DNA from: an uncultured Gammaproteobacteria bacterium
GTDB lineage: Bacteria; Patescibacteriota; Patescibacteriia; Patescibacteriales; UBA12465
Direction of reading: 5' to 3'
DNA: 63,268 nucleotides
Assembly (NCBI GenBank): GCA_964404515.1
Contig: CAYOKE010000001.1
Location: 1 to 63,268 of the forward strand
Shown here one piece after another: positions 1 through 63,268 of the stretch. The position numbers were made by a program, and so were the translations under genes. Below the pieces are notes generated by a model. That model ran no database searches, had not been told where the DNA came from, and saw only the letters and a program-made list of their open reading frames with translations. How positions within the stretch are numbered: position 1 is the first letter of the stretch; each line of letters opens with the position of its first letter.

Positions 1-3
1 TAT

Positions 4-55
4 AATTGGTTCAAATATAATAATTAATTCACCAACTATTTTTGGGTATTAAACC
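4..55. repeat. Left arm of a perfect 52-bp inverted repeat; its partner is the last 52 nt of the window
   Basis: nt 4-55 (aattggttcaaatataataattaattcaccaactatttttgggtattaaacc) is the exact reverse complement of nt 63217-63268. The match runs into the right window edge, so its true length is unknown. Confidence 0.95.
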
Positions 56-100
56 CCCGAAAAGGGTCGTTTTTGTTATTAAATGCCCGGGGCTAAATTC

Positions 101-2122
101 TTATTTAAACGGCAGCTCGCCTTGCCGACGCAGGGAGTCAATCTGATTTAGGTAATAAAGCGCGGACGAATTAGTTCTATCTAGCCCTAAGGCTTTTTGC
201 CAATACTTTTCTGCAGTCTCATAATCCCACAGGCTCCACTTGACTAGCCCCATCTGGTTATAAATTCCCGGGAGGACATATCCGGCCCCGAGAGCTTGAT
301 TGAAGTAGCTAAGGGAAAGCTGAAAATCAGCCTCGTTTCCCTTATTAGAATACAAAAAACCTAGGGCTGCTAATATCTGGCCATTACCTGGATGTTGGAA
401 AAGCAAATCGCGATAGACCTCCTCCGCCAAATCATCTTGGCCGGCTAACTCAGCCAAGTCCGCTAAGGAAAAACGGCTACGAAGGTCGGAATCAGCCGCC
501 AAAAGACGGAGGCGAGATCGGAAGGACCAATCGTCTAGCACTAGCTTTTGCCAGATTTCGGGCGCGACTTGCTTTTTGTCCAGCAAAATGACCGCCTGGC
601 GATCAAAGTAGACTAAGGCCCAATCCTGATCCTTTAATATTGAGGCTAGGAAGGCTCTGGCCCAGGGTGTCGAATCAGTATGAGCGAAATATATCACCTT
701 GAATCTGTAACGAGTCATCGCTTCTTTCCAAACTTTATAATCAGTTTGCATCGGCCGGTAGACAGAAGCAAAGAATTCCTGGCTATAGGCTTCCGGACGG
801 TTGTCGACAAAGACTTTCTCCTGCGGATAGAGCCAGAAGATCAAGGTGCTGCCGATATCATAATCATTGAAGATTGGGCCGCTCAGATTATTAGCTTTGA
901 AAAATCGTATCGAATCCTCGCTCCCGGCGGCCAAGCCCCAACCCAACCGGCTTTTTAAGAAATTATTGTCATGGGTCGCATCTTGTAATAAATAGGCGAT
1001 AGCGAGGATGGTCAAAGCCAGAATAAAGCCGGCCAACCAGAGGCTGGAACGGTGAGAAGATAATTTTTGGAAAAAGGCGGAGTTCTCTTTCAAATAAGCG
1101 ACCGGCGCTGCCAAATTAGCGCTAACTATCACCAAGGCGACAAGACCAAAGATAGCCAGGTTGCGGCTGGCGAAAAGAGCCAGGGCGGCGAAGAAAATGG
1201 AAACCAGGGCATCGAACCAGCGCTTTTCCCTACGGAAGACAAAATAAGCCGCCCAACTAAGGAGCAACAGGAAGAGGAGCCATTTGAAAATGGCAAAATT
1301 ATAATTAATCAGTAAGTGCTCGAGATAGAAGACTGTCTTGTTCTCCGCAATTTCATAGCCGTAATTACGAAAGATATTAAGGGGATATAGCACTCCTTTG
1401 ATGAAGTTCGGATTAGCCAGGCAGGCGACAAAGCAGGCGGCAAAAATTTTCAGCCAAGGCTTAGCGGCTCTAAAGCCAACTTTAAACCTATCCCCTAAGC
1501 GGCCAACGGCTACCCAGTAAGCATAAATAAATTCTGCTGCTGCCTGGAAGCCAAGGAGGGCCAGTCCAAAAAAGAAATAGATATGAATGTTCGCCCAGAG
1601 AATAAAGAGCGGGACAAGAAGCCAGAGACGGCGATAGTTCTTAAGCCGAGAAGTCTGGTCCAATAGGAACCAAGTTAAGAAGATAAATAGATAGCTAAAG
1701 ACTTCCGGCCGGATCTCGACGCGCTCGCTCAGAAGAAAAATCGTAGGAATTGCCAAGAGGGCCGTCAAATAGAAACCGGCCCTCTTCTGAGCCAGACGGA
1801 AGACTAGGCCGAAAGCGCCCAAGATAAGGAGAATATTAAAAACTGACAACCACTTGAAACCGCCCAGCGAATATACTAGGTAGAAGATGACGCCGGACAG
1901 CCAATGGTGATTAACGAAAGGAGCGTCCGGTTCAGTATAGGAATAAAAATTATGATATAAAAGGGACGGATCCTGCCAGACTAAGCGGCCATTAGCCAGA
2001 TGGCGCCCTAGATCAATTGACGTGAATTTTATCTTCTGGGAAAAGATAATAACTATCAAGGCCAAGAGCCCGATGAGAATCATCGTTTGGAAAACTTGTT
2101 CCCGCCGAAAAGCCTTGCACAT
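101..2122 (-). CDS. Polytopic membrane protein with C-terminal TPR repeats (possible glycosyl/oligosaccharyl-transferase-like envelope enzyme)
   Basis: 673-aa ORF. The first ~400 aa are a run of hydrophobic helices. The C-terminal ~130 aa show TPR-like repeats (AEEVYRDLLFQHPGNGQILAALGFLY, ETAEKYWQKALGLD). No catalytic motif recognised. Confidence 0.6.
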   Translation of the reverse strand: MCKAFRREQVFQTMILIGLLALIVIIFSQKIKFTSIDLGRHLANGRLVWQDPSLLYHNFYSYTEPDAPFVNHHWLSGVIFYLVYSLGGFKWLSVFNILLILGAFGLVFRLAQKRAGFYLTALLAIPTIFLLSERVEIRPEVFSYLFIFLTWFLLDQTSRLKNYRRLWLLVPLFILWANIHIYFFFGLALLGFQAAAEFIYAYWVAVGRLGDRFKVGFRAAKPWLKIFAACFVACLANPNFIKGVLYPLNIFRNYGYEIAENKTVFYLEHLLINYNFAIFKWLLFLLLLSWAAYFVFRREKRWFDALVSIFFAALALFASRNLAIFGLVALVIVSANLAAPVAYLKENSAFFQKLSSHRSSLWLAGFILALTILAIAYLLQDATHDNNFLKSRLGWGLAAGSEDSIRFFKANNLSGPIFNDYDIGSTLIFWLYPQEKVFVDNRPEAYSQEFFASVYRPMQTDYKVWKEAMTRYRFKVIYFAHTDSTPWARAFLASILKDQDWALVYFDRQAVILLDKKQVAPEIWQKLVLDDWSFRSRLRLLAADSDLRSRFSLADLAELAGQDDLAEEVYRDLLFQHPGNGQILAALGFLYSNKGNEADFQLSLSYFNQALGAGYVLPGIYNQMGLVKWSLWDYETAEKYWQKALGLDRTNSSALYYLNQIDSLRRQGELPFK

Positions 2123-2347
2123 ATTGGAATGTTATTAATATATTGTAAGCTGGAGTCAAAAAAAGTCAATGATTTGGCTATATTGACAGGAACAAAATCC
2201 ATTTATAGAGTGGCGGTATAAAAACCGATAATTTGATGCTATAGGGGGGATTTCAAAGCGATTGCCGGGACTTTCGGCGACATCCAAAAAAATGTAATAG
2301 CCGCTAAAAGCTAGGCAGCCGCCAAATAAATAAAAGGAGTCTTATTA

Positions 2348-2869
2348 TCAAGCCCCTTTTTGCTTATCATAGGCTTCTCTGCTCTTGCTTAATTCCGCCT
2401 GCGCCCCTACAGCATCATGCAGTCCTTTTACATCTATAATCTTCTTTTTCTGTCGACCCAATTCCTGGAAAAAATCCTGGAAAAGAGGAACAAGATCTTC
2501 TGGCCAATCCCGCCAGGAGGCTAGCTTCTCGGCCGCCGAGTCAGCGAGAGGGACGGCTAAAATCTTATTGTCTTCTTCGCCGCGATCTATGGTCTCGATG
2601 TAGCCGATCGCCCGGCAAAGGACGACCGTCCCATTGGCAATCGGCTGGCTAGTCAGGATGAAAGCGTCTAGATGATCGCCATCGCCGCCTCGTGTTTCTG
2701 GGATATAGCCATAATTGAAGATGAAGCTGAAACCGCCCTGAAAGACGAAATCCAACTTTATATTGTCCAGGTCTTCATCATATTCATACTTGACCTGGCT
2801 GCCTTGGCTGATCTCGACGACGACATTGAACTTGTCGAGCATGCCGAAAGGGACGTTTTTGAAACTCAT
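2348..2869 (-). CDS. ppa: Family I inorganic pyrophosphatase
   Basis: 173 aa of typical size. Motifs VVVEISQGSQVKYEYD and YGYIPETRGGDGDHLDAFIL match the soluble PPase acidic active-site pattern. Confidence 0.85.
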   Translation of the reverse strand: MSFKNVPFGMLDKFNVVVEISQGSQVKYEYDEDLDNIKLDFVFQGGFSFIFNYGYIPETRGGDGDHLDAFILTSQPIANGTVVLCRAIGYIETIDRGEEDNKILAVPLADSAAEKLASWRDWPEDLVPLFQDFFQELGRQKKKIIDVKGLHDAVGAQAELSKSREAYDKQKGA

Positions 2870-2873
2870 ATTT

Positions 2874-3389
2874 TTATTCTAAAACTTTAGCATACAGCCA
2901 GGCGTCCCATATCTTGCCGGTTCGATCCTTTATTGCCTTGCGCATCCGTCCTTCTTTCCGATAGCCGCTTTTTATCGCTACCCGTTCGCTCGCCTTATTC
3001 TCTGGACGCATCAAAATTTCTAGGCGACTGAGTTTCAATCTTTTAAAAGCCTCCCCCTCCACTAACCTGACAGCTTTGGTCGTTATTCCCCTGCCCCAAT
3101 ACTTTTCATCTAAAAAATAGCCGATTTCACCTATATACGAACGATGCTGGCTTATCTTTATCCCGATGGCGCCAACCAGCTGGCCACCGTATATAATCGC
3201 ATAGTTCCACTCCTTATTTTCCCGCCGTTTCTGCGGATTCCTCCGGAGCCATTCCCGTTCTCCGGCGACCGATTTCACATTCGTGCCTAAATACAAGAAA
3301 TTCGGGTTCGTCAGAATTTCAAAAAACCTTTTAGCATCGGAAATTTTCTGAAATCTTATCTCTACTTTAGGCATATTGTTAGATTCCAA
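2874..3389 (-). CDS. GNAT family N-acetyltransferase (RimJ/RimL-like)
   Basis: 171 aa. GAIGIK...GEIGYFLDEKYWGRGITTKAV matches the acetyl-CoA binding motif A (Q/RxxGxG/A) region of GNATs. Confidence 0.75.
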   Translation of the reverse strand: MESNNMPKVEIRFQKISDAKRFFEILTNPNFLYLGTNVKSVAGEREWLRRNPQKRRENKEWNYAIIYGGQLVGAIGIKISQHRSYIGEIGYFLDEKYWGRGITTKAVRLVEGEAFKRLKLSRLEILMRPENKASERVAIKSGYRKEGRMRKAIKDRTGKIWDAWLYAKVLE

Positions 3390-3720
3390 CGTTCCTCACA
3401 TGTACTTCATTTTCCGCCGCCCAAGCCGGCGCGGTTACGAGAAGGAGCTTCATCTGGCCCAGATAATAGATTTTGGTGTTAGGCGGGATAACGATAACGT
3501 CAGTCGCTTTAACCGGCGTCTCGACTCCATCCAAGAAAAACGCTCCCTCGCCTTCAAGGATGTAGTAGATAAATGTGCTAACCTTATTATAGAATTCTTC
3601 ACTATGCCCCTTAGCAACCTCGATATAGGCCAAACCGGCTTTTTCTGTGCCGGTCTTATAGGCCCAAAGATCGATACCGACCTTCGATTTGGTTTCAGCT
3701 TCTTGCTTGGTAATTTTCAT
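3379..3720 (-). CDS. Cupin-fold small protein
   Basis: 113 aa with a beta-rich pattern (YYILEGEGAFFLDGVETPVKATDVIVIPPNT) typical of cupin_2 proteins. Overlaps the GNAT gene by 11 nt. Confidence 0.55.
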   Translation of the reverse strand: MKITKQEAETKSKVGIDLWAYKTGTEKAGLAYIEVAKGHSEEFYNKVSTFIYYILEGEGAFFLDGVETPVKATDVIVIPPNTKIYYLGQMKLLLVTAPAWAAENEVHVRNVGI

Positions 3721-3944
3721 ATTTATCCTAGTTATTCAATAATTATACCAAAAAATCGCCAAAAAAGCGATTTCTATTATGTCCCAGTCCGCTTCCGCGT
3801 CGAGCCTGAAAATTTGCTAAAATTTTAAAGGAAATTCTATCCAAAATTTAGTTTATTACCTTTTAATAGCTCAAAACCTTTTAAGATAGCCAGATACTCT
3901 GGGTCGCTACCGAGCTTATGGCCGGCGTATTCTTCGGTTATAAT

Positions 3945-4381
3945 TTATGATTTCCTATCAAGAACGTCATCTAAGCTCAACCACTCTCAAGAAGAGTGGT
4001 CCTCAGGATTGATCCTAATCTTATCAAATGATCCTATGAACTTGGCGAAATAAACCACCTCGACGGTATGCGATTCTTTCACGCGGTTTTCATAGGTGAA
4101 AGCGCTAAAATGATCTCCAATGTTATCCCCATGGCGAATTCCTCCTGGACTTCTCGAGCAAGGCCAGTAATCAATTCCTCACCGAAGTCGATATGCCCTC
4201 CGGGCATTTCGAGTTTGCCAGGTAGAAACTTCTTGGTAGTTGCCTGCTTAGCCAAGAAAAATTTATTGAGGCCATCAAAATCGTGGTGGATAAAAGCGCA
4301 AGCACTCATTACTTGCTGCCCGGACGCGAGAGTTTCGCTATCATGTACTACTTTCCCCATAAATTTACAGCTGGGTGTCAT
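3945..4381 (-). pseudogene. Disrupted Nudix hydrolase gene (one frameshift plus one in-frame TGA)
   Basis: ORF 4079-4381 carries a Nudix box (GGHIDFGEELITGLAREVQEEFAMGI) and then stops. The homologous continuation GDHFSAFTYENRVKESHTVEVVYFAKFIGSFDKIRINPEDHSS reads in another frame from about nt 4118. It is interrupted by TGA at 3987-3989 and then continues in frame as EWLSLDDVLDRKS to TAA at 3945-3947. Confidence 0.7.
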
Positions 4382-4427
4382 GGACGTTACCCGAACTGAA
4401 GCGTTATAAACTTTTATAAGGATAAGC

Positions 4428-5369
4428 CTATTCGATCATCGTGAAAAATAAATCGCCGTTCGAAAATTGCAGCTTCACCTCAGCTAATAAATCTGAGCCC
4501 CCATCCTTGCCGTAAAGCACGACTTCAGCTCTAGTTTCCCCGTCTTTTTCGATCTGACCATTGGGTCGCATTTCTAATAATTGGCCTTTACCAATCGTTT
4601 TATCAAGCCCCAGTGATTCTTTGGCAACATCCACGACCCTTTCTTCGTGAGTTATTAACACAATCCGTAATTTTTTACCTTTAAGTTGTCGCCGTGTTTC
4701 GGGCTGAAGATAATAATTAATATTTATCAGGTGCCTTAAATAAGTTTTAAAATCTGAAGCGACATCTTGATGGCTGGCAGAGAAAATATCCAACAACTCC
4801 TTGCCTAATGAAGCGGCGACCAAGGCATGAACTTCAGCCGGCATTTTAGCGACGACCTCTGGATGTTCTTCGATATATTTTTTGTGGGCTTCAATCCAGG
4901 TTTTACCAAAGCCCTCTGATTTCAATGTCTCATCCATCGGTATTTGCCCGAGACCTTGTGAGGAAGTTTTTATTTCTTCCCCGAATTCATTTTGAGAATT
5001 AGAATTAAGTATTTTAATTCCATGTTCAGTAAATATTTTTTCACATATTAATGCTGAAGACAGGGCTCTGTATTGAGGGCTGGAGATAAAAAGAACCACT
5101 TCTTCATCCTTATTAATCTTTGACGCGAGTTGCTCCGCAGTTTTCCGGATTGATTCTATTCCTTGGGGACTCAAATCTAGATGTTCAACGTCAAGAGCAA
5201 ATCCTGGGGCTTCAGGATTAAATACAAAAGCAGAATCTTTTAATTCTTTATAATCCGTTTCTCCGTGACGGATTATATCTATCGTTGGCACTTCAGAATA
5301 AAACTCTGTTTCTCTTTTCTCGGGACCTTGAGGGGTATTAATATTTTCTGAAAATTTCATAAATTTCAT
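4428..5369 (-). CDS. Histidine phosphatase superfamily protein (phosphoglycerate-mutase-like)
   Basis: 313 aa. RHG motif (IDIIRHGETDY) near the N-terminus and a second His motif (VLITHEERV) near the C-terminus. Visibly more AT-rich than flanking genes. Confidence 0.65.
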   Translation of the reverse strand: MKFMKFSENINTPQGPEKRETEFYSEVPTIDIIRHGETDYKELKDSAFVFNPEAPGFALDVEHLDLSPQGIESIRKTAEQLASKINKDEEVVLFISSPQYRALSSALICEKIFTEHGIKILNSNSQNEFGEEIKTSSQGLGQIPMDETLKSEGFGKTWIEAHKKYIEEHPEVVAKMPAEVHALVAASLGKELLDIFSASHQDVASDFKTYLRHLININYYLQPETRRQLKGKKLRIVLITHEERVVDVAKESLGLDKTIGKGQLLEMRPNGQIEKDGETRAEVVLYGKDGGSDLLAEVKLQFSNGDLFFTMIE

Positions 5370-6333
5370 TTTCCTGATTTAATATATTTCTATATAATCT
5401 GATAAAAAAGTATGACCATTTCTCCGCAAACCGTAATCTCGGAAGACAGATAAAGGCATATTTAAAAGCCCCCTTCAAACAATATAATTTAATGCTTTCA
5501 AATAAATAATCTTCTTCTCTGATAGTGAGATTTTTTTTACTATTATACGATTTAAGAAAGACTCGTGCCTTCTGGATATCTAGTCTTTCCCGCTTACTGA
5601 CGCATAGCCACATTAAGGCATTAGCGATATCGGTGATAAATGAATCAATATAAAAATTATCAAAGTCAATAAAATTTACCCTCCTCTTTCTATTAATAAT
5701 GATATTTTCTGGTTTTATATCAACGTGTATAGCGCCCCCTGGTAAATTATTTATTTGGCGCAAGCAGTCCAACTCAAATTTAAGATAAGCGATGAAAGCT
5801 GTGCCATTTTTAAATTTACTACGTGAAATTACCCTCCCCTTCCGTTTGACATAGGATTTTATCACTTCTAAACCTTCTCCTTCTCGCGGGTATTGAGGCT
5901 GATAGTTTTTTGTTAAAATATGCAATTGAGCCAATAGGTTCGCGACTTGCTCTAAAACATGGTTACTGATTTGAAGCAGCGGCTTGCCTTCAATGTACTT
6001 GAAGCAGCAAATGTACTTTCCCTCTATCCGCAGTATCCCGCCGATGGGCTCGGGACAAGGAAACTTATTACTCGTTAAATAGCGAAGGAGCTGTAATTCG
6101 CTGATAATTTCATGTTTAGTTTTAAATTTATAAACTCTGAGAATATACTTCCCTTGATCCGATAACAGAATATAATTTGAATTAATATTCCCTCCCCGAA
6201 TCAAAGAATACGAAGTAATTTTACCTAGTTTAAAATAGGCAGCCGCCGCTAGGAGGGTACTCCTTTTTATTTTATCTTTTTTTCCAACAGGCATCATACT
6301 TATCTTGACTCTTTTGTGCAAATGTAACGTCAA
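5338..6333 (-). CDS. Aminoglycoside/choline-kinase-like phosphotransferase (APH family fold)
   Basis: 331 aa. Brenner-type catalytic loop HVDIKPENIII followed by the metal-binding motif FIDFDNF. Strongly AT-rich codon usage. Confidence 0.7.
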   Translation of the reverse strand: MTLHLHKRVKISMMPVGKKDKIKRSTLLAAAAYFKLGKITSYSLIRGGNINSNYILLSDQGKYILRVYKFKTKHEIISELQLLRYLTSNKFPCPEPIGGILRIEGKYICCFKYIEGKPLLQISNHVLEQVANLLAQLHILTKNYQPQYPREGEGLEVIKSYVKRKGRVISRSKFKNGTAFIAYLKFELDCLRQINNLPGGAIHVDIKPENIIINRKRRVNFIDFDNFYIDSFITDIANALMWLCVSKRERLDIQKARVFLKSYNSKKNLTIREEDYLFESIKLYCLKGAFKYAFICLPRLRFAEKWSYFFIRLYRNILNQENEIYEIFRKY

Positions 6334-6502
6334 AATGATCTATATATTATGATATCCCAGTTCCTCGTTTTTTTCAACAAGTCACAACAGGCAGCGCGTT
6401 TGCGATAAATTCTGATATCCGTCGCACTCCTCGCTACGCCTCGGCTTGCTATCCGAAGGCTTTGCTCGCTTCTGACCTGTCCGAATCCAGCAGCCTCAAT
6501 AT

Positions 6503-6541
6503 AAACAAAAAGAATGAAGCAATGCTTCATTCTTTTTGTTT
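6503..6541 (-). terminator. Near-perfect 39-nt palindrome, likely a rho-independent terminator 2 nt downstream of tRNA-Gln
   Basis: aaacaaaaagaatgaagcaatgcttcattctttttgttt gives an 18-19 bp stem and a T-rich tail on either strand. Confidence 0.7.
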
Positions 6542-6543
6542 AG

Positions 6544-6614
6544 CTGCGGGGCCTGGATTCGGACCAGGATAAACGGCTCCAAAGGCCGCTGTCCTACCAT
6601 TAGACGACCCCGCA
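6544..6614 (-). tRNA. tRNA-Gln (anticodon UUG)
   Basis: Manual cloverleaf of 71 nt: acceptor UGCGGGG/CCCCGCA (U1-A72 as in bacterial tRNA-Gln), D arm GUCU-AAUGGUA-GGAC, anticodon arm GCGGC-CUUUGGA-GCCGU, T arm CCUGG-UCCGAAU-CCAGG, discriminator G, no encoded CCA. Confidence 0.85.
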
Positions 6615-6688
6615 ATTAAGGTTGATATAAAATATCCTCCTGAGAGGATATTATTGGAAAATAGCTCAAAAGTCAATTTTCTCCAGCC

Positions 6689-7597
6689 TCAAATCCGGGC
6701 ATATTTTCGGACGGCAAAAAGGCTGGCCGCGACAGTAATGAGAAGCACGGCTAGGAACTGGCTGCCGAAAATCAGTAAAAAATTGTCGACGAAATAAGAA
6801 AGTATATTGACGTTGTAACCAGTAAAGAAAGCTTCCAGGTAGGGTTGGAGCAAGGTCAGGAAGGGGTAAAAGATCGAAATCATGAGCAATGTGCTCAGAA
6901 GAGCGTAGACGAAGGCCGAAACGATATAAGGCATGTAGATGAAAAAATTGGAGGCGCCGACCAGACGCATGATTTCTATCTCCTGGCGGTGGGTATAGAT
7001 GGCGACCCGAATGGCGTTATAGACGACCAGCAAGCTCGTCAGGATGAAGATGGAAATGATAAACAACCCTACTTCATTGACCCGCTTCGTCACGTTATTA
7101 ATCTTGGACAGAATGACCGTATTGTCAGAAAAGTCCCGCGATTCAATAATCGGGCTATTCAAAGCTCTTAATTCGGCGATCAAGAGACCAGAATTATCGA
7201 AATCCTTCGGAATGATCGTCAAGCTGGGGAGTAAAGGATTGCGACCCAATTCTTTCAAGGCGGAGAGGACGGCTTGGTTGTTTTGGTATCTTTCCCGGAA
7301 ATCATCTAGAGCCGCTTGCTTGGAAATAAAATTTACTACCTTCACCCTTTCGGATGCTGCTAGTTGGTCTTTTAAAGCAATGATATCGGTCTCCAACGCC
7401 TCCGACTTAATGAATAAGCTGATATCAATCTTACTCTTAACCGCTTCTACGGCGCTGGCGCTTATCAGCCGGACAGTGATAAGCATGTTGATGGAAAAAA
7501 GCGCCAAAAGGAGAATAGTCAGGGTGACGATAGTCAGCCAGACGTTGCGAGCGATATCCTGGAAACTAAATTTGATGATGCGATATAGAGAAAGCAT
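6689..7597 (-). CDS. ftsX: Cell-division ABC transporter permease-like protein FtsX
   Basis: 302 aa. TM1, a large extracytoplasmic loop, then three C-terminal TM helices. Immediately downstream of ftsE. Confidence 0.85.
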   Translation of the reverse strand: MLSLYRIIKFSFQDIARNVWLTIVTLTILLLALFSINMLITVRLISASAVEAVKSKIDISLFIKSEALETDIIALKDQLAASERVKVVNFISKQAALDDFRERYQNNQAVLSALKELGRNPLLPSLTIIPKDFDNSGLLIAELRALNSPIIESRDFSDNTVILSKINNVTKRVNEVGLFIISIFILTSLLVVYNAIRVAIYTHRQEIEIMRLVGASNFFIYMPYIVSAFVYALLSTLLMISIFYPFLTLLQPYLEAFFTGYNVNILSYFVDNFLLIFGSQFLAVLLITVAASLFAVRKYARI

Positions 7598-7601
7598 AGG
7601 T

Positions 7602-8285
7602 CTATAATAAATACTTACCCCGCGCCTGGTCGCTGATGACCTGGCCGCCCTCGATGGTAATGACCCTCTTATTTAGACGGTTGACGATTTCCTTATTATG
7701 CGTCACTAGAATGACGGTCGTGCCGAACTTGTTTATCCGGAGCAGGAGATCAATGATCTCGTTGGCATTTATCGCGTCCAGATTCCCAGTCGGTTCGTCT
7801 GCCAAGAGGACCTTAGGTTGATGAACCAGGGCGCGAGCAATTGCCGTCCGCTGCTGTTCGCCACCCGAAACCTCACTGGGATAACGGCGGCGCTTGTCTT
7901 CCAGGCCGACGATTTTAAGGACGCTAGGTACGATCTTTTTGATTTTAACCGGCGTGCCACCTGAGACTTCCAAAGCAAAAGAAACATTCTCTTCCAAGCT
8001 CTTCTTCGGCAAAAGCTTGAAATCCTGGAAAATAACACCGATCTGCCGTCGCAGATATGGAACTTCGTGCTTGGAAATCTTGGTAATATCCCATTCGCCG
8101 ACCACGACTTGGCCGGAACTGGCCCTCTCTTCCCCCGTTAATATCTTTACTAAAGTCGTCTTGCCAGCGCCAGACTGACCGACGATGGAAATGAATTCCC
8201 CGGCTTCAATCTCCAGGTCGACATCTTTTAGGACCCTAGTTTTGCCGTAATTTTTGGAAACATTATGAAGCTTGATCATAATCAT
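7602..8285 (-). CDS. ftsE: Cell-division ATP-binding protein FtsE
   Basis: 227 aa. Walker A GQSGAGKTT, ABC signature VSGGEQQR, Walker B VLLADEPT. Paired with ftsX. Confidence 0.9.
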   Translation of the reverse strand: MIMIKLHNVSKNYGKTRVLKDVDLEIEAGEFISIVGQSGAGKTTLVKILTGEERASSGQVVVGEWDITKISKHEVPYLRRQIGVIFQDFKLLPKKSLEENVSFALEVSGGTPVKIKKIVPSVLKIVGLEDKRRRYPSEVSGGEQQRTAIARALVHQPKVLLADEPTGNLDAINANEIIDLLLRINKFGTTVILVTHNKEIVNRLNKRVITIEGGQVISDQARGKYLL

Positions 8286-9769
8286 TTTTTAACTTGCAGT
8301 TGACGCAGGCCGTAACGAATCAGATTCTCATTATCTAATAGGCTCCCGGCTTTGCTTTTAGAACCGAAATTAATGGCAATCAGGTTACCGGCGGCGGTCT
8401 TCACCCGCGTCACCAGACAATGACCGGCCTCTTCAAGATATCCGGTCTTGGAACCGATAATCGGATAATCTTTGGCCCGCACCATATCATTTGTGTTTGT
8501 CAGGGTATGCGCCTTCTTGGTGTTTACCGTCTTAAAGGTATACTTAGCGGTCGTACTGATCTTAACCAGGAGGGGATTAGTGAAGACCTCTTTAGTAATT
8601 ATAGCATAATCATAAGGCGAACTCACGTTCTTGGGGTCAAGCCCGGTCGGGTCGAAAAATCTGGTACTAGTCGCGCCCCAAGCCATGGCCTTTTCATTCA
8701 TCTTTTTAATGAATTCTGCCCGACTCAAACCGCTGACGCGTACTAGGGTCTCAATAGCATTGTTGGCTGACCCGACAAGGGCACTATACAACAAATTTTC
8801 TACGGTCAAAGTTTCCCCTTCTTTGACCTTGAGCCGCGCCGATTCGCCTGGAGCGCAATATTCATAGTTATATTTCTCGTCCTGGTACTTATAGGCCACG
8901 ACCTTATTGAGACTGGGGCGGGTATCCAGGAAAACACGAATAGCCACTAATTTACTCAGGCTAGCGAGGGGGGAAACGTTTCTCTCATTCTTGCCCCAGA
9001 TTACTTCCCCGGTCTTCTCGGAAATGATTATCGCTGAAGAGGCGGTTAGATTCGGTTCGCTGCCAATCTGGGGCCATTCTTGGACTAAGGGCGAATTAAT
9101 CGTCTTCTTAGCTTCTATCTTGACCCGGATTAAGCCGACGCTGGTCGGTGCCAGTTTTTGGAAAGCGACCTTGTCTAAGTCGATAACCCGATCAGGATGT
9201 TTGTCGCGTTCTGGCCCCCAATCATTAATCGTCACCTCTACTTTCTTGCCGTTATCGAGGTTAGTAACGACGAGCACTGAGCCTTTCAGAAAATCTGGCG
9301 AAGCAGCAAAAAGCCCGTTCTTATACTTATACCAGCTAGCCGTCCCGACCGTCAGGATATCAGGATTGGCCGCTAGGATCAGTTTCCCGGTCGTCGCCGT
9401 GATTTCGGCCGTCACATACTTGCCGATCGGTTCATCTCTAGTCAAGAGCGGCTGCCAGGTTCCAGCTAACTGGTCAAAAACAAAAATCTGCTTCAAATAG
9501 TTATTCTTTTCATCATAGTTGATCTTGGCCTGCATCGGGCGGCTAGGGTCATAGGTCTCTGGTTGACTGAAAGAGTATTCGAAAACTGGCGATAGCGCTT
9601 GCCATTGCCAAGAAAGGTTATCGGGCGTGCTAGTTGAAACAGTTGCTTGGCCGGAGAACCCTGGCGTCGTGAACCCGAGCGTCGCTGCTTTCGCGCCAAC
9701 CGCACCCAAAAACAAAAAAATGGCGCTGACGAACAAAGATTGAACTAGCTTTTTCAACATAAGTCTCAA
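8282..9769 (-). CDS. Secreted fusion of an RlpA-like double-psi beta-barrel domain and an S11 D-alanyl-D-alanine carboxypeptidase domain
   Basis: 495 aa with an N-terminal signal peptide. DPBB signature: GTASWYKY...VLVVTNLDNGKKVEVTINDWGPE...RVIDLDKVAF. PBP motifs: SxxK (ASLSKL), SxN (GSANN), KTG (GSKTGY). Its stop overlaps the ftsE start by 4 nt. Confidence 0.8.
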   Translation of the reverse strand: MRLMLKKLVQSLFVSAIFLFLGAVGAKAATLGFTTPGFSGQATVSTSTPDNLSWQWQALSPVFEYSFSQPETYDPSRPMQAKINYDEKNNYLKQIFVFDQLAGTWQPLLTRDEPIGKYVTAEITATTGKLILAANPDILTVGTASWYKYKNGLFAASPDFLKGSVLVVTNLDNGKKVEVTINDWGPERDKHPDRVIDLDKVAFQKLAPTSVGLIRVKIEAKKTINSPLVQEWPQIGSEPNLTASSAIIISEKTGEVIWGKNERNVSPLASLSKLVAIRVFLDTRPSLNKVVAYKYQDEKYNYEYCAPGESARLKVKEGETLTVENLLYSALVGSANNAIETLVRVSGLSRAEFIKKMNEKAMAWGATSTRFFDPTGLDPKNVSSPYDYAIITKEVFTNPLLVKISTTAKYTFKTVNTKKAHTLTNTNDMVRAKDYPIIGSKTGYLEEAGHCLVTRVKTAAGNLIAINFGSKSKAGSLLDNENLIRYGLRQLQVKK

Positions 9770-9814
9770 TTGACTAAATCAATTCCTTAAGTTTATAATG
9801 ATTAAAGTCTGAAG

Positions 9815-9889
9815 GCGGGTGTCGTATAATGGTTATTACGTCAGCTTCCCAAGCTGAAGAAGGCGGTCCGATTCCGCTCACCCGCTCCA
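9815..9889 (+). tRNA. tRNA-Gly (anticodon CCC)
   Basis: Manual cloverleaf of 75 nt: acceptor GCGGGUG/CACCCGC, anticodon arm UCAGC-UUCCCAA-GCUGA, T arm GGCGG-UCCGAUU-CCGCU, discriminator U, encoded CCA. Confidence 0.85.
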
Positions 9890-9903
9890 AAAACCCGTCT
9901 TTT

Positions 9904-9976
9904 GCCGAGATAGCTCAGCTGGTAGAGCAACGCACTCGTAACGCGTAGGTCGCGGGTTCAAATCCCGCTCTCGGCT
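9904..9976 (+). tRNA. tRNA-Thr (anticodon CGU)
   Basis: Manual cloverleaf of 73 nt: acceptor GCCGAGA/UCUCGGC, D arm GCUC-AGCUGGUA-GAGC, anticodon loop CUCGUAA, T arm GCGGG-UUCAAAU-CCCGC, no encoded CCA. Confidence 0.9.
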
Positions 9977-9980
9977 CCGA

Positions 9981-10412
9981 TTAATCAAAGAAATACTGCC
10001 ACCACTTGACTAGATTACTATCTAGGGACGCGGTGGCCAAATTGTTATCGCCGCTTACTAGCGGCCTTTTTTCTTCCACAACCAGAACCTGTTCGCCCGG
10101 CTTCTTCAGATTAAGATTCAATCTAGCCTGTTCTTCCAGAGATTGATCAGATTGCAGGTAGGTAATCATATCCCTGAGGCTCTGGTTCTGGCTTTCGAAA
10201 TCATCTATTTGCTTCTGGACGTCGGCGATCTCTGCCTCTACTAGACGTCTCTGGCTATAAGTCTTAGCTAGCGGAAAGATGATGATGACCAAAAAAACTA
10301 GACCGACAATCGCCAAAAAACGCTGGTTGGTAACCAGGCGGTAGAAAAAGTTCGTTGATTTGGACGATTGCTCCGCCGCTAAAATGCGGGGGTGGAATTT
10401 CTGCTTAACCAT
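9981..10412 (-). CDS. Septum formation initiator (FtsB/DivIC-like) protein
   Basis: 143 aa. Single N-terminal TM followed by a coiled coil (LVEAEIADVQKQIDDFESQNQSLRDMITYLQSD) and a typical ending, LNLKKPGEQVLVV. Confidence 0.65.
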   Translation of the reverse strand: MVKQKFHPRILAAEQSSKSTNFFYRLVTNQRFLAIVGLVFLVIIIFPLAKTYSQRRLVEAEIADVQKQIDDFESQNQSLRDMITYLQSDQSLEEQARLNLNLKKPGEQVLVVEEKRPLVSGDNNLATASLDSNLVKWWQYFFD

Positions 10413-10455
10413 CTTTTATATTATAACACAAAAGACGGTTTTCAAAAAAATCGCG

Positions 10456-12054
10456 CTAGAGGCGCGACTTCGGAGTGACCCAAAACCCCATATATCGGCC
10501 GAACATCAGCCGGATCTGCGCCTCCAGGCATGGAATTGCTCCGAAGGCGACGATCGTGACCGGCACGAATACCCATTCCAGGACCATTTTTACATTTTTC
10601 CAAAAAGTATATTTCTTCGGCCGTTTTGGCAACAATAAGGCGGATAACACGGCAGACAAGATCAGCCCGATCATAGCGAAATTCATCAGATTCTGGGTAA
10701 TGAATGGCAAATTGCCGGACAAAACAGTCGAATTGAAGCGGTCGCCGCCTAGAAGCATGGGCATCCAACCGACGACGGCGATAATCAAGGCGTTTGTCGC
10801 CCAAGCGTGAAAACCGTAAATCTGGACAAATATATGGCCAATAATCCGTCCCTTGTCTAATCCCGGGTAATGCCATTCTTTCTTGGCATTAAACATGAGG
10901 TAGGGGATATTCTCTCCGCCCCAAGCCCAGCGCCGCTGCTGCTTATATAAGCTCTTGGCGGTCTGCCACATGTTCTGGTCATGGGTAACATCCATAGAAA
11001 CCTCGAAATTGAGAGGCTCGACGCGATAATGGCCATGGTAATACATCAAACAATGCCAGAAGATGCGGGAGTCCTCGGAAACGTTCTTGGTCGACCAGAA
11101 ACCGATTTCAACCAGAGCCCGCCAAGTCATGGAATGAGAAGAATAGGTTACCAGGCTCTCTTGGCGTACTTGCATGATCATCTGCCAAAAGGTATTGGAA
11201 GAAGCGGCGACACGGGAGAAGAAAGGCGCGCTCCAGATATTATTATGATAGACCGGAATCGGCTGATAACTGGCATGATAGGGGTCGCTCACCGTCAGGA
11301 ACTTATAGGCTAAGGCGGAAAAATAGCCGGCCTTTACCACCGTATCGATATCAAAGACGCTAACCAATATCTTGCCATAATCTAAGTCCAACCGATCGAT
11401 GATATCCCTTTTGACTTCTCGCGCGCACCAGGCCTGATTAGCCCCCTTGCCTTTAAGTTCGCCTACTAAGCCGTCTGGATGGAAAGTAATCAGAAAATGA
11501 CCAAAACGCCCGGAAAATTTTTCCTGGATTGCCGCAGCACGCTGCTTCGCCTCCTCTAAGCCGGCCCGCTCTTCCATCGTTATAGCGACGATCATTCTCT
11601 CGGGCGGGAAGCCATCAGCCAGGAGAGAGCCCAAGCAATCGCTGATTATCTCTACGCTCTCCTTATAAGTCGGCAGGATAATAAGCTGCCATAGTTCATC
11701 CCAGGATACGCCCTGGCGCGCCAGAGAATCGGCCGCCACTTTATCCTCAAATTCACCGGCTTTCAGCTGGCGACAAGCGGCGATCCAATCGGTCTTCAAA
11801 CCTTTCCTCAAACGGCGATAGGAAGTAATGATGAAAATCGCATAGTAGATGACCAAAAGCAGCCAATAAACATCGAAGGCGATGATGAAATAGGCCACCC
11901 AGATTGGCTTGAAATAAGAGAAAACCACTAATACAACCAGGGTAAGGATAGATAATAATCCAGGAAATATCTCTAACATTCGATAAATTATTCGATCACC
12001 TCCCTGGAGCTCGGTCGCCTTCCCTATTTTTAGATAATCAACGGATTGAACCAT
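10456..12054 (-). CDS. Membrane-embedded processive family-2 glycosyltransferase (cellulose/chitin-synthase-like)
   Basis: 532 aa. TM helices on both sides of a cytoplasmic GT-A domain. Q(Q/R)xRW motif present (KQQRRWAWGGEN). Confidence 0.75.
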   Translation of the reverse strand: MVQSVDYLKIGKATELQGGDRIIYRMLEIFPGLLSILTLVVLVVFSYFKPIWVAYFIIAFDVYWLLLVIYYAIFIITSYRRLRKGLKTDWIAACRQLKAGEFEDKVAADSLARQGVSWDELWQLIILPTYKESVEIISDCLGSLLADGFPPERMIVAITMEERAGLEEAKQRAAAIQEKFSGRFGHFLITFHPDGLVGELKGKGANQAWCAREVKRDIIDRLDLDYGKILVSVFDIDTVVKAGYFSALAYKFLTVSDPYHASYQPIPVYHNNIWSAPFFSRVAASSNTFWQMIMQVRQESLVTYSSHSMTWRALVEIGFWSTKNVSEDSRIFWHCLMYYHGHYRVEPLNFEVSMDVTHDQNMWQTAKSLYKQQRRWAWGGENIPYLMFNAKKEWHYPGLDKGRIIGHIFVQIYGFHAWATNALIIAVVGWMPMLLGGDRFNSTVLSGNLPFITQNLMNFAMIGLILSAVLSALLLPKRPKKYTFWKNVKMVLEWVFVPVTIVAFGAIPCLEAQIRLMFGRYMGFWVTPKSRL

Positions 12055-12056
12055 AG

Positions 12057-12635
12057 TTAAATCATTCCCCTCCTTTTTAGCTCAAAAAAGCATTCGGCGC
12101 AAGCACGGACGTCGAAAAGGGCGTCGTGCGCTTCCGGAAAACCGGTTCGGAATAGGAAGTTATAGAGTTCGGTCAAATTGGGCCATTTATAGCCTCCTCG
12201 ACCGTTATCGATCTGGCAAACGGCCGCCGAAGACCGCATCGTGCAGATCTTATTAGCTAAAGATAGATGGTTTGGCAAACCTAAGCGCAATAATTCCGAG
12301 CCGACTATCTTATCATCGAAATCGACATTATGACCGACCAAATGGGACGCCTTTTGAACGTCCTTCAGAAAATGCTCCAAGGCTTTTTTCAATTCCACCC
12401 CCTCGGCCATCGCCCGCTCTTGAGAGATGCGGTGGATATTGGTCGCTTCAATCGGGATAACGAAACCATCTGGCTTAATAACATAGTTATAGCTCTCCCA
12501 ATGTTGGCCGTCAGCATCATAAAGGCTCCAAGCAATCTGGACGATACGTGGCCAATTCAAAAAATCATCAAGCGGTGCTTGATAATTGCGGGGCAACCCA
12601 GTTGTTTCCGTATCAAAAAATAAATACATAGTCAA
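12057..12635 (-). CDS. DEDDh 3'-5' exonuclease (DnaQ/epsilon-like)
   Basis: 192 aa. Exo I FFDTETTGL, Exo II LVGHNVDFDDK, Exo III HDALFDVRA. Its start overlaps the stop of the upstream ATPase by 4 nt. Confidence 0.85.
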   Translation of the reverse strand: MTMYLFFDTETTGLPRNYQAPLDDFLNWPRIVQIAWSLYDADGQHWESYNYVIKPDGFVIPIEATNIHRISQERAMAEGVELKKALEHFLKDVQKASHLVGHNVDFDDKIVGSELLRLGLPNHLSLANKICTMRSSAAVCQIDNGRGGYKWPNLTELYNFLFRTGFPEAHDALFDVRACAECFFELKRRGMI

Positions 12636-14428
12636 TTCTTGATAATTATTTCTTCGCCTTCGCTCAATTCTCCTTCTTCAATCGGCTCCTCTTTAGCTGG
12701 AACTGGCGGGACGATTTTCATCGTCCGGCCCTTGAAATCAACCGGCTGAGCCTTAGCTAGATCCCCCAGCGACAAGGTCGCTACTGGTTCGGCAACTTCT
12801 TCTTCTAAAGTTGCAAAGTGGCGGCGCTCCGCTTCTTTTGCCTCTTGGCGCTTGGCAACCTCCAGGCGCTTCTCCTCCTTCCTGCGACTCAGGCAATCCC
12901 GGCAATAGACTGGTCGGATGCCATCTGGAACGAACGCGACCGTAGTCAATTTACCGCAGCCATCGCAAGCCACTTCCGGCCCGCTCTTTACGATGCGTGG
13001 ATGGTTGGGAGGGGGGGTAACACTAGCGGCCTTGGCTGCTGACCAAGGTAATCCGGCTGGCCTTACGGTCGAAGCCGCATTTTTTTTCGCCGGCGCGGAA
13101 GGCGCCGGTTTCCTGACTATCTGGTTGGCGACCGCCCTATCTTCATCGCCGTAATTCTCGTGCCAACGCATAATCTTCTCTTCGACTACGCTCCGGTCAG
13201 TCGCATATTTTTCCCGGGAATAATTGATGACTTTTTCGGCGTTCCCCGTCTTTTCTTCATTATTAAGCGGCGGCAAACCGCGGGCCGAAAAGGGCGAAGA
13301 GGCGATTCCGTCAATCATCAACTTCAGATACATCTCATATTTCGGCAGGTTGACGATGTCCTCTTCTGTAAAAGTCGGGGTGAATTCCTTAACCAGCTCT
13401 TCGGCGTCGATCGCTCCGACCCGGAAAACGACCATGGTCCCAACGTTCCCAAAAACTGCCGCCTTAACCTTGTCTCCCAGCTGTTCGATATACTGGTGAG
13501 CCAAGATGAGATTCAGGCGATATTTGCGGGCCTCGGATAGGATATTAGCGAAGCTGTCGGTAGAGAAATTCTGGAATTCGTCGATATAGAGATAGAAATC
13601 GCGGCGTTCTTTTTCCGGCACATCCACTCGGCTCATGGCTGCCAGCTGGATCTTCGTGATCATCATCGCCCCCAGGAGGGCAGAATTATCCTCGCCGATG
13701 CGGCCTTTAGACAGATTCATAATCAGGATCTTACCATTATCCATGATATCGCGGATATCGATTGCCGACTTCACCTGACCAATGATATTTCTCATGAGCG
13801 AGCTAGACAAGAATTGGCCAACCTTATTCTGGATAGGAGAAACTGCTTCTGAGGCGAACTTGTCGGCATAGCCGGAAAATTCCTTCTCCCAGAAAGCCTT
13901 CACGACCGGGTCTTTGATATTGGCTACAACCTTCTTGCGGTAATTCTTATCTGAAAGCATGCGGACCACGCCAAGAAGAGTCGAGCCCGGAAAATCGAGG
14001 ATGGCTAAAATAGCATTACGCAATATATACTCTAAGCGTGGTCCCCAGGAATCGGCCCAGAGTTTCTGGAAGACGCCGATGAGGCCGGAAGCGACCAGGT
14101 GCCGCAAGTGAGGCTCGACCTGCTCGACGACATTGAAGGCGATGGGGTAGTTGATATCGGAAGGATTGAAATAGACGACGTCATTTACCCTTTCCGATGG
14201 GATATACTCAATTATCTTTTCAGCTAAATCGCCATGCGGATCAACGACGGCCACGCCATATCCGGCGCGGATGTCATCCACGATCATATTCTCTAAAACG
14301 GTCGACTTCCCCATGCCGGTCTTCCCAATCAAATACATATGCCGGCGACGGTCGTCGATTTTGATTCCGAATTTCTTGAATTCGTTGCGATAGGTTGTCT
14401 GCGCGAAAACCGCAATCTCACTATTCAT
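12632..14428 (-). CDS. VirD4/TraD-like (T4SS coupling-protein-type) P-loop ATPase with a C-terminal CxxC-x17-CxxC zinc ribbon
   Basis: 598 aa. Walker A LIGKTGMGKST, Walker B-like FYLYIDEFQNF, then RKYRLNLILAHQYIEQL, typical of TraD/TrwB/HerA-type hexameric ATPases. No N-terminal TM anchor. The tail has a low-complexity A/P-rich linker and then CDGCGKLTTVAFVPDGIRPVYCRDC (nt 12893-12967). Confidence 0.7.
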   Translation of the reverse strand: MNSEIAVFAQTTYRNEFKKFGIKIDDRRRHMYLIGKTGMGKSTVLENMIVDDIRAGYGVAVVDPHGDLAEKIIEYIPSERVNDVVYFNPSDINYPIAFNVVEQVEPHLRHLVASGLIGVFQKLWADSWGPRLEYILRNAILAILDFPGSTLLGVVRMLSDKNYRKKVVANIKDPVVKAFWEKEFSGYADKFASEAVSPIQNKVGQFLSSSLMRNIIGQVKSAIDIRDIMDNGKILIMNLSKGRIGEDNSALLGAMMITKIQLAAMSRVDVPEKERRDFYLYIDEFQNFSTDSFANILSEARKYRLNLILAHQYIEQLGDKVKAAVFGNVGTMVVFRVGAIDAEELVKEFTPTFTEEDIVNLPKYEMYLKLMIDGIASSPFSARGLPPLNNEEKTGNAEKVINYSREKYATDRSVVEEKIMRWHENYGDEDRAVANQIVRKPAPSAPAKKNAASTVRPAGLPWSAAKAASVTPPPNHPRIVKSGPEVACDGCGKLTTVAFVPDGIRPVYCRDCLSRRKEEKRLEVAKRQEAKEAERRHFATLEEEVAEPVATLSLGDLAKAQPVDFKGRTMKIVPPVPAKEEPIEEGELSEGEEIIIKN

Positions 14429-14436
14429 AATTTATC

Positions 14437-14754
14437 CTAACGTCCTTTGATATTTATCAAATTCTTCAGACTATCGATCTGCTGGTTAGAACTTTCGATC
14501 TGTTCGGAATAAGACTTAAAGACGCCGGCGTAACCCTCCAAATAGTTAGCCATCGCCTTCAAAGAAATGAAGCCCAAGATGACGACCAGGATGACAATCG
14601 CCCATTTGATCGACCCCCAGATGACCTGCCAACGGAAATAGTTCTTTATGAACCTGAGCTCCTTGGCCATCTCTTGGTTGAGGGCTAATATTTCAGACAA
14701 AATCTCCGCCGGCCTCTTGGCCTCCGGTTCGGGAGAAAGATTTTGTTCGGACAT
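14437..14754 (-). CDS. Small single-pass membrane protein, unknown function
   Basis: 105-aa ORF with one central hydrophobic helix (WAIVILVVILGFISL). Lies 8 nt upstream of the ATPase gene. Confidence 0.5.
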   Translation of the reverse strand: MSEQNLSPEPEAKRPAEILSEILALNQEMAKELRFIKNYFRWQVIWGSIKWAIVILVVILGFISLKAMANYLEGYAGVFKSYSEQIESSNQQIDSLKNLINIKGR

Positions 14755-14790
14755 ATTTTTTATGATTAAACCTGTAAAGCGCCGACGGGA

Positions 14791-15516
14791 TCAACCCCGG
14801 ACTGCGCAGTGTTCGGCATATCCCCGGCCGATAGAAGCGAACTCCTCCATTTCCGATAAAGAGTACCCCGCTTGCTTCTGGTATCCTTTGTCGATCAGGT
14901 CCGTATCTGACTTAAAACGCTGGAGATACCAATGTTTAGCGCCCTTGATTATTTCGCCCATCTTGGCGAAATCCTCTTTAACCAGCAAGCCGGGGACGAC
15001 TGTCGTCCGGAATTCATAGGGCAAGCCGCTCGACATTATTATTTTAACACTTTTTTCCAGATTACGAAAATCGATCGGTACGCCGACCGTCTCTTCGTAT
15101 TTGTTCCTGGGCGCTTTCAGATCCATGGCGATATAATCAATCAGTTTTTCCTCGATTAGCCGAGCAAGCATCTCCGGATTAGTGCCGTTAGTATCCAGCT
15201 TGACCAGATAACCGATATCCTTGATTTTCTTAATAAAATCCGGGAGATCCGAATGCAAAGTCGGCTCCCCGCCAGTGATGACTACGCCTTCTAGGCGGCC
15301 GTATCTTTCCCGTAAAAAAAGAAAAAGGTCTTTAGTGGAAAACGATGGGGAAAAACCTTTTTCTTTTATGTTTTCGTCCTTTCCCGTTTGGGGCAGGACA
15401 AGCATAGGGTTATAGCAGAAATGGCAGCGGAAATTACAACCTTGGGTAAAGATAATGGCCGCTAGGTGATCAGGGTAATCGATAAGAGATAGTTTCTCTA
15501 AACCGCCGATAACCAT
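14791..15516 (-). CDS. nrdG: Anaerobic ribonucleotide reductase activating enzyme (radical SAM)
   Basis: 241 aa. CxxxCxxC cluster motif GCNFRCHFCYNP. Positioned downstream of nrdD. Confidence 0.85.
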   Translation of the reverse strand: MVIGGLEKLSLIDYPDHLAAIIFTQGCNFRCHFCYNPMLVLPQTGKDENIKEKGFSPSFSTKDLFLFLRERYGRLEGVVITGGEPTLHSDLPDFIKKIKDIGYLVKLDTNGTNPEMLARLIEEKLIDYIAMDLKAPRNKYEETVGVPIDFRNLEKSVKIIMSSGLPYEFRTTVVPGLLVKEDFAKMGEIIKGAKHWYLQRFKSDTDLIDKGYQKQAGYSLSEMEEFASIGRGYAEHCAVRG

Positions 15517-15534
15517 AGGGTTCTCTGATCCGAA

Positions 15535-15675
15535 TTACTCGGCGCAAACCTTGAAAGTCTTGCGGTCCTTGTATTCGGACGCCTTGCCTGGGTTATAGTT
15601 CTTAACCGGGGTCAACCAGCCGACGACGCGGCTGTAGATGATGCATTCCTGGCGTTGTGTCTGGATGGGGCTCAT
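15535..15675 (-). CDS. Stand-alone glycyl-radical peptide corresponding to the C-terminus of NrdD
   Basis: Not in the ORF track because it is under 60 aa. Hand translation: MSPIQTQRQECIIYSRVVGWLTPVKNYNPGKASEYKDRKTFKVCAE. It contains the class III RNR glycyl-radical consensus (YSRVxGY/W..PV..WN.GK..E...R). An alternative in-frame ATG at 15687 gives 50 aa. Confidence 0.75.
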   Translation of the reverse strand: MSPIQTQRQECIIYSRVVGWLTPVKNYNPGKASEYKDRKTFKVCAE

Positions 15676-15708
15676 ATATATTCGCATTATAAACTATAAT
15701 TATCTAAA

Positions 15709-17775
15709 TTACAAATTAGCTTGATTATTGGCAACTGACTGCCTTTCCGTCGTCTCTTCCTGATAGCCAATCTCCTCGTCGCATTTCGGGCAATACTTAT
15801 GTTCCCCGGACAGGTACCCGTGCTTCGGGCAAATAGAGAAGGTAGGCGTAATCGTGAAATATGGCAAACGGTAGTTCTCAACTATTTTCTTGACCAATTT
15901 CTTGGCTGTTTCCCCGTCTGGCAAGCGCTCGCCTAGATAGCCGTGCAGGACCGTACCGCCGGTATATTTGATCTGCAGATCGTCCTGCAAATCGAGGGCC
16001 GAGAAGATATCATCTGTATAATTGACATGCAAATGAGTAGAATTGGTGTAGTAGGGATCGGCACCAAGTTTCTTAACCGCTTCAGCATTAGCACAGATGA
16101 TACCCGGATATAGCTGTTGGTCCTTCTTGGCGAAACGGTAGGTGCAGCCTTCGCCCGGCGTCGCCTCCAAATTATAAAGGTTGTTGGTCTCATTCTGAAA
16201 ATCCATCAGCTTCTCGCGCATAAAATCTAAGATTTCAGCGGCGAAAGCGTGGCCCTCAGGAGAGCTAATATCCTTGCCCATCAGGTTAAGAACTGCCTCG
16301 TTCATGCCGTTAATGCCGATGGTCGAAAAATGGTTTTTCCAATAGGAGCCGAAGCGTTGTCTGATATTACCCAGATAGAACATAGAATAAGGGTAAAGGC
16401 GGTCTTCGGTGAACTTCTCTATTATCTTGCGTTTAATCTCCAGACTCTCCTTGGCTAGATCCATCAACTCTAAGAGCCGATTCTTGAATTCCTCTTTGCT
16501 TTTCGAGAGATAGCCGAGACGAGCCAGGTTGATTGTTACCACGCCCAAGGATCCGGTAAGGGGGTTGGCGCCGAAGAGTCCGCCGCCACGCTTACGCAGT
16601 TCCCGGTTATCGAGCCGCAGGCGGCAACACATGGAACGGGCATCATCGCGTTTCATGTCCGAATTCACGAAATTCGAGAAATAAGGGATACCATACTTAG
16701 CCGTCATCTCCCAGGCTGGTTTCAGGCATTCTCGATTCCAGTCGAAATCCTTATCGACATTATAGGTTGGGATCGGGAAGCCGAAGACGCGACCAGTCGA
16801 ATCTCCCGCCAGCATCACCTCCGCAAAAGCCTGGTTGAACATATCCATTTCTGGCTGAAAATCCTTGTATTTCTCCGGCATGATCTTGCCGCCGATAATG
16901 GCGTTCTCTTCGCCGATCATGGGCGACGGGACAACGTCCAGAGTGACGTTGGTGAATGGGGTCTGGAAACCGACGCGGGTCGGGACATTGATATTAAACA
17001 TGAACTCCTGAAGGCCCTGCTTCACTTCTTCGTAGGTGAGGTGGTCATAGCGGATAAAAGGCGCTAAATAGGTATCGAAATTAGCGAAGGCTTGAGCGCC
17101 GGCCGCTTCGCCCTGCATGGTATAGAAGAAATTTATAATCTGACCTAGAGCGCTGCGGAAATGCTTAGGCGGGTTGCTCTGAACCTTTTCATTAACTCCG
17201 CGGAAACCGCGTATCAAAAGATCTTTCAGATCCCAACCGCAGCAATAGGGCGCCAACAAGCCTAAATCATGAAGATGCAAATCACCGTTAATGTGGGCTT
17301 GGCGGATATTCTCCGGGTACATCTTATTGAGCCAATAGCGAGCCGAAATCGAGGAGGCGATATAATTATTTAAGCCTTGGACCGAAAAACTCATGTTGCT
17401 ATTTTCCTTTAAACGCCAATCGGACCGGCCCAGGTAATCTTCCATCAGCTTATCATCCAGGGTGGCTTTATTAATATCGCGTAACTGGCGATGCTGTTCG
17501 CGGTAGAGGATATAGGCTTTCGCGACTTTTATCAGCTTATTCTCGATCAAGATTTCTTCGACGACATCTTGAATCTCTTCAACCGCCGGGATGCTGTTCT
17601 TATGAAATTTCTTATTGATCTTCATTACTACCTGATCGGATAGCTTCTTCGCTAAGTGCCGGTCATCAATCTCAACAGCCAAAGCCGCCTTATAGATAGC
17701 TTTAGCAATTTTGTCTTGGTCAAAGTTGACGATTTCGCCAGATCTCTTGATCAATTTGCTGATAACTTCTGACAT
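15709..17775 (-). CDS. nrdD: Anaerobic (class III) ribonucleoside-triphosphate reductase, large fragment lacking the glycyl-radical segment
   Basis: 688 aa. N-terminal ATP-cone (KRSGEIVNFDQDKIAKAI), the conserved core, and the C-terminal Zn site CPKHGYLSGEHKYCPKC. It then ends after 20 non-conserved residues without an RVxGY motif. Confidence 0.9.
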   Translation of the reverse strand: MSEVISKLIKRSGEIVNFDQDKIAKAIYKAALAVEIDDRHLAKKLSDQVVMKINKKFHKNSIPAVEEIQDVVEEILIENKLIKVAKAYILYREQHRQLRDINKATLDDKLMEDYLGRSDWRLKENSNMSFSVQGLNNYIASSISARYWLNKMYPENIRQAHINGDLHLHDLGLLAPYCCGWDLKDLLIRGFRGVNEKVQSNPPKHFRSALGQIINFFYTMQGEAAGAQAFANFDTYLAPFIRYDHLTYEEVKQGLQEFMFNINVPTRVGFQTPFTNVTLDVVPSPMIGEENAIIGGKIMPEKYKDFQPEMDMFNQAFAEVMLAGDSTGRVFGFPIPTYNVDKDFDWNRECLKPAWEMTAKYGIPYFSNFVNSDMKRDDARSMCCRLRLDNRELRKRGGGLFGANPLTGSLGVVTINLARLGYLSKSKEEFKNRLLELMDLAKESLEIKRKIIEKFTEDRLYPYSMFYLGNIRQRFGSYWKNHFSTIGINGMNEAVLNLMGKDISSPEGHAFAAEILDFMREKLMDFQNETNNLYNLEATPGEGCTYRFAKKDQQLYPGIICANAEAVKKLGADPYYTNSTHLHVNYTDDIFSALDLQDDLQIKYTGGTVLHGYLGERLPDGETAKKLVKKIVENYRLPYFTITPTFSICPKHGYLSGEHKYCPKCDEEIGYQEETTERQSVANNQANL

Positions 17776-17802
17776 ATGGGGGTTTGCCTTAAATTATCTT
17801 TG

Positions 17803-18261
17803 TTAGTTCTTTTCCTTGATTAGCTTATTGAGTTCTCTTTTAAACTCATGGGCATCCTTGAATGACTCATAGACCGAGGCATAACGGATATAGGCAACCT
17901 GGTCGATTTTCTTCAGATTCTTCATGACTACTTGGCCGACCTGCTGGGAAGTAATCTCGCTCTTCTTGAGGCGCTGGAGGTCCCGTTCGATGGAATGGAT
18001 CAGCTTCTTGAAGCGATCTTCGGTGATCGGGCGCTTTTCGCAGGACTTTTTCAAGCCGCTCACCATCTTATCGCGGCTGTAGGTCTCACGCCTACCATCC
18101 CTCTTGACAATAATCAGATCTAATAGCTCTATCTCCTCATAGGTCGAGAAGCGGAAAGCACATTTCAGACATTCCCGGCGGCGACGGATTGAGAGCCCGT
18201 CCTGGGCCACCCGGGAATCGACAACTTTGGTGTCCGGATAGTAACAAATGGGGCATTTCAT
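17803..18261 (-). CDS. nrdR: Transcriptional repressor NrdR
   Basis: 152 aa. Zn ribbon MKCPICYYPDTKVVDSR...CLKCAFRFSTYE plus an ATP-cone. Confidence 0.9.
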   Translation of the reverse strand: MKCPICYYPDTKVVDSRVAQDGLSIRRRRECLKCAFRFSTYEEIELLDLIIVKRDGRRETYSRDKMVSGLKKSCEKRPITEDRFKKLIHSIERDLQRLKKSEITSQQVGQVVMKNLKKIDQVAYIRYASVYESFKDAHEFKRELNKLIKEKN

Positions 18262-18303
18262 AGGTTTTAGGGCCTTTTCGGGCCAATCAGGGCCAGACCT
18301 GGA

Positions 18304-18389
18304 ACCCTATATTTTGTGTCTTCTTAAAAAAATAGACCACTAAATGTTGTATCTAGTAATATTTTAGCAAATTTTTACCTTCGGGTCAA
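18304..18389 (-). promoter_or_regulatory. Candidate sigma70-type promoter with two NrdR-box-like sites upstream of nrdR-nrdD
   Basis: On the minus strand: TTGACC (18384-18389), 17 nt, TAAAAT (18361-18366). Downstream of it, box B is at 18337-18352 (plus strand CCACTAAATGTTGTAT, 12/16 to acaCwAtATaTwGtgt). Box A is at 18304-18319 (minus strand ACACAAAATATAGGGT, 14/16). Centres are 33 bp apart. Confidence 0.5.
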
Positions 18390-18471
18390 TTCAGCTAGTT
18401 TTCAAAAAAATATAATTTTTTTAGGGAGTTATCCACAGAAAAATCGAAAACTAAAGCCATGGCCAAGACAC

Positions 18472-18502
18472 AAAAAAGTTTCCCAAAACAGGAAACCTTT
18501 TT
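18472..18502 (-). terminator. Rho-independent terminator after ftsZ
   Basis: Minus strand reads GGTTTCC-tgttttg-GGAAAC followed by TTTTTTGTG, about 25 nt after the ftsZ stop. Confidence 0.6.
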
Positions 18503-18525
18503 AATAGACTTTTATAATAGCTGCC

Positions 18526-19716
18526 TTAACCCATCTTCTTCCGAATAAAGGCTGGCACGCTCAGGTCGTCATCGTCATTCATGGGCTTTTCGGCCTTCTT
18601 TTCCAAGGCGGGCTTGACTGGGATGTTCTTGAAGACGTTGAATTTCCCCTTATTCTTGTCAACTGATGTCGAAGGCATCCCCGGTTCTTTTTCGGCCTCC
18701 TTCTCGATAATGAAAGTATTCGGGGTATAGGACTTAGTCATCTCATTCTTCTGGCTCTTGCCTCGGCCGTCGAAACCGGTCGCTACGACTGTTATCTTAA
18801 TCTGGTCCTTCATCTTCTCGTCGATGACGGCGCCAAAGATAATCTTGGCATCATCATCGGCAGCCGAGGTTATCACTTTGGCCGCTTCGGAAACTTCAGT
18901 CATGGAAAGATCGGTACCGCCGGTGATTGTGAAGACGATGCCACGAGCGCCGTCAATGGACATGTCCAAAAGATTAGAATTGATAGCATCCTTGGCCGCT
19001 TCGACCGCCTTGTTCTCGCCTGAAGCCGTGCCAATGCCCATAAGCGCCGAGCCGGCGTTAGACATGACAGCTTTCACGTCGGCGAAGTCGGCGTTTATGA
19101 TGCCAGGGACGGTGATAATCTCCGCGATTCCCTGCACGCCTTGGCGCAGAACGTCGTCAGCGATCTTGAAAGCTTCGAGAAGTGAGGTCTTCTTGTCTAT
19201 CACCTGCAACAGCTTGTCGTTGGAAATGGTGATTATGGTATCAACCTTATCCGCCAATTCAGCAAAAGCACGGTCGGCAATATTCTTGCGCTGGCCGCCC
19301 TCGAACATAAAAGGCTTAGTCACGACCGCGACAGTGAGAGCGCCGAGCTCTTTCGCAATCTGGGCGACAATAGGCGAAGCGCCAGAACCAGTGCCGCCGC
19401 CCAGGCCGCAGGTGACAAAAACCATATCACAACCCTTGATCGCTTCCCGAATTTCATTCTGGGATTCTTCCGCGGCGCCTTTGCCGAGATCAGGGTCCAT
19501 ACCCGCGCCTAAACCGCGGGTTACGGTCTTGCCAATATGGATCTTCTCATTCGCCTTGTTATAATGTAGGGCCTGGACGTCAGTATTTATCGCCACGAAG
19601 CCGACGCCCTTGATGCCGTTGTCAACCATACGGTTTATGGCACTGCCGCCACCGCCACCCACGCCGATGACTTTTATTTTAGCAAAAGTTTCTATTTCTG
19701 GTTTGACTTCCGCCAT
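18526..19716 (-). CDS. ftsZ: Cell division GTPase FtsZ
   Basis: 396 aa. Tubulin signature GGGTGSGASP and N-terminal VIGVGGGGGSAINRM. Confidence 0.95.
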   Translation of the reverse strand: MAEVKPEIETFAKIKVIGVGGGGGSAINRMVDNGIKGVGFVAINTDVQALHYNKANEKIHIGKTVTRGLGAGMDPDLGKGAAEESQNEIREAIKGCDMVFVTCGLGGGTGSGASPIVAQIAKELGALTVAVVTKPFMFEGGQRKNIADRAFAELADKVDTIITISNDKLLQVIDKKTSLLEAFKIADDVLRQGVQGIAEIITVPGIINADFADVKAVMSNAGSALMGIGTASGENKAVEAAKDAINSNLLDMSIDGARGIVFTITGGTDLSMTEVSEAAKVITSAADDDAKIIFGAVIDEKMKDQIKITVVATGFDGRGKSQKNEMTKSYTPNTFIIEKEAEKEPGMPSTSVDKNKGKFNVFKNIPVKPALEKKAEKPMNDDDDLSVPAFIRKKMG

Positions 19717-19744
19717 AAAATTATCTTAATTGATTGATTAATTA

Positions 19745-21001
19745 TTATTTGGGCATTATCTTACTGAACAGCCCTTTCGTCTTTTCAAACAGGCCGCCAA
19801 GCTTCTTAAACCGGATATTCTGATTACCTTCCAGTTCACTATGGCTGCCCCAAATGACCAAACCTAAGGCTGTCAAGAATTCAGGATTCCGGACCTTATC
19901 AATCACGACGTTGATATTCTTAGCCTGGCCGACGGCCGCTGGCAGGCGCAGCTTCTTCTTAGCAGATTCTACCAAGCCGTCAAGACAGGCGCCGCCGCCG
20001 ACGAAGATAACGCCAGCCGGCAGCATACCCGAACGGTCGATCCTCTTGAATTCATTGTCGACTTTCTCGAAAATCTCTTCCACTCGGGCATTGATTATCT
20101 CTGAAACGTATTTACGCGAAATTAAGCTGATATCATCATTGACTTCCTCTTCCTTCACTAATTCCGAAACGTCGATTTCGTCTTTCTTGCTGAAATCTTC
20201 CGGCACAGAGCTGCCATAGTCATGTTTTATCCTTTCTGCCAAGTTGATCGGGCAACGCAGACCGATGGCGATATCGGCCGTGATGTGTTCGGCGCCGATT
20301 GGTAAGATTGCCGTATGGATCAGATTCCTTTCTTCATAGACAGCGAGCGAAGTCGTCGAGGAACCGAGATTGATAAGGGCCGCTCCCAGCTCTTTTTGCT
20401 TCGAGCTCAAGACCGCCTCTGAGGCCGCTAACGGCGCGAGGACAAGATCCTCGATCTCCAGCCCGGTCCGATATATGGCCTTGGTCAGGTTCTTGATCTG
20501 GGTGCTCAATCCCTGGACAATCAAGGTTTCGACTTCTAGGCGGATGCCGTTCATGCCGATTGGATCCTTGACGTCCGCTTGGTTATCGACGCTGAACTTC
20601 ACCGGTATGACATGCAGAATCTCGTAATTGACCGGGACGGCCAAGGCTCTGGCTGCTTCGATTGCTCGCGTGACATCGTTTTCATTTATCTCCCCGTCGC
20701 TACGGCCGACGGCCACGACGCCGCGGGAACGTTCGCATTTGATATGCGGATCATTGATGCTGACCCAGACGCGGCTGATCGGAACGCCGACTAAACGCTC
20801 AGCTTTTTCCAGGCAAGCGGAAATGGAAGAAGTCGTCTCTTCGATAGAGTTCACGATGCCGCGACTGACGCCGGCCGTCGGGACGGAAACGGCGCCGATG
20901 ATTTGCAGCTCATCGCCGGCCACTCCGGGAATCTTCTGGCCGATGACCAGGCGGATGGCGGTCGAGCCGATGTCTAAGCCGGCGATAATATTATCCTTCA
21001 T
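19745..21001 (-). CDS. ftsA: Cell division protein FtsA (actin-like ATPase)
   Basis: 418 aa. Phosphate-1 motif GLDIGSTAIRLVIG. Located directly upstream of ftsZ. Confidence 0.9.
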   Translation of the reverse strand: MKDNIIAGLDIGSTAIRLVIGQKIPGVAGDELQIIGAVSVPTAGVSRGIVNSIEETTSSISACLEKAERLVGVPISRVWVSINDPHIKCERSRGVVAVGRSDGEINENDVTRAIEAARALAVPVNYEILHVIPVKFSVDNQADVKDPIGMNGIRLEVETLIVQGLSTQIKNLTKAIYRTGLEIEDLVLAPLAASEAVLSSKQKELGAALINLGSSTTSLAVYEERNLIHTAILPIGAEHITADIAIGLRCPINLAERIKHDYGSSVPEDFSKKDEIDVSELVKEEEVNDDISLISRKYVSEIINARVEEIFEKVDNEFKRIDRSGMLPAGVIFVGGGACLDGLVESAKKKLRLPAAVGQAKNINVVIDKVRNPEFLTALGLVIWGSHSELEGNQNIRFKKLGGLFEKTKGLFSKIMPK

Positions 21002-21090
21002 AAGTATTATGATGAATTAAAAATCAAACAATCGAGAGATTAGTAATTGCTGTTAATATTATACAAAATATATAAAAATTTAACAATCAT

Positions 21091-21864
21091 TCAGAAGAGC
21101 GGGAAAAGGCCCAGATACCAACCAATAATTGGTTCTCCCCAAATTAGAGTAATAATAGCGGCAAAGGCCAGAAACGGACCTAAGGCTATGCGGGAATGCC
21201 ATTTTTTCCGCCGGCTAGACATCAAGATGAGGCTGATGATTGCTCCGACGCCATAAGCGAGAACCAGAAGCAGTAATAGCTTGCCCGCGTCAGCGAAAAA
21301 GAAGCCCAATAACAACCCCAGCCAAATATCCCCTTCCCCGACCCCTTTCTTCTTGGTCAGAAGATATTGCAAAGCGAAAAACGCCAAACCGGCCGCGCCG
21401 CCGATGACGACCGCTAAAGGACTTAAACCGAGCAAGAGATTGGAAACCAAGACGATAGCCGCTAGGGGCCAGATGACGAGCATCGGGATCATCTGCCAAC
21501 GGAAGTCGTAGACGAAGATGACTATCATCCCGGCGGTAAATAGCAGGTCGCGGAGCAGGAACAGGCTGCCAAGCGGCACCGCTTGATCCAACCAAAAAAT
21601 CTCTAAAAACAAGCTGGCGGTCACTAGTTCCACGAGCGGATACTGCCAAGAAATCTTCTCGCGGCAATGACGGCAACGCCCGCCCAGGATAATAAAGCTC
21701 AGAACCGGGATATTATCATACCAAGCGATCATCTTCCGGCAATGCGGGCAATAGGAACGGCCAGATAGAGTTTCATCTTTATATAAGCGCCAAATCAGGC
21801 AATTCAGGAAACTACCGATAATTAGGCCGAAAAGGAAGATAAAAACATTGAGCGTGGCAATCAT
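21091..21864 (-). CDS. pilD: Type IV prepilin peptidase (A24 family, PilD-like)
   Basis: 257 aa. N-terminal Cys-pair domain CPHCRKMIAWYDNIPVLSFIILGGRCRHCREKI. Polytopic. Aspartyl motifs FVYDFRWQMIP and GVGEGDIWL. Confidence 0.85.
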   Translation of the reverse strand: MIATLNVFIFLFGLIIGSFLNCLIWRLYKDETLSGRSYCPHCRKMIAWYDNIPVLSFIILGGRCRHCREKISWQYPLVELVTASLFLEIFWLDQAVPLGSLFLLRDLLFTAGMIVIFVYDFRWQMIPMLVIWPLAAIVLVSNLLLGLSPLAVVIGGAAGLAFFALQYLLTKKKGVGEGDIWLGLLLGFFFADAGKLLLLLVLAYGVGAIISLILMSSRRKKWHSRIALGPFLAFAAIITLIWGEPIIGWYLGLFPLF

Positions 21865-22529
21865 AGAAATTTGAAAAAAAAGTATATCTTAGAACGATAA
21901 TAGCGGAGTTTCCGACGCCAAAACGGCAAAGGACTACCGCTACCAAGGTGGTTTATGGCTATTTCCTGGCAGATTTCCAGACGGTAGCCTGCCTGGCGGA
22001 CACGACGGCACAGGTCCACGTCTTCGAAATACATGAAATAATTTTCATCCCAACCGCCGATTTTCTTAAACAGCGGCCGAGGAATCGCTAAGGCCGCACC
22101 ACTCACCCAGCCCAAGCCGCCGGAACTATTCCGGCTATAAGCATAGGGCTGGTCTGTCCCGTCACGCAGTAAGCGGGGCGCGAGAATCCCGATCTTTTGA
22201 TCGGCAGCGAAGCGACCAGCTAGAATCGGCAGGATATCGGACTTTAGAAGCGTATCGCTATTCAAGAAAAATAGGTAATCGCCATGGGCGACGGCGGCCC
22301 CTAGATTGTTGGCAACGGCAAAACCGCGATTCTTATCTGCTACGACGAACTTTATCCTGTTCCCATACTTCTCTCGCAGCTTCTCCCCGCTTCCGTCGCC
22401 GGAGTGGCTATCGACCAATATGACTTCGGGACGGCCGGCAGCAAGAAACCTGAAAATCGACTGCAGGCAGCGGTCAGTCAAATCGAAAGTCCGGTAATTG
22501 ACGATGATGATCGAAAAGGTCTCAGTCAT
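21861..22529 (-). CDS. Family 2 glycosyltransferase
   Basis: 222 aa. FSIIIVNYRTFDLTDRCLQSI, VILVDSHSGDGS and FFLNSDT (DxD-like) are typical of GT2 (rhamnosyltransferase-like). Confidence 0.75.
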   Translation of the reverse strand: MTETFSIIIVNYRTFDLTDRCLQSIFRFLAAGRPEVILVDSHSGDGSGEKLREKYGNRIKFVVADKNRGFAVANNLGAAVAHGDYLFFLNSDTLLKSDILPILAGRFAADQKIGILAPRLLRDGTDQPYAYSRNSSGGLGWVSGAALAIPRPLFKKIGGWDENYFMYFEDVDLCRRVRQAGYRLEICQEIAINHLGSGSPLPFWRRKLRYYRSKIYFFFKFL

Positions 22530-23358
22530 TGTTTTTCAATTTAAAGATATAATAATCGATTGCCGTCCGATAACTGGCCGCCCGACAACTGGCTTTCAAC
22601 CCAGCCCAACCGGCGCGATAGGCGCTAGAAAATATGTTCTTTAAGAAAGTGACCGAAAAATCTGCCGGCAACAAGGCGAGCGGACATCTCAGCCGCCAAC
22701 GAACTGCTAACGGCCAGCCAGGTGCTGAATAATTAAATTTAGCAATCTCCGAAAAAGGTTTCAGATAGGTCGCTGCCTGTAGCTCAGCCCAAGCTAGCTG
22801 TTTTTTCCTAAAAATCTGCTGGGAAAGATTATCATAGTCTGGCTGATGGTTGAGGATGAGAGCAGTTTTCTCGATTGGGCCAGCTAGGTTTAAGGAAAAA
22901 TGCGGTACGCCTAAAAATGATAGACAGCTCTTGCGAAATAGCGCGACCTTAGACGGCCAATGGCTGGAAACAATCTTTTGGCCATCGAATAAGGGCCAAA
23001 GGAAGCTGAAACCGGCCTTAATTTTTTTTCCTGAGACCGGTTCGACGATAAGCCGCGGTAATTCTTTCTTTAGCTCGGGGGATAGGAATTCGTCCGCATC
23101 AATCCTCAATATCCAATCATTGACTGCTAAGGCTAGAGCCATAGGGAAATGGAATTCCATAGCGCCATAATATTCTGCTTCTACCACCCGGGCGCCGCCC
23201 AAAGCGGCGATTTCCAAAGAGCCATCTTGACAAGGGCCATCATGAACTACGATGATTTCCTGGACCACCCCGGCCAAACTACTAAGGCAGCGCGGTAGGA
23301 GTTTCGCTTCGTTTCGGACAATCAGGATGGCAGAAATACTCGGCTGGTCATTTTCCAT
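22522..23358 (-). CDS. Family 2 glycosyltransferase-like protein
   Basis: 278 aa. ISAILIVRNEAKLLPRCLSSL, IIVVHDGPCQDGS, RIDADEF. Confidence 0.7.
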   Translation of the reverse strand: MENDQPSISAILIVRNEAKLLPRCLSSLAGVVQEIIVVHDGPCQDGSLEIAALGGARVVEAEYYGAMEFHFPMALALAVNDWILRIDADEFLSPELKKELPRLIVEPVSGKKIKAGFSFLWPLFDGQKIVSSHWPSKVALFRKSCLSFLGVPHFSLNLAGPIEKTALILNHQPDYDNLSQQIFRKKQLAWAELQAATYLKPFSEIAKFNYSAPGWPLAVRWRLRCPLALLPADFSVTFLKNIFSSAYRAGWAGLKASCRAASYRTAIDYYIFKLKNND

Positions 23359-25729
23359 ATTCGTCTAACTTGGCCGGCAAAAGCCCGATGGGCGCTAATT
23401 GCCTGGCCATCTCATAATATTTTTCTGCCTCTATGCGCACCTCGGCTTCACCCCCTGCCCATGCGCTTTCTTGCTCAGCCGCTTGGTACAAAAGAGCGAC
23501 TGCCAAGGGCCAATGGTAATCGACCGGATTGCGCTTCCAGCCGTACTGGTTGTACTCGATAGCCCCAGCTAGATCACCCCGCAGATAATAGGTGTCGGCA
23601 ATCTTTTTCAATATCGTAAAATCCGACGGCCAAGATCGATAAGCAGCCTGATAATGTCTTTCTGCCCCGACAAAATCATTCCTTCGCTGGCAGACGTCTC
23701 CCAAATTCCTATTAATAAAGGCCAGATACTGGGCCGCAACCTGATAATGCCGATCATTCAGGCGCGAGTCGCTAAGGCGAGGTAAGTTTAAAATGGCTAG
23801 ATAATAGCTAACAGCGGCTCCTTTGAGATCGCCGGTCCTTTCCAGGGCCTGGGCTTGCGCGATATAGGCTTTCGGCCAATGGGGAGTTAGCTTAGTTAGC
23901 CGGTCGAAACACTCTCCGGCCTTAACCGAGTTCCCTAAGCTTCCTTGGATCTCGCCCTGGGCTAATAAATCGCGGTAACCCTGATCATCAAGCCGGCTAG
24001 ATAATTCTTTCAACTTGCCGGCCACTATCCCTTTGGCCGCTAGATCGCTGATATTAGGGTAGAAGTCGGATAGCTTTTCCGCCAAGAACCAATCATAATA
24101 TTCTTGATTATTCGGCGTCGGACTTTCTGCCTCCAAATAATCGCTCAAGACCAGAGCCGACAGGTAATCACCCTCACCCAGGGAATAATAGAGCTTATCG
24201 AAATAATAATCGGCCCGCCAAGAACGGAATTGCCAGCTGATGAGATAGACGCAAAAAATGATGAGTAATAAGCCGAGGGTGGTTACGGCTGCCAACCCGC
24301 CTTTTGATCTACCAGAAGGAACACCCGGAGAAAATTGGATGATCCGGTCAGAAGAATGGTCAATGGCAACGAGTAGCGCCAAGAATGACCAAAAATATAT
24401 CTCCCCAGCGCTGGTCGGGAAGCTGAAAAGAAGTGAAAGCAGATAAGCCGTAGCGCCGAAGACGAGTGCCTGATTCAAGATTGGTACAACCTTTCCCTGC
24501 CGGCGCCTCCAAGCCAGGGAGAAGAAAAAATAATAGAAGGACGAGAAAAGCGCTAAACCAATTAATCCGGTCGTCAGCAAGATATCAAGTACTAGATTAT
24601 GGGCCTGGCCAGTAGAAGCGCCAGCATCGCCATAGACCCCCCAATCCGGCTCATAATACTGGATGAAGATTTCCGGGCCATTCTCTAGACCGTAGCCGGT
24701 TAAAGGTCTTTGGCTGATAGCATCGACCGCTGCCTGATAAAAATTAAGGCGTGCCGCTACGCTGCCGGACTGATAATCAAAAAGCGACTGGAAACGGCCG
24801 GGCGAAAAGGCTTCGAGTAGCAAGAAAAGCAGGGCGGCTACGGCCAAGCCGGCGATGATAATGGCCGCTTTCTTCCGCCTGCCCAATTCTGAGCGCCACA
24901 AGAATATTAGAAAAAACAAGGCAGCAGCTATTAGCAAGGCTAAGAGCGCACCGCGGCTAGCCGTGAAAATCAGGGCAGCCAGGGAAAATAGAGCGGCAAA
25001 CGACCAAAAGAGTTTCTTTGGGAAAATCCGGGCTTGACTAATTAGATAGAAGTTTAGAGGGATAATCAACAGCAGGAAAGAGGCCAGGAAATTCGGCTGG
25101 CCAAAGCTGGATGTCACCCGCCCTCCTTCCCAAGCCTCGTCAGCCCAATGAATGAAATCTATTCCGAGGGCCTGGAGGCAACTATAGACCGAAACTATCA
25201 ACCCACTTAGGGCGGCAGTAACTACTAGCCGATTAATCTTGGCGGATAAAACTGCCTCGCCATGACGGCGGTCAGAAGCTATTAGGTTGAAAGATAATAG
25301 GACGAGCCACAAGAAACAAAAAAAATAACTGAGCCAGCCGGCCTGCCAGTCATAAGAACCATAGAAACTGCGTACTGGGTCAATAGAAAAAATTAAAGAT
25401 AAAGCCAGGCCAGCGATTAGCACCAAGGGCACCAACCAATATTTCCTAACTAGCCGTACCCATGGCTTCCGGGTTCCAGCGCCAAAATAGGCTGGCCAAA
25501 AGAAAACTAATTTTAGGCCAGTCAGGAGCAAGAGCAATAAAACCAAAACTCTGAACAGGCTTATCTTATTGAATTCAAAGATGTTATAGGTCGGGAAAAG
25601 GTAAGCAAACCAGATTGGCAGCAAAAAAATGACTGCCAGGCAAACTGCTTCTATCATTAAATCCAGGACCTCGGAGCCAGAGACGGCGGCGAAACGGCCA
25701 TTCGATTTTAATCTCAATCCTCTTAGCAT
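23348..25729 (-). CDS. O-antigen-ligase-like (Wzy_C-type) polytopic membrane protein fused to C-terminal TPR repeats
   Basis: 793 aa with about 12 TM helices. Wzy_C-like motifs TASRGALLALLIAAALFF and AHNLVLDILLTTGLIGLALF. The C-terminal ~300 aa are TPR-like (AYIAQAQALERTGDLKGAAVSYYLA, AERHYQAAYRSWPSD). Confidence 0.7.
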   Translation of the reverse strand: MLRGLRLKSNGRFAAVSGSEVLDLMIEAVCLAVIFLLPIWFAYLFPTYNIFEFNKISLFRVLVLLLLLLTGLKLVFFWPAYFGAGTRKPWVRLVRKYWLVPLVLIAGLALSLIFSIDPVRSFYGSYDWQAGWLSYFFCFLWLVLLSFNLIASDRRHGEAVLSAKINRLVVTAALSGLIVSVYSCLQALGIDFIHWADEAWEGGRVTSSFGQPNFLASFLLLIIPLNFYLISQARIFPKKLFWSFAALFSLAALIFTASRGALLALLIAAALFFLIFLWRSELGRRKKAAIIIAGLAVAALLFLLLEAFSPGRFQSLFDYQSGSVAARLNFYQAAVDAISQRPLTGYGLENGPEIFIQYYEPDWGVYGDAGASTGQAHNLVLDILLTTGLIGLALFSSFYYFFFSLAWRRRQGKVVPILNQALVFGATAYLLSLLFSFPTSAGEIYFWSFLALLVAIDHSSDRIIQFSPGVPSGRSKGGLAAVTTLGLLLIIFCVYLISWQFRSWRADYYFDKLYYSLGEGDYLSALVLSDYLEAESPTPNNQEYYDWFLAEKLSDFYPNISDLAAKGIVAGKLKELSSRLDDQGYRDLLAQGEIQGSLGNSVKAGECFDRLTKLTPHWPKAYIAQAQALERTGDLKGAAVSYYLAILNLPRLSDSRLNDRHYQVAAQYLAFINRNLGDVCQRRNDFVGAERHYQAAYRSWPSDFTILKKIADTYYLRGDLAGAIEYNQYGWKRNPVDYHWPLAVALLYQAAEQESAWAGGEAEVRIEAEKYYEMARQLAPIGLLPAKLDEYGK

Positions 25730-25797
25730 AATATCATTATAGCAAAATAAAAAAGAGCTTAAAACAGCTCTTTTTTATATTAAATTAGCCAATTTCT

Positions 25798-26706
25798 TTA
25801 TTTGTTCCGCCTGGTTGCCTTGTCCCAAATAACTAAAGCCGGGCTAGCGATGAAGATCGAGCTATAAGTACCGATAAATATGCCGATGATAAGAGCGAGG
25901 GCAAAGTCTTTGATTGTCGTCCCGCCAAGGAATAAGACTGCCAATAGGGCTAATATGGCGGAGAAGGAGGTATTGATGGAGCGGGTTAGCGTCTGGTTGA
26001 TGCTGCGATTAACCGTATTCTCGAAATCTTCCTGGCTTTTAGGCAAATTCTCGCGGATTCGGTCGAATACGATAATCGTATCGCTGACGCTGTAACCCAG
26101 GACTGTCAGGACGGCAGCGATGAAAGGCGTATTGACCTCTACGCCATAGAAATGGCCAAGAACGGAAAAGATGCCGAGGATGAAAAGGATGTCGTGGACA
26201 AGAGCGATGATAGCGGCTACGCCGTATTTCCAGGAAGCGACCGGCTTGGAAACTTTGCGGAAAGCGAAAGAGATATAGATGATAATCATGATGAAGACAA
26301 TCGCCGTCGCATTGAAAGATTTGTTCTTGAGCTCCTGGCCGATAGAAGGACCGACCGCATCGAATTGCAATTCCTTGAAGGAAGCACCATCCTTAGTCTT
26401 AACAAGCTCTTGGAATTTTTTGGTTACCAACTGATGCGCTTCTTCTGTATTCTCTTGGAAACGTAGGATCGTCGAATCTTCCGTCGGCTGGATAACCAGA
26501 TTATGGAGATTAGCATCCTTTAAGCTGTCCTGGATTTCAGTTATCGTTGGTTGGTAATTCTTAAACTCTACTTCCATCAAGCTGCCACCAGTGAAATCGA
26601 TGCCGAACTTGAGCCCCCAAAAGGCTAGAGCAAGAATCGAAGCAACAACGGCTAAAGTCGAGATGGAGAGGAATATTTTCCTTTTTTGGGTTATCCGATA
26701 AATCAT
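25798..26706 (-). CDS. secF: Protein translocase subunit SecF
   Basis: Conserved SecF pattern (GIDFTGGSLMEV, VLGYSVSDTIIVFDRIREN). I prefer the start at Met20 (MIYRITQK, nt 26706) because the ORF-track start at 26763 would overlap secD. Confidence 0.9.
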   Translation of the reverse strand: MIYRITQKRKIFLSISTLAVVASILALAFWGLKFGIDFTGGSLMEVEFKNYQPTITEIQDSLKDANLHNLVIQPTEDSTILRFQENTEEAHQLVTKKFQELVKTKDGASFKELQFDAVGPSIGQELKNKSFNATAIVFIMIIIYISFAFRKVSKPVASWKYGVAAIIALVHDILFILGIFSVLGHFYGVEVNTPFIAAVLTVLGYSVSDTIIVFDRIRENLPKSQEDFENTVNRSINQTLTRSINTSFSAILALLAVLFLGGTTIKDFALALIIGIFIGTYSSIFIASPALVIWDKATRRNK

Positions 26707-26725
26707 ATTTTTATTATTATTCTCT

Positions 26726-28294
26726 TTATAATTGTTTATCTTCCTCTTTCTGCCGCCTAACACCTAGCAGCCAGGTCCTCTTCTCCAGCCAATCTCCTAG
26801 GATGATGACAAACAGAGTGTGGGTGATGACGATAGCGCTGAACAGGGAAACAGCGATACCAATAAAGAGCGTCGTGCCGAAGCCCTGGACCGTAGAAGTG
26901 CCAAAGAAAATCAGGATCAAACAAGTGATAATGGTCGAGACGTTGCCGTCGCGAATCGACGGCCAAGCGCGCTTAAAGCCGTTGTCAACCGCCTGGCTGA
27001 CTGATTTTCCGGACCTCAGCTCCTCCCTAGTACGGGCAAAGATTAGGATATTAGCATCCACCGCCATGCCGACGGACAGGATGAAACCGGCGATTCCTGA
27101 TAAAGAAAGCGTAATCGGCTTGATAGCATAAATAAAAAGCAAGATACCAATAACCGCGAACAGTAGAGCTAAAGTGCCGTTAAATATCTTAATCTCATTG
27201 AAAGTATAGAAAATCAAGCCGACCATAATAACAATCATTATGAGGGCGAGCCAGACCGGCAAAGCCTTAAAGATAGCCAGGACGGTCAAGCCATAAACGA
27301 GCAACGAGACAACCGATAATAAGCCGGGTAGACGGTAATATAGGATCATGAATAAAGAAACCAGCAGCAAACCGATGATACCGGCCTGCAAACTGTTGCT
27401 AATCGATTTCGAACCCAAACTAGCTTCGACCGTCTTCTGGGAAATCAGGGATATCGGTACGGGCAAAGCACCGGAATTCAGGCGTTTAACCAGGAGCTTA
27501 GCTTCTTCAACATTAAAACGACCGGAAATCACTGCCTTGCCGTCGGTTATTTTGTCATTAACCATCGGAACACTAATTGCATAACCATCCAGGAAGATAG
27601 CAACCGGTTTGCCGATATTACGACCGGTGATATCCGCAAAAAGCTGGCCGCCTTCCGAATCAAACTCTAAAGAGACCTCGGGAGAGCCGTCATTCTGGTT
27701 GAACTGCAAAGATGCTCGCTTGAGATTCTTGCCGGTCAGGTTGGTATTCTTCCAGGATTGCGTCAGGTTCAAATCGACAGTCGGAGTCGAGGAAGCATCT
27801 TGGGCTGGGATGACTATATTATTATCGGCCTGCTCCTTGAATTCCAAAATAGGAGTTTCGCCAATGATCTTAATCGCTTCATTGACATCCTTGACACCAG
27901 CTAATTCAGCGATAATCCGATAATCTCCGCCCGCGCTATGGTTAACCTGGACTAGCGGCTCGCTGACGCCAAAGGCGTTGACCCGGCGTTCGATGATATC
28001 ACGTGCCGCTTCCAATGCGCCCGGCCGATCGGCTTCCGGGATATTGCTAACATCCGCCTTATAGGCCAAATGGGTGCCACCCTGAAGGTCTAGCCCCAAG
28101 CTAAACGGCAATTCCTTTACTAGCGGCAGAATAACGATACCCTTAGTCTTGGATTCCAGGCTCTTGGAAAAACGGTTATAAAAATTGCCACCCACGGAAA
28201 GCCCGACCATGACCGCAAAGACCACTATTACTCCTAAGATCCACCAGGCCTTAGCCCGGATTGAAAGCTTTGAGAATTTTTGCGTAAGAGACAT
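26726..28294 (-). CDS. secD: Protein translocase subunit SecD
   Basis: 522 aa. LGLDLQGGTHL, periplasmic domain, C-terminal 6-TM bundle with GMAVDANILIFAR. Confidence 0.9.
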   Translation of the reverse strand: MSLTQKFSKLSIRAKAWWILGVIVVFAVMVGLSVGGNFYNRFSKSLESKTKGIVILPLVKELPFSLGLDLQGGTHLAYKADVSNIPEADRPGALEAARDIIERRVNAFGVSEPLVQVNHSAGGDYRIIAELAGVKDVNEAIKIIGETPILEFKEQADNNIVIPAQDASSTPTVDLNLTQSWKNTNLTGKNLKRASLQFNQNDGSPEVSLEFDSEGGQLFADITGRNIGKPVAIFLDGYAISVPMVNDKITDGKAVISGRFNVEEAKLLVKRLNSGALPVPISLISQKTVEASLGSKSISNSLQAGIIGLLLVSLFMILYYRLPGLLSVVSLLVYGLTVLAIFKALPVWLALIMIVIMVGLIFYTFNEIKIFNGTLALLFAVIGILLFIYAIKPITLSLSGIAGFILSVGMAVDANILIFARTREELRSGKSVSQAVDNGFKRAWPSIRDGNVSTIITCLILIFFGTSTVQGFGTTLFIGIAVSLFSAIVITHTLFVIILGDWLEKRTWLLGVRRQKEEDKQL

Positions 28295-28383
28295 AAATTT
28301 TGGTAGATAGGCTAAAAAATATTTATTTTATTTAAACATTAGTAAATCTTAGAACAACTAAAAATAAAAAGCAAGAGGCTATC

Positions 28384-28412
28384 TTTACAAAAAACACGAT
28401 TTTATTTATAAT
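28384..28412 (+). promoter_or_regulatory. Candidate sigma70 promoter of clpP
   Basis: TTTACA (28384-28389), 17-nt spacer, TATAAT (28407-28412), about 58 nt upstream of the clpP ATG. Confidence 0.55.
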
Positions 28413-28416
28413 ATTC

Positions 28417-28434
28417 TTAGTTAAATTTAACTAA
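28417..28434 (+). promoter_or_regulatory. Perfect 18-bp palindrome overlapping the predicted clpP transcription start (candidate operator)
   Basis: TTAGTTAAATTTAACTAA is self-complementary over all 18 nt and starts 5 nt after the -10 box. Confidence 0.45.
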
Positions 28435-28469
28435 TTTAAAGCGGTTTCGGGCCGCTTATTGAATCTAAT

Positions 28470-29048
28470 ATGCCTCTAATACCTACTGTCATCGAGAAGG
28501 AAGGCCAGACCGAACGCGCTTATGACATCTATTCCCGCCTCCTCAAGGACCGGATAGTCTTCCTGGGCGAGCCGATCGATGACCACACGGCCAATATCAT
28601 CATCGCCCAGCTGCTATTCTTGGACGCGGAAAACAGCGACAAGGATATCAAGTTCTATATCAACTCCCCGGGCGGGTCAGTTTCGGCTGGGTTAGCGATT
28701 TACGACACCATGCAATATATAAAGTCTCCGGTCTCAACGATTTGCATCGGCTTAGCCGCTTCTATGGCCTCCGTCCTCCTGGCAGCCGGTGCTCCCGGCA
28801 AGCGTTTCGCTCTGCCAAATAGCGAAATCATGATCCATCAGATTATGGGCGGCGCTGAAGGCCAAGCCTCTGATATTAAGATCCGGGCCGAGCACATCCT
28901 GAAAATCAAGGATAAAATGAATAAGATCTTGGCCGCCCACACTGGCCAGAAGGTAGCGACAATCGAGAAAGACAGCGACCGGGATTATTTCATGAGCGCA
29001 GAAGAAGCCGAAGAATACGGGTTGATAGATAAAATCATTAAAAAATAA
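28470..29048 (+). CDS. clpP: ATP-dependent Clp protease proteolytic subunit
   Basis: 192 aa. Active-site Ser context [14 protein letters not shown] and His context IMIHQ. High overall similarity to bacterial ClpP. Confidence 0.95.
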
Positions 29049-29060
29049 ACCAATAACAAT

Positions 29061-29094
29061 AAAACTCCCTTTATTGGGAGTTTTTTGTTTTTTT
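29061..29094. terminator. Bidirectional rho-independent terminator between the convergent clpP and the 349-aa surface-protein gene
   Basis: AAAACTCCC-tttatt-GGGAGTTTT followed by TTGTTTTTTT. The A-run on the other side would serve the minus-strand gene. Confidence 0.7.
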
Positions 29095-29104
29095 GACCTA
29101 TCTA

Positions 29105-30154
29105 CTACTGCTTGATAAAGAAGGAATTGATCATCAACCCGAAAATATTAGGATAAGCGACGCGATCATCAACGGCCGGGATATAAGAGATGACATAGAT
29201 ATTCTTACGGTCCTGGCCGGTCAGATAAAAATTCAACCCATCTTCGCCCATTACGCCCTCCCAGCCATCGGCGCTCTTGAGTTTATCATAAGTGACGACG
29301 ATATCCGGGAAAGAAGTTTCATACCAACCCAGGATGCTCTGCTTATCAGCGTTGTCCTGGATGGAAATCTGGACCAAAGAGTTATCCGGCGCCGTAAATA
29401 TCATGGTCGTTTCGTTATTTAGGGCTTTAACCGGCCAAGACTTGGGATAGAGGAGTTCATAGCCGTAAACCTTATCCTGATAACGCGCTAAATTCTCATT
29501 AGCTGATAACCGTCCCGAGCCGCTGGGATTATAATTGTTATTCACTTCCACCAAATCTTGGTAGCTGTTGCCGTTGGTATCTGTCGATGAAGCGTTGGTC
29601 CCTAAAGCCGTTTCTTCGTCATCGAAAAGACCGTCCCCGTCGGTATCAAGGAGTGGCGGTAGACTAGAAACGGAGCTAGTAGCCGAAGCCGAGGTGCCTG
29701 GGTTAAGGTCGATAATCTCAATTGGCACGGTTGAAGTGACAACCGATGTCGTGGTGGTTGGGACAATCCCCGACGTCGTCGCTGTCTTGGCCTGGCTAGG
29801 CGGCTGGTTAGAGCTAGCCAGGATATCCGGGGCACTAGTCTTAGCCGCCGGCTTAATAATGAAACGGTAGCTGATATAAACTAAAGAACTAATTACTACC
29901 AAACCTCCAATAATAATCAGCAGCCCGACCGCTTTAAAATTATTCTTGGCCGGAGCTACCATCCCTGATGAGCCGACTGGGGCTTTCACGGCCGCTGGGC
30001 CGGACGCCACAAAACGCGACTGGCTAGGCATATTATGGATTATAATCTCCTGGTCGACTTTGGCGGAATTATCCTGCTCTTTATTCTCCTTATTGTTCTT
30101 CAGTATATTGCGGCGCATAGCGTTAATTGAAAAGCAAGAAGGCAACCAAGGCAA
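29105..30154 (-). CDS. Single-pass membrane protein with an S/T/P-rich stalk, a thrombospondin-type-3-like Ca-binding repeat and a C-terminal globular domain
   Basis: 349-aa ORF (a likelier start is MRRNIL at ~30118). TM GLLIIIGGLVVISSLVYISY, T/S-rich linker, DTDGDGLFDDEE, YNPSGSGRL motif, then a ~140-aa beta-rich domain. Confidence 0.65.
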   Translation of the reverse strand: MPWLPSCFSINAMRRNILKNNKENKEQDNSAKVDQEIIIHNMPSQSRFVASGPAAVKAPVGSSGMVAPAKNNFKAVGLLIIIGGLVVISSLVYISYRFIIKPAAKTSAPDILASSNQPPSQAKTATTSGIVPTTTTSVVTSTVPIEIIDLNPGTSASATSSVSSLPPLLDTDGDGLFDDEETALGTNASSTDTNGNSYQDLVEVNNNYNPSGSGRLSANENLARYQDKVYGYELLYPKSWPVKALNNETTMIFTAPDNSLVQISIQDNADKQSILGWYETSFPDIVVTYDKLKSADGWEGVMGEDGLNFYLTGQDRKNIYVISYIPAVDDRVAYPNIFGLMINSFFIKQ

Positions 30155-30329
30155 ACAAACAGAAAATCAATATGCCCAAAAGCAGCCATTTACGAAAATG
30201 GCTGGTAGAGGTCTGCGGCATGGTATGAAGGCTCAGTGACAGGCGCGGCAAGGATTTGGCATTAGGGAAAAGGTTCGGCCGCGGTCGGGCTTTATTGTTC
30301 TGCGGAGTATTGATCATAAGGGATATTTT

Positions 30330-31058
30330 TTAGCGGTTGCCGGATAATTTCCCTGCCCCATTCGGATTATAACCATTCTTGACTTCAGCGCCGTCTAGAT
30401 AGCCGTCGCCGTCGGAATCGGAATTCAGAGGATTAGTCTGGTAAATCCGCACTTCCTCATAATCATTTAAGCCGTCATGGTCGGTATCAGAGACATTATA
30501 GTTCGTATGATATTCTTTTTGCTCCTCGCTATCGGTCAAACCGTCATTATCCGTATCGACGATCGGTTCGGTAGCAGTTGCTACGACTGTAGTCGTCGCT
30601 AAGGGGACATTAACGCCCGGTATCTCCGGAATCTGACTGGCTGGGCTAGTGGAAGAGGCGGAAAGGCTCGGCTGCTGTTCATTATCATTAGTTTTCACCT
30701 CCGGAGTAGCCGTTGCTTTGGGTTTAGCAACAATATCAGTATTAGTCGCTTTCTTGCCGTTTAGAACCTTGGTGTCAGTCGCAAAGTCGCTAGTGGCCTT
30801 GAAAAACCGTTCATAGACTAGATATCCGACTAGAACCAAAATAACTGCGCCAACAACGATCAGAGTAATTGTCAGCCATTTAGCGCCGCGTTTTTTCTCG
30901 GGCTCTTCTGCAACCAAGTTTTCAGCAGCGGTCAAGCCAACTTTCTTAGCTTCTATCTCCGACGGCGACGAGGGATTATCCTGGGACTTGTCTGTTTCGG
31001 CGAAAATATCGTCTACTGCCGGCCGGCCGGGCTTCTGATTATTCAGATCATTGAACAT
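30330..31058 (-). CDS. Single-pass membrane protein with three thrombospondin-type-3-like Ca-binding repeats
   Basis: 242 aa. TM LTITLIVVGAVILVLVGYLVY, S/T/P linker, DTDNDGLTDSEE, DTDHDGLNDYEE, DSDGDGYLDGAE. Ends GYNPNGAGKL, paralogous to the neighbouring gene. Confidence 0.65.
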   Translation of the reverse strand: MFNDLNNQKPGRPAVDDIFAETDKSQDNPSSPSEIEAKKVGLTAAENLVAEEPEKKRGAKWLTITLIVVGAVILVLVGYLVYERFFKATSDFATDTKVLNGKKATNTDIVAKPKATATPEVKTNDNEQQPSLSASSTSPASQIPEIPGVNVPLATTTVVATATEPIVDTDNDGLTDSEEQKEYHTNYNVSDTDHDGLNDYEEVRIYQTNPLNSDSDGDGYLDGAEVKNGYNPNGAGKLSGNR

Positions 31059-31119
31059 AGATTATGGATTATTAATATTTTAATTATAAACAATCTTCCT
31101 TATCCTGGCCAGACCGGGC

Positions 31120-31446
31120 TTATTTCTGACGCGGGCTAATTGTCTTCAATTGCGCTGCCGGATCAGTGATGATCTCGCTATCATTCTTAATAATCTTATA
31201 AACCGCGGCTTCGCCCTTATCACCCCTGGTCAGGACCTGGATCTTCAATTCGTCAGAAATTCCTAATTGCGCCTTCTCTTCTTGTCCCATAAACTGTGGT
31301 ACATAAGGAGCGGCCGGTTGGTTAGGATTGCCCGGTTGATTATTATCGGTAACCGTCGTCTGGGAGAGCCGCCAAATGATCAAGATGGCGATAGTAATGA
31401 TGAGGATGGCGGCGGAAATGATGATTATGGTCTTTTTATTTCTCAT
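31120..31446 (-). CDS. Small N-terminally anchored protein, unknown function
   Basis: 108-aa ORF with one N-terminal hydrophobic helix (IIIISAAILIITIAILIIW). Confidence 0.45.
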   Translation of the reverse strand: MRNKKTIIIISAAILIITIAILIIWRLSQTTVTDNNQPGNPNQPAAPYVPQFMGQEEKAQLGISDELKIQVLTRGDKGEAAVYKIIKNDSEIITDPAAQLKTISPRQK

Positions 31447-31506
31447 ATTTTTCTCTAATCGAAAATATTTTCTGCAGTGCTAAACCTAAGCGATACAACA
31501 TTGCTA

Positions 31507-34500
31507 TTAATGGTTAATACACTGGCCATTGAAACAGATCTGACCTGGACAGCAATATTCAGCGCCGCATTGATTCGCAGGCTTATTATTACTGCAGAAT
31601 TTATTAGACGCTGGACCACAACAAGTCTGATTCGTATTACAGCAGAGTCCGCCGCAGCAAGTTTCAGTCTCTGCCTTGCAACAAGTGTTGTTATTCGGAT
31701 TCTGCGCCTGACAGACATCAAAATTAATGGGAGCGGAAGGTTCGCCGCAACGGCAAGTATTCCTGGCATAGCACAAACCTTCCAAGCAAACCTCCCCGGT
31801 TTGGCAAGCACAGCCGGTCGTCCCGCCGCAAACCTGACAACCGTTTGGCCCATTACAATTCGTCGTATCAGCTACGCATTCTCCGTTATTATTACAAATC
31901 GGGGTGCTGCCAGAACAAATACAATCATTGGGGCAACTCTGGCAATTCTCGCCGATATTGGCTTGGCAATTTCCGTTACCACAGGAATTTTGGGTCGTAT
32001 CGCCCACACATTCCCCGCTGTCATTACAATCCTGCCCATCTGGGCACAGGCCGCAGGTGCCGCCACAGCCATCAGGGCCGCACTGCTTACCGTCGCAGTT
32101 AGAAGTACAGGTGACGTTAGTCTGAGCGCAATCGTTAGGGCAATTACCCTCCGTTTCGATCACTCCCTGACATATGGTGTCGCCGCAATATCCGCCGCCG
32201 CTTGAGACTGCCTTGAAAATACAATAATTATCAGAAACAATCGGATTCGGTGTGTCTACACCGGGTCCAGTAATGCAACCATATTGTACTTCCGGGCTGC
32301 TATCCGCTGGATTGTCAGTCACTCCGCTATTACCATCACAATCTTCATAACCGTCATTATAGATGCCGCCTCGCCCCTCGCCGTTAGGGGACTGCTTCTG
32401 ACCGTCGCCACAAAAGTCACTTACCTTGAGAGTGAAACTGCGCGTCGTGGAAGCGCCGTATTCATTGGTAGCTTTGATGGAGATGGGAGTGCCGGTCGAA
32501 GAAGCCGTCGGAGTGCCTTTTAGATAGACATGACTAATCACTTCGCCGACCGCACCAGCCGCTCGAGGCTTATAGACGTCGGATAAAGAACGGAAGACGC
32601 CAGCCCAGAAAGAGAGGGAACGCAACGGCCGAGAATTCAAGGTTTGATTTGTGTTATTCGGATCCGTCTGGGTTTCGGAAATTTGGATGCTGAGTCCGGC
32701 CGGCAAGGTGCCGCTGGAATAGCTAAGCGTATGGCTGTCTTGCCCGGTCTGGCCTAAATAACAGGAATAATCTCTATTGAGCCGGGCGGAAGTCGGGCAA
32801 TTGAAATCAAGCTGGGGATTTTCCGGCCGCAAACGGATCCTGAATTTTTTAGTAGAAGAAGAATTGAAGCTATCGGTCACCTTGATGTTATAGATGAAAT
32901 CCGTATCCGAAGGGAATTTATGACTAGCCGGACTGGTCGGGATTGTCCCCTGAAAATTGACCTGATAGCGGTTAATGCCGATTGAACTGAAAGTCTTCGT
33001 TAGAAAAGAACCGGCCAAAAGATCAAACGGGCCGCTGATCTGAGTCAGGGAATAGGCGGCGCTGGGATTACTTATGTTCTTCCCGGAAAAATTGAAGCTG
33101 TAGCCGAAAGGGGTGCCTGGATTAAGTATATATTCGCCGTCTGCAGCCTCGATAAAGAGAGTCGAATTAGTTATTTGGATAGGAGTCGAGGTTGTCAAAA
33201 CCCCGCCCTGTCCGTCAGAGACGGTCAAGGTGGCGTTATAGGTCCCAGCTGGACCGGCTTTCTGGGCATAGATCTTCTTCTGATTCTGGCTATTGGTGTC
33301 TTTGAGCGTCGGCGGCCGGTTATTAGCATTATTATTCTTCCAACCAGTCCAATTAGTCCCATTGGTATTCAAACTCCAAGTTAGGGTATTGCCTTCTTGA
33401 TCAACGACTTTCACGAAACCGTTGAATTCCTGGCCAGCTTCTCCGGTCAATGACTTATCCACGAGGATTGGCGCCGTATTCGAAGCTTGGCCGCTAAAAA
33501 TGATTCCGGTCGCTGTCACGCAATTGGAACTATTCGGGTCATCTTGGTCAAAATGGTAATCCAGCGAAGATTCCCGGCTTTCCATCACTGCACATAAACT
33601 ATAATTTGAACCGTTTGTGTCAGTCTTATAGACCATGGCATAGCTACCGAACGGCAACATCAAGTAGCCCGGTGTCGGATCATAGACGAAACGCTTAGCT
33701 TCTTTATTCCAGCAAGTCTTGAAATCATAGCCCGCGCAATAGCCCAGGCGATTTATCGGATCAGAGAAACTCTTAGCAACCGCCAAGTCGGATAATAGAT
33801 TGTCCGTCCAGCTTGGCCAAACGGAAACCGTATGGTTAGCCAGATAAGAACCAGCTGCCAGCAAGGGGTAGCGACCATTAGCACTCTTGAACGAGAAAAG
33901 AGCTTCCTTAAGTTCGGCCAACTTGCCAAGCCGCTTCAGATCGCGAGTAATCTTGGCTTTCACGCTATTACAAAAGAAATTATTCGGGCAGTCGGAATCC
34001 GTCAAACAATTCTTCGGATTCTTCAAGAGGCAGGAGCTGGAAGCGACCGTTGACGTAGCACAAACCTGACCGCTGCCGCAATCGGAATCGCTATTGCAAC
34101 TTACAGAGGAGATGGCGCAAGTCGGAGACGGGTTGGTATTTTCTCGGAGATTAGTATTGAACTTCCAATGGGAAACGAGTTGGCCGAGGATATCGGCTGT
34201 CTTAGCAGCTGAATCCTGGTTATATGATATCAGATAGATATTGGTATATATCTTATCGTCTTCAGGGTCGACGTTAGCGGCATTAACATAGACTGTCCGG
34301 CCATCCCGAACCGCCTCATAGCCATCGACGGTGAGGGTCTGCGGCGAACCAATAAATCCTTGACTCTCATACCAACGATGAATGCTGTAATGGTTGGGGT
34401 TAGGTAGGACCCGGACGCCGATAGCGTCATTTGCCGTTTCGGCCCGGGTGACGGAAAAGCCGATAACTATAAAAAATACAACCAATATGCATGAGATTGA

Positions 34501-34527
34501 GACCAAAAACTGTTTATTTTTTTTCAT
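31507..34527 (-). CDS. Giant secreted cysteine-rich protein (about 1006 aa) with a pilin-like globular domain, Ig-like domains and a C-terminal cysteine-knot-like repeat array
   Basis: I prefer the start MKKNKQFLVSISCILVVFFIVIGFSVTRAETA (signal peptide, ATG at 34525-34527); the ORF track extends to 34587. Pseudopilin-like segment TRDLKRLGKLAELKEALFSFKSANGRYP. He_PIG-like Ig motif (LPAGLSI, YLKGTPTASSTGTPISIKATNEYG). CGDG...EDCDG and repeated CGxGxCxxxxExCxxCPNDC modules. The last ~300 aa contain roughly 70 Cys. Confidence 0.8.
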   Translation of the reverse strand: MKKNKQFLVSISCILVVFFIVIGFSVTRAETANDAIGVRVLPNPNHYSIHRWYESQGFIGSPQTLTVDGYEAVRDGRTVYVNAANVDPEDDKIYTNIYLISYNQDSAAKTADILGQLVSHWKFNTNLRENTNPSPTCAISSVSCNSDSDCGSGQVCATSTVASSSCLLKNPKNCLTDSDCPNNFFCNSVKAKITRDLKRLGKLAELKEALFSFKSANGRYPLLAAGSYLANHTVSVWPSWTDNLLSDLAVAKSFSDPINRLGYCAGYDFKTCWNKEAKRFVYDPTPGYLMLPFGSYAMVYKTDTNGSNYSLCAVMESRESSLDYHFDQDDPNSSNCVTATGIIFSGQASNTAPILVDKSLTGEAGQEFNGFVKVVDQEGNTLTWSLNTNGTNWTGWKNNNANNRPPTLKDTNSQNQKKIYAQKAGPAGTYNATLTVSDGQGGVLTTSTPIQITNSTLFIEAADGEYILNPGTPFGYSFNFSGKNISNPSAAYSLTQISGPFDLLAGSFLTKTFSSIGINRYQVNFQGTIPTSPASHKFPSDTDFIYNIKVTDSFNSSSTKKFRIRLRPENPQLDFNCPTSARLNRDYSCYLGQTGQDSHTLSYSSGTLPAGLSIQISETQTDPNNTNQTLNSRPLRSLSFWAGVFRSLSDVYKPRAAGAVGEVISHVYLKGTPTASSTGTPISIKATNEYGASTTRSFTLKVSDFCGDGQKQSPNGEGRGGIYNDGYEDCDGNSGVTDNPADSSPEVQYGCITGPGVDTPNPIVSDNYCIFKAVSSGGGYCGDTICQGVIETEGNCPNDCAQTNVTCTSNCDGKQCGPDGCGGTCGLCPDGQDCNDSGECVGDTTQNSCGNGNCQANIGENCQSCPNDCICSGSTPICNNNGECVADTTNCNGPNGCQVCGGTTGCACQTGEVCLEGLCYARNTCRCGEPSAPINFDVCQAQNPNNNTCCKAETETCCGGLCCNTNQTCCGPASNKFCSNNKPANQCGAEYCCPGQICFNGQCINH

Positions 34528-37500
34528 ATTTATTAGCATTGGGGATTCGGTCATTGCTTGGGATAGGACTCTCGTTTTTATTAGCATTGGGGATTCGGTA
34601 ATTGCTTGGGATATTGATGATTATCTCGCCACTCTTAGGGCTCTCGTTAGCAGAGGCATCGAGAGCGGTCAGGGAGAAATAGTTATTGCCAAACGGCAAC
34701 TCATCAAATCCTAGGGTCAGGCTGGTTCCTTGGCTAGTCGAATCGAACGACTGACCGTATTGCTTAGAGTTGATACCGTGATACAGACGATAGAATATGG
34801 TGTCGTCGGAATTAGCATCCCAGCTGAACTCGACGGTCGAGGAAGCGATAATCTGTGCCTCGATGCCGGTCGGAGTGGCCGGCGAGGTCTTATCGGTCGG
34901 CTTAGCCGTTTTTTCGTTTGACAGCTGGCTTTCCGTCTTATTAATAGAGACTACCGACACCTTGAAGATATAGGAAATATTGTTAGTCAAATTGTTAATT
35001 GTCGTCTGACAATCATAGACGTTTCCCGTTAGGCTGCAGGCGTCAGCCGGAGTGACTTCCTTGACCGACATCGTGCCTTGACCGGACTTCAGATAGTAAA
35101 CCCTATAACTCCCGACTTGGTCGGAATTGGAACGCCAGTTGACTTGGACTTCGCCGCTAGTCTGTCGATCGGTCGCCGCCGTAATCTCTCCGCCCGGTAA
35201 GACAGCCTCCCGGAAAAAATATGCCTCCTTCAGGACGCTCCAAAGACAGAGGCCATCCGGGTTGCCATTACCATCTTTATCCGGCCCGCAAAGGCTGTTT
35301 AAGGTAGAGCATGGAGTTTTATCAGCACTGCAAATTAATGAGCTACTCTGCCCCCTGATGACCGCTGAATTTATTATCGCTGGTAGATCGTCTAGGGTAT
35401 TAGCATTGCCATAGTCACGGCAATAGTAGAACTTGTAATTATAATTCGCACAGGGGTCGCCACCAACGCCTTGGCAGGTATCTTTCCAGGGCGACCAAGC
35501 TCCGTTGCTGGCTACCGGCGGCCAAGGATTATTGCAGATGAAGACAAAGAGATCGGAAACGGCTGGCAAATCGTTACCAGTCGAATAGACATTGCAGCAG
35601 TTGTTGGAGCAGTTATTGGCGTCACAGACGCAATTCACGCTGCTATCGCAGGAAGTCAGGAAACGCCCCATATCGACAGTCGCTGTTAATTTGGTTTCAC
35701 TATCGGTTACTCCGTTCTGGGCGGTAGCGAAGGTGCGATTCGGCCCCAAACCGTTAATAGACCCGATAGAGACGATGCTGGGGTCGTTCACTTGCCAATC
35801 CCAATCCCAATAATACCCGGTAACCGGCCGGAGGGCCTGGCCATCGGCGCTATAGGCCCAAACGGAGAAAACCTTATCCTTATCAGCTTTCGTATCAAAA
35901 GTCTTGTTATTCACATCCGTATCGTTTTCGTCCAGGGAATTATCCGTTGTCTTGAAGAGATAGGAATCGGGGTTGGTGGCCACATGGTCTATAGCGCAGA
36001 CTCCGCCATTCGGGCCTTGGTCCGACAAGGTAGTAAATTTAATAATCTGGGAATTTTGATAAGATCGGTTATTGAACTTTATCATGCTTCCCGAGACATA
36101 AGAATTAATGGTTTTGTCAAAATAGCCCTTACCATTAAAGCCGATACCAGCCAAACTCAAGATGCCAGACTGGCTATTTAGGTTCTCGTCGCCAAGAACA
36201 ATCATGTAATAATTAGTAGCCGGGGATAATAATTTAATAGGCGCGAATATCAATTTAGTAAAACTACCGTTTTCTTCCCCGCTAATTGACCCAGGGATAG
36301 CGCAATATAACTTTTTCGGATCAGTTATCTTCGCGACCGCTCGATCAGAAAAAATTGTAGTCAATCCGCGCCAGATTGTCTTTATTTTCTGGCTAAGGCG
36401 GGCCAATACCCCTCGATCCTGGGCTGCTAATAATTCCTGCAGTGCCCCGCTATCCGTGATAAAGGTACCGGCCGGGCAGACGCCGTTGCCATAATCGCGT
36501 TCTTCCAGTAACAAGGCATTACTAATGAGGCTAGTGACATCCATATTCTGGGTAAAGCTGACCTGGATAACCGCATTACGGCAGACATCCTCGGCTAAAT
36601 GGGCGGGTGAAGTCGAAGCAATCTCTGGCCGCGCCTGGCAACAGGTATCCGTTCCGCAACCGATGGTTTTTGGATGCCCACAATCTCTATCTTTCTCACA
36701 ACCGCAGCACAACCCGCGGCCAGCGCCGCTGCAATTACCTCGATCCGCCTGGCAATACAAAGTCGGCGTTTCCTGCGTGAAACAAGAATCCGGTTTCTGG
36801 CCTGGCTGGCAACAGCATGCTCCGCAATCTGGGTAAAAACCTAACGTGCCCGTAGCAGTCAAGCAGCTGAACTTCCCCAGGTTGCAAACACTAAGATTAC
36901 AGCTGGAAGTAGCTGTCCTACTGCTGCAATCCAGGCCGGCGCCGCCTTCTTCATTCGCACAACGGAAGGCACAGGTCGAAGTACTAATAAAGCGGCCGGT
37001 CGTCGTCGCGTTTAAATCACACAATTTAGGATCATCTTCACGGCAATCGTAATAAGCGCAATAGCCGGCGTTCGATCCGTTTTCAATCTTAGCACCGCTC
37101 TTACAAGTGTTGGTATTCTTGTCGAAACAGCAGACAGTTTCTGCCGAACAAGCGGTCTGGTTGCCATTGAAAGTAGAACAATAATCACCACCCGGGTTAT
37201 TGGCGCAACCGGTCGTGCATTCGTCTATACCACCATATAACCCTAACTTCAAGGGGGTAGAGGTAGCGCATAGTGTCAAATCAGCGCCCTGGCAGTCATA
37301 ATAAGCACAGTAGCCATAATCAGTGGAGTTATTTTGGTTATTGCTGACTAGGCGGCCATCGCCGCCGCGACAGATATCGTCAGTAGTAGTAGCGGTATGT
37401 TTGGCGTCGATGCAGCAGACTGAACTATGGCCGGCACAATTGTCAAAACTAGTCAGATTAGAACAATCCGTGCAAATCCCTTCAGGATGAGCATCGCTGA

Positions 37501-40500
37501 TATCGCAATATTTACCACTATGACCGGTGCAGTTACAGGCGGCATCATGCGCTTCTTGACTAGTTCCCACCAAACCACAGCCGGAACAATTGCCATAAGT
37601 ATTGCTGGAATTAGAATAGCCAGCCGGGCAAGTCGTAACCGGGATGGAAGGATATTTGATAATAACTATCCCTGGTTGTGCTCCGTTACCAGTCTTTTCG
37701 GTCTGGCCGCTCGCGCCACCGCCCGGATTATTATAGCCCGCGCCGCCGCTGCCAGGAATAACAGAAGAGTTTCCTCCTCCGCCGCCGCCATAAGCAATGC
37801 TAGTACCAGTAATATCAGAATAAGTTCCATCGCCGCCGTTACCCCCTCTATCGTTGCTCCGGGCATCAAAGCCTTTCTGGCTATCTCCGCCACCGCCGCC
37901 GGAGGCAAAACCATTATTTTTATACCTTATGCCGCCAGCTTTACCTGAACCACTCATGCCGCCAGTGCCCGGTGAGACCGCCTTTTTGCCTCCAAAGGCA
38001 GTAACCGATTGGAATGAAGAATTGCGGCCGTCAGTATTAAAAGGCCAAATTTTACTTTTGCTTACACCACCACTACCGACGACAACCGGAATGTTGCCAA
38101 CCTGGATCGTCATTGATTTCTCTATTACTTCGCCGCCGCCACCGCCCGCATCATAGACTCCGTTGGATTCTCTGCCGCCCGCGCCGCCACCGCCCGCGCC
38201 GCCACCGCCGCCGACCACCAAGACATCCGCATTTACCGGGGCAGTCACCTTCAACACGCCGGAATTTCGGAAAGTATGTATGCAATTACCACCAATTTCA
38301 GCTACAATCCCGCCCGTTGCCGAGCAGCTGGGATTGATGCAATTCCCCGCGCCATCGCAGCAAATGCCAACGCTACCATTGCTTCCGGCCAAGTCCGAAC
38401 CGCAACGCCCGGTGCATTTCAAGCCGGCGCAACAATCTTCTTGATCATGGCCAATACGGCAACAGCAGTCGCAAGATGGTTCAACCTCGACGATACATTT
38501 ATCACCAACGCATTTGGCGCCAGTCTGCGCACAAAGCTTATCGGACACGCAGTAGCCAAGAGAATTAATCTCTGCACAGGTAAAATCGCCAGAACATATA
38601 TCGCAGTGGGAATTATTTTCGACACAACGGTCATTAGGCATCCTAGTCCAGCCAGTCGGACAGGATCCATTAATCGTTATCTCCCACTGACTATTACTAT
38701 TGCAAACTTTCTGGACTGAATATTCCCCGAGGTTGATTGTCTCGGGCAAATCGCAGTTACCGTTCACACATTTATCAATCGCCTGGTTATAGGTGCAGGA
38801 CGAAATTGTACAACCCGGGACTGTCTGACAGGTAGAATCGCAATTTCCGACTATTTTATCGTACTTCTGAGAAGCCGAAGAGCAGGCACCAGGGCTATTG
38901 GGGCATAGCGCGCCCTGATAGCAGGAACCGAGATATTTAGACATGCCGGCGCAGCTTAAAAAATTGGTGCTCGTGCCGAAGCCGGTGCTGAAACTCCATT
39001 CAAAGACCGAGGTCGGCACGTCGATGAAGCAATCTTCTAGGGTGTCGACGCAACGGCCGTGTTTATAGGTAGCAGCCGGGCAGCAGACTTGCGTACCGCA
39101 ATCAGCATCGGCCGTACAGCTGCCGACTTCGAAATTTAATTCATTGCCCCATTCATTATCTTTTACCACTCGGACCGGACCGGAGATTGCTCCGGCCGGC
39201 ACAACCGTCTTAGTTTGGTCAGCTCGGCCATCCTTAGCAATCGTCCCGGTTGCCGACTGTTCATAATTAAATTTGATTAAGCCTTCTTCTCCGACCTTAC
39301 CGAAATATTCCCCCCAAAGAGTAACCGGGGTCGCAATCGGACCACGGACGGGATTAATCTTGCAGAGACTAGTCTTCAAGGCCAGGTTCTTATCGGCCTG
39401 AAAAGTATTAGGATTCAGCTTCTGCGTATCGATCGCGACCGGCCCCAAGTTGATCTTAATCACATACTTCCCGTCGGCCAAGCCGGCCGGGACCTTGACA
39501 ACAATCTGATTGTTCTTCCAGACTGAATTCAAACAAATTTCCGGAAAATCATAAGCGGCTTCTGTGTCGCCGAAGTAGACATGAGAAGAGCCGCGCGTAT
39601 TGCCGAAACCGTTGCCCGTGATAGTCACATATTGGCCGGCACTTCCTTTGGTCGGGCTGAATGAGAAGATATATGGGCTTTCGCCCGGTTCCTGATCTTT
39701 GGTGAATTTCAAATAATTACTTTTTTCTTTATTGCCGCTGATATTATTAACGACAAAGCTACTGGAATCTCCGGACTTGATATTAGGCGTAGTCGAAGTG
39801 CCAGACAAGCCGGAGGGAGTATTAAATTGCGAATCCAGGCCGCGAACGTTGCTCTCATAATTCCCAAAGTAAGCGTCGCTCGAATAAAGATTAACGCCCT
39901 GATAGCCGATTTCGGAGTTTAGAACCCCTCGGTTCGGGTCGATATAACATAAGCCGGGGCGTACGATGGAGTTTGCCTCAAAATCATCAATCTTCGGGCC
40001 ATAATCATCATCGGTCTGATCGCTCAGGTTATCTTTATTGACCACTTTCAACGGCCCGGTCGTTATATCGCTCGGGACAGCGATGACAATCTGAGTATTG
40101 GTCCAGGAGCTAATACAGGCCGGGTTCAGTTCCTTAGGGTCTCTTCCTAATTGGGAATTGCTGCCCGAGCCGACAAACACCACTTGACTGCTGGTTGGCG
40201 AATATTCTCCAAAATTCTTACCGAAAATCGTAATTAGATTATCCGTCGCACCATTAGGCGCAGAAAAATTACAGGCCGTCTGGCAGTCGCTATCCTTAGT
40301 ACAAGATTTATCCGTATTTTCCTGGCAAAAGCCGCCGACCGGGCTGACTTCCGTAATAACCGGCAAACCGAAACAAGTACAAGTACCAGAATCACAGGTC
40401 AAGTATTTAGCGCAGCGGCTGTCATCCGGTTCACAAGTCTCGCTAGAAGAACTACATGGATCGCCGATTTCGCCTAGTGGTTTGCAACCGCAGTCTTCCC

Positions 40501-41074
40501 TGTCACAATAATCAGTATCGTCGCACATCTGCAGCACGGCTTGGCAACCAGACAATTCGTTACCATCGCAACTAGTCTGGCCACAATTGGTGCAGCCGCC
40601 GCAATCCGAACCTTCGCAAGAACCCCAGGAACCGCCTAAGCAAGTCATGACACCATAACAACCGCAAGATTTAGTCTCACCGTCGATGCAGCCATTGCCG
40701 CCATTTATCGCGTTCCCTAATTTATCAAAGATGAAGATGGTAATCGCCCAAGCCGACAGAATAATTACTAAGCCAATAACACCGTTCCTGAGTTGCATCT
40801 TAGCCTTAGCTATCTTATCCTCATCGCCGCCGGAAAGCATCCATGAATATCCACTCCAGAGGATGATTACTATAGCAACCAAGCCCAAGACTCCGAGAAA
40901 GACATTGATTATCCGTCCGACTACGGTCCGAACATCGGTCGTCGTTAGAGAATTAGCCAGGCCGTTATTCACTGCTTCGGTTCCAAAATCCTGGGCTAAG
41001 GCTAAGCGCGCCAAAAACAGGCCGCCGAGAAGGAGGCTAAAAACAACCAAGTACTTGATGATTCTTTTGGACAC
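34514..41074 (-). CDS. Giant (2186 aa) surface protein: VirB2/TrbC-like pilin hairpin, then Cys-rich modules, 3 IPT/TIG-like domains, a glycine-rich domain, an Ig-like domain and 2 FN3-like domains
   Basis: GTG start. aa 1-122: signal peptide (ALAQ/D) plus two TM helices separated by SGGDEDKIAKAK. IPT-like: PVITEVSP...ITIFGKNFG, PYIFSFSPTKGSAGQYVTITGNGFG, INPVRGPIATPVTLWGEYFG. Gly-rich: VLVVGGGGGAGGGGAGG...GIVIIKYP (aa ~926-1142). C-terminal FN3-like: GEVQVNWRSNSDQVGSYRVYY and PTGIEAQIIASSTVEFSWDANSDDTIFYRLYHG. Well over 100 Cys. Confidence 0.85.
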   Translation of the reverse strand: MSKRIIKYLVVFSLLLGGLFLARLALAQDFGTEAVNNGLANSLTTTDVRTVVGRIINVFLGVLGLVAIVIILWSGYSWMLSGGDEDKIAKAKMQLRNGVIGLVIILSAWAITIFIFDKLGNAINGGNGCIDGETKSCGCYGVMTCLGGSWGSCEGSDCGGCTNCGQTSCDGNELSGCQAVLQMCDDTDYCDREDCGCKPLGEIGDPCSSSSETCEPDDSRCAKYLTCDSGTCTCFGLPVITEVSPVGGFCQENTDKSCTKDSDCQTACNFSAPNGATDNLITIFGKNFGEYSPTSSQVVFVGSGSNSQLGRDPKELNPACISSWTNTQIVIAVPSDITTGPLKVVNKDNLSDQTDDDYGPKIDDFEANSIVRPGLCYIDPNRGVLNSEIGYQGVNLYSSDAYFGNYESNVRGLDSQFNTPSGLSGTSTTPNIKSGDSSSFVVNNISGNKEKSNYLKFTKDQEPGESPYIFSFSPTKGSAGQYVTITGNGFGNTRGSSHVYFGDTEAAYDFPEICLNSVWKNNQIVVKVPAGLADGKYVIKINLGPVAIDTQKLNPNTFQADKNLALKTSLCKINPVRGPIATPVTLWGEYFGKVGEEGLIKFNYEQSATGTIAKDGRADQTKTVVPAGAISGPVRVVKDNEWGNELNFEVGSCTADADCGTQVCCPAATYKHGRCVDTLEDCFIDVPTSVFEWSFSTGFGTSTNFLSCAGMSKYLGSCYQGALCPNSPGACSSASQKYDKIVGNCDSTCQTVPGCTISSCTYNQAIDKCVNGNCDLPETINLGEYSVQKVCNSNSQWEITINGSCPTGWTRMPNDRCVENNSHCDICSGDFTCAEINSLGYCVSDKLCAQTGAKCVGDKCIVEVEPSCDCCCRIGHDQEDCCAGLKCTGRCGSDLAGSNGSVGICCDGAGNCINPSCSATGGIVAEIGGNCIHTFRNSGVLKVTAPVNADVLVVGGGGGAGGGGAGGRESNGVYDAGGGGGEVIEKSMTIQVGNIPVVVGSGGVSKSKIWPFNTDGRNSSFQSVTAFGGKKAVSPGTGGMSGSGKAGGIRYKNNGFASGGGGGDSQKGFDARSNDRGGNGGDGTYSDITGTSIAYGGGGGGNSSVIPGSGGAGYNNPGGGASGQTEKTGNGAQPGIVIIKYPSIPVTTCPAGYSNSSNTYGNCSGCGLVGTSQEAHDAACNCTGHSGKYCDISDAHPEGICTDCSNLTSFDNCAGHSSVCCIDAKHTATTTDDICRGGDGRLVSNNQNNSTDYGYCAYYDCQGADLTLCATSTPLKLGLYGGIDECTTGCANNPGGDYCSTFNGNQTACSAETVCCFDKNTNTCKSGAKIENGSNAGYCAYYDCREDDPKLCDLNATTTGRFISTSTCAFRCANEEGGAGLDCSSRTATSSCNLSVCNLGKFSCLTATGTLGFYPDCGACCCQPGQKPDSCFTQETPTLYCQADRGNCSGAGRGLCCGCEKDRDCGHPKTIGCGTDTCCQARPEIASTSPAHLAEDVCRNAVIQVSFTQNMDVTSLISNALLLEERDYGNGVCPAGTFITDSGALQELLAAQDRGVLARLSQKIKTIWRGLTTIFSDRAVAKITDPKKLYCAIPGSISGEENGSFTKLIFAPIKLLSPATNYYMIVLGDENLNSQSGILSLAGIGFNGKGYFDKTINSYVSGSMIKFNNRSYQNSQIIKFTTLSDQGPNGGVCAIDHVATNPDSYLFKTTDNSLDENDTDVNNKTFDTKADKDKVFSVWAYSADGQALRPVTGYYWDWDWQVNDPSIVSIGSINGLGPNRTFATAQNGVTDSETKLTATVDMGRFLTSCDSSVNCVCDANNCSNNCCNVYSTGNDLPAVSDLFVFICNNPWPPVASNGAWSPWKDTCQGVGGDPCANYNYKFYYCRDYGNANTLDDLPAIINSAVIRGQSSSLICSADKTPCSTLNSLCGPDKDGNGNPDGLCLWSVLKEAYFFREAVLPGGEITAATDRQTSGEVQVNWRSNSDQVGSYRVYYLKSGQGTMSVKEVTPADACSLTGNVYDCQTTINNLTNNISYIFKVSVVSINKTESQLSNEKTAKPTDKTSPATPTGIEAQIIASSTVEFSWDANSDDTIFYRLYHGINSKQYGQSFDSTSQGTSLTLGFDELPFGNNYFSLTALDASANESPKSGEIIINIPSNYRIPNANKNESPIPSNDRIPNANKYEKK
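34529..34613. repeat. 37-nt direct repeat in two copies with a 48-nt period, at the 3' end of the 2186-aa gene and 5' leader of the next gene
   Basis: 34529-34565 versus 34577-34613 are identical at 36/37 positions. On the minus strand they encode the duplicated peptide PSN(Y/D)RIPNANK. Confidence 0.9.
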
Positions 41075-41090
41075 AAAAAATCAAGATTAA

Positions 41091-43760
41091 TTATTTGCAA
41101 TTACCATCCGCCCCTAAAGTGCTGGTAGCTGTGCCAAAACAGCAGGACGGATTATCGGCTGTCGCCGCGCAATTAGGCGCTACGCTCGGCTTATAGCAAT
41201 TCTGATAGATATCCTTGACCCCAGAACCAACCTGGGCCTTATAGGTGACAGATTGGGAAAAATTACTATGAAATATCCGGGTAATCGTCGTATCTGGTTC
41301 GCCATCCAGGGGAGACGAATCTAGGTTCTCACTCAGGATCCAATATCCTAATGGCGACGGGGAAGCGCTGCGCAAGTTGACTAGCTTATGCTCGAAAGTG
41401 CTGGTTCCGCTCTGGACCAAGGTACTGCCAGTCCTAAGGGTACTATTCATCATCAAGGCGTTGAAATTAATCTGAACCTCATCCGCCAAAGCAACTTCTG
41501 TCTGACCCTGGGAAATATTGACAAAGGTGATTTGCGGCGGATCGATAGCAATCTTATCATTTATATAGAAAGACCATTTATACTTATCTTTCTTATCTAT
41601 ATTCTGTGTCGGCGGCAGGTTATCGTTATAGAAATCTATCGGCCCGTCGGCGTAGATATCTCGATCACCATCCAGAGAGTTAATAGCGGCATCGACGATA
41701 CCGTCCAAGTTGGTCAGGTTAGCCGTCGGGTAATTCTTATTCTGCTCGTTCTGGCAAGTCTTATGCTCCAAAGGCGAAGAAGAGCAGGTCCGGAAAGGAT
41801 TATAAGAAATACAGTCGTTATCAGTATCACAGGTTTTTAAATCCGCTGCCACCAGTTCGACTGACAAATGGCTATTAGCCGGCAAGCAGTAAATTTTTTC
41901 ACCGCAGCCGTTCATGCCGCATTCCTGGTCAGAAATGAATTCGACCGTCTTGTAACCGTTAGAAATCATGAACTTCCCGCCTAAGTAATTACCGACGCAA
42001 GCATTGCTCTGACATTTGTACGAACGACAATCTTCGTTTTCATTACAATAGGTGCTAGCCGGGGAGCTGGAGGCATCGGCATTAACGACCTGAATATAGC
42101 TCGCTACTTCGCTAGCTAGGCCGGAAACGGTTACCGGATTAATCGCTTCATTAAAATTAATCTGAATAACGGAATTCATCGGCCGATCCTTCCTATCCTT
42201 AACTTGACTGCTTTCCTGACGATTTACCCCACCAGAAAACGGTTTGATTGCCAAGGCTTGGTTGTTGTTAGTTGCGAGGACGATATTATTACCTGTTTCC
42301 CCAGCAACTTTAGCAGTCAAAAACACTGAGTTATTCTTGCGATCGACGTCTATCTGTTCATGGCCGCTCAATTTCGCTTCGATATTGGCCGCTTGGATGT
42401 TACTGTCGCATGCCCCAGACGGAACGGCGATATTATTGTTAGCTGAAGAAGTGGCGAAGGTATAGATCACCGACCCAATTGTTAGGGTATCAGCTAGCTG
42501 TTCTGGCTTCAGAGCGATTGTCCATAGGCTCCCAACTTGATGATCAGTTGCCTTGAAGGTGAAATAGCCGGTGAAAACAGCAACACCGTTGCTGTCAAAG
42601 TCGGCTATACCCAACAAAGCATCATTGCCATCGAATAATTGGGCCTTATCAGTCGCCGGGACAGCGACTTTGAACTTATTTATCGTTCCATAGTAGCTAA
42701 GGGTTATTTCTGGTCCGGCAGGAACGATAGAGACGACTTCAGCCGGCGAATAGGTCTGAGGACAAGAATTGACAGTAATCGTTCCCTTAGCCGCAATCGC
42801 CGATGTCACTTCTCTGTAGACATCTTTTTCGTTGTCAGGCGTCGGAAAGATCTGCCCGGCTACAGTCTGCGGCGGCGCTAAATCGAAACTAGTATTAACC
42901 AAGAATTTCCATTCTACATAGTTGTTATTGCAGGTAGCAAACATGGAAGTGCCGTCCAATTTCTTGAGCTGGTTAGTAAAACGGACGGAATACCAGGTAT
43001 TTTCAACTTGGGAACCGAGGGGATCGACCGGCGTCAGGACTAGAGTTTTGCCACCACCCGCCACGTTCACCAAAATATTGGTAATATTAGAATTAGGGTC
43101 AGGGCAACTGCCGTTCTTACAGGCGTCGCCTAGTTCTGTCTTATAAATCCTGATTGCCATAGGATTCACCTTATTGCAAGCCGTCTGGTTGCAGCCGCAG
43201 GCTTCGCCTTGATCGTCGACGCAAGCCGATTCTAAATCTATCTGCTCCTTGAAAGTTACCATTATCGAAGTGTTGCGCGGGACGTCCTTCTGGTTATCAG
43301 TCGGGTAATAGTCGTCAATCGTACAGGCGCCAATCGCCCCAGTCCCAGCATTGGTGAAACCGCCGCCGCCAAAATTTCCGCCATTACCATTAATGGCGCC
43401 GGCCAACTTGGTTAGCAAGAAAGTGACTATCGCCCAAGAACAGACGATGATAAGTAGACCGATAGCCGCATTCTTTAGGATATTTCTAGCCCGACCGATC
43501 TTTTCTTCGTCGCCACCGGAAGTCATCCACACGAATCCGGCATAAATTACTAGGATGACAGCAATCGCTCCTAATAATGACAAAACGATCTGGATAATCC
43601 GGCCGATTATGATACGCGGGTCGGTAGAGGTCAAAGAATTAGCTAGACCATTGCTGACCTCCTCTAAACCAAAATTGGCCTGGGCTAAAGCAAAATCAGC
43701 CACTCCGAACATTATCAAGAGGCTGAAAACTAGGATGATTAATTTAACTTTTTTAGACAT
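41091..43760 (-). CDS. Large (889 aa) surface protein: VirB2/TrbC-like pilin hairpin fused to Ig-like (SbsA/Big-type) domains and a Cys-containing ectodomain
   Basis: aa 1-125 are about 55% identical to the N-terminus of the 2186-aa protein (GLANSLT.TD, GRII, SGGDE(D/E)KI, SWAI). They are followed by a G-rich linker and Ig-like segments (YYPTDNQKDVPRNTSIMVTFKEQID; RPMNSVIQINFNEAINPVTV). Confidence 0.8.
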   Translation of the reverse strand: MSKKVKLIILVFSLLIMFGVADFALAQANFGLEEVSNGLANSLTSTDPRIIIGRIIQIVLSLLGAIAVILVIYAGFVWMTSGGDEEKIGRARNILKNAAIGLLIIVCSWAIVTFLLTKLAGAINGNGGNFGGGGFTNAGTGAIGACTIDDYYPTDNQKDVPRNTSIMVTFKEQIDLESACVDDQGEACGCNQTACNKVNPMAIRIYKTELGDACKNGSCPDPNSNITNILVNVAGGGKTLVLTPVDPLGSQVENTWYSVRFTNQLKKLDGTSMFATCNNNYVEWKFLVNTSFDLAPPQTVAGQIFPTPDNEKDVYREVTSAIAAKGTITVNSCPQTYSPAEVVSIVPAGPEITLSYYGTINKFKVAVPATDKAQLFDGNDALLGIADFDSNGVAVFTGYFTFKATDHQVGSLWTIALKPEQLADTLTIGSVIYTFATSSANNNIAVPSGACDSNIQAANIEAKLSGHEQIDVDRKNNSVFLTAKVAGETGNNIVLATNNNQALAIKPFSGGVNRQESSQVKDRKDRPMNSVIQINFNEAINPVTVSGLASEVASYIQVVNADASSSPASTYCNENEDCRSYKCQSNACVGNYLGGKFMISNGYKTVEFISDQECGMNGCGEKIYCLPANSHLSVELVAADLKTCDTDNDCISYNPFRTCSSSPLEHKTCQNEQNKNYPTANLTNLDGIVDAAINSLDGDRDIYADGPIDFYNDNLPPTQNIDKKDKYKWSFYINDKIAIDPPQITFVNISQGQTEVALADEVQINFNALMMNSTLRTGSTLVQSGTSTFEHKLVNLRSASPSPLGYWILSENLDSSPLDGEPDTTITRIFHSNFSQSVTYKAQVGSGVKDIYQNCYKPSVAPNCAATADNPSCCFGTATSTLGADGNCK

Positions 43761-43857
43761 TAGGGCGGAATAAAAAAGTTTTTAAATTATGCCAATTGTG
43801 CTATAATTTAGGATGATTTTATTATAACATAAAAACCGAAAAAGAAAAACGGCCCAT

Positions 43858-45318
43858 ATGACGATCGACCGGATTATAAAAAAATTCGAGGAAAACCATC
43901 CGGAAGCCAAGACGGAAATCTTGGAAAAGGCTTTTAAATTTGCCGAAGAAGCCCATGCCGGACAGGTACGGCGGAACGGCGACCCCTATATCCAGCACCC
44001 ACTGCATACTGCCTATCTACTGTCAGAAATAAAGGCCGATTTAGCGACTGTCGCCGCCGGCTTGCTGCATGATGTCCCAGAGGATACCGAAAAAAACCTT
44101 AACGACATCAAGCAGGAATTCGGACCAGAAATAGCTTCCCTGGTAAAGGGCGTGACTAAGCTGGGAAAGCTGAAATATCGCGGCATCGAACGCTACCGCG
44201 AGAACCTGAAGAAGATGTTTTTGGCCATGACTAACGATCTGCGCGTGATATTCATAAAATTTTGCGACCGTTTGCATAATCTACGCACTTTGGAGAACCT
44301 GCCGCCGGAAAAGCAAAAAAGGGTGGCCCGGGAAACCCTGGAAATCTATGCCCCGATTGCCGGCATGCTCGGCATTGCCCGCCTGAAATGGCAGATGGAG
44401 GATATCTGCTTTAAATTCCTCTACCCGGAAAAATTCCATGATCTGGAATACAAATATGAAGTCGAAAAGAAGGTAGAACGAAACCGCTTTTTCCAAAAAG
44501 TGAAGAGTATCCTTACCCCCAAGCTGGAAGCGGCCGGAGTCGATTATGACATTGAGGTCCGTTTCAAGCATCTCTACAGCATTTATTTAAAAATGCACGA
44601 AAAAGACCGCAAATTCGACGAGATTTACGACGTTTTCGCCCTGAGGATAATAGTACCGACTATTGACGATTGCTATAAGGTGTTAGGTATCATCCATACT
44701 CTCTGGAGGCCAAAGCCGAACCGCTTCAAGGATTATATTGCTGTCCCTAAACCCAACGGCTACCGTTCTCTGCACACTACTATCTTCGGGCCGGAAGGCA
44801 AGATGACCGAATTCCAGATCCGGACCAAAGAGATGCACGAGGAATCAATCTACGGTCTGGCCGCCCACTGGTATTACAAATCCCAACGAGGGACTAATTA
44901 CCAGACACCCTCCTGGGTCAAAGAGATAATTAATATCCAAAAGGAGATAACCAACACGACGGAATTCGTTAAGAATATCAAGCTAGATATTTTCCGCGAT
45001 CGGATTTTCGTCTTCTCTCCCCGCGGCGATGTCTTTGAGCTGCCAGAAAAAGCAACGCCAATCGATTTCGCCTATGCCGTCCATAGCAGTGTCGGCAACA
45101 AAGCGGCTGGCGTCTTAGTCAATGACAAGCACGGCCGCTTAGACCAGGAGCTCAAAAATGGCGACCTAGTAGAAATTATAATCGAGAAGAACCGCCAATA
45201 CCCCAGCAAAGACTGGCTAAAATTCGTCAAAACAAAAAAGGCGCGTGACCGAATCCGGCAATATGCCAGGAAATCCGCGCTGGAAAATATCAAACGGCTC
45301 ATACCGGGAATGAAATGA
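43858..45318 (+). CDS. rel: Short RelA/SpoT homolog (HD hydrolase + (p)ppGpp synthetase + TGS domains)
   Basis: 486 aa. HD motif HPLHTAYLL...LHDVPEDT, synthetase motif RFKDYIAVPKPNGYRSLHTTI, TGS IFVFSPRGDVFELPEKATPIDFAYAVHSSVG. Lacks the C-terminal ZFD/ACT region of long RSHs. Ends with TGA. Confidence 0.85.
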   Translation: MTIDRIIKKFEENHPEAKTEILEKAFKFAEEAHAGQVRRNGDPYIQHPLHTAYLLSEIKADLATVAAGLLHDVPEDTEKNLNDIKQEFGPEIASLVKGVTKLGKLKYRGIERYRENLKKMFLAMTNDLRVIFIKFCDRLHNLRTLENLPPEKQKRVARETLEIYAPIAGMLGIARLKWQMEDICFKFLYPEKFHDLEYKYEVEKKVERNRFFQKVKSILTPKLEAAGVDYDIEVRFKHLYSIYLKMHEKDRKFDEIYDVFALRIIVPTIDDCYKVLGIIHTLWRPKPNRFKDYIAVPKPNGYRSLHTTIFGPEGKMTEFQIRTKEMHEESIYGLAAHWYYKSQRGTNYQTPSWVKEIINIQKEITNTTEFVKNIKLDIFRDRIFVFSPRGDVFELPEKATPIDFAYAVHSSVGNKAAGVLVNDKHGRLDQELKNGDLVEIIIEKNRQYPSKDWLKFVKTKKARDRIRQYARKSALENIKRLIPGMK

Positions 45319-45333
45319 TCAGGTTATTCACAT

Positions 45334-45371
45334 AAAAATACTCTCTCCGATTTTTCGGAGAGAGTATTTTT
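45334..45371. terminator. Bidirectional rho-independent terminator between the convergent rel and rpsU
   Basis: AAAAATACTCTCTCCGA-ttt-TCGGAGAGAGTATTTTT: a perfect ~15-bp stem flanked by A and T runs. Confidence 0.8.
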
Positions 45372-45389
45372 ATCTGTGGACTTAAGATT

Positions 45390-45620
45390 TTACGGCCGCA
45401 TATTGCTTTCCGGCAATTTGCCGATTCGGCGCAGGTATTCGTTCTTCTTGCGTAATGCCAAGCTGGTCAAAGCATATTTTTTCTGGAGCCGCTTGGTTTT
45501 TTTAGGTTCCAGATGTTGCTTAGACCGGGCTTTATCAAGACGCTTGCTGTTTTTCAGACCCTTCTTGAACTTCCGTAAGAAGCTTTCGAAGCTCTCACCG
45601 GGCCTTCTTTTAAAATCCGC
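45390..45620 (-). CDS. rpsU: 30S ribosomal protein S21
   Basis: Basic ~76-aa protein: MADFKRRPGESFESFLRKFKKGLKNSKRLDKARSKQHLEPKKTKR... matches the S21 pattern. The start at Met5 of the ORF-track ORF is preferred. Confidence 0.75.
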   Translation of the reverse strand, partial: ADFKRRPGESFESFLRKFKKGLKNSKRLDKARSKQHLEPKKTKRLQKKYALTSLALRKKNEYLRRIGKLPESNMRP

Positions 45621-46995
45621 CATACAATCCACCTTCCTTTCTATTATTAACTCTTTTCTCTATTAGCTTATCTTTCCTAGCCAGACGATCCTTAATCTTC
45701 TTATAAACTACAGTTTCTTGGGCACCGGAATCCATATCGCGCATCAGGATTGTGCCGTCCATAATCTCTTTTTTCCCTAATATTAAGCTAGTTTTAACCT
45801 TCATAGCTACTGCCTCTTCCAACTGCGTCTTCAAGCTGTCGCAAGAGAAGGATTGCCGGACATTAAAGCCAGCTCGGCGCAGGTCTTCAAATAACTGTAA
45901 AGCTCGCAATTTGGCCTGTTCTCCTAATTGGGCAATGAATACTATATCCTCTTCTTGGGGTTTTGCCAAGAGGTGCTTATCCTTAAGCCTGGCCATCGCC
46001 CTTTCGATGCCCATCGCTAGGCCAATGGCCGGAGTCGGCTGGCCACCAAAATTTTCAACCAATTTATCATATCTTCCGCCTCCGCCGAGAGCCATCTTAC
46101 CGATAACCGAGCCGTCATCATTGACCGGCCAAAATTCGAAAACCGTATCATTATAATAACTAAGGCCGCGGACTAAATACGGATTAAAGTTATAATTGAT
46201 ATCCAGCTCATCCAGAAACTCCAAGACTTTAGCGAAATATTCCCGGCTTTCATCAGAAAGATAGTCAGCAATCTGCGGCGCTTCCTCGCGCAGCTTAACG
46301 CAGCCCTCCTCCTTACAATCCAGGAGACTCAGGCAGTTCTTCCCCAGGTTCTTCTTGCAATGATGGCAAAGCTTAGAACGCCGGCCGCGCTCGCGATAGA
46401 AAGCGAGCAACTTATTGCAATATTCCCGACGGCAATCGGCATCGCCCAAGCTATTAATCTGTACCTGTGACTTGATTTGGAGCTCTTCTAAGAAATTATG
46501 GGCGATCGTGATAAGGAGAGCTTCAGCCATCGGCTTCTTCTCGCCGATGATTTCCAAATTAAACTGGGTCGATTCGCGATAACGGCCGGTCTGCAGCTTC
46601 TCTCGGCGGAAAATCGGGCCTAAAGAAAAAAGGCGCGCCGGTTTCATAGTTTCCCCTAAATTATTTTCCAAATAAGCCCGGATAATGCCCTGGGTAATTT
46701 CTGGGCGGAGCGTTATCTTCTCGCTCTTATCGCCTTCGACGAAATAGAATTCCTTATCGAAATTGCGACGGGTCGATTTTTTATAGAGATCGAAGCTTTC
46801 CAGAGTCGGAGTCTTTACCGCCGTAAAACTGTAGAGCTTGGCTAATTCCAAGGCTTTGGTCACAGCCAAGTCATAGGCCAGGTATTCCGAACCGACCATA
46901 TCCTTCATGCCGATAAGGCGCGGCAGCGCTGCCTGGCTGCGATATTCCGGTTTTTTAGGCGCCGTCTCTGATATTACCTTTTTACGTCGAGGCAT
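45610..46995 (-). CDS. hisS: Histidine--tRNA ligase
   Basis: 461 aa. Class II motifs (FRREKLQTGRYRESTQFNLEIIG; GGGGRYDKLV) and a C-terminal anticodon-binding domain. Confidence 0.9.
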   Translation of the reverse strand: MPRRKKVISETAPKKPEYRSQAALPRLIGMKDMVGSEYLAYDLAVTKALELAKLYSFTAVKTPTLESFDLYKKSTRRNFDKEFYFVEGDKSEKITLRPEITQGIIRAYLENNLGETMKPARLFSLGPIFRREKLQTGRYRESTQFNLEIIGEKKPMAEALLITIAHNFLEELQIKSQVQINSLGDADCRREYCNKLLAFYRERGRRSKLCHHCKKNLGKNCLSLLDCKEEGCVKLREEAPQIADYLSDESREYFAKVLEFLDELDINYNFNPYLVRGLSYYNDTVFEFWPVNDDGSVIGKMALGGGGRYDKLVENFGGQPTPAIGLAMGIERAMARLKDKHLLAKPQEEDIVFIAQLGEQAKLRALQLFEDLRRAGFNVRQSFSCDSLKTQLEEAVAMKVKTSLILGKKEIMDGTILMRDMDSGAQETVVYKKIKDRLARKDKLIEKRVNNRKEGGLYGGF

Positions 46996-47013
46996 AAGTA
47001 AAAGATTGATTGC

Positions 47014-47586
47014 TTAATTAGTTTTATATTGCGGCCAATAATTGCCGTCGAAATAAGTTATCTCGTCGAGCGGCCAGCCGCGGAATAGTATTTTACCGAT
47101 GATGAAACTTTTGTTAACTGGGCCAAAGAAACGCGAATCGCGCGAATTGCTCCGATTATCCCCCAAGACGTAATATTCATCTGGCCCCACAACCATCCGC
47201 TGGTCGCTCGGGCTTTCGGTCTTCAGACTAGAGGGCAGATAATCTTCTTCAAGCACGAATCCATCCGGCTGTTCAGCATTGAAAATTGTGACTTCGCCAT
47301 CTTTAACCTGCACCTCTTCGCCCGGCAAGCCGATTACCCGCTTGATGAAATATTCCTGTGGATTGCGCGGGTAGCGGAAGACGACGACTTGACCGCGCTG
47401 CGGCGCGTTAAAGCGGTACGAGATCTCGTCGATGATCAGATACTCCCTGTTATGGAAATTCGGCTCCATAGAAGCCCCCTGGACATAGAATGGCTGGATC
47501 AGATAATAGCGGACCGGAATTATGATTGCCGCCGAGATGGCTAATACTTTTACTATTTCCCAAACAAAAAGGAGAAACTTGCGCAT
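47014..47586 (-). CDS. lepB: Signal peptidase I
   Basis: 190 aa. N-terminal TM, catalytic Ser box GASMEP, Lys box IKRVIGLPGE, box E VLGDNRSNSRDSR. Confidence 0.9.
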   Translation of the reverse strand: MRKFLLFVWEIVKVLAISAAIIIPVRYYLIQPFYVQGASMEPNFHNREYLIIDEISYRFNAPQRGQVVVFRYPRNPQEYFIKRVIGLPGEEVQVKDGEVTIFNAEQPDGFVLEEDYLPSSLKTESPSDQRMVVGPDEYYVLGDNRSNSRDSRFFGPVNKSFIIGKILFRGWPLDEITYFDGNYWPQYKTN

Positions 47587-47667
47587 ATTAGATAAAAATT
47601 GAGATTAATTAGCTATTACTATATCAGGAAATAAGAAAAAAATCAAATATTATTTTTCAGCTTATAT

Positions 47668-48714
47668 CTAGTGAATAAACATGGCGTCGCCATAGCTGAA
47701 AAAGCGATATTCCTGCCTTATCGCCTCCTTATACGTTCGAGCGATGGCTTTCTTGCCGGCCAAGGCGCTCACTAGCATCAGGAGGGTCGATTCAGGCAGA
47801 TGAAAATTAGTTACGAGAGCGTCTACGACCTTAAACCTATAACCAGGATAGATGAAAATATCCGTCCAAAAAGATTGGCTCTTTACGCTAATCGTCCCTG
47901 GGTTAGACCAGTCCAATGACTCTAACGTCCGGCAACTAGTCGTACCGACAGCGATAACCCGGCTACCGGTTCGCTTGGCTTTCAGGATTTCCCTAATGAC
48001 CGTTGCGCTGACAGATGCTAATTCGCTATGCATCTTATGGTTCCGGATATCTTCTGTCTTGACCGGTGCGAAAGTCCCTAAGCCGACATGGAGAGTAACA
48101 TATCTTATGCTTACGCCTTTCAATTTTATTTTCTTCAATAAATTATTAGTGAAATGCAGGCCGGCTGTCGGGGCGGCCACCGAACCGACACGGTGCGGAT
48201 CAGCAAAGACTGTCTGATAGTTATCCTTATCGCTACCCACTTTCTTCTTCCGTTTTATATACGGCGGTAGAGGCACCTGCCCGATACGATCTACGATCTG
48301 CCAAAAACGCTGGCCGGAAAGGTTGAAACGGATACGCCAGGTTCCATCCTGATTATTCTCGACTAACACTGCCGACAAAGATCTAGGGAAGTCGATTTTC
48401 ATTCCCGGTTTGGCTCGGCCTTTCACCAAACATTCCCATTCTCCGCGGCCAAGATGACGATGTAGAAAAATTTCCCGCTCACCACCGCTATCTGATCGCC
48501 GACCGATGAGGCGAGCCGGAAAAACCTTAGAGTTATTAAGTATCAAGAGGTCCCCTGACTTCAGGTAATCCAACAGTTCATAGAAATGGCGATGTTCCAT
48601 CTTCCCCGTCTTCCGATCAAGCAATAAAAGCCGCGAGTGGTCTCGCGGTCGGAGTGGCTTTTGAGCGATCAGCTCCGGGGGGAGATGATAGAAGAAATCC
48701 TTGGTCTTATACAT
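47668..48714 (-). CDS. queA: S-adenosylmethionine:tRNA ribosyltransferase-isomerase
   Basis: 348 aa. N-terminus DFFYHLPPELIAQKPLRPRDHSRLL and C-terminus RFFSYGDAMFI are characteristic of QueA. Confidence 0.9.
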   Translation of the reverse strand: MYKTKDFFYHLPPELIAQKPLRPRDHSRLLLLDRKTGKMEHRHFYELLDYLKSGDLLILNNSKVFPARLIGRRSDSGGEREIFLHRHLGRGEWECLVKGRAKPGMKIDFPRSLSAVLVENNQDGTWRIRFNLSGQRFWQIVDRIGQVPLPPYIKRKKKVGSDKDNYQTVFADPHRVGSVAAPTAGLHFTNNLLKKIKLKGVSIRYVTLHVGLGTFAPVKTEDIRNHKMHSELASVSATVIREILKAKRTGSRVIAVGTTSCRTLESLDWSNPGTISVKSQSFWTDIFIYPGYRFKVVDALVTNFHLPESTLLMLVSALAGKKAIARTYKEAIRQEYRFFSYGDAMFIH

Positions 48715-48717
48715 AAA

Positions 48718-49737
48718 TCAAACCAGTTTCCCCGTCCCTGGCATCTTCAAGCCGAGATGTTCATAGCCCAAAGTGGTTACGATGCGTCCGCGCGGCGAAC
48801 GATCCAAGAAGCCGAGCTGCATCAAATACGGCTCATACAGATTCTCAATCGTATCAATCTCTTCGCCGGAAGCAGCCGCTAGAGTATTGAGACCGACGGG
48901 CCCGCCTTTGAACTTGTGGATAATAGTTTCCAGTATCCGCCGGTCGACTAGATCCAAACCAAGAGCGTCTATTTCCAGCATGCCGAAAGCTTCTAGACAA
49001 TCTTTCTCGCTTATTCGCCCGTCACCCTTCACTTCGCAATAATCACGCACCCGCTTCAAGAGGCGATTGGCGATACGGGGCGTACGCCGGCTACGAGAAG
49101 CGATAGCTTCCTTAGCTTCAGGCTCGATCTCTACTCCCAAGATCTTCGCACTGCGGGCGACGATTTTCTCCAAATCAGCGGTCTCATAGAAATTCAGGTG
49201 GTGAGTGATACCGAACCGATCGCGGAGCGGGGCGGACAAGAGACTAGCCAGGGTCGTCGCCCCGATGATGGTGAATTTCGGCAAATCAAGACGTAGGGTC
49301 CTGGCGCTCGGGCCCTTGCCCATGACGATATCCAAAGCATAATCCTCCATCGCCGGGTAAAGGATTTCTTCCACGGATTTATTCAGACGATGGATCTCGT
49401 CGATGAATAGGATGTCTCCGGCTTCCAGATTAGTCAAGATGGCTGCTAGGTCGCCGCTTTTCTCGATTGCTGGCCCGGAAGTGACGCGGATATTAGCTCC
49501 AGTCTCATTGGCGATGACATGGGCCAGCGTCGTCTTGCCTAAGCCAGGCGCGCCATAGAGCAGGATATGGTCTATTGGCTCGCCGCGCTTCTTGGCAGCC
49601 GCGATGGTAATTTCTAGGTTAGCTTTAATTTTCTCTTGACCGATATATTCCTTGAGCGTCTTGGGGCGCAATGACAAATCAAAGGCTTCATCGCCTTTCC
49701 TTTCTATCGGACTGATTAGACGGTCTTCGTTAGACAT
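48718..49737 (-). CDS. ruvB: Holliday junction branch migration helicase RuvB
   Basis: 339 aa. [12 protein letters not shown], Walker [10 protein letters not shown], Walker B LFIDEIHR. Confidence 0.95.
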
Positions 49738-49778
49738 ATACTATATTATATAATGAATGGCGGAAAATATGAACCACC

Positions 49779-52700
49779 CTATTTCTGCCTGAATTCGCAA
49801 ATAGTATTGAAATCACAAAAATCGCACATCAGGCCCGGCCGGGGCGGGAAGTTACGCTTCTTTATCTCCGCAATTTCCTGGGTAATCTCTAATTTCAAAC
49901 GATCGATATCCTTTTCGGCGGCCGTGAAGGAAAATTTATCTCCGCTCTCTAGATAATAGTAGCTCAAAAGGCTAACTTTCGCCTGCAAGAAATCCTCGAG
50001 GAACAACTGGTATAGGATGAGTTGGCGCTTATCATTAAAGTCTAGGCAATCCTTGCTCCGGCCAGTCTTGTAATCGATTATCTCTAAGCTTCCGTCTGGC
50101 AGACGGTCAACCCGGTCGATAGTCCCCTTGATGACCTCATCCCCGATTGGGAAGGAGAATTTCTTCTCTAGAAAAATTATTTCCGGCACCGCTCCAGTCT
50201 GATATTCGCTCCAGAATTTCTTAAGCGACTCGCGACCCTTGCGCTGATAGGCCGCCCTTTCTTCCGGGCTGCTATAGCCATCAGGCTGCCAAAACTCCTG
50301 ATAGAGCTCAAGGAGGCGCTTTTCGGTCAATGATTCAACTTGAGGATTGCTCTCCGTTCCTCCAAAAAGGTCAGCTTGCTGTTTCCTCCCTAGGAGGGGC
50401 AGGAAAAAATTATATAAGGTGTTGTGGAGGACGCGGCCGAAAATTAAGCTAGCTTTATCAGCCGGGACCGGAATCTTAAGAACAAAGGCGAACTTATACT
50501 GCAGGGGGCAAGTCGAGAAAGCGGCTAGCTGGGAAAAGGAAAATTTCTCAGGCAAAGGATATTTTTCCTCCAGTTCTCCTCTCAATTCCTGCCTATTAAG
50601 CTGATACAGGTCACGCAGGAACTCATTTTTCCGGCTGAGCACCATTTCTTCTTTTGCGCTCGTATCTTCTAAACCCATCTCGGCGATGAAACGCGAGGGT
50701 TTTTTCTCGCGTACGCCGCCATAGTCCTTCGCGCCGCTTAGGTACAGGGCCTCCTTGGCCCGAGTCAAGGCGACATAGAAAAGTCGCCGTTCTTCGGCCA
50801 GATGGATATCAGAGTTGGATTCGACTTTTTCCCGGACTAAGGCGTCGGTCAGAGGAATCTTCTCGCCGCGAGCAATGGTCGGGAATTTCTTGTCGACCAG
50901 GTTCACTAAAAAGACGTATCTGAATTCTAATCCTTTGGCGCCATGGACCGTCATAATCCTGACTGTCTCACTATCGGCGAAATCCAGCTTCAGGGCACCA
51001 GTTTCTCCGGCTTGGAGCTCGAGATTGATCGCGGCTAAAAAATCAGGCAGGCGCAAGTCGATCTCCGTTTCCTCCATCTTCTTTATTTTCTGATAAAACT
51101 GGTTAAGATAGGAGAAAAGCTCAATATCGCGATCATGGTCCAGATTTTCAATCAAACCGGAATCATAGGCGAAGTGGAGAAAAATCTTTGTCGGTTTCTC
51201 CTGGGCGACAAGAGCCGAATGTTTGATAATGAGGTTGAGAAGCTTATTGATATTCTTGACGCCCGCGGCGCTCACGTCCGGAATAGCATTTACATTCTTC
51301 AAGGCTTCGTACAAAGACCAGACTTTGCGCGCCGCCATCTTATTGATATTCACGAGATCAAGATGAGAAACGCGGAAAGGCGCCATGTTCAGGACGCGGA
51401 AAAGAGCGGCTGATTCATGATAATTATCCAGGAGCCGCAGATAGGCCAGGATATCCAATATCAATGGCTTATAATACAATCCTCGCCAGGACATAAATTG
51501 GTTGGGAATATCCTGGCGGCTCAATTCCTTGACATAGGCGTCAGCTGTATCATTAGCCCGAACCAGAATGGCGAAATCGGACCAGTTCGCCTCAGGGCCA
51601 GAAGCTTCATATAATTCCCTAATCTTAGCGGCGACGAAAGCGATTTCCTCCGCTTCGGTTCCGAAATTATGAAAATGGACCGCTGTCTCCTCGCTAAATT
51701 TAACTGATTCGCCTTTAGCAACCAACCGCTTATCGATTTTTAGTTTTTCTTCTAGTCTCGCTGGGTTATTATTCTGAATAAAGCTATAGGCCCGGTCCAA
51801 GATTTCCTGCCGGGAACGGTAATTTTCCGTCAGGACTATCTCCTGTGCTTTCGGGAAATCATCCTTGAACTGCAAGATGTTCGAAAGCGAAGCGCCCCTG
51901 AATTTATAGATAGCTTGATCGTCGTCTCCGACTACGACTAGATTATTCTTCGGCGCCGCTAACAGCTTGACTAATTCGTATTGCGCCCAGTTCGTGTCCT
52001 GGAATTCATCAACCATGATATAACGAAATTTCTGCCGATAGTATTCTAAAATATTTGGCCGGAGCCGGAAAAGCTTGAGGAGATAGACGATCAAATCGCC
52101 GAAATCCAAATAATTATTATCAAGCAGCAGCTGGTTATAGGTATGATAAGCAGCGGCCAGTTCCTTCACTCGGCTGACTTCCATTTCCGCCCCCTCCTCT
52201 TTATCAGGATCTGCCTTAGTTTTCTTCACCTTGGCTTGGCGCCCGATCTTTTTCCCGCTCAGCCTCTCGTCCTGGTCTGATTCCAGTTCTTCAGCATACT
52301 TCAGATATTCCACTGGCGAGATATTCTCATCCTTAAGGCGGGAAAAATGCTTTATCAGTTCAGAAATGAATTTCGTTGGGTTACCCAAAGGGCGATAATA
52401 GTCGAGTTCGAACTTAGCTAAATTCTTCTTGATGATAACCCACTGGTCGGTCTCAGTCAGGACCTTGAAATCGGCGCTTAAACCGATATCAAGAGCGTGC
52501 TCGCGCAGGATCCTTTCTCCAAAACCGTGGAAAGTACTTATCCAGAGGTCAATATAGCCATAAGGGAGAATCTTGTCGGCCCTTTCTTCCATTTCACCAG
52601 CCGCCTTCTCCGTAAAAGTCAGGAGCAGGATTTCATCGGTCGGTATCTTCTTCTCCAGAACCAAATAGGCTAAACGGTTGATAAGGACCGTCGTCTTACC

Positions 52701-52787
52701 GGTGCCAGCTCCAGCCACGATCAAAAGCGGTCCGCTTTCGTGGGCGACCGCTTCTTTCTGGGCTGAGTTTAGATGCGCGAGATCCAT
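49779..52787 (-). CDS. UvrD/PcrA-type superfamily 1 helicase fused to a C-terminal PD-(D/E)XK (Cas4/AddB-like, Cys-cluster) nuclease
   Basis: 1002 aa. Walker A AGAGTGKTT, motif II MVDEFQDTN, and helicase motif VI TVHGAKGLEF. C-terminal IDRVDRL...LEIIDYKTGR and terminal CDFCDFNTIC. Confidence 0.85.
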   Translation of the reverse strand: MDLAHLNSAQKEAVAHESGPLLIVAGAGTGKTTVLINRLAYLVLEKKIPTDEILLLTFTEKAAGEMEERADKILPYGYIDLWISTFHGFGERILREHALDIGLSADFKVLTETDQWVIIKKNLAKFELDYYRPLGNPTKFISELIKHFSRLKDENISPVEYLKYAEELESDQDERLSGKKIGRQAKVKKTKADPDKEEGAEMEVSRVKELAAAYHTYNQLLLDNNYLDFGDLIVYLLKLFRLRPNILEYYRQKFRYIMVDEFQDTNWAQYELVKLLAAPKNNLVVVGDDDQAIYKFRGASLSNILQFKDDFPKAQEIVLTENYRSRQEILDRAYSFIQNNNPARLEEKLKIDKRLVAKGESVKFSEETAVHFHNFGTEAEEIAFVAAKIRELYEASGPEANWSDFAILVRANDTADAYVKELSRQDIPNQFMSWRGLYYKPLILDILAYLRLLDNYHESAALFRVLNMAPFRVSHLDLVNINKMAARKVWSLYEALKNVNAIPDVSAAGVKNINKLLNLIIKHSALVAQEKPTKIFLHFAYDSGLIENLDHDRDIELFSYLNQFYQKIKKMEETEIDLRLPDFLAAINLELQAGETGALKLDFADSETVRIMTVHGAKGLEFRYVFLVNLVDKKFPTIARGEKIPLTDALVREKVESNSDIHLAEERRLFYVALTRAKEALYLSGAKDYGGVREKKPSRFIAEMGLEDTSAKEEMVLSRKNEFLRDLYQLNRQELRGELEEKYPLPEKFSFSQLAAFSTCPLQYKFAFVLKIPVPADKASLIFGRVLHNTLYNFFLPLLGRKQQADLFGGTESNPQVESLTEKRLLELYQEFWQPDGYSSPEERAAYQRKGRESLKKFWSEYQTGAVPEIIFLEKKFSFPIGDEVIKGTIDRVDRLPDGSLEIIDYKTGRSKDCLDFNDKRQLILYQLFLEDFLQAKVSLLSYYYLESGDKFSFTAAEKDIDRLKLEITQEIAEIKKRNFPPRPGLMCDFCDFNTICEFRQK

Positions 52788-52788
52788 A

Positions 52789-54054
52789 TTAGAAATGAAG
52801 CATTTTCTTTAATCGGCTTGCCTTAACATCGCCGATGAGCGCTAGGTTGAGATTGCTATCCTTAAAAATCTGCCTGGCAACCTGACGTAATTCTGATGCC
52901 GTGATCTTTTCCATGGCAGCGATAAAGCCTTCAGGCGTCACGATCTTCTCCCGCAGTATTTCCTGCCGGGCATACCAATTAGCCAGGTCATCAGTCGATT
53001 CCAGCTGCAAAAGCAAACGGCCCCGCAGAAGATCTTTCGCCCGTTTCAATTCCTTCGGCTCGACTAGTTCTTCGGTTAAACGCTTATATTCCTCTAAAAT
53101 TATCTTCACTGCTGATTCGACCTTCCCGATCGGCACGCCGGCTTGGGTCGTCAGATAGCCAGAATCCGAATGAGCCTCAACATTGGTCTTTACGTAATAG
53201 GCTAAACCATTACGCTCACGCAAGCGGATGAAGAGACGGGAGCTCATGGCCCCGCCCAGGATTATGGCTAAAAGCTTGGCTTTAAATTCCTGAGCGTGCC
53301 CGGCTGGGTAAGCACGGACGGCAAGCGACAAGTTGACCTGGTCAATCTTCTTGGGGACTATCCTGAGATTAGGCTTCGATTGGCGTTCAACTGTTCTATT
53401 CTTCCCGCGCCAATCGTTTGAGCGGAACTCAGCTAATAGCCGGCGAACTTTCCGCTGGTCAGCGGCGGAGATATTCCCTGCTAGAAAGACGGCCGCGCTT
53501 CTCGTACCGTATTGCGTCTTCAAATAATGCAACAAGTCGGCTCTGGTAAAACGGCGGATATTTTCCTTGGTGCCGATTGTTTCCCAGCCAGCCGGCGTAT
53601 CGCCGTATAGGCAAGCCTCAAGCACGTCCTCGATGTGCATCAAGGGGTTGTCTTCATACATGTTCAGCTCTTCGATGATAACGCCTTTCTCCCTTTCGAT
53701 TTCCTCTACGGAAAACTTGGAGTGCAAGAGCATGTCTGCCATTATTTCTAAGGCTGTCCCGAGCTTATCAGCCGCGACCTTGATCCAGTAGCCAGTATAT
53801 TCCTTGGAGGTGAAAGCATTATATTCCCCGCCTAAAGAATCAAGTTCACTGGACAGGGCCAAGGTATTCGGCCTCTTTTCCGTCCCCTTGAAGAACATAT
53901 GCTCCAGGAAATGAGAAATACCGTTATTGCGGCGATTTTCATAACGGGAACCGGTGCGAAAAATCAAAAGGGCGGTCGCTGTCTTAGCGCCTTTTATCGG
54001 AATGGTGAAAACCGGAATCTTGTTTGACAAAACAATCTTTTTGTATCTATTCAT
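52789..54054 (-). CDS. M16 family (pitrilysin-like) zinc peptidase
   Basis: 421 aa. Inverted zinc motif HxxEH in GISHFLEHMFFKGT. Confidence 0.85.
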   Translation of the reverse strand: MNRYKKIVLSNKIPVFTIPIKGAKTATALLIFRTGSRYENRRNNGISHFLEHMFFKGTEKRPNTLALSSELDSLGGEYNAFTSKEYTGYWIKVAADKLGTALEIMADMLLHSKFSVEEIEREKGVIIEELNMYEDNPLMHIEDVLEACLYGDTPAGWETIGTKENIRRFTRADLLHYLKTQYGTRSAAVFLAGNISAADQRKVRRLLAEFRSNDWRGKNRTVERQSKPNLRIVPKKIDQVNLSLAVRAYPAGHAQEFKAKLLAIILGGAMSSRLFIRLRERNGLAYYVKTNVEAHSDSGYLTTQAGVPIGKVESAVKIILEEYKRLTEELVEPKELKRAKDLLRGRLLLQLESTDDLANWYARQEILREKIVTPEGFIAAMEKITASELRQVARQIFKDSNLNLALIGDVKASRLKKMLHF

Positions 54055-54158
54055 ACTAAACTAATAATTTAAAACCTTAATCTGTTCTAAATTTATCACA
54101 TCTTTGATATAATTTGAAGTAAGGAAAAATCGTCTAACCTTAATTAATTTCCATCAAT

Positions 54159-54875
54159 ATGCCTTATAGAATTAGCGATCGCAATTTTGTCCTAAATCAT
54201 GGCAAAGCCTACAAGATCCTGCGCGTCAAAGATCTGCCGGAAGAAGATAAACCTCGCGAAAAAATGGTCAAGGACGGACCCGGCGCTTTGAGCGCCACTG
54301 AGTTACTGGCCATAATCCTCGGTGTCGGTACCAGGAAGGAAGAAGTCTTCTCTATGGCTAGCCGTCTCCTGCGCGAATATGGCGAAAAGGGCTTGGCCTA
54401 CCAGAAGGATCCTCGCCTCATCGAGAAGGATCTTAAAGTGCCACTAAGCAAAGCCTGCCAGATCGTCGCTTGTTTCGAGCTGGGACGACGTTTCTATCAG
54501 AAAAAACCGGGTGGCTCAATCACAATTCGCACTGCTAGCCAGGCTTTTAATTACTTAAAGGATATGGGCCATCTGAACAAGGAGCAATTCCGCGGCCTTT
54601 ATCTCAACACCCACTACCAGCTAATCCATGATGAAGTTATTTCTCTGGGCACATTAGATGCCGCCCTGGTCCAGCCACGGGAAGTCTTTCGGCCGGCGCT
54701 TGAATACTCGGCAGCAGCAATCATCATCGCCCATAACCATCCTTCTGGCGTCCTAAGGGCTACTAAAGCTGACGTTGAGATCACTAACAAGCTCTTAGAA
54801 GCCGGGAAAATTCTGGATATCGAGGTCTTGGATCATTTGATCATCGGGAAAAACAAATTCGCTAGCATCATATAG
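54159..54875 (+). CDS. radC: RadC-like JAB domain protein
   Basis: 238 aa. HhH region ELLAIILGVGT and JAMM motif IIAHNHPSG. Confidence 0.85.
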   Translation: MPYRISDRNFVLNHGKAYKILRVKDLPEEDKPREKMVKDGPGALSATELLAIILGVGTRKEEVFSMASRLLREYGEKGLAYQKDPRLIEKDLKVPLSKACQIVACFELGRRFYQKKPGGSITIRTASQAFNYLKDMGHLNKEQFRGLYLNTHYQLIHDEVISLGTLDAALVQPREVFRPALEYSAAAIIIAHNHPSGVLRATKADVEITNKLLEAGKILDIEVLDHLIIGKNKFASII

Positions 54876-54879
54876 CCCT

Positions 54880-55161
54880 ATGGCCGAGATAAAATACAAG
54901 ATTACGCCGCTCGTCTGGTTAGTCAAGGATGAGGCGAGCGTTAAATTCCATGTTAAGAGCGACGACTATTTCGGTACGATGGCGACGATCCTGAGCCTAG
55001 CCAGACAGCAGATAAAAAAAGCTGGCCGGTTGGATTCGACCACTTTTAAAATCATAAATAATCTCGAAACTGATTTGTCTTTCCTACAGAAAAATTATCA
55101 GATCAAACCCAGGGCGAAAAACAGGAACAGGACGCCAAAAGGCAAGCTGAAAAGCCAATGA
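54880..55161 (+). CDS. Hypothetical protein
   Basis: 93-aa ORF 4 nt after radC with a basic C-terminus. Its 3' end overlaps the convergent gene by 64 nt. No motif recognised. Confidence 0.35.
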   Translation: MAEIKYKITPLVWLVKDEASVKFHVKSDDYFGTMATILSLARQQIKKAGRLDSTTFKIINNLETDLSFLQKNYQIKPRAKNRNRTPKGKLKSQ

Positions 55162-56381
55162 TCAAAAAGCATCAATACCACCAAGACTCCTATGACCGCC
55201 AGCGAGAACGTCTCCTGACGGTCTTTTTTAGCTAAGAAGAAGAGGAATCCCAAAAAACAAAGGAGGGAGATGAGGCCGGCTTGTGCCCAGAGAACTAAAA
55301 AAGCATTATGAACCGGCTGGTAGGCATAGCCAGGCTGGCCCGGCTCAGCTTTCTCCAGAGTGACCGTATAATTATTCAAGCCGACTCCGAATAACCATTT
55401 TTTCTTAATCATTTCCTGGGCGTCAACCAAATATTCTTGTCGCTCAGAAATCGATTTCTGTTCTAGGCGGCCTTCAGCTGATACCCGAGTACAAGCTAAT
55501 TCGCGATAGGGGATAACGACCAAAATGAGCAGAAGGGCGGAAAAGAAGATGACCGCTAGATGGCGCCCTAAAACCCAACGGTCTTCCTTAAGAGCTAAGC
55601 TGATTAATAAAACCAGGCTGCCGATGGCGTAAGCCAGCCAGGCAGCGCGGGAGAAGGTAAAAAACAAAGCGAACAAGGCGAAAAAATAGAAGACGAACAG
55701 GAACAAGGAACTCATGAGCTCCTTGGTCGAATTGATGACCTTCTTCTTGGCCAGCATATAGGCGGCTAAGATCAAGGCGATGGCCAAAACGCCGCCAAAG
55801 ATATTGGGGTGGTCGAAACCACCATAGGCCCGGAGCCAACGGCCGGAAAGCGTTTCTACAACAGCCGTTCCTAAAGTTAAGGGGTCATGTACCGCTAACC
55901 CCAGATACTTGTTAGCAAAAGAACTCTGGCTCAAAAATTGGTAGATGCCCAAGATTGACTGCAGGAACATACTGGCCAGGAAGGCATGCAGGATCCCAAT
56001 CTTGCTGAAACAACTGTCTTCATAATTCTCTTTGCTCGTTCCAGCCCTTAGAAGATAAAACATCCCTAAAGCCGCTAACACGACTAAGTAGCCATAGAAG
56101 GCCAGGACCTTATCCGATGCGAAGAAGAAAGAAAATAAAGTGAATAATTCGAAACCAGCCAAAAAATACCAGACATTGGAAAGCTTCCCGCTGAGACTGC
56201 GGGTATTAACCTTATAAAAAACAAAGAGGAAAAAAACTAGGAGTAGGACCAACTGGCTGACATAGAGGCTTATTTCTTGAAAATTATTAAGGCCGGGCCG
56301 TAAAATCAGCTTCGTCTGCCAAGGCAGCAGGAAGACTATGAGATAGATCGAGCAACTGACGATTTTATTGAGAATTTTCAT
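55098..56381 (-). CDS. O-antigen-ligase-like (Wzy_C-type) polytopic membrane protein
   Basis: 427 aa with about 11 TM helices. Motifs TFSRAAWLAYAIGSLVLL and PVHNAFLVLWAQAGLISLL. Confidence 0.7.
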   Translation of the reverse strand: MKILNKIVSCSIYLIVFLLPWQTKLILRPGLNNFQEISLYVSQLVLLLVFFLFVFYKVNTRSLSGKLSNVWYFLAGFELFTLFSFFFASDKVLAFYGYLVVLAALGMFYLLRAGTSKENYEDSCFSKIGILHAFLASMFLQSILGIYQFLSQSSFANKYLGLAVHDPLTLGTAVVETLSGRWLRAYGGFDHPNIFGGVLAIALILAAYMLAKKKVINSTKELMSSLFLFVFYFFALFALFFTFSRAAWLAYAIGSLVLLISLALKEDRWVLGRHLAVIFFSALLLILVVIPYRELACTRVSAEGRLEQKSISERQEYLVDAQEMIKKKWLFGVGLNNYTVTLEKAEPGQPGYAYQPVHNAFLVLWAQAGLISLLCFLGFLFFLAKKDRQETFSLAVIGVLVVLMLFDHWLFSLPFGVLFLFFALGLI

Positions 56382-57252
56382 AACGATAAGTGAATATTTT
56401 TTCCCTGATTTCTTGGCGCCGATCCCGCCGATACAGCTTTATGATTCGATCGGTCAGGACTACGCCACTAAGCCTGGGGACAAGAGATTCGCGAGCGGCT
56501 TCTTTCAGGACTGGCGGCATAATTCTCTCTTGCCAACGGCGAGCGGCTTTTTCGGCCTTATCCAAAATATAATTATTTCTAATAACTAAAGGCGGGATGG
56601 TCGTCAAAAAAATAGGTGAATTAGCTGTCCAGAATCTTTCCGCGACCCTATCTTTATTATAAAGCAAAACCAGCCCACGAATCCAGTAATCGAAGTAGGG
56701 ATCGCCATCCGGCAATTTCAGACTATCGAGTCCTAAATGATCCAGGCTAATGTAGAAGCTTAGGCAAATCTTATCGCGCTTGTCATTCTCTTTCGGTCGG
56801 CGGTTCAAAAATTTGGCTAAGCCAGCGCAAAATAGGCGGCTAAGCCAAACCCGCCGTGGCATCGTGATAATGAAAAAATCTATATCGCTGCCGTCGCGCA
56901 AATTAGACGAACCGATGATATTAGCTAGGAAGACCGCCTTGACAAAAGGGAAGGCCCCAAATAGGCGGGCGAATGCTTTAGCGGTCTTCAGCTTGCGCTG
57001 ATAGTAATTATGGCGTTTCTGTCTCTCGGCAACCAGGCTTTCCCGGCCCTTCAGAAAATAGAAGCCGTTCTGATGTCCTAAAGACGGATGGCCGTCCAAT
57101 AAAGCCCACAAATCAACTAGCTCTAGCCGACGATCCAGGAAACCCCAAACTTCAAAAATGGTCAGAGGATAGTCGAACAAGTCGAAAAAAACGGCCATCT
57201 CTTTAATGGCTAGCGTCAAGCTTGCCGAGTTGGCCGTCTTTGCTTCAAACAT
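56365..57252 (-). CDS. Hypothetical protein with a possible Pol-beta-type nucleotidyltransferase motif
   Basis: 295 aa. IIGSSNLRDGSDIDFFII resembles the GS-x(n)-DxD nucleotidyltransferase signature. Confidence 0.45.
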   Translation of the reverse strand: MFEAKTANSASLTLAIKEMAVFFDLFDYPLTIFEVWGFLDRRLELVDLWALLDGHPSLGHQNGFYFLKGRESLVAERQKRHNYYQRKLKTAKAFARLFGAFPFVKAVFLANIIGSSNLRDGSDIDFFIITMPRRVWLSRLFCAGLAKFLNRRPKENDKRDKICLSFYISLDHLGLDSLKLPDGDPYFDYWIRGLVLLYNKDRVAERFWTANSPIFLTTIPPLVIRNNYILDKAEKAARRWQERIMPPVLKEAARESLVPRLSGVVLTDRIIKLYRRDRRQEIREKIFTYRYENSQ

Positions 57253-58369
57253 GTTTAGGCTTATCTATCTTCAAGACTTCGATTTTGCTTTCCTGGCCGG
57301 TAATCTTAATGACATCCTTATCGATCTTTTTGAATTCCGTATAAGCATTATTATAATGGCTGACCGAAGTTGCCATAGCCCCGCCTAGTTTCCTCATAAA
57401 CTCATCATAGCTGTTCATATGCTTGCCAAGCTTCTCGATGTTCGCCCGGATTTCCTTGGCCCTCTCTTCGATCTGCATCGCCTTCAAGCCCTGTAAAACG
57501 GTCTGGAGATAGGCTAGAAAGGAGGTAGGCGAAACGATGATCACCTTCTTATCCCGAAAGGCGTATTCTATGAGGTCGCGGGTATTGACCTTGACAGCGC
57601 CGACTTTGCTGACCAAAAGATCGTAATAGATAGCTTCCGAAGGGATGAACATGAAGGCGAACTCCATGGTTTTCTTCTCGGGCCGGACATATTTGGAAGT
57701 TTCATCGATGCGGTTTTTAAGGTCCTGCTTGAATTGCTGTTCCAGCTTTTCCCGCAAATCCGGATCATTAGTATTCAATATTCGTTCGTAGTTTTCTAGG
57801 GTAAACTTGGCATCGATTGGGATAATCTTATCCTTAACAAAGACGACAGCATCGACAATTAAATCCTTGCCTGTCTTCTCATCTTTGCCGAGACGGTATT
57901 GCATCTGGTAAGAATTTGGTGGCAAGACGTTCTTCAAGGTTTCCTCCAGATAATATTCGCCGAGAACGCCGCGTTGTTTTGGGTTCTTTAGTATATCTTG
58001 CAGGTTCTGGAGCTGAGCAGAAAAATTCACCACCTGCTTATTGGTCTCATCGAGCTTAGTCAGCTTCTCGGTCACGTCGGCGATAAGTTTCGCGGACTGC
58101 GAACTGATATTTTGGACGATGCGGGCTGTCTGGCCAAATTGCTCTTGGTTGCTACGATGGGTCTCTGAAAGTTTCCTATCTAATTCTTGGCGCAATTCGC
58201 CGTTCTGGACCGATAGTTGCGACAGCTTCTCTGATTGTTGAATCAGCCTTTCCATTAGGCTGTCAATCTTGTCCTTGGTTTGGCTCTTCGGCCGTAAGAG
58301 CAAAATGATGACCGCTATGATACCTAGGACCAGGACGGCTAAAAGGGAGATGATAAGATAATTATTCAT
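57245..58369 (-). CDS. rmuC: DNA recombination protein RmuC
   Basis: 374 aa. N-terminal TM, long coiled coil, C-terminal nuclease-like domain (VVFVKDKIIPIDAKF, MFIPSEAIYYDL). Confidence 0.8.
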   Translation of the reverse strand: MNNYLIISLLAVLVLGIIAVIILLLRPKSQTKDKIDSLMERLIQQSEKLSQLSVQNGELRQELDRKLSETHRSNQEQFGQTARIVQNISSQSAKLIADVTEKLTKLDETNKQVVNFSAQLQNLQDILKNPKQRGVLGEYYLEETLKNVLPPNSYQMQYRLGKDEKTGKDLIVDAVVFVKDKIIPIDAKFTLENYERILNTNDPDLREKLEQQFKQDLKNRIDETSKYVRPEKKTMEFAFMFIPSEAIYYDLLVSKVGAVKVNTRDLIEYAFRDKKVIIVSPTSFLAYLQTVLQGLKAMQIEERAKEIRANIEKLGKHMNSYDEFMRKLGGAMATSVSHYNNAYTEFKKIDKDVIKITGQESKIEVLKIDKPKHV

Positions 58370-58388
58370 AATGGCTAAATGACTGGCG

Positions 58389-58796
58389 TCATTTCTTTAG
58401 CAGGTCCCTGATTTCTGTAAGCAGCTCCTGGTCCTTGCTAAGAGGCGCCGCTTCGCAGGCCGCCTGTTCTTTGACTAGCTGCTTCTTCAGGCGGCCGATA
58501 AGCTTAATCATGATAAAAATGACGAGCGCGATTATGACGAAATCGAAGATGTTCTGGAGGAAGAGGCCGATATTCAGGATTACTGCCGGCTTGCCGGCGG
58601 CGGCCGCCTTCAGGGTCCATTTCCAGCTCGTGAAATCGACGCCGCCGATGATAAGGCCGATAAACGGCATAACGACATCAGCAACGAGCGAGGAAACGAT
58701 CTTGCTGAAAGCACTGCCGACGATAACAGCGACCGCTAAATCGATGACATTGCCTTTAACGGCGAATTCCTTAAATTCGCGGATGTATTTCTTCAT
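58389..58796 (-). CDS. mscL: Large-conductance mechanosensitive channel
   Basis: From MKKYIREFKEFAVKGNVIDLAVAVIVGSAFSKIV..., the canonical MscL N-terminus. The ORF track extends 10 codons further upstream. Confidence 0.9.
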   Translation of the reverse strand: MKKYIREFKEFAVKGNVIDLAVAVIVGSAFSKIVSSLVADVVMPFIGLIIGGVDFTSWKWTLKAAAAGKPAVILNIGLFLQNIFDFVIIALVIFIMIKLIGRLKKQLVKEQAACEAAPLSKDQELLTEIRDLLKK

Positions 58797-58853
58797 AATT
58801 TTAGAATTAAAAATAAGGTTATACAAAGACCGGCCAAAAAGGCCGATATTTAT

Positions 58854-61376
58854 CTAAACCCAAGTTACGCCTGCCACCCGATCATCCTCTTCTTTAAAAC
58901 GCATAATCCTGACGCCTTGGGTGTCGCGTCCTAAGACGCTGACTGATTTGAATGGTGTCCGGATAACCTGGCCTTTCCCAGAGATGACAATCAGGTCGCG
59001 ATCTTGCATCATATCGGCGTTGACCAAGAAAGCATTGGTGATATCGCCAGTCTTGTCGGTCACTTTGGCCGTCTTGATGCCGCTTCCGCCTCGGCCTTGG
59101 ATTTTATAAGAGCTAAATTCCGTCCGTTTACCAAAACCGTTAGCCATGATGGTCAAGATCTGATAGCTCCGTTTCTTTTCCTTGTCGGTCTTGGCTACGC
59201 CCATACCAATCACCTCATCATTCTTATGCAGTTTGATGCCGTGGACGCCAGCAGCACCGCGGCCCATATCGCGGACATCGGTTTCGGCAAAGCGAATCGC
59301 CTGGCCTTGGGCTGTAATTAATTGGATGTGATCACTGCCTGAGGTCGGCTTGACCCAGATCAGCTTATCATCATCCTTAATCTTGATGGCGATAAGGCCG
59401 CTGCGGCGGACATTCTTGAAAGCTTCGAGCTCGACCTTCTTGACCAAGCCTCGGGCGGTCGCAAAGAATAGATATTTACTGAAAACCGCTTTATCCAGAG
59501 GTAAAACCGAAGAGACCTGCTCGCCGCCGATAAGTTGCAAAAAGTTGACGATTGGCGTGCCCTTGGCCGTGCGAGAAGCTTGTGGTATCTCGTAGACTTT
59601 GAGCTGAAAGACGCGGCCTTTAGTCGTGAAGAACAGGACATCATTATGGGTCAGGGAGGTAAACATGAATTCGACCGTATCCTCTTCCTTGGTCGTCAGG
59701 CCGACGACGCCCTTGCCACCGCGGGCCTGGACCTTGAAGGTGTCCGGCTCGAGACGTTTAATATAGCCGTCGCGAGTCATCATGACGACCGTCTCCTCGT
59801 TCGGAACCAAGTCCTCCATGCTAAATTCCTTAATGCCGTGAGCGACGACCGCGGTCTTGCGTTCATCGCCGTATTTATCAGCGAGCGCCTTAATTTCATC
59901 CTTGACAATCCTCCTGATTTTGGCGGCTGATTTTAATATCGCCTCCAGATCCTTAATGAGCTGCAACTTCTCCTTAAGTTCGGTCTCAATCTTTAGCTGC
60001 TCCAAGTTAGCTAAGTTCTGCAGACGCATTTCTAAGATAGCGATTGCCTGCCGTTCAGAAAGTTTGAATTTCTTCATCAGGTTCAATTTGGCAATTTCTT
60101 TGTCCTTCGAAGCCTTGATCGTCTTAATAACCTCATCAATATGCTTCAAGGCAATCATCAGTCCTTCCAAGATATGTGCCCTCTCCTTCGCCTTGTTTAA
60201 GTCGAACTGGGTACGACGGCGGATAACTTCCTCCCGGTGCTTGATATATTCTTCCAAAATCATCTTGAGCGTCAGGACTTTCGGCTGGAGGCCGTCGACG
60301 AGCGCTAGCATGTTGAGGTGAAAAGTAGTCTGGAGGGGGGTATGTTTATATAAAGCGTTCAAGATTTTCTTCGGGTAGGAATCCTTTTTGAGCTCCATGA
60401 CGATGCGGACGCCATCTTTATCAGATTCATCGCGCAAAGCCTTGATGCCTTCTAACTTTTTATCCTTTACCAGTTCTGCAATCTTCCCGACCAAATCCGC
60501 CTTATTAACCTGATATGGAATCTCGGAAACAACAATCTTGAAGCCGCCGCTTTTCTCTTCTTCGATTTCCGCTTTGCCGCGCAAAACGATACCGCCTTTA
60601 CCGGTGGCATAAGCCTCCAGAATCTCCTTCTTGTCATAAATGATCCCTCCAGTCGGGAAATCCGGACCTTTGACAAATTGCATCAGGTCTTCGATACTAG
60701 CCTCCGGATTATCAATCAAGTGGTCGATCGCTTCGGCTAGCTCTTTCAGGTTATGGGGTGGAATATTGGTTGCCATGCCGACCGCGATGCCCATCGTGCC
60801 GTTTAGAAGCAGATTCGGCAGCTTGGAAGGCAAAACTAACGGCTCTTTCTGGCTGCCATCGAAATTCGGGATAAAATCAACCGTATCCCTATCAATATCG
60901 AGTAGCATCTCTTCGGCGATAGCGGAGAGCTTCGCCTCGGTATAACGCATGGCGGCCGCATTATCGCCATCCATGGAACCGAAGTTTCCCTGGCCGCGGA
61001 CGAGCGGATAGCGCATAGAAAAGTCCTGCGCCATGCGGACCATGGATTCATAGACGGCACTGTCGCCGTGAGGGTGATATTTGCCCAAGACTTCACCGAC
61101 GACCGTCGCTGATTTGCGGAATTTGGCATTAGCTTTCAAGCCGATATTCCACATGGCGTAGAGGATGCGGCGATGAACCGGCTTCAAGCCGTCACGGACA
61201 TCCGGTAAAGCGCGGGAAACGATTACGCTCATGGCATAGTCAAGGTAAGAACGGCTCATTTCATCGACAATCGCCTGTTCTTCGACCAGGCCGTATTCAG
61301 TCCTCTTGCGTTGGCCATTAACCATCTCTTCCGTTTCTGGTTTAACCTTTTTTGGTTCTTTTTCCGTCTTAGGCAT
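58854..61376 (-). CDS. gyrA: DNA gyrase subunit A
   Basis: 840 aa. Active-site Tyr context [14 protein letters not shown]-like [13 protein letters not shown]-terminal beta-pinwheel repeats. No gyrB adjacent. Confidence 0.95.
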
Positions 61377-61386
61377 AAAATAAAAG

Positions 61387-61851
61387 TCAATAAGCTATTT
61401 GTGTTATCCCTTCACAGCCAACCGGTATTTGGCAAGGTTTAGACTCACCGATGGTCGGCATGCAATTAATATAGGCCGGGCAATTATTCTTCAGGAAGTC
61501 AGTACTAGTGGAGCTTGTGGCTATAAGCGGCGAAGACGTTGTCATGGCGTTAGTGCTAGATGAGGCTGCTAGTTTGTTAGTCGCCTCGACCAAATCATTG
61601 ATGAAAGCACTACTAGTAGCATTCTCGGTTTTATTTTGCCGCTTCTCTAGTTGTTGGGCAAAATTATCGGATAACCCATGGAATTCATCTTTAATCTGAG
61701 CCCATTCTCTATCCTCATCTCTATTCCTGCTGCCTGGTTCCGGGGCAAAGAAATTTCCGAGATTCAAGGTCCACAGGACCAAAATGACAGCCATCACTGA
61801 AATGACGCCAATCTTGACTAGAAAAATTTTCTTCTTCCGTTCTTCTTCCAT
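61387..61851 (-). CDS. N-terminally anchored hypothetical protein
   Basis: 154 aa. One TM ([14 protein letters not shown]), an S/T-rich middle region, and a 4-Cys C-terminus ([23 protein letters not shown]). Confidence 0.45.
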
Positions 61852-61861
61852 AGCTAAATTA

Positions 61862-62464
61862 TTACTCCTTTATATTATCCAAATTAACATCATACAATAT
61901 CTGCTCGGCAATCAAGCGGTATTGCAAAACTTCGTTATCGGCGAACCAAATCGGTATTTCCCGGTCCGCATCCATTACCGGATCGGAACAATGGACTAGA
62001 TTCCGAACCGCCCGACTATCCAAGCTGGATAGTTCATAGGAATCTAAAGTGTAGTCGCCGCGAATAGTTCCACTATCCGAGGAAAGTGGTTCGGTTGAAC
62101 CAACAATCTTCTTGACGATACCGACCGCTTGGTTCCCTTCCCAGACCATAGGTACCACCGGCCCACAACTCATGAATTTCACGAGCGCCCGGATTATATC
62201 CTTACCATATTCAATGGCCTCCTTATTCACCGGTTTTCCTGCGGCCGTTAATTCAGTGATCGTCCTTTCGCCTTTCTTTGTAAACCAAACTTCATCTTTT
62301 TTATAATGTTCCCAAAGCTGTTCTTCGGTAGCAAAAACTAATTTAAGAGCCACCAATTTCAAGCCGGTGTTTTCAATCCGTTTAATAATTTCTCCAACTA
62401 AACCGCGCTGAACGGCATCGGGCTTAAGAATTACCAGAGTTCTTTCTTTCTTGGGATTTGTCAT
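61862..62464 (-). CDS. ndk: Nucleoside diphosphate kinase with internal insertions
   Basis: 200 aa against about 140 typical. RTLVILKPDAVQRGLVGEII, SGPVV-like CGPVVPMVWEG, TIRGDY, and catalytic His context NLVHCSD. Confidence 0.8.
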   Translation of the reverse strand: MTNPKKERTLVILKPDAVQRGLVGEIIKRIENTGLKLVALKLVFATEEQLWEHYKKDEVWFTKKGERTITELTAAGKPVNKEAIEYGKDIIRALVKFMSCGPVVPMVWEGNQAVGIVKKIVGSTEPLSSDSGTIRGDYTLDSYELSSLDSRAVRNLVHCSDPVMDADREIPIWFADNEVLQYRLIAEQILYDVNLDNIKE

Positions 62465-62468
62465 AGGT

Positions 62469-63113
62469 TTAAATGCTTAATATTACAAGTTCCATATCTT
62501 CTTGGGGAAGATCTTTCTTGGAAATTTTTAGTTTTTCTTCATAACTCGGCGTCAAGCCGATTTCCTTGATGAATTTATCGACTGAATCAAGCGGCCACTT
62601 CAGTTCTTTATGCCCGTAGTGCATCGGGATAACGATACGCGGCTCAATCTGGGATATCACCTCGACCGCCTTCTTGGCATCGATTGTATGCTTGCCACCG
62701 ACCGGAATCAAGAGGACGTCGGTGCCAACCAGCTTTTCCAATTGAGTATTATCAAGGGTGTCCCCCAAATCACCGAGATGGGCAACGGAAATATCATCAA
62801 TCTCGATGCGATAGATGATATTACTGCCTCGTTCCTCACCTTTCTTACCGTCATGATAGGAATCGATGCCTTCAACCAGGACGCCTTTGAAATCATATTC
62901 TCCGGCGCAATCGATGACCATTGGATTGCCGCGCAAGGCGCCAGAATTATTATGGTCATGATGATCATGGGAAACAGTAACAATGTCGGCTTCGAAATTA
63001 GGCACCTTATAGCCGGTCTCTTTATCGAATGGGTCGGTTACTATCGTTACGCCCTCCGGCCCGACTTTGTCTTGGATTTTGAAGCAAGAATGCCCCTGCC
63101 AAGTGATAATCAT
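62469..63113 (-). CDS. Metallo-beta-lactamase-fold metal-dependent hydrolase (UPF0173-like)
   Basis: 214 aa. MIITWQGHSCFKI and the metal motif SHDHHDHNN. Confidence 0.8.
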   Translation of the reverse strand: MIITWQGHSCFKIQDKVGPEGVTIVTDPFDKETGYKVPNFEADIVTVSHDHHDHNNSGALRGNPMVIDCAGEYDFKGVLVEGIDSYHDGKKGEERGSNIIYRIEIDDISVAHLGDLGDTLDNTQLEKLVGTDVLLIPVGGKHTIDAKKAVEVISQIEPRIVIPMHYGHKELKWPLDSVDKFIKEIGLTPSYEEKLKISKKDLPQEDMELVILSI

Positions 63114-63216
63114 ATTAACTTATGAACTTCTTAAACATTAAAAATAGGTCCTCTAACCTTACTTTAAGTATAGCAGAGGAGGCGGCGGCGGTCAACCGAA
63201 AATACGTTAAAAAATA

Positions 63217-63268
63217 GGTTTAATACCCAAAAATAGTTGGTGAATTAATTATTATATTTGAACCAATT
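63217..63268. repeat. Right arm of the 52-bp terminal inverted repeat
   Basis: Exact reverse complement of nt 4-55, checked base by base. Confidence 0.95.

What the first reader, a model, noticed from the sequence alone, without database searches (positions are those of the whole stretch)
15535..17775. Split class III ribonucleotide reductase: the glycyl-radical motif sits on a separate 46-50-aa ORF
The 688-aa NrdD ORF ends 20 residues after its Zn-ribbon (CPKHGYLSGEHKYCPKC) without the radical-bearing RVxGY segment. After a 36-nt AT-rich spacer with three in-frame stops (TAA, TAA, TAG), an unannotated small ORF in the same frame encodes MSPIQTQRQECIIYSRVVGWLTPVKNYNPGKASEYKDRKTFKVCAE. That is exactly the missing C-terminal glycyl-radical loop. 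Three stops plus a new ATG argue against a single sequencing error. If real, the radical domain is supplied in trans. This would be conceptually like the GrcA/YfiD spare-part peptide that repairs oxygen-damaged pyruvate formate-lyase, and could allow cheap replacement of an O2-cleaved radical site. I do not know of a characterised split NrdD of this kind.
Basis: partly seen in the sequence, partly recalled or inferred. Interest (0 to 1): 0.65.

Follow-up and report, generated by a model that had tools for sequence, protein, structure and literature searches.

The report
Two-gene anaerobic ribonucleotide reductase (split NrdD)
This ultra-small bacterium and hundreds of its relatives encode the oxygen-sensitive enzyme that makes DNA building blocks in two pieces, with the radical-carrying glycine on a separate 46-residue protein, a layout I found in no paper for this enzyme class, although this scan has already met it many times.

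Summary
On the minus strand lies the operon nrdR, nrdD body (688 aa), a 33-nt spacer, a 46-aa ORF, then nrdG.

- **Domain split:** the body covers Pfam NRDD positions 1-529 of 562. The small ORF covers 531-562, the glycyl-radical loop (RVVGW).
- **Independent assemblies:** the junction is letter-identical in contigs from four separate metagenome studies.
- **Conserved split:** all 78 informative loci from related species genomes show it. Spacers are 11-184 nt and all three relative frames occur.
- **Conserved peptide:** it always starts ATG-MSP, is under strong purifying selection (pN/pS 0.14) and has nrdG directly downstream.
- **True start:** the second ATG (15675), not the first.
- **History:** the tree shows one fission at the base of this Patescibacteria clade, inside a long linker that single-chain sister enzymes still have, and one later re-fusion.

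The peptide is therefore the enzyme's regular, obligate radical subunit. It is not a GrcA-type spare, because the body has no loop of its own. Whether it is exchanged after oxygen damage is untested. Lone copies on phage-like contigs keep that idea open. I found no published description. A 2026 review names spare parts only for formate lyases. This scan has noted the split in over 400 genomes.

The parts
18304..18352 (-). Two NrdR-box-like sites (18304-18319, 1 mismatch; 18337-18352, 3 mismatches), upstream of nrdR and downstream of a promoter-like site (18389..18361).
   Evidence: 5 matches in the window against 1.25 expected. The consensus was recalled from memory. One search gives the promoter-like site. 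This is a lead, not a shown operator.
17803..18261 (-). nrdR, the transcriptional repressor of RNR genes (152 aa).
   Evidence: Zn_ribbon_NrdR E 3.4e-20 and ATP-cone E 2.1e-19. NrdR is present in 79 of 80 related loci.
15709..17775 (-). nrdD body (688 aa, stop included). It holds the ATP-cone, the alpha/beta barrel, the finger loop and the Zn ribbon, but no glycyl-radical loop.
   Evidence: Pfam NRDD positions 1-529 of 562, NF006126 1037.9 bits; the 120 closest relatives are 673-703 aa or intein-lengthened (1004-1040 aa), and all end 9-30 aa after CPxC without RVxG[YW].
17488..17754 (-). ATP-cone (residues 8-96) of the body.
   Evidence: PF03477, E 2e-20.
16621..16632 (-). Finger-loop motif MCCR (residues 382-385). 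C384 aligns with the thiyl-radical Cys of P. copri NrdD.
   Evidence: Read directly from the sequence. One search gives the alignment to 8P23. The double-cysteine MCCR subgroup is described in PMC9669993.
15781..15831 (-). Zn ribbon CPKH...CPKC (residues 649-665), the last conserved element of the body.
15712..15780 (-). Variable 23-residue tail of the body (DEEIGYQEETTERQSVANNQANL). It is the remnant of the linker.
   Evidence: tails are 9-42 aa and only DEEIGY is conserved; pLDDT is below 50 for residues 677-701 of the fusion model.
15676..15708 (-). 33-nt AT-rich spacer with two further same-frame stops and a TATAAT (15691-15686) 10 nt before the start codon.
   Evidence: Spacers in relatives are 11-184 nt and cannot be aligned. 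TATAAT enrichment is weak: 25 of 79 loci against 13.6 in shuffles.
15535..15675 (-). Small subunit gene (46 aa plus stop): MSPIQTQRQECIIYSRVVGWLTPVKNYNPGKASEYKDRKTFKVCAE. The radical glycine is Gly19 (codon GGC, 15621-15619).
   Evidence: NRDD 531-562 of 562. (at least 100 clusters of free-standing 41-85-aa homologues). (78 of 78 loci). (pS 0.79, pN 0.11). (Y14, R16, V17, V18, W20, T22, P23, N28, G30, K31, E34 and R38 invariant; G19 in at least 90%).
14791..15516 (-). nrdG, the radical-SAM activase (241 aa), 18 nt after the small ORF.
   Evidence: TIGR02495 NrdG2, 213.6 bits against a cut-off of 131.15. It lies directly downstream of the small ORF in 78 of 78 loci.

Best explanation
This is a naturally two-chain class III (anaerobic) ribonucleotide reductase.

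- **The body (688 aa)** provides the ATP-cone, the ten-stranded barrel with the finger-loop cysteine (MCCR) and the zinc ribbon.
- **The small protein (46 aa)** is separately initiated and provides the beta-hairpin whose tip glycine (Gly19, RVVGW) carries the stable radical.
- **The operon** is nrdR, nrdD-body, nrdD-tip, nrdG, so both chains are made from one transcription unit.

Inferred mechanism: NrdG abstracts the hydrogen from Gly19 of the peptide. The hairpin sits non-covalently in the barrel next to Cys384. Catalysis then proceeds as in single-chain NrdD.

Origin: the gene was cut once, at the base of this Patescibacteria clade. The cut fell inside a long, poorly conserved linker between the zinc ribbon and the glycyl loop. 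The two-gene state has since been kept across hundreds of species.

Shown: the gene architecture, its conservation, independent initiation, purifying selection and the evolutionary history.
Inferred: assembly of the two chains, activation of the free or bound peptide by NrdG, and enzyme activity.
For: **Complementary domain coverage.** The body covers NRDD profile positions 1-529 and the peptide 531-562.

**No relative's body has a loop.** All 120 closest large subunits (86-96% identity) end after the Zn ribbon.

**The split is conserved.** 356 species genomes encode a relative. Of the 80 loci fetched, 78 have downstream DNA and all 78 are split.

**The peptide is translated on its own.**
- Spacers are 11-184 nt.
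- The relative frames are 33/23/23.
- The start is an invariant ATG-MSP.
- The genome is poor in Shine-Dalgarno sites (6 of 43 genes), so an SD-less start is normal here.

**The peptide is under purifying selection.** pS is 0.79 and pN 0.11 over 2850 pairs. Twelve columns are invariant.

**The operon is conserved.** nrdG lies directly downstream in 78 of 78 loci and nrdR is present in 79 of 80.

**The sequence itself is sound.** The junction is identical in four independent assemblies.

**The models agree with a normal NrdD fold.**
- The AF2 model of the read-through fusion has mean pLDDT 87.8.
- In that model the peptide is a confident beta-hairpin plus helix (pLDDT 74-86), and only the tail and the artificial linker are disordered.
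- The fold matches solved NrdDs with TM up to 0.76.
- The natural single-chain relative P0372 models with the same hairpin-helix pattern.

**The history is clear on the tree.**
- The split clade has 100% SH-aLRT support.
- Its sister is the unsplit P0382/P0385 pair, which has a 40-aa linker.
- P0372 is nested inside the split clade as a re-fusion.
- P0372 and P0382 lie in the same ftsA-ftsZ-nrdR-nrdD synteny.
Against: There is no direct evidence that the peptide is made, binds the body or carries a radical.
- No RNA run holds the locus.
- No proteomic data are available.
- The fold tool returns no coordinates, so the Gly19-Cys384 distance could not be measured.
- The fusion model used an alignment that contains single-chain homologues, so it leans towards the canonical fold.
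Confidence: 0.85

Rival explanations
1. Consumable radical cartridge. The split is kept because oxygen cleaves the chain at the glycyl radical. Only a 5-kDa peptide then has to be remade and swapped into the intact 79-kDa body. The peptide may be activated by NrdG off the enzyme and exchanged. This refines the best explanation and does not exclude it.
For: - GrcA/YfiD shows that a free glycyl-radical module can be activated and can complement a damaged GRE (PMC8683613 abstract; review PMC13450708).
- The GRD of P. copri NrdD is highly mobile (PMC11226230).
- About 33 of 39 IMG/VR loci carry the peptide gene alone, with no nrdD body or nrdG within 4 kb. They are 63-89% identical to the window's peptide and lie among phage-like genes.
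- There is weak TATAAT enrichment before the small ORF.
- Loss or gain of the loop recurs across NrdD clusters, with 22 changes of which at least 10 are forced.
Against: - The window holds no extra copy.
- The peptide sits in the operon at one gene dose.
- A near relative re-fused the genes, so the split is not indispensable.
- The TATAAT signal is weak and its observations are not independent.
I did not check that.
Confidence: 0.15
2. Neutral gene fission. The cut fell in a dispensable flexible linker and has no functional consequence. The two chains simply reassemble into the same enzyme, and the state drifts between split and fused.
For: - Sister single-chain enzymes have 22-40-aa variable linkers at exactly this place.
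- There is a nested re-fusion.
- Tails and spacers are unconstrained in length and sequence.
- State changes recur across the family.
Against: The split has persisted in every one of 78 loci, down to 74% body identity, with only one reversion seen. This suggests stability or a mild advantage. Lone phage copies are not explained by neutrality.
Confidence: 0.45
3. Recoding. Ribosomes read through or hop over the spacer and make one chain. Alternatively the two chains are ligated afterwards by a split intein.
For: In the window the two ORFs happen to be in the same frame.
Against: - Across loci the frames are 33/23/23.
- Spacers are 11-184 nt with several stops, and no take-off or landing sequence is conserved.
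- The conserved feature is an ATG start.
- The tail (9-42 aa, variable) and the 10-residue N-terminus are too short and too variable for split-intein halves.
- No Rfam element lies in the region.
Confidence: 0.02
4. Artefact or decaying pseudogene. An assembly error or recent nonsense mutations broke nrdD, and the organism relies on another RNR.
For: None was found. Whether another RNR exists elsewhere in the genome could not be checked. None is among the ten largest ORFs of the window.
Against: - The junction is identical in four independent assemblies.
- The split is conserved in 78 of 78 loci.
- Selection on the peptide is strong.
- The body is 86-96% identical across 120 clusters.
Confidence: 0.01

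Closest known systems
Single-chain class III RNR, NrdD with NrdG (P. copri 8P23, S. thermophilus 9D3X, T. maritima 4COI/4U3E, phage T4 1H78; NCBIfam NF006126)
   Same: - ATP-cone, barrel, MCCR finger loop, Zn ribbon and RVxG loop sequence are all present.
- An NrdG2-type activase lies adjacent.
- The operon appears to be NrdR-regulated.
- The fold match has TM up to 0.76.
   Different: The glycyl loop is on a second polypeptide. The cut lies inside what is described as one rigid-body glycyl radical domain (Zn site plus loop; PMC11226230). The residue after the glycine is Trp rather than Tyr. That is a trait of the clade and is also found in the unsplit sisters.
GrcA/YfiD of E. coli and Y06I of phage T4 (autonomous glycyl radical cofactors for pyruvate formate-lyase)
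   Same: A small free-standing protein carries a glycyl-radical loop that an activase can load and that completes a barrel in trans. Phages carry copies.
   Different: - GrcA is a spare for an enzyme that has its own loop. It belongs to the PFL-type family and is encoded apart and induced by stress.
- Here the peptide is the only loop. It is NrdD-type (it hits only PF13597), is 46 aa long and lies inside the operon.
- A 2026 review states that formate lyases are the only GRE class with identified spare parts (PMC13450708).
Split RNRs of other classes: class II NrdJa/NrdJb of Pseudomonas aeruginosa (Crona et al. 2015, cited in PMC9669993); class I NrdA of phage Aeh1 split by a homing endonuclease gene (from memory)
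   Same: The catalytic subunit is encoded by two adjacent genes whose products reassemble into an active enzyme.
   Different: Those are different classes with different cut sites. In neither does the cut separate the radical-storing residue onto a mini-protein.

Membership tests
Class III RNR (NrdD/NrdG) | NrdD catalytic domain above the curated thresholds | tested here: met
   Pfam NRDD scores 613.1 bits (cut-off 26.2). NF006126 scores 1037.9 bits (cut-off 548). TIGR02487 scores 521.2 bits (cut-off 326.35).
Class III RNR (NrdD/NrdG) | Finger-loop cysteine that becomes the thiyl radical | tested here: met
   MCCR lies at residues 382-385. It aligns with the MGCR region of P. copri NrdD and belongs to the double-Cys subgroup (PMC9669993). 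This is sequence-level evidence only.
Class III RNR (NrdD/NrdG) | C-terminal Zn site followed by the glycyl-radical loop RVxG[YFW] on the same chain | tested here: not met
   The Zn ribbon is present (residues 649-665), but the chain ends 23 residues later with no loop. The loop is on the next ORF. The two genes together meet the feature, so this is a variant architecture of the family, not a non-member.
Class III RNR (NrdD/NrdG) | Dedicated radical-SAM activase NrdG | tested here: met
   TIGR02495 NrdG2 scores 213.6 bits against 131.15. The gene lies 18 nt downstream of the small ORF and is downstream in 78 of 78 loci.
Class III RNR (NrdD/NrdG) | Glycyl radical formation and NTP reduction | not testable with these tools
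   This needs anaerobic biochemistry and EPR.
GrcA/YfiD-type spare-part protein | Homology to the PFL-type glycyl radical domain (Pfam Gly_radical) | tested here: not met
   The small ORF matches only PF13597 NRDD and NrdD NCBIfam models.
GrcA/YfiD-type spare-part protein | Coexists with a full-length enzyme that has its own glycyl loop | tested here: not met
   The body lacks the loop here and in all 120 closest relatives. The window holds no second nrdD or second peptide. The rest of the genome was not searchable.
GrcA/YfiD-type spare-part protein | Restores activity to an oxygen-cleaved enzyme | not testable with these tools
   This needs an experiment.
Genes-in-pieces RNR (as NrdJa/NrdJb) | Two adjacent co-oriented genes that together cover one catalytic subunit and are conserved as such | tested here: met
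   The profile coverage is complementary. The arrangement is conserved in 78 of 78 loci. Single-chain orthologues occupy the same synteny.

The most novel reading that the evidence does not exclude
The 46-residue protein is a free, exchangeable radical carrier. NrdG loads the radical on the peptide off the enzyme. The peptide then plugs into any vacant body and is discarded and replaced after oxygen cleavage. Phages of these bacteria carry only the mini-gene, to keep the host's dNTP supply running during infection. This would be the first glycyl-radical 'cartridge' outside the pyruvate formate-lyase family. It would also be a natural system in which the long-debated undocking step of GRE activation is separated from catalysis.
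Probability: 0.12. Interest if true: 0.85.

Novelty: new variant of a known kind. Interest (0 to 1): 0.6.

Why it matters
All characterised glycyl radical enzymes carry the radical glycine on the catalytic chain, and how the activase reaches that buried loop is still an open structural question. A conserved natural enzyme whose loop is a separate 5-kDa protein offers a ready-made system for three experiments.
- Test whether the activase acts on the free loop.
- Measure docking and exchange of the loop.
- Ask whether oxygen damage is repaired by swapping the loop.

There is also a practical point for annotation. Pipelines that call only the 680-690-aa ORF, or that flag it as truncated, misjudge the RNR of hundreds of Patescibacteria species, organisms for which NrdD may be the only route to dNTPs. 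Missing the 46-codon gene hides an essential subunit.

The finding is not new to this scan. Earlier notes record the split in over 400 genomes, 27 of them with this same peptide.

Tried and rejected
- **Whole-genome search.** I could not check the rest of the genome for other RNRs or for extra peptide copies.
- **Expression.** No RNA-seq run holds the locus, so I have no evidence that the genes are expressed.
- **Model geometry.** The fold tool gives no coordinates, so the Gly19-Cys384 distance could not be measured. I report only pLDDT and secondary structure.
- **Own promoter or leaderless mRNA for the small ORF.** TATAAT occurs in 25 of 79 upstream regions against 13.6 in shuffles, with a shuffle maximum of 26. 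One promoter-like hit lies in the window. The signal is too weak, and the loci too closely related, to claim a promoter.
- **Shine-Dalgarno argument.** Only 7 of 79 small ORFs have an SD-like site. Only 6 of 43 genes in the window do either, so the absence says nothing.
- **RNA element in the spacer.** No Rfam match was found.
- **Read-through, ribosome hopping and split intein.** All were rejected on the frame distribution and on tail lengths.
- **Third homologue search.** A search restricted to the C-terminal 147 residues of the read-through fusion found only three single-chain relatives among the 120 listed. That was enough to find the sister group.
- **Literature.** Six searches and six papers were read. 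No paper mentions a split class III RNR. The library lacks most subscription-journal papers, so absence is not proof.
Full report
**What is in the sequence**

On the minus strand the window carries ftsZ (19716..18526), then nrdR (18261..17803). Next comes a 688-aa ORF (17775..15709), then a short AT-rich spacer. A small ORF ends at 15535, and nrdG follows (15516..14791).

The in-frame translation across the junction reads ...CPKHGYLSGEHKYCPKCDEEIGYQEETTERQSVANNQANL*FR*L*FIMRIYMSPIQTQRQECIIYSRVVGWLTPVKNYNPGKASEYKDRKTFKVCAE*.

[quoted passage not shown] It aligns the small ORF to positions 531-562.
- NCBIfam NF006126 scores the large ORF at 1037.9 bits. The downstream gene is an NrdG2-type activase, TIGR02495 at 213.6 bits.

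**It is not an artefact**

The 501 bases around the junction occur, with no differences and no gaps, in contigs assembled independently from four runs of four studies. These are bioreactor, wastewater and sludge metagenomes from 2019 to 2024. One of them may be the window's own source.

**It is conserved**

- A search with the small ORF returned the maximum of 100 clusters of free-standing 41-85-aa homologues, on contigs of up to 510 kb.
- The 120 closest relatives of the large ORF are 86-96% identical. They are 673-703 aa long, or longer where inteins are inserted. All end 9-30 residues after the zinc ribbon, with no RVxG[YW] loop.
- In one genome per species (GTDB), 356 genomes encode a relative. 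Of the 80 loci fetched, 78 have DNA downstream of the body and all 78 are split.
- The small ORFs always start with ATG and the residues MSP (rarely MAP). Comparison across loci therefore puts the true start in the window at the second ATG (15675), giving 46 aa.
- Spacers are 11-184 nt (median 71) and cannot be aligned.
- The frame of the small ORF relative to the body is 0, +1 or +2 in 33, 23 and 23 loci (window included).

This frame distribution rules out read-through or ribosome hopping and shows independent initiation. Only 7 of 79 small ORFs have an SD-like site, but only 6 of 43 genes in the window do, so that is the norm for this genome.

Across 76 loci the peptide's synonymous sites are nearly saturated (pS 0.79), while pN is 0.11. 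Twelve residues are invariant in a 55-sequence alignment. nrdG follows the small ORF directly in 78 of 78 loci, and nrdR is present in 79 of 80.

Upstream of nrdR lie two NrdR-box-like sites and a promoter-like site. The box consensus was recalled from memory, so this is only a lead.

**History of the split**

A search restricted to the C-terminal part of the read-through translation found three single-chain relatives.

- P0372 is 707 aa and 75% identical to the body.
- P0382 and P0385 are 65-68% identical to the body.
- P0372 and P0382 lie in the same ftsA-ftsZ-nrdR-nrdD synteny as the window.
- Their zinc ribbon and glycyl loop are joined by 22-aa and 40-aa variable linkers. They also have Trp after the glycine.

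An IQ-TREE (quick search) of 95 bodies gives the following.

- All 82 split sequences plus P0372 form one clade (SH-aLRT 100).
- The sister group is P0382/P0385 (95).
- P0372 is nested inside the split clade, next to the split locus L075 (100).

The simplest reading is one fission inside an already long linker, followed by one later re-fusion. At the DNA level the P0372 junction is 136 nt shorter than that of L075. It also keeps an in-frame ATG GCT CAA... (MAQLKRQDC) where the small ORF's start would be.

More widely, I classed the 150 best 50%-identity cluster representatives. Of these, 71 reach the zinc ribbon but lack the loop, 66 have the loop and 13 are fragments. On a FastTree the state changes 22 times, of which at least 10 are forced by supported branches. 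Some 'split' labels there are contig-end truncations (for example P0244), so these numbers are upper estimates.

**Structure**

I translated through the three stops as Gly. This is allowed for a fold, and it acts as a flexible linker. I folded the result with a 51-row alignment.

- Mean pLDDT is 87.8 and pTM 0.82.
- The only long low-confidence segment is 677-701, which is the body's tail plus the artificial linker.
- The peptide is confident (pLDDT 74-86). It forms a beta-hairpin (712-717 and 720-723) with Gly719, which is Gly19 of the peptide, at the turn. A helix follows.
- The model matches solved class III RNRs with TM up to 0.76.
- The natural fusion P0372 gives the same hairpin-helix pattern.

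No coordinates are returned, so I could not measure the glycine-cysteine distance. The alignment contains single-chain homologues, so this is a consistency check, not proof of docking.

**How it most likely works**

The two gene products assemble into an ordinary class III RNR. The peptide is its regular, obligate radical-bearing subunit, activated by NrdG.

[quoted passage not shown] Here the cut lies within that domain. The zinc ribbon stays on the body and the loop is free.

I put 0.85 on this mechanism. Whether the split is neutral (0.45) or is kept because the peptide is a cheap consumable after oxygen cleavage (0.15) is open.

**The spare-part analogy**

GrcA/YfiD is a spare for an enzyme that has its own loop. 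Here there is no loop to spare. The peptide is NrdD-type rather than PFL-type, lies inside the operon and has no second copy in the window. Membership in that family is not met, although the mode of action (a glycyl loop supplied in trans) is alike.

One observation keeps the exchange idea alive. Of 39 IMG/VR loci that encode a relative of the peptide, about 33 have it as a lone small ORF with no nrdD body or nrdG within 4 kb. The closest are 63-89% identical to the window's peptide. Their neighbours look phage-like: tail-fibre, homing-endonuclease and glycosyltransferase PHROGs, and many ORFans.

**Literature and earlier notes**

I found no paper that describes a split class III RNR. [quoted passage not shown] Split class II RNR (P. 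aeruginosa NrdJa/NrdJb) is known (cited in PMC9669993).

This scan's own notes already hold 431 entries on split NrdD in at least 419 genomes. Twenty-seven windows share this very peptide. One later check there priced the spare-part reading at 6 in 100. I treated these as leads. My results agree with them on the architecture and add three things: the single-fission and re-fusion tree, the syntenic single-chain orthologues, and the agreement of independent assemblies.

**Limits**

No RNA data exist for the locus. Nothing here shows the protein, the complex or the radical.

**Verdict**

This is a real, conserved, apparently unpublished architectural variant of a well-known enzyme. It is interesting to RNR and GRE specialists and easy to test, but it is not new to this scan.

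Noticed in passing
L081-L111 (IMG/VR viral contigs), e.g. L081:4001-4141, L085:4001-4126, L110:4001-4126: Lone 43-80-aa NrdD-type glycyl-loop ORFs lie on putative phage contigs of 20-46 kb. They are 63-89% identical to the window's peptide. No nrdD body or nrdG lies within 4 kb. The neighbours are ORFans and phage-like genes (tail fibre, homing endonuclease, glycosyltransferase).
   Followed up: partly
L107, L113, L098 (viral contigs), around 3800-4110: Some viral versions carry an extra N-terminal CxxC...CxxC zinc-ribbon-like segment fused to the glycyl loop, so the whole glycyl radical domain is one mini-protein.
   Followed up: no
L120:3001-5124 (protein P0372): A single-chain NrdD is nested within the split clade, sister to the split locus L075. 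Its junction is 136 nt shorter and keeps an in-frame ATG where the small ORF would start. This looks like a secondary re-fusion.
   Followed up: yes
Proteins P0129, P0146, P0211 and most of P0221-P0370: Many NrdD relatives are 800-1879 aa long and match the query in 2-4 separate stretches. P0211 carries Pfam intein PF14890. NrdD bodies in this group therefore often hold one to three inteins.
   Followed up: no
window, whole (43 ORFs of 150 aa or more): Only 6 of 43 genes have a Shine-Dalgarno-like motif. Upstream regions are AT-rich and often end in AAT/CAT before the ATG. The organism appears to initiate translation largely without SD.
   Followed up: partly
window 18304-18389: Two NrdR-box-like palindromes 33 nt apart lie just downstream of a TTGACC-17-TAAAAT promoter-like site and ahead of nrdR. 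This suggests an autoregulated nrdR-nrdD-tip-nrdG operon.
   Followed up: partly
L001, L002, L007-L009 and many others (record titles): Many loci titled 'uncultured Gammaproteobacteria bacterium' cluster tightly with Falkowbacteria and Patescibacteria loci and share their synteny. The organism labels of these MAG records look wrong.
   Followed up: no
window 12632-14428 and 41091-43760: A TrwB-like type IV coupling protein lies directly downstream of nrdG. Further along is an 889-aa protein with a T4SS-pilin domain, next to 1026-aa and 2108-aa surface-type proteins (TIG, fn3, Gly-rich).
   Followed up: no

Follow-up and report, generated by a model that had tools for sequence, protein, structure and literature searches.

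What do giant, cysteine-rich proteins encoded one behind the other contribute to a small-genome bacterium, and do they work together? We addressed this question for a locus in a 63,268-nt stretch of patescibacterial DNA (hereafter the window), in which three co-directional minus-strand ORFs code for proteins of 889, 2186, and 1006 aa, named here A, B, and C.

Organization of the locus and integrity of the reading frames

41091..43760, minus strand: gene A, 889 aa, ATG start; ORF with signal peptide, VirB2-type pilin hairpin, glycine linker, and a predicted chain of Ig-like beta-sandwich domains
34514..41074, minus strand: gene B, 2186 aa, GTG start; ORF and Pfam matches, with signal peptide, pilin hairpin, cysteine-rich modules, TIG domain, glycine-rich insertion, Big_5, and fn3
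31507..34527, minus strand: gene C, 1006 aa; ORF with signal peptide, conserved N-terminal domain, cysteine knots, helix-rich domain, four predicted Ig/cadherin-like domains, and a variable cysteine-rich tail
34524..34613, no strand assigned: direct repeat of 42 nt at a spacing of 48 nt (93% identity), spanning the B stop and the C start

ORF calls bore out the tandem arrangement described in an earlier note on this DNA, with 16 nt between A and B and a 14-nt overlap of B and C when C starts at position 34527. The C reading frame extends further upstream (31507-34587) and gives 1026 aa from its first ATG vs. 1006 aa from the ATG at 34527, the latter being the start of the identical database protein P0241 and of the orthologues. 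The direct repeat at the B/C junction accounts both for the spurious 1026-aa reading and for the unique tail of 26 residues in B, which has an occupancy of 0.18 among orthologues.

The earlier note had named an assembly chimera as a possible objection, and the following comparisons speak against one. Internal stops are absent from A, B, and C, the A and B ORFs are identical in the independent Logan assembly SRR10769896, and the homologues are of full or similar length. The best 120 A homologues listed span 816-925 aa at 49-82% identity and nearly all are full-length; the length of the A family is nearly constant (deciles 884-912 aa). Among the matches listed, B homologues have 1638-2318 aa (mostly 1800-2250 aa, 45-78% identity), while those of C are long proteins of a size similar to C itself (885-1663 aa). 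As judged from these comparisons, ORFs of such length with homologues so conserved are far beyond chance.

Cysteine makes up 3.0% of A, 6.0% of B, and 6.1% of C. No internal repeats were found in the three proteins by BLASTP, and pairwise similarity is confined to the hairpin region of A and B. Hydropathy gave three N-terminal hydrophobic segments each for A and B (signal peptide and two TM helices) and one for C, in agreement with the export that had been predicted for all three.

A and B begin with a VirB2-like pilin hairpin

Profile searches recovered every domain on the list of the earlier note (T4SS-pilin hairpin, IPT/TIG, Ig-like, FN3-like, and glycine-rich). The T4SS_pilin family PF18895 scored 41.1 bits in A and 45.5 bits in B (Pfam cut-off 26.6). 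TrbC (PF04956) reached 26.9 bits in B, just under the cut-off of 27.9, and the NCBIfam model 'Mbov_0395 pilin-like' gave 30 and 35 bits in A and B, below its threshold of 40.

43680..43760, minus strand: signal peptide of A, residues 1-27, with a predicted cleavage point ...FALAQ/ANFG; hydrophobic segment at residues 1-28
43392..43619, minus strand: pilin hairpin of A, residues 48-123, consisting of TM1, charged loop TSGGDEEKIGRAR, and TM2; PF18895 at residues 51-115, AF2 helices 48-79 and 85-123
40715..40936, minus strand: pilin hairpin of B, residues 47-120; PF18895, 45.5 bits

The first 132 residues of B are 46% identical to A, which is the sole similarity between the two proteins. An A-x-A-like site, 'LAQ', is conserved throughout both families, and the signal peptides would be cleaved in A and B alike. 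Across the A and B families, residues G75, W78, G83, K87, A91, G101, and W109 do not vary, and S81 is found in at least 90% of the members. The hairpin loop motif YAGFxWMTSGGxExKxxxAKxxLxNAxIGL is nearly invariant in both families and is common to two-hairpin proteins and to short, possibly partial pilin-like proteins; the alignments indicate that its conservation exceeds the needs of a plain anchor. Read from the sequence, the K/R residues of the A/B loop TSGGDEEKIGRARNILK are consistent with the positive-inside rule.

VirB2-like proteins have an S-O-M-I-M-O topology (signal, outside, membrane, inside, membrane, outside), and their N- and C-termini face the outside of assembled pili (bioRxiv 10.64898/2025.12.18.695078). 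Pfam matches and hydropathy, together with the AF2 model for A, place A and B in this scheme: both have the VirB2/TrbC arrangement of a signal peptide, two TM helices, a short charged loop predicted to be cytoplasmic, and ends predicted to lie outside. In size they depart from small pilins (mature length ~50-150 aa), since A has 889 and B 2186 aa. No solved pilin among the PDB sequences was matched by the hairpin profile, and none occurred among the top 50 Foldseek matches of the full-length A model. Extreme divergence is a known property of VirB2 sequences (bioRxiv 10.64898/2025.12.18.695078). The link to characterised VirB2 is thus carried by PF18895, the sub-threshold TrbC match, and topology. 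A six-frame HMM search of the window for further hairpin genes or small pilins returned A and B only. The earlier note regarded the domain combination as not assignable to a described system; its pilin hairpin can nevertheless be linked to the VirB2-like hairpin of the patescibacterial T4SS (PMC12102498, PMC10633639).

Ectodomains of A and B

41094..43352, minus strand: ectodomain of A, residues 137-889, beta-rich in the AF2 model, with 26 conserved cysteines
39398..39676, minus strand: IPT/TIG domain of B, residues 467-559; Pfam PF01833, E 2.3e-12
37580..38377, minus strand: glycine-rich domain of B, residues ~900-1165; PF21722 at residues 939-1141, 47.7 bits vs. cut-off 24.3
36473..36634, minus strand: Big_5 Ig-like domain of B, residues 1481-1534; Pfam
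34931..35173, minus strand: fibronectin type III domain of B, residues 1968-2048; Pfam fn3, 28.6 bits vs. cut-off 25

Beyond the hairpin, Pfam matched Big_5 in A (61.5 bits) and TIG (47.2 bits), Gly_rich_2 (PF21722), fn3, and Big_5 in B. The AF2 model of A (pLDDT 83) has a low-confidence glycine linker after the helices, followed by beta domains. All 26 cysteines of the A ectodomain are invariant or at least 90% conserved, and disulfides would be expected to stabilize the ectodomains of both A and B. The top PDB match of the A model in Foldseek was the S-layer protein SbsC (4uj6, E 1.9e-8) with TM-scores of only 0.10-0.12, which for the model indicates a common type of Ig-like domain and not a common architecture.

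Conservation is even along A and B, with the exception of the glycine-rich region of B. The occupancy of this region is 0.01-0.09 in 60 orthologues, and among the matches listed only P0121, P0122, P0126, and P0142 carry it; the alignments identify it as a lineage-specific insertion, absent from most orthologues. As to the exact domain combination that the earlier note singled out, the domains themselves are there, while the combination is not a conserved feature given this lineage-specific part. The glycine-rich domain matches the phage families phrog_2295 (E 8e-15) and phrog_863 'tail fiber assembly' in PHROGs. It is thus like the glycine-rich domains associated with phage tails (PF21722) by profile match, yet the copy in B is inserted inside a giant cellular protein and occurs in few orthologues only. 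No PHROGs match was obtained for A or C, so there is no sign of a phage origin except for the insertion in B.

Protein C combines a conserved N-terminal domain with a variable tail

34168..34425, minus strand: N-terminal domain of C, residues 35-120, the most conserved stretch in the locus; conservation profile
32413..33510, minus strand: four predicted Ig/cadherin-like domains of C, residues ~340-705; AF2 strands and Foldseek
31510..32412, minus strand: cysteine-rich tail of C, residues 706-1006, variable in length and sequence; conservation profile

Conservation in C follows a gradient. Mean identity to 60 orthologues was 83% at residues 41-80 and 69% at residues 81-120, while the occupancy of the last ~165 residues (841-1006) went down to 0.38-0.69. 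The N-terminal domain had no Pfam or PDB sequence match, and Pfam gave only weak He_PIG, Big_9, PKD, and Dickkopf-like matches for C; at the family level, PDB sequences returned only marginal PKD-like matches (E 0.14 or worse). The tail contains 49 cysteines from residue 721 onward, with 8 to 16 in each 80-residue window of the profile.

The AF2 model of C (pLDDT 77.7) matched desmoglein (cadherins), titin, the Ig-like domains of PrgB, RTX adhesin extender repeats, and SbsC in Foldseek, whereas viral structures gave generic Ig-domain matches only. The resemblance to adhesin-type proteins pointed out in the earlier note thus holds at the level of predicted folds, SbsC-like in A and cadherin-, titin-, PrgB-, and RTX extender-like in C.

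Residues 183-340 of C carry the motif RDxKRxGxLxELKEALxxFKxxNGxYP and a long helix (189-217). A pseudopilin or type IV pilin head considered for this region was dropped, as Pfam was empty at E up to 5 and so was a search of all PDB sequences with a 15-orthologue profile.

The locus is conserved in Falkowbacteria-type Patescibacteria

We determined synteny over the 80 species-level genomes that match A best. In all 80 loci the match to A is essentially full-length; B follows A in 75 of them, with C behind B in 61, and relA lies divergently upstream of A in 74. The complete genome CP066698.1 is included in this set. The same housekeeping neighbors flank the locus in related genomes. These comparisons, which the earlier note had proposed for related CPR genomes, identify the locus as a vertically inherited core-genome operon and not a variable island, so that regarding it as a peculiarity of one genome does not hold. 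A second lineage keeps A alone among housekeeping genes.

The homologues come from sources named Candidatus Falkowbacteria, Patescibacteria, or Parcubacteria group. The operon is thus one of Falkowbacteria-type Patescibacteria (GTDB class ABY1), and the bacterium that carries it belongs to the Candidate Phyla Radiation (CPR), as the earlier note had supposed. A, B, and C evolve faster than their housekeeping neighbors, and conservation extends over nearly their whole length except for the C tail and the B insertion. Such a pattern is more in keeping with a conserved apparatus than with adhesins that diversify rapidly.

Downstream genes and flanking signals

31120..31446, minus strand: gene D, 108 aa, small and anchored by an N-terminal TM segment; from sequence, conserved downstream of C
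30330..31058, minus strand: gene E, 242 aa, bitopic membrane protein carrying TSP3 repeats of the bacterial, Ca-binding type; Pfam TSP3_bac, E 1e-17, and TM segment in the sequence
29105..30154, minus strand: gene F, 349 aa, bitopic membrane protein that combines a linker rich in Ser/Thr, a single TSP3-like motif, and a domain at the C-terminus; from sequence
29061..29084, both strands: bidirectional terminator-like hairpin between F and the convergent clpP, with a 9-bp stem and a T-run on both strands; consensus match only
43821..43829, minus strand: extended -10-like element TGTTATAAT, 61 nt upstream of the A start; consensus match, the scan being no better than chance

Among the 61 loci with A-B-C, D is present after C in 34 and E in 40; a small gene lies at the place of D in loci L002 and L006, and F follows E in several loci. 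F gave no Pfam match. D, E, and F are probably part of the unit, which would then end near position 29105, with the membership of F being tentative. The divergent spacer between A and relA/spoT comprises 97 nt and holds the TGTTATAAT element. Counts in the promoter and terminator scan were equal to those in shuffled sequence, and Rfam and tRNA scans returned nothing near the locus.

Relation to type IV secretion and to other giant hairpin proteins

A and B are like the patescibacterial VirB2-like pilins (Wang et al. 2023, PMC10633639; Quinonero-Coronel et al. 2025, PMC12102498) in PF18895, topology, and phylum, and as two divergent paralogues side by side they resemble a mini-array. The pilins described there are treated as small proteins, form arrays of 2-11, and lie near virB4 in 1135 of 1948 assemblies (PMC10633639, PMC12102498). 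A and B, in contrast, carry 750-2050 extra residues each, and their neighbors are housekeeping genes; the 63 kb contain no T4SS gene. The ORFs of the window contain no VirB4, VirB6, VirB3, or VirB8 family gene, and with VirB4/VirB6-type genes missing there, nothing physically ties the locus to a T4SS. The window encodes only a T4CP-like ATPase, which lies downstream at ~17 kb from the locus and 20 kb from B. VirB4 is present in genomes of Falkowbacteria (Table S1 of PMC12102498), and a cultivated relative cannot do without its T4SS and pilin array (PMC10633639).

The hairpin profile search gave 63,168 protein clusters, many of them with one N-terminal hairpin and 500-4978 further residues; ~67 of the best 150 matches were proteins of 500-4978 aa with a single N-terminal hairpin. 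The ectodomains joined to these hairpins are very diverse and include LVIVD, VWA, LamG, and glucanase-named proteins. By this profile search, giant C-terminal extensions on a VirB2-like hairpin are widespread. Characterised VirB2 pilins are all small, and one survey limited its search to 50-150 aa (bioRxiv 10.64898/2025.12.18.695078). Giant hairpin pilins are not discussed in PMC10633639 or PMC12102498, and no description of giant hairpin fusions was found in the largely open-access literature searched.

Comparison with SbsC and PrgB

SbsC of Geobacillus stearothermophilus (PDB 4uj6, 5ftx) is like A and C in its chains of Ig-like beta-sandwich domains. It has no TM hairpin, whereas A, B, and C are rich in cysteine and, according to Pfam, contain no SLH or other wall-binding domain. 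The wall-anchored adhesin PrgB of Enterococcus pCF10 (PDB 8beg), which belongs to a monoderm T4SS, is attached through LPXTG, a motif type (LPx[TSA]G) absent from A, B, and C. The Ig chain of C matches the Ig-like domains of PrgB, which is a generic fold. PrgB is encoded within its T4SS operon (bioRxiv 10.64898/2025.12.18.695078), and a 2025 survey reported no PrgB homologues in Patescibacteria (PMC12102498).

A candidate surface contact assembly

We consider it somewhat probable that A-B-C, probably together with D-E-F, form an operon that builds a cell-surface contact assembly. The case for a contact apparatus draws on domains and topology, conservation of the hairpin, ectodomain folds, conserved cysteines, the gradient along C, synteny, the T4SS background, and the recurrent architecture. 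According to this proposal, the Sec signal peptide would be removed from A and B and the two-helix hairpin would enter the membrane so that its short charged loop faces the cytoplasm and its two ends face outward. A flexible glycine linker would then lead into a long extracellular ectodomain, consisting of an Ig-like chain in A (from the model) and of cysteine-rich modules, TIG, Big_5, and fn3 in B (from profiles). C would be a secreted partner, probably docked to the apparatus through its conserved N-terminal domain, so that its Ig/cadherin-like stalk and variable cysteine-rich tail project outward. D, E, and F may secure the assembly at its base, E with its Ca-binding TSP3 repeats and F with its one TSP3-like motif. 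The job of such an assembly would most likely be physical contact with another surface, e.g., a host cell; we infer co-assembly of A, B, and C and adhesion, host attachment included. The hairpin might, in addition, have remained a working pilin module and let A and B join other VirB2-type hairpins or a T4SS-like machine as tip or decorating subunits of a pilus, a coupling that we put forward tentatively and with less than even expectation.

An extension of 750-2050 residues per subunit may be incompatible with polymerisation, which speaks against the pilin reading, and the number and variety of hairpin proteins (63,168 clusters) fit a generic anchor equally well. The even conservation of A and B is unlike that of typical host-range adhesins and speaks against a contact adhesin.

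That A, B, and C are static membrane-anchored adhesins, with the hairpin recycled purely as an anchor and neither T4SS nor pilus involved, appears somewhat unlikely to us. Such a role would agree with the distance of the locus from any T4SS gene in the 63-kb window, with the very diverse ectodomains joined to hairpins in tens of thousands of clusters, and with fold matches that are to adhesin stalks; Ig chains totalling 750-2000 residues could in principle span the cell wall without a pilus (at our own estimate of ~4 nm per Ig domain, although of A and B only the A model has such a chain). A predicted-cleavable signal peptide plus two TM helices is, however, more elaborate than an anchor requires, and hardly any variation is seen across the A and B families in the cytoplasmic loop or in the short extracellular N-peptide, both of which recur in hairpin proteins of other architecture. 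This near-invariance indicates a conserved protein-protein or protein-lipid interaction.

A further-reaching version, which we regard as unlikely, would make the VirB2-like hairpin a general display tag of Patescibacteria, by which a T4SS-like machine extracts hairpin giants into or onto short pili. The main job of the machine would then be the presentation of varied adhesins or enzymes to the host, and A-B-C would be the conserved core cargo of Falkowbacteria.

It is quite improbable that A, B, and C make up a structural envelope layer, i.e., an S-layer-like or wall-spanning scaffold that shapes or protects the cell. SbsC is the best structural match of A and is also matched by C, the Big_5 Ig-like domain occurs in S-layer-type proteins as well, and the near-constant length of A, even conservation of A and B, fixed core-genome position, and retention of A alone among housekeeping genes in the second lineage would all suit such a layer. 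On the other hand, A, B, and C contain 3-6% cysteine, while classical S-layer proteins, to our knowledge, contain few or none; a wall-binding domain is missing from all three and the SbsC match has TM-scores of 0.10-0.12. A variable tail, as in C, and a phage-tail-like insertion, as in B, are moreover typically seen in recognition parts that face outward.

Toxins, enzymes, or polymorphic effectors that the cell secretes and delivers to competitors or hosts would also be modular and cysteine-rich with a variable end like that of C, and some other giant hairpin proteins are named glucanase, but we consider this very improbable in view of the lack of catalytic or toxin domains in A, B, and C (Pfam, NCBIfam, PHROGs), the lack of an immunity-like pattern of small genes, and the full-length conservation. 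An assembly chimera or decaying pseudogenes, to which the 48-nt local duplication at the B/C junction might point, are hardly conceivable against identical A and B in an independent assembly, frames free of stops, and 80 best loci that match A nearly whole-length with B (75) and C (61) downstream.

Implications and a parallel in type IV pili

It is still being asked what the essential patescibacterial T4SS does and for what reason a monoderm T4SS should possess VirB2-like pilins (PMC12857230, PMC11665869). Published surveys treat such pilins as small, and in the locus described here a VirB2-like hairpin heads giant, conserved, cysteine-rich, predicted surface proteins. A hairpin that still works as a pilin module would join T4SS and adhesins, two functions found to be essential for epibiotic growth, and A and B would be concrete candidates for what the T4SS machine handles. 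If it is only an anchor, it would represent a major, undescribed way of attaching large proteins to the patescibacterial surface. Either way, the strong conservation of A-B-C makes them a suitable target, in a lineage without cultures, for antibodies, labelling in cryo-ET, and metaproteomics.

PilB and PilC of Streptococcus sanguinis are modular type IV pilins, each made of a pilin module with a functional module attached. The design logic proposed for A and B is the same, with an adhesive or functional module on the exterior of a fiber, and this analogy concerns the mechanism only. Type IV pilins are an unrelated pilin class with a class III signal peptide and another assembly machine, and no ORF in any of the six frames of the window, A, B, and C included, carries the class III signal peptide (G/F-T-L-x-E). 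Although no type IV pilin gene was thus detected by motif, the window does encode the prepilin peptidase PilD.

Gene models and integrity of the locus

The genes for three giant exported proteins (A, B and C) are arranged head to tail. Their coordinates, with those of one domain and one neighbouring gene, are as follows:

41091-43760, minus strand: gene A, ORF of 889 aa
34514-41074, minus strand: gene B, ORF of 2186 aa with a GTG start
31507-34587, minus strand: gene C, ORF of 1026 aa from the first ATG and of 1006 aa from the ATG at 34527
37580-38377, minus strand: Gly_rich_2 domain of B (residues about 900-1165), a lineage-specific insertion
47014-47586, minus strand: signal peptidase I (LepB), about 3.3 kb upstream of A

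The ATG at 34527 is the start of C in an identical database protein (P0241) and in orthologues. With this start, our ORF calls reproduced the arrangement described in an earlier note, three co-directional ORFs with an A-B gap of 16 nt and a B-C overlap of 14 nt. A 42-nt direct repeat (34524-34565 and 34572-34613; spacing 48 nt, 93% identical) covers both the B stop codon and the C start codon, and it accounts for the spurious 1026-aa reading of C as well as for the last 26 residues of B (IPSNYRIPNANKNESPIPSNDRIPNANKYEKK), which are unique to this genome.

Cysteine makes up 3.0% of A, 6.0% of B and 6.1% of C. The domains listed in the earlier note were recovered by Pfam profile search: T4SS_pilin (PF18895) and Big_5 in A; T4SS_pilin, TIG, Gly_rich_2, Big_5 and fn3 in B; and, in C, nothing stronger than weak Ig-type and Dickkopf-like cysteine-module matches. 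The ORFs are also intact rather than chimeric, A and B being identical in an independent assembly of run SRR10769896. Nearly all A homologues among the best 120 listed run the full length, and B and C likewise have long homologues of similar size. Together these findings exclude assembly error and pseudogenes, and the chance that the locus is an artefact is negligible.

Conservation and synteny

The same gene order (UvrD, RuvB, QueA, LepB, HisRS, divergent RelA, A, B, C) was found in the complete Falkowbacteria genome CP066698.1 and in two other long contigs, with sizes of about 890 aa for A, 1903-1937 aa for B and 1009-1663 aa for C. In both of these three loci that have sufficient downstream flank, C is followed by a small 90-117-aa gene and then by a TSP3-repeat gene. 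With one genome scanned per GTDB species, 414 related stretches were obtained, of which the best 80 were examined. All 80 match A over essentially its whole length (42-62% identity); 74 have a divergent RelA upstream of A, 75 have B after A, and 61 keep the order A, B, C. Most of the remaining 19 are interrupted by contig ends, two have space but no C, and four have space but no B. C was undetected in L016 and L082, where there is space downstream of B; in L016 a small gene resembling D, a membrane-protein gene downstream of C in our window, directly follows B.

The four loci without B represent a second lineage in which A stands alone, indicating that A is the most widely kept component. Its A orthologues (L072, 10001-12685; L079, 10001-12586) are 861-894 aa long and 42-45% identical, and occur without B, C or RelA. 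In L072 the order is PilT-like T2SSE ATPase, PHP-domain protein, A, RecA, MscL, and the neighbouring ORFs of L079 match these as judged by size.

Relative to CP066698.1, identity is 53% for A, 50% for B, 46% for C and 38% for D, vs. 67-85% for the housekeeping neighbours. From these alignments the locus diverges faster than its surroundings, yet under clear purifying selection. The remainder of the window consists of housekeeping genes: peptidase M16, UvrD/PD-(D/E)XK helicase-nuclease, RuvB, QueA, signal peptidase I, HisRS and divergent RelA/SpoT upstream of A, and ClpP, SecD, SecF, glycosyltransferases, PilD, FtsA, FtsZ, NrdR, NrdD and others downstream. We conclude firmly that A-B-C is a conserved core-genome operon for exported, hairpin-rooted, cysteine-rich surface proteins rich in Ig domains.

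Homologues are named Candidatus Falkowbacteria (placed in GTDB class ABY1), Patescibacteria or Parcubacteria group. Among public MAG records with the locus (L008-L010, L016 and many more), many bear the title 'uncultured Gammaproteobacteria bacterium', whereas 'Bacillota bacterium' and 'Saccharimonadales' each occur once; on a Patescibacteria-specific locus, such titles are probably placeholders or mis-assignments.

Architecture of A and B

Similarity between A and B is confined to the first 132 residues (46% identity). This stretch opens with a signal peptide whose last residues are LAQ and a conserved outside peptide of 20 residues ((D/N)FG..V.NGL..L..TDPR), continues with a hairpin of TM1, a short charged loop and TM2, and closes with a glycine-rich linker. 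Both families keep the motif YAGFxWMTSGGxExKIxxAKxxLxNAxIGL nearly invariant. In the AlphaFold2 model of A (70-sequence alignment, mean pLDDT 83), helices 48-79 and 85-123 and a low-confidence linker (120-136) precede a beta-rich multidomain body. VirB2-like pilins are defined by the topology predicted here for A and B, signal peptide plus hairpin. Solved pili have the loop facing the lumen and both termini outside (bioRxiv 10.64898/2025.12.18.695078), so that the C-terminal extension would be external whether the hairpin sits in the membrane or in a pilus.

The best PDB match of the A model was the S-layer protein SbsC (E 1.9e-8), followed by macroglobulin-domain chains and CopC-like single domains; the low global TM-scores are what a flexible string of domains should give. 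Across 70 sequences, each of the 26 cysteines in the A ectodomain is either invariant or conserved in at least 90%, which suggests structural disulfides. B is about 40-70% identical to its relatives along nearly its full length, except for its last 26 residues and the Gly_rich_2 region. The latter is present in only four of the relatives listed and matches the phage families phrog_2295 and phrog_863 (annotated 'tail fiber assembly'), which suggests that phage tail proteins and this cellular surface protein have exchanged domains. Database labels include 'pilin' for some A orthologues and 'IPT/TIG domain-containing protein' for those of B.

Architecture of C and the downstream genes

C carries one N-terminal signal peptide. 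Its AlphaFold2 model (pLDDT 77.7) shows a compact N-domain (35-120), cysteine knots, a domain opening with a 29-residue helix, four Ig/cadherin-like domains (about 340-705) and a poorly modelled Cys-rich tail. Foldseek matched the Ig chain to desmogleins, titin, PrgB Ig-like domains, RTX adhesin extender repeats and SbsC. Residues 41-80 are on average 83% identical to 60 orthologues, exceeding most housekeeping neighbours in three genome comparisons; occupancy falls to 0.4-0.7 over the last about 165 residues, and family length ranges from 885 to 1663 aa. A conserved proximal and a variable distal end would fit fibres and adhesins seated on a conserved base and turned towards a partner that varies.

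Three small membrane-protein genes follow. In D (108 aa) a TM anchor lies at the N-terminus; both E (242 aa) and F (349 aa) are bitopic with Ser/Thr-rich linkers, E carrying TSP3-type calcium-binding repeats and F one TSP3-like motif. D and E come after C in most loci of sufficient downstream extent, and a terminator-like hairpin (consensus match only) lies 3′ of F.

Giant hairpin proteins in other genomes

Out of 1.84 billion representative proteins, a hairpin profile built from 22 sequences of both families matched 63,168 at E ≤ 1e-3, with 18,620 of them reaching E ≤ 1e-10. Among the best 150 of the 63,168, about 67 have a single N-terminal hairpin in a total of 500-4978 residues and about 60 have 2-17 tandem hairpins; the short proteins inspected mostly look like contig-end fragments. 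Giant examples include proteins of 3821 aa (Big_5 and LVIVD repeats), 3384 aa (Big_5, TIG, DUF4215, VWA), 4978 aa (named LamG-like protein, Magasanikbacteria) and 2431 aa (named beta-1,3-glucanase, Parcubacteria-group genome). Although the top of the list is biased to relatives of the query, the predicted architecture of hairpin plus giant ectodomain is clearly recurrent. Tandem-hairpin 'polypilin' chains were also seen, with 17 hairpins in 1775 aa (P0366), 11 in 1147 aa (P0379) and 6 in 552 aa (P0361).

VirB2-like pilins (PF04956, PF18895) were reported from 1,948 patescibacterial assemblies in arrays of 2-11 genes, in a survey that took VirB2 as a small protein and did not find PrgB-type adhesins (PMC12102498). 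In Southlakia epibionticum a type IV secretion system (T4SS) with its pilin array is essential, as are several adhesin-like surface proteins (PMC10633639). The role of the patescibacterial T4SS has been termed completely unknown (PMC11665869), and a T4SS review sets patescibacterial pilins apart as the sole exception among monoderm systems (PMC12857230). We found no discussion of giant hairpin fusions in the literature searched, coverage of which was incomplete.

Interpretation of the locus

An adhesin reading of A-B-C is reasonable but tentative; more specific, and more interesting, is that a VirB2-type pilin design occurs here in giant modular form and is conserved. On balance we favour a surface contact apparatus, in which A and B would be stalks rooted in the membrane, C would dock by its N-domain and display its variable tip outward, and D, E and F would help at the base. 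More tentatively, the hairpin may be a still-working pilin module by which A and B join VirB2-type assemblies of a T4SS-like machine. The conserved loop and N-peptide, a hairpin more elaborate than an anchor requires, the external termini in pili and the occurrence of VirB4 in Falkowbacteria genomes (PMC12102498) argue for this possibility. Against it stand the size of the extensions, the failure of the hairpin profile to detect any solved pilin, and the absence of T4SS neighbours, no VirB4, VirB6, VirB3 or VirB8 homologues having been found within the 63-kb window. A less likely alternative to the contact apparatus is that of ordinary adhesins with the hairpin as a plain anchor. An S-layer-like scaffold is improbable, since the cysteine content and the absence of wall-binding modules both speak against it, and a role as effectors or toxins is very improbable.

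Other genes in the window

A 598-aa T4CP/VirD4-like ATPase with TrwB_AAD_bind, TraG-D_C and a treble-clef zinc finger is encoded about 17 kb downstream of the locus (12057-14428, minus strand) by the one T4SS-related gene that the window contains. Its Pfam match runs from residue 22 on, which would leave little space for an N-terminal TM, and the gene overlaps that of an RNase T-like exonuclease by 4 nt. About two T4CP-like genes occur per patescibacterial genome, mostly distant from virB4 (PMC12102498).

LepB synteny upstream of A is fixed in 66/80 related loci. LepB is the enzyme expected to process the signal peptides of A, B and C; in a neighbourhood of housekeeping genes, such linkage may be a coincidence.

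Two Wzy_C (O-antigen-ligase/O-oligosaccharyltransferase-type) membrane proteins are encoded on the minus strand at 21091-25729 and 55098-56381. One is fused to TPR repeats and adjoins two GT2 glycosyltransferases and the prepilin peptidase PilD, the window containing no type IV pilin gene; the second lies about 30 kb from it. A, B and C are all Ser/Thr-rich, with 10, 29 and 17 N-x-S/T sites, respectively, and the Wzy_C and GT2 genes could form a surface-protein glycosylation set.

Follow-up and report, generated by a model that had tools for sequence, protein, structure and literature searches.

Why would two very large, apparently secreted proteins of a Patescibacterium each begin with what looks like the membrane hairpin of a conjugative pilin? 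The question is raised by two genes that lie in tandem on the minus strand of a 63,268-nucleotide stretch of contig CAYOKE010000001.1 (hereafter the window). The 'medium' gene (41091..43760, ATG start) encodes an 889-aa protein with a PF18895 hairpin and a Big_5/Ig-like ectodomain, and 16 nt separate it from the 'giant' gene (34514..41074), whose 2186-aa product is read from a GTG that is the first start codon past an in-frame TGA. A scan of 29-44 kb for promoters and terminators returned sites that were no more frequent than in shuffled sequence.

The two N-termini are paralogous, as a first-pass annotation had proposed, although at 51% rather than its approximately 55% identity: residues 1-125 align with 76% positives and a BLASTP E of 2e-36, which, together with more than 100 conserved orthologues, rules out a gene-calling artefact or a chance similarity. 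The motifs that it had listed are likewise found in both proteins, including LALAQ/FALAQ, GLANSLT(T/S)TD, GRII, and SGGDE(D/E)KI, with the exception of SWAI, which is exact in the 889-aa protein only and reads AWAI in the 2186-aa protein. The shared module consists, in order, of a Sec signal peptide (ALA-Q), an amphipathic segment, a first transmembrane helix (TM1), a charged loop, and a second transmembrane helix (TM2). As read from the sequence, the 889-aa protein has a Sec-type signal peptide ending FALA-Q at residues 1-26 (43683..43760, minus strand), with a basic N-region, a hydrophobic core at residues 7-25, and an AxA site, followed by the mature hairpin at residues 27-118 (43407..43682, minus strand), in which the amphipathic segment leads into TM1 (55-73), the loop SGGDEEKIGRARNILKN, and TM2 (98-116). 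In the 2186-aa protein, the signal peptide (LALA-Q) occupies residues 1-27 (40994..41074, minus strand) and the mature hairpin residues 28-118 (40721..40993, minus strand), with TM1 and TM2 again at 55-73 and 98-116 and the intervening loop SGGDEDKIAKAKMQLRN. An AlphaFold2 (AF2) model places the hairpin helices at residues 48-80 and 85-124, and a module HMM run over all six reading frames of the window returned no third copy.

Hydropathy analysis yields three hydrophobic segments per protein, namely the signal peptide, TM1, and TM2, and none in the approximately 770 and 2070 residues, respectively, that lie C-terminal of TM2. The loop carries four K/R residues versus one in the outer N-terminal segment. 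The topology predicted from hydropathy and the positive-inside rule, the only two criteria used, puts the large domains outside the cell, in agreement with the first-pass annotation. Other kinds of surface protein were considered and set aside. A type IV (T4P) pilin would carry a class III signal (G, then F/M...E), which is missing from the first 40 residues, and a single N-terminal hydrophobic helix in place of the Sec-type AxA signal and two transmembrane helices seen here; neither protein has the lipobox of a lipoprotein; and no LPXTG-like motif, as expected of a sortase substrate of the PrgB kind, occurs anywhere in either protein, the C-termini being ...ADGNCK and ...NANKYEKK.

Is the hairpin, then, a pilin hairpin? 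Both proteins are members of PF18895 (T4SS_pilin), the Patescibacteria family of VirB2-like pilins, whose cut-off of 26.6 bits is exceeded by the 2186-aa protein (45.5 bits) and by the 889-aa protein (41.1 bits), and both have the layout of that family, a two-helix hairpin with a short charged loop after a signal peptide. At 889 and 2186 aa, they exceed the approximately 110-160 aa known for its stand-alone pilins, from which they differ by some 760-2060 extra residues past TM2. The relationship to the TrbC/VirB2 family (PF04956) is more distant. The 2186-aa protein scores 26.9 bits (E 5.6e-6), just under the cut-off of 27.9, and a weak match is also present in one of its syntenic orthologues (L006); a Pfam scan returned no PF04956 match in the 889-aa protein, and precomputed matches exist for three of the 120 listed orthologues of the latter. 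In profile-profile comparison (hhalign), the module aligned with eight plasmid VirB2/TrbC proteins over 40-60 columns spanning TM1, loop, and TM2 (Prob 66.7-70%, E 4-5e-5) and in a common 'TDP...G...WM' register, while the controls failed, with probabilities of 0.9% for the reversed profile, at most 0.4% for 20 column shuffles, and 0.1% for AtpE. Together with the above-threshold PF18895 scores, these results bear out the VirB2/TrbC kinship first suspected from the letters alone, and they support a specific but remote homology of the hairpin to VirB2/TrbC, not membership of PF04956. Like the TrbC/VirB2 proteins, for example Agrobacterium VirB2, the pair has a signal peptide followed by a two-helix hairpin; unlike them, it has a loop that is about seven residues longer, a huge ectodomain, and no adjoining VirB1, B3, or B4 gene of the sort found in Gram-negative MPF-T systems. 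The organism itself also differs from the Gram-negative carriers of MPF-T systems in having a single membrane (PMC12857230).

A further relative is the Mycoplasma ICE pilin-like model NF045849 (Mbov_0395/MMCAP2_0565), with which the proteins align over 71 of 80 model positions at 35.3 bits (E 6.8e-9, 2186 aa) and 30.0 bits (E 3.2e-7, 889 aa). Both scores lie below the equivalog cut-off of 40 bits, and, judged by these scores, both proteins are related to NF045849 and are not members of it. The model's name points to mycoplasma ICE conjugation, and the hairpins are alike, but the Mycoplasma protein is part of an ICE and only about 80 aa long. Mycoplasmas are wall-less, single-membrane bacteria. 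Structure comparison was less discriminating. When the 125-aa hairpin model was compared with the PDB by Foldseek, nothing reached E <= 1e-3 and the only matches were generic helical hairpins, among them the ATP synthase c subunit, so the fold cannot single out a pilin hairpin; a sequence-profile search of the PDB likewise returned no pilin, only chance KcsA matches (E > 3).

Beyond the hairpin, the 889-aa protein continues into a Gly/Asn-rich linker at residues 119-145 (43326..43406, minus strand), recognized by its composition and by AF2, whose pLDDT falls below 50 at residues 122-136, and then into a beta-rich ectodomain with 26 Cys at residues 146-889 (41094..43325, minus strand). The model as a whole (mean pLDDT 85.8) comprises a helical hairpin, a disordered linker, and an all-beta ectodomain, the last with a pLDDT of 80-97 in most 10-residue blocks and 66-71 at the C-terminus. 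Pfam recognizes Big_5 in this protein (61.5 bits), and Foldseek matches the model to S-layer proteins, alpha2-macroglobulin MG domains, cadherins, and CopC-like domains. The ectodomain of the 2186-aa protein, residues 130-2186 (34517..40687, minus strand), contains 132 Cys, and in addition to the T4SS_pilin and TrbC matches given above, its Pfam domains include TIG, glycine-rich (Gly_rich_2), Big_5, and fn3. Both tails have an even Cys count and consist of Ig-like, TIG, and fn3 domains strung into a Cys-rich chain; a disordered Gly/Asn linker joins each to its module, and they are predicted to lie outside the cell.

The first-pass annotation had treated this architecture as a peculiarity of two proteins; it is instead conserved and widespread. 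There are at least 179 full-length orthologue clusters of the 889-aa protein, and the 120 listed orthologues span 816-925 aa (most of them 870-925 aa) at 49-82% identity, with a precomputed PF18895 match in all 120. Some are already named 'pilin' in NCBI records. Across 118 orthologues, the hairpin is the best-conserved part, with a column identity of 0.73-0.79 versus 0.65 for the ectodomain; its conserved residues include DPR..GRII and WM.xGG[DN]E. A genome scan found the medium and giant genes side by side in about 40 more genomes, which belong to Falkowbacteria, Magasanikbacteria, and unclassified relatives, and in three sister contigs (L006-L008) the pair is kept in the same housekeeping neighbourhood. 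The syntenic orthologues of the 2186-aa protein measure 1548-2262 aa, and across genomes the giant partner ranges from 1548 to about 2820 aa. In CP066698.1, the two giant hairpins are 78% identical to one another. A word-index search with the 125-aa module alone gave nine matches and was superseded by the genome scan and an exhaustive profile search; among the top 150 matches of the latter, 16 of 67 single-hairpin representatives combine an N-terminal hairpin with a long Cys-rich tail, and natural tandem poly-hairpin proteins also occur within the family. The fusion is thus widespread in public genomes, and no description of a hairpin joined to a giant ectodomain was found in the literature.

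The surroundings of the pair are not those of a secretion system. Its neighbours encode RelA/SpoT, HisRS, a signal peptidase, RuvB, and other surface proteins, with no virB/trb operon. The third gene of the block (31507..34527, minus strand) encodes a secreted, Cys-rich protein of about 1006 aa that has a cleavable signal peptide but lacks the hairpin; MKKNKQ is its probable true start, and its orthologues are syntenic in L006-L008. Its plain signal-peptide region is only 26% identical between orthologues, in contrast to the well-conserved hairpin of the pair. Two more minus-strand genes with syntenic counterparts in the same three contigs follow, one for a conserved 108-aa protein with an N-terminal transmembrane segment (31120..31446; 109-117 aa in the sister contigs) and one for a TM-anchored 242-aa protein with calcium-binding TSP3 repeats (30330..31058; Pfam TSP3_bac, E 1e-17). 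The earlier statement that the window lacks VirB4, VirB6, and VirB8-10 holds, their domains being found in none of the 36 larger ORFs scanned, and the domain scan revealed no T4SS core gene within about 20 kb of the pair. A VirD4/TraD-like ATPase, which the first-pass annotation did not mention, is encoded elsewhere in the window, at 12632..14428. In the sister loci examined, T4SS core genes were likewise missing within 8-10 kb of the pair; VirB4-sized ORFs were absent from the 13 related genome loci inspected out of 80 (11 with short-pilin arrays and two others), and in the ABY1 genomes examined, no virB4 lies close to the giant pair or to a short array. In the genomes examined, the pair differs from known PF18895 pilins in standing outside T4SS gene clusters and, since no T4SS core gene is near it, its putative tie to a secretion or pilus machine is by homology only.

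Short, stand-alone copies of the hairpin, which were sought at the suggestion of the first-pass annotation, do exist in sister genomes. In nine genomes, the giant pair is accompanied by six adjacent short pilin genes in an array, with a seventh such gene about 4.5 kb upstream. Comparable arrays are known: those surveyed in Patescibacteria comprise 2-11 genes (PMC12102498), and in Southlakia epibionticum ML1, a six-gene array of stand-alone VirB2-like pilins is essential (PMC10633639; PMC12857230). The hairpins of the pair belong to the same Pfam family as the stand-alone pilins, share their layout and their occurrence as adjacent paralogues, and retain every residue that is invariant in them. 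They are 47-62% identical to the first pilin of the short arrays, termed s1; in the two genomes for which this was compared, identity is 57-62% between s1 and the giants' hairpins and 23-52% for all other pairs of short pilins. In addition, s1 ends at the exact position where the linker of the giants starts.

Taken as a whole, these observations make it fairly probable that the two proteins are surface adhesins or envelope proteins for which a pilin hairpin serves as the anchor. In this ultra-small, Falkowbacteria-like (class ABY1) Patescibacterium, the two genes would be co-transcribed and each protein exported by the Sec pathway, with signal peptidase I cutting after ALA. The new N-terminus would then be a VirB2-type pilin hairpin (PF18895), embedded in the cytoplasmic membrane so that both ends face outward and the basic loop lies inside, from which a floppy Gly/Asn linker would lead to a long, disulfide-rich Ig-like/TIG/fn3 chain projecting from the cell. 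The hairpin would be the sole membrane-anchoring element of each protein. As it is the same module as s1 of the six-gene array in the sister genomes, it most likely docks the ectodomains onto a membrane oligomer or filament built by the short pilins. The proteins would probably function in contacting host cells or substrates, or in envelope building in an epibiotic cell. One point that speaks against this explanation is that the 889-aa protein varies unusually little, in length and in sequence, for a host-specific adhesin.

A more specific proposal, which we regard as a tentative possibility, is that a VirB4-type T4SS extracts the hairpins from the membrane and incorporates them into a VirB2-like pilus whose main subunits are short pilins such as s1; equally tentative is its second part, in which the giant ectodomains would stand on the outside or at the tip of the filament, in place of the VirB5 or PrgB adhesins that Patescibacteria lack. 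In conjugative pili, VirB2/TraA has its N- and C-termini on the outer face, and F-pilin displays peptides that are fused to its C-terminus. The retained invariant residues, the similarity to s1 of the same genome, and the nine genomes with both short pilins and giant fusions agree with such a filament, while the tandem poly-hairpin proteins demonstrate that a C-terminal extension of the module is tolerated. Moreover, VirB4 and TrsD are present in GCA_000999715.1, a genome that has the pair (locus L029; Tables S1 and S3 of PMC12102498), and no PrgB-like adhesins were detected in Patescibacteria by the same survey (PMC12102498). The analogy to VirB5, at the tip of Gram-negative pili, and to the PrgB-type LPXTG adhesins would be one of function, that of a large or exposed cell-contact protein of a type IV system; the pair has no sequence similarity to either by Pfam or NCBIfam, and a pilin hairpin takes the place of the LPXTG anchor of PrgB. 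On the other hand, no report of a pilus made of PF18895 proteins was found in the literature consulted, virB4 is not near the pair or the short arrays in the ABY1 genomes examined, and an appendage of 2,060 aa would be sterically demanding on a lattice subunit. Nor is there a convincing sign that s1 and the giants' hairpins evolve in concert within genomes, the within-genome excess in similarity being small and not significant (0.64 vs 0.59 and 0.73 vs 0.67; n = 6). The broader form of the proposal is distinctly speculative: ABY1 bacteria would possess a VirB2-type filament or membrane platform, some of whose subunits are covalently joined to ectodomains of 0.7-2.8 thousand residues that replace separate tip adhesins, the conserved medium and giant pair being the host-contact end of the apparatus on which these episymbionts depend for life on other cells.

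It is unlikely, in our estimation, that the proteins are simply parts of an S-layer-like coat, with the hairpin serving as a stable two-helix anchor that has no specific role in host binding or in a pilus. This would suit the Foldseek matches of the 889-aa model, which include the in-situ S-layer protein 7ptp at E <= 1e-3 and, more weakly, Bacillus anthracis Sap, as well as the near-fixed length and the sequence conservation of the 889-aa orthologues and a fixed housekeeping neighbourhood shared with the secreted Cys-rich protein and calcium-binding TSP3 proteins. A mere anchor, however, is not expected to be the best-conserved part of a protein or to retain the signature residues of a pilin, and the wide length variation of the giant partner fits an exposed, adaptive protein better. 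Finally, it is very improbable that the proteins are precursors from which a cut at the linker would free a soluble ectodomain and leave a normal-sized, s1-like pilin: the s1 end point, a linker modelled as disordered and therefore accessible, and, by analogy, the established C-terminal processing of TrbC/VirB2 fit such a scheme, but no protease gene is conserved beside the pair (the nearby S26 signal peptidase is a housekeeping gene), the linker has no evident conserved cleavage motif (its consensus among 118 orthologues being mostly undetermined), and s1 itself is already encoded in these genomes.

The preferred reading, a surface protein held by a pilin hairpin, would bear on how Patescibacteria touch their hosts. 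Host-dependent growth of a cultivated Patescibacterium has recently been reported to require VirB2-like pilins (PMC10633639; PMC12857230), and the combination of a pilin module with very large Ig-like ectodomains provides concrete candidates for the contact end of a pilin apparatus. The giant pair is missing from the published survey table for the one genome checked (PMC12102498), and therefore 'pilin' counts and T4SS models for Patescibacteria may be incomplete. The hairpin is found by itself, extended at its N- or C-terminal side, and in tandem copies, which suggests that it is a general display module. If the adhesin-pilin proposal is true, such proteins would do the work that falls to separate tip adhesins in classical type IV secretion systems.

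The medium hairpin gene (41091..43760, minus strand; 889 aa, ATG start) and the giant hairpin gene (34514..41074, minus strand; 2186 aa, GTG start) are adjacent, with a gap of 16 nt; past an in-frame TGA, no other start codon precedes this GTG. Residues 1-125 of the two products align at 51% identity (E 2e-36), so the paralogy claimed in the first-pass annotation stands, at a figure lower than its ~55%. Both proteins open with a basic segment and a hydrophobic core that lead to a signal-peptidase I site between ALA and Q, followed by the amphipathic stretch GLANSLT.TD..GRII, TM1 (residues 55-73), the loop SGGDE(D/E)KI... and TM2 (residues 98-116). Given this shared module, with its motifs and three hydrophobic segments in both ORFs, the observation of two giant proteins with a common N-terminal hairpin was correct apart from small details; the SWAI ascribed to TM2 occurs in the 889-aa protein but reads AWAI in the 2186-aa protein. 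No further hydrophobic segment was found along the full length of either protein, a lipobox, class III signal and LPXTG motif are absent from both, and an HMM of the module found no third copy in the window.

Judged by its sequence, the hairpin truly belongs to the VirB2-like family. PF18895 (T4SS_pilin) matches the 2186-aa and 889-aa proteins at 45.5 and 41.1 bits, respectively (Pfam cut-off 26.6), PF04956 (TrbC/VirB2) matches the 2186-aa protein at E 5.6e-6, one bit under the family cut-off, and the NCBIfam Mycoplasma ICE family "Mbov_0395 pilin-like conjugal transfer protein" gives significant but sub-threshold matches (E 6.8e-9 and 3.2e-7). The suspected relationship to VirB2/TrbC was also recovered by profile-profile comparison with eight annotated genes from MPF-T plasmids, each flanked by virB1 and virB3: hhalign gave Prob 70%, E 4e-5 with an 11-sequence profile and Prob 66.7%, E 5.4e-5 with a 238-sequence hairpin profile, over 60 columns across TM1-loop-TM2. 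Since every control failed to match (0.9% with the template reversed, no more than 0.4% with any of twenty templates whose columns were shuffled, and 0.1% with ATP synthase subunit c), the kinship is remote yet specific at the profile level. An AF2 model of the hairpin (pLDDT 69) yields a fold comparison that does not discriminate, and a PDB sequence search with the hairpin returned no match.

The pair is widely conserved. Full-length orthologues of the 889-aa protein form at least 179 clusters, and the 120 orthologues listed (816-925 aa, most 870-925; identity 49-82%) all carry PF18895 and Big_5; in the few cases where a source name is given, it reads "pilin" or "Ig-like domain-containing protein", and the organism is Candidatus Falkowbacteria or Patescibacteria. 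Among 118 orthologues, column identity is highest in TM1-loop-TM2 (0.73-0.79), relative to 0.65 in the ectodomain and 0.50 in the signal peptide; orthologues of the next gene share only 26% identity in their plain signal peptide, which serves as an internal control. The hairpin is thus under sequence constraint stronger than a simple anchor would require. Synteny is kept in a 911-kb contig, the complete Falkowbacteria genome CP066698.1 and a 32-kb Logan contig, in the order RelA/SpoT (divergent), medium, giant, secreted Cys-rich protein (~1000-1200 aa), TM protein (~110 aa) and TSP3-repeat protein. In the window, the downstream block (29105..34527, minus strand), whose first three genes show synteny with sister genomes, encodes a secreted ~1006-aa protein with Ig-like modules and 62 Cys past its N-terminal 125 residues, a TM protein of 108 aa and two further proteins that each have an internal TM segment, one of 242 aa matching TSP3 calcium-binding repeats and one of 349 aa with no Pfam match and a TSP3-like DTDGDG motif. 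In CP066698.1 (L007, 10001-18409), the two giant-protein hairpins are 78% identical to one another and 50-59% identical to the window's orthologues, a pattern suggestive of local gene conversion; a weak test of within-genome co-evolution across six other genomes showed only a small effect.

Short stand-alone hairpins, which the first-pass annotation had proposed seeking, exist in related genomes as arrays, typically of six adjacent genes (~110-190 aa, most 125-160), and one further hairpin gene usually lies 2.5-7.5 kb upstream of them; in some loci of the Magasanikbacteria type there are 9-14 hairpin genes instead. Pair and array occur together in nine genomes, e.g., OW818634.1 (L021, L038). 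The giants' hairpins were compared with s1, the first pilin of the array (126 aa), in two genomes and share 57-62% identity with it, as against 23-52% for all remaining short-pilin pairs, and the C-terminus of s1 falls exactly at the start of the giants' linker. A gene for an extracellular solute-binding protein (SBP_bac_1, ~458-471 aa) lies directly upstream of a hairpin gene in pilin loci of ABY1 (L001 3659-5474; L038 1632-3442; L078 4130-7051); the hairpin gene of L078 encodes a 501-aa protein with its hairpin at the C-terminus.

The architecture is also general. When 1.84 billion representative proteins were searched exhaustively with a profile, 62,875 proved to carry the hairpin. Of the 150 best matches, 67 have one hairpin each, and 16 of these are long (387-3656 aa), with the hairpin at the N-terminal extremity and Cys-rich tails that lack any extra membrane-spanning segment, one ending in a hydrophobic stretch; PF18895 was present in all six that were domain-scanned, and TIG, Big_5 or fn3 in five. 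The other 83 contain 2-17 hairpins per polypeptide, for example P0136 (427 aa, 4 hairpins) and P0150 (1775 aa, 17 matched stretches). Because units past the first lack a signal peptide in the four inspected, these tandem proteins appear to be true "poly-pilins" and not the product of merged gene calls. In some proteins of 296-501 aa, the hairpin stands at the C-terminal end instead. Scanning one genome per species gave 80 loci of two main kinds, the short-pilin arrays described above and "medium + giant" pairs. The pairs measure ~890 + 1550-2260 aa in Falkowbacteria and ~540-780 + 2260-2820 aa elsewhere, where the few informative titles are Magasanikbacteria or Falkowbacteria.

VirB2-like pilins occur widely among Patescibacteria, where arrays of 2-11 such genes are frequent, and are essential in S. 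epibionticum, and the T4SSs of this group are unusual among Gram-positive-type systems in possessing pilins (PMC12102498, PMC10633639, PMC12857230). In gene content the window is an ordinary stretch of chromosome (FtsZ/FtsA, NrdD, SecDF, ClpP, HisRS, GyrA, a UvrD/PD-(D/E)XK (AddA-type) helicase-nuclease, prepilin peptidase), and a domain scan of its 36 larger ORFs agreed with the first reading in finding no VirB4, B6 or B8 gene. No VirB4-sized gene lies within 8-10 kb at pilin-array loci checked for large ORFs or at sister loci with called genes. VirB4 is recorded in Falkowbacteria, including GCA_000999715.1 (PMC12102498 supplementary tables), which encodes the giant pair (L029, LCGL01000001.1); as Table S3 of that survey gives this genome a single VirB2 match, away from virB4, the giant fusions seem to have escaped its screen. 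Elsewhere in the window, a 598-aa VirD4/TraD-like P-loop ATPase (12632..14428, minus strand; TrwB_AAD_bind, TraG-D_C) that lacks a clear TM segment and bears a CxxC-x17-CxxC zinc finger at its C-terminus matches the abundant "T4CP far from virB4" class (PMC12102498); its gene overlaps that of an RNase T-like exonuclease (12057..12635, minus strand) by 4 nt. At 21091..25729 and 55098..56381 (minus strand), the type IV prepilin peptidase gene adjoins glycosyltransferases, and two Wzy_C (O-antigen-ligase-like) membrane proteins are also encoded, one with fused TPR repeats; all are envelope functions without relation to the hairpin.

Four K/R lie in the loop versus one in the mature N-segment, and the number of Cys in the tails is even (26 in the 889-aa protein, 132 in the 2186-aa protein), which fits a predicted topology with both termini outside and disulfide-bonded extracellular domains. 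By Pfam, the 889-aa tail matches Big_5 and the 2186-aa tail TIG, a glycine-rich domain, Big_5 and fn3. The best-supported reading, with moderate confidence, is that both are surface proteins anchored by the pilin hairpin. A rival is that, instead of staying in the membrane, they become minor or tip "adhesin-pilins" of a filament; family membership and predicted outside topology partly bear out the first-pass interpretation, in which a tip or minor pilin and a co-opted anchor were the two options. An S-layer-like scaffold is another: Foldseek neighbours of the 889-aa ectodomain include S-layer proteins alongside alpha2-macroglobulin MG domains, cadherins and CopC-like Ig folds. Alternatively, the ectodomain may be freed by cleavage at the linker; in the 889-aa AF2 model (118 orthologues as input, mean pLDDT 85.8), a disordered Gly/Asn linker (122-136) joins the helical hairpin to an all-beta ectodomain.

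The hairpin module and its family are already known. The fusion of giant C-terminal regions to it, the conserved pairing of these proteins and the relatedness of their hairpins to s1 are apparently not yet described, and no account of giant hairpin fusions was found in the literature. Returning to the surface-anchored reading, since the hairpin is common to the genome's s1 pilin, it probably docks the ectodomains onto whatever structure the short pilins may form.
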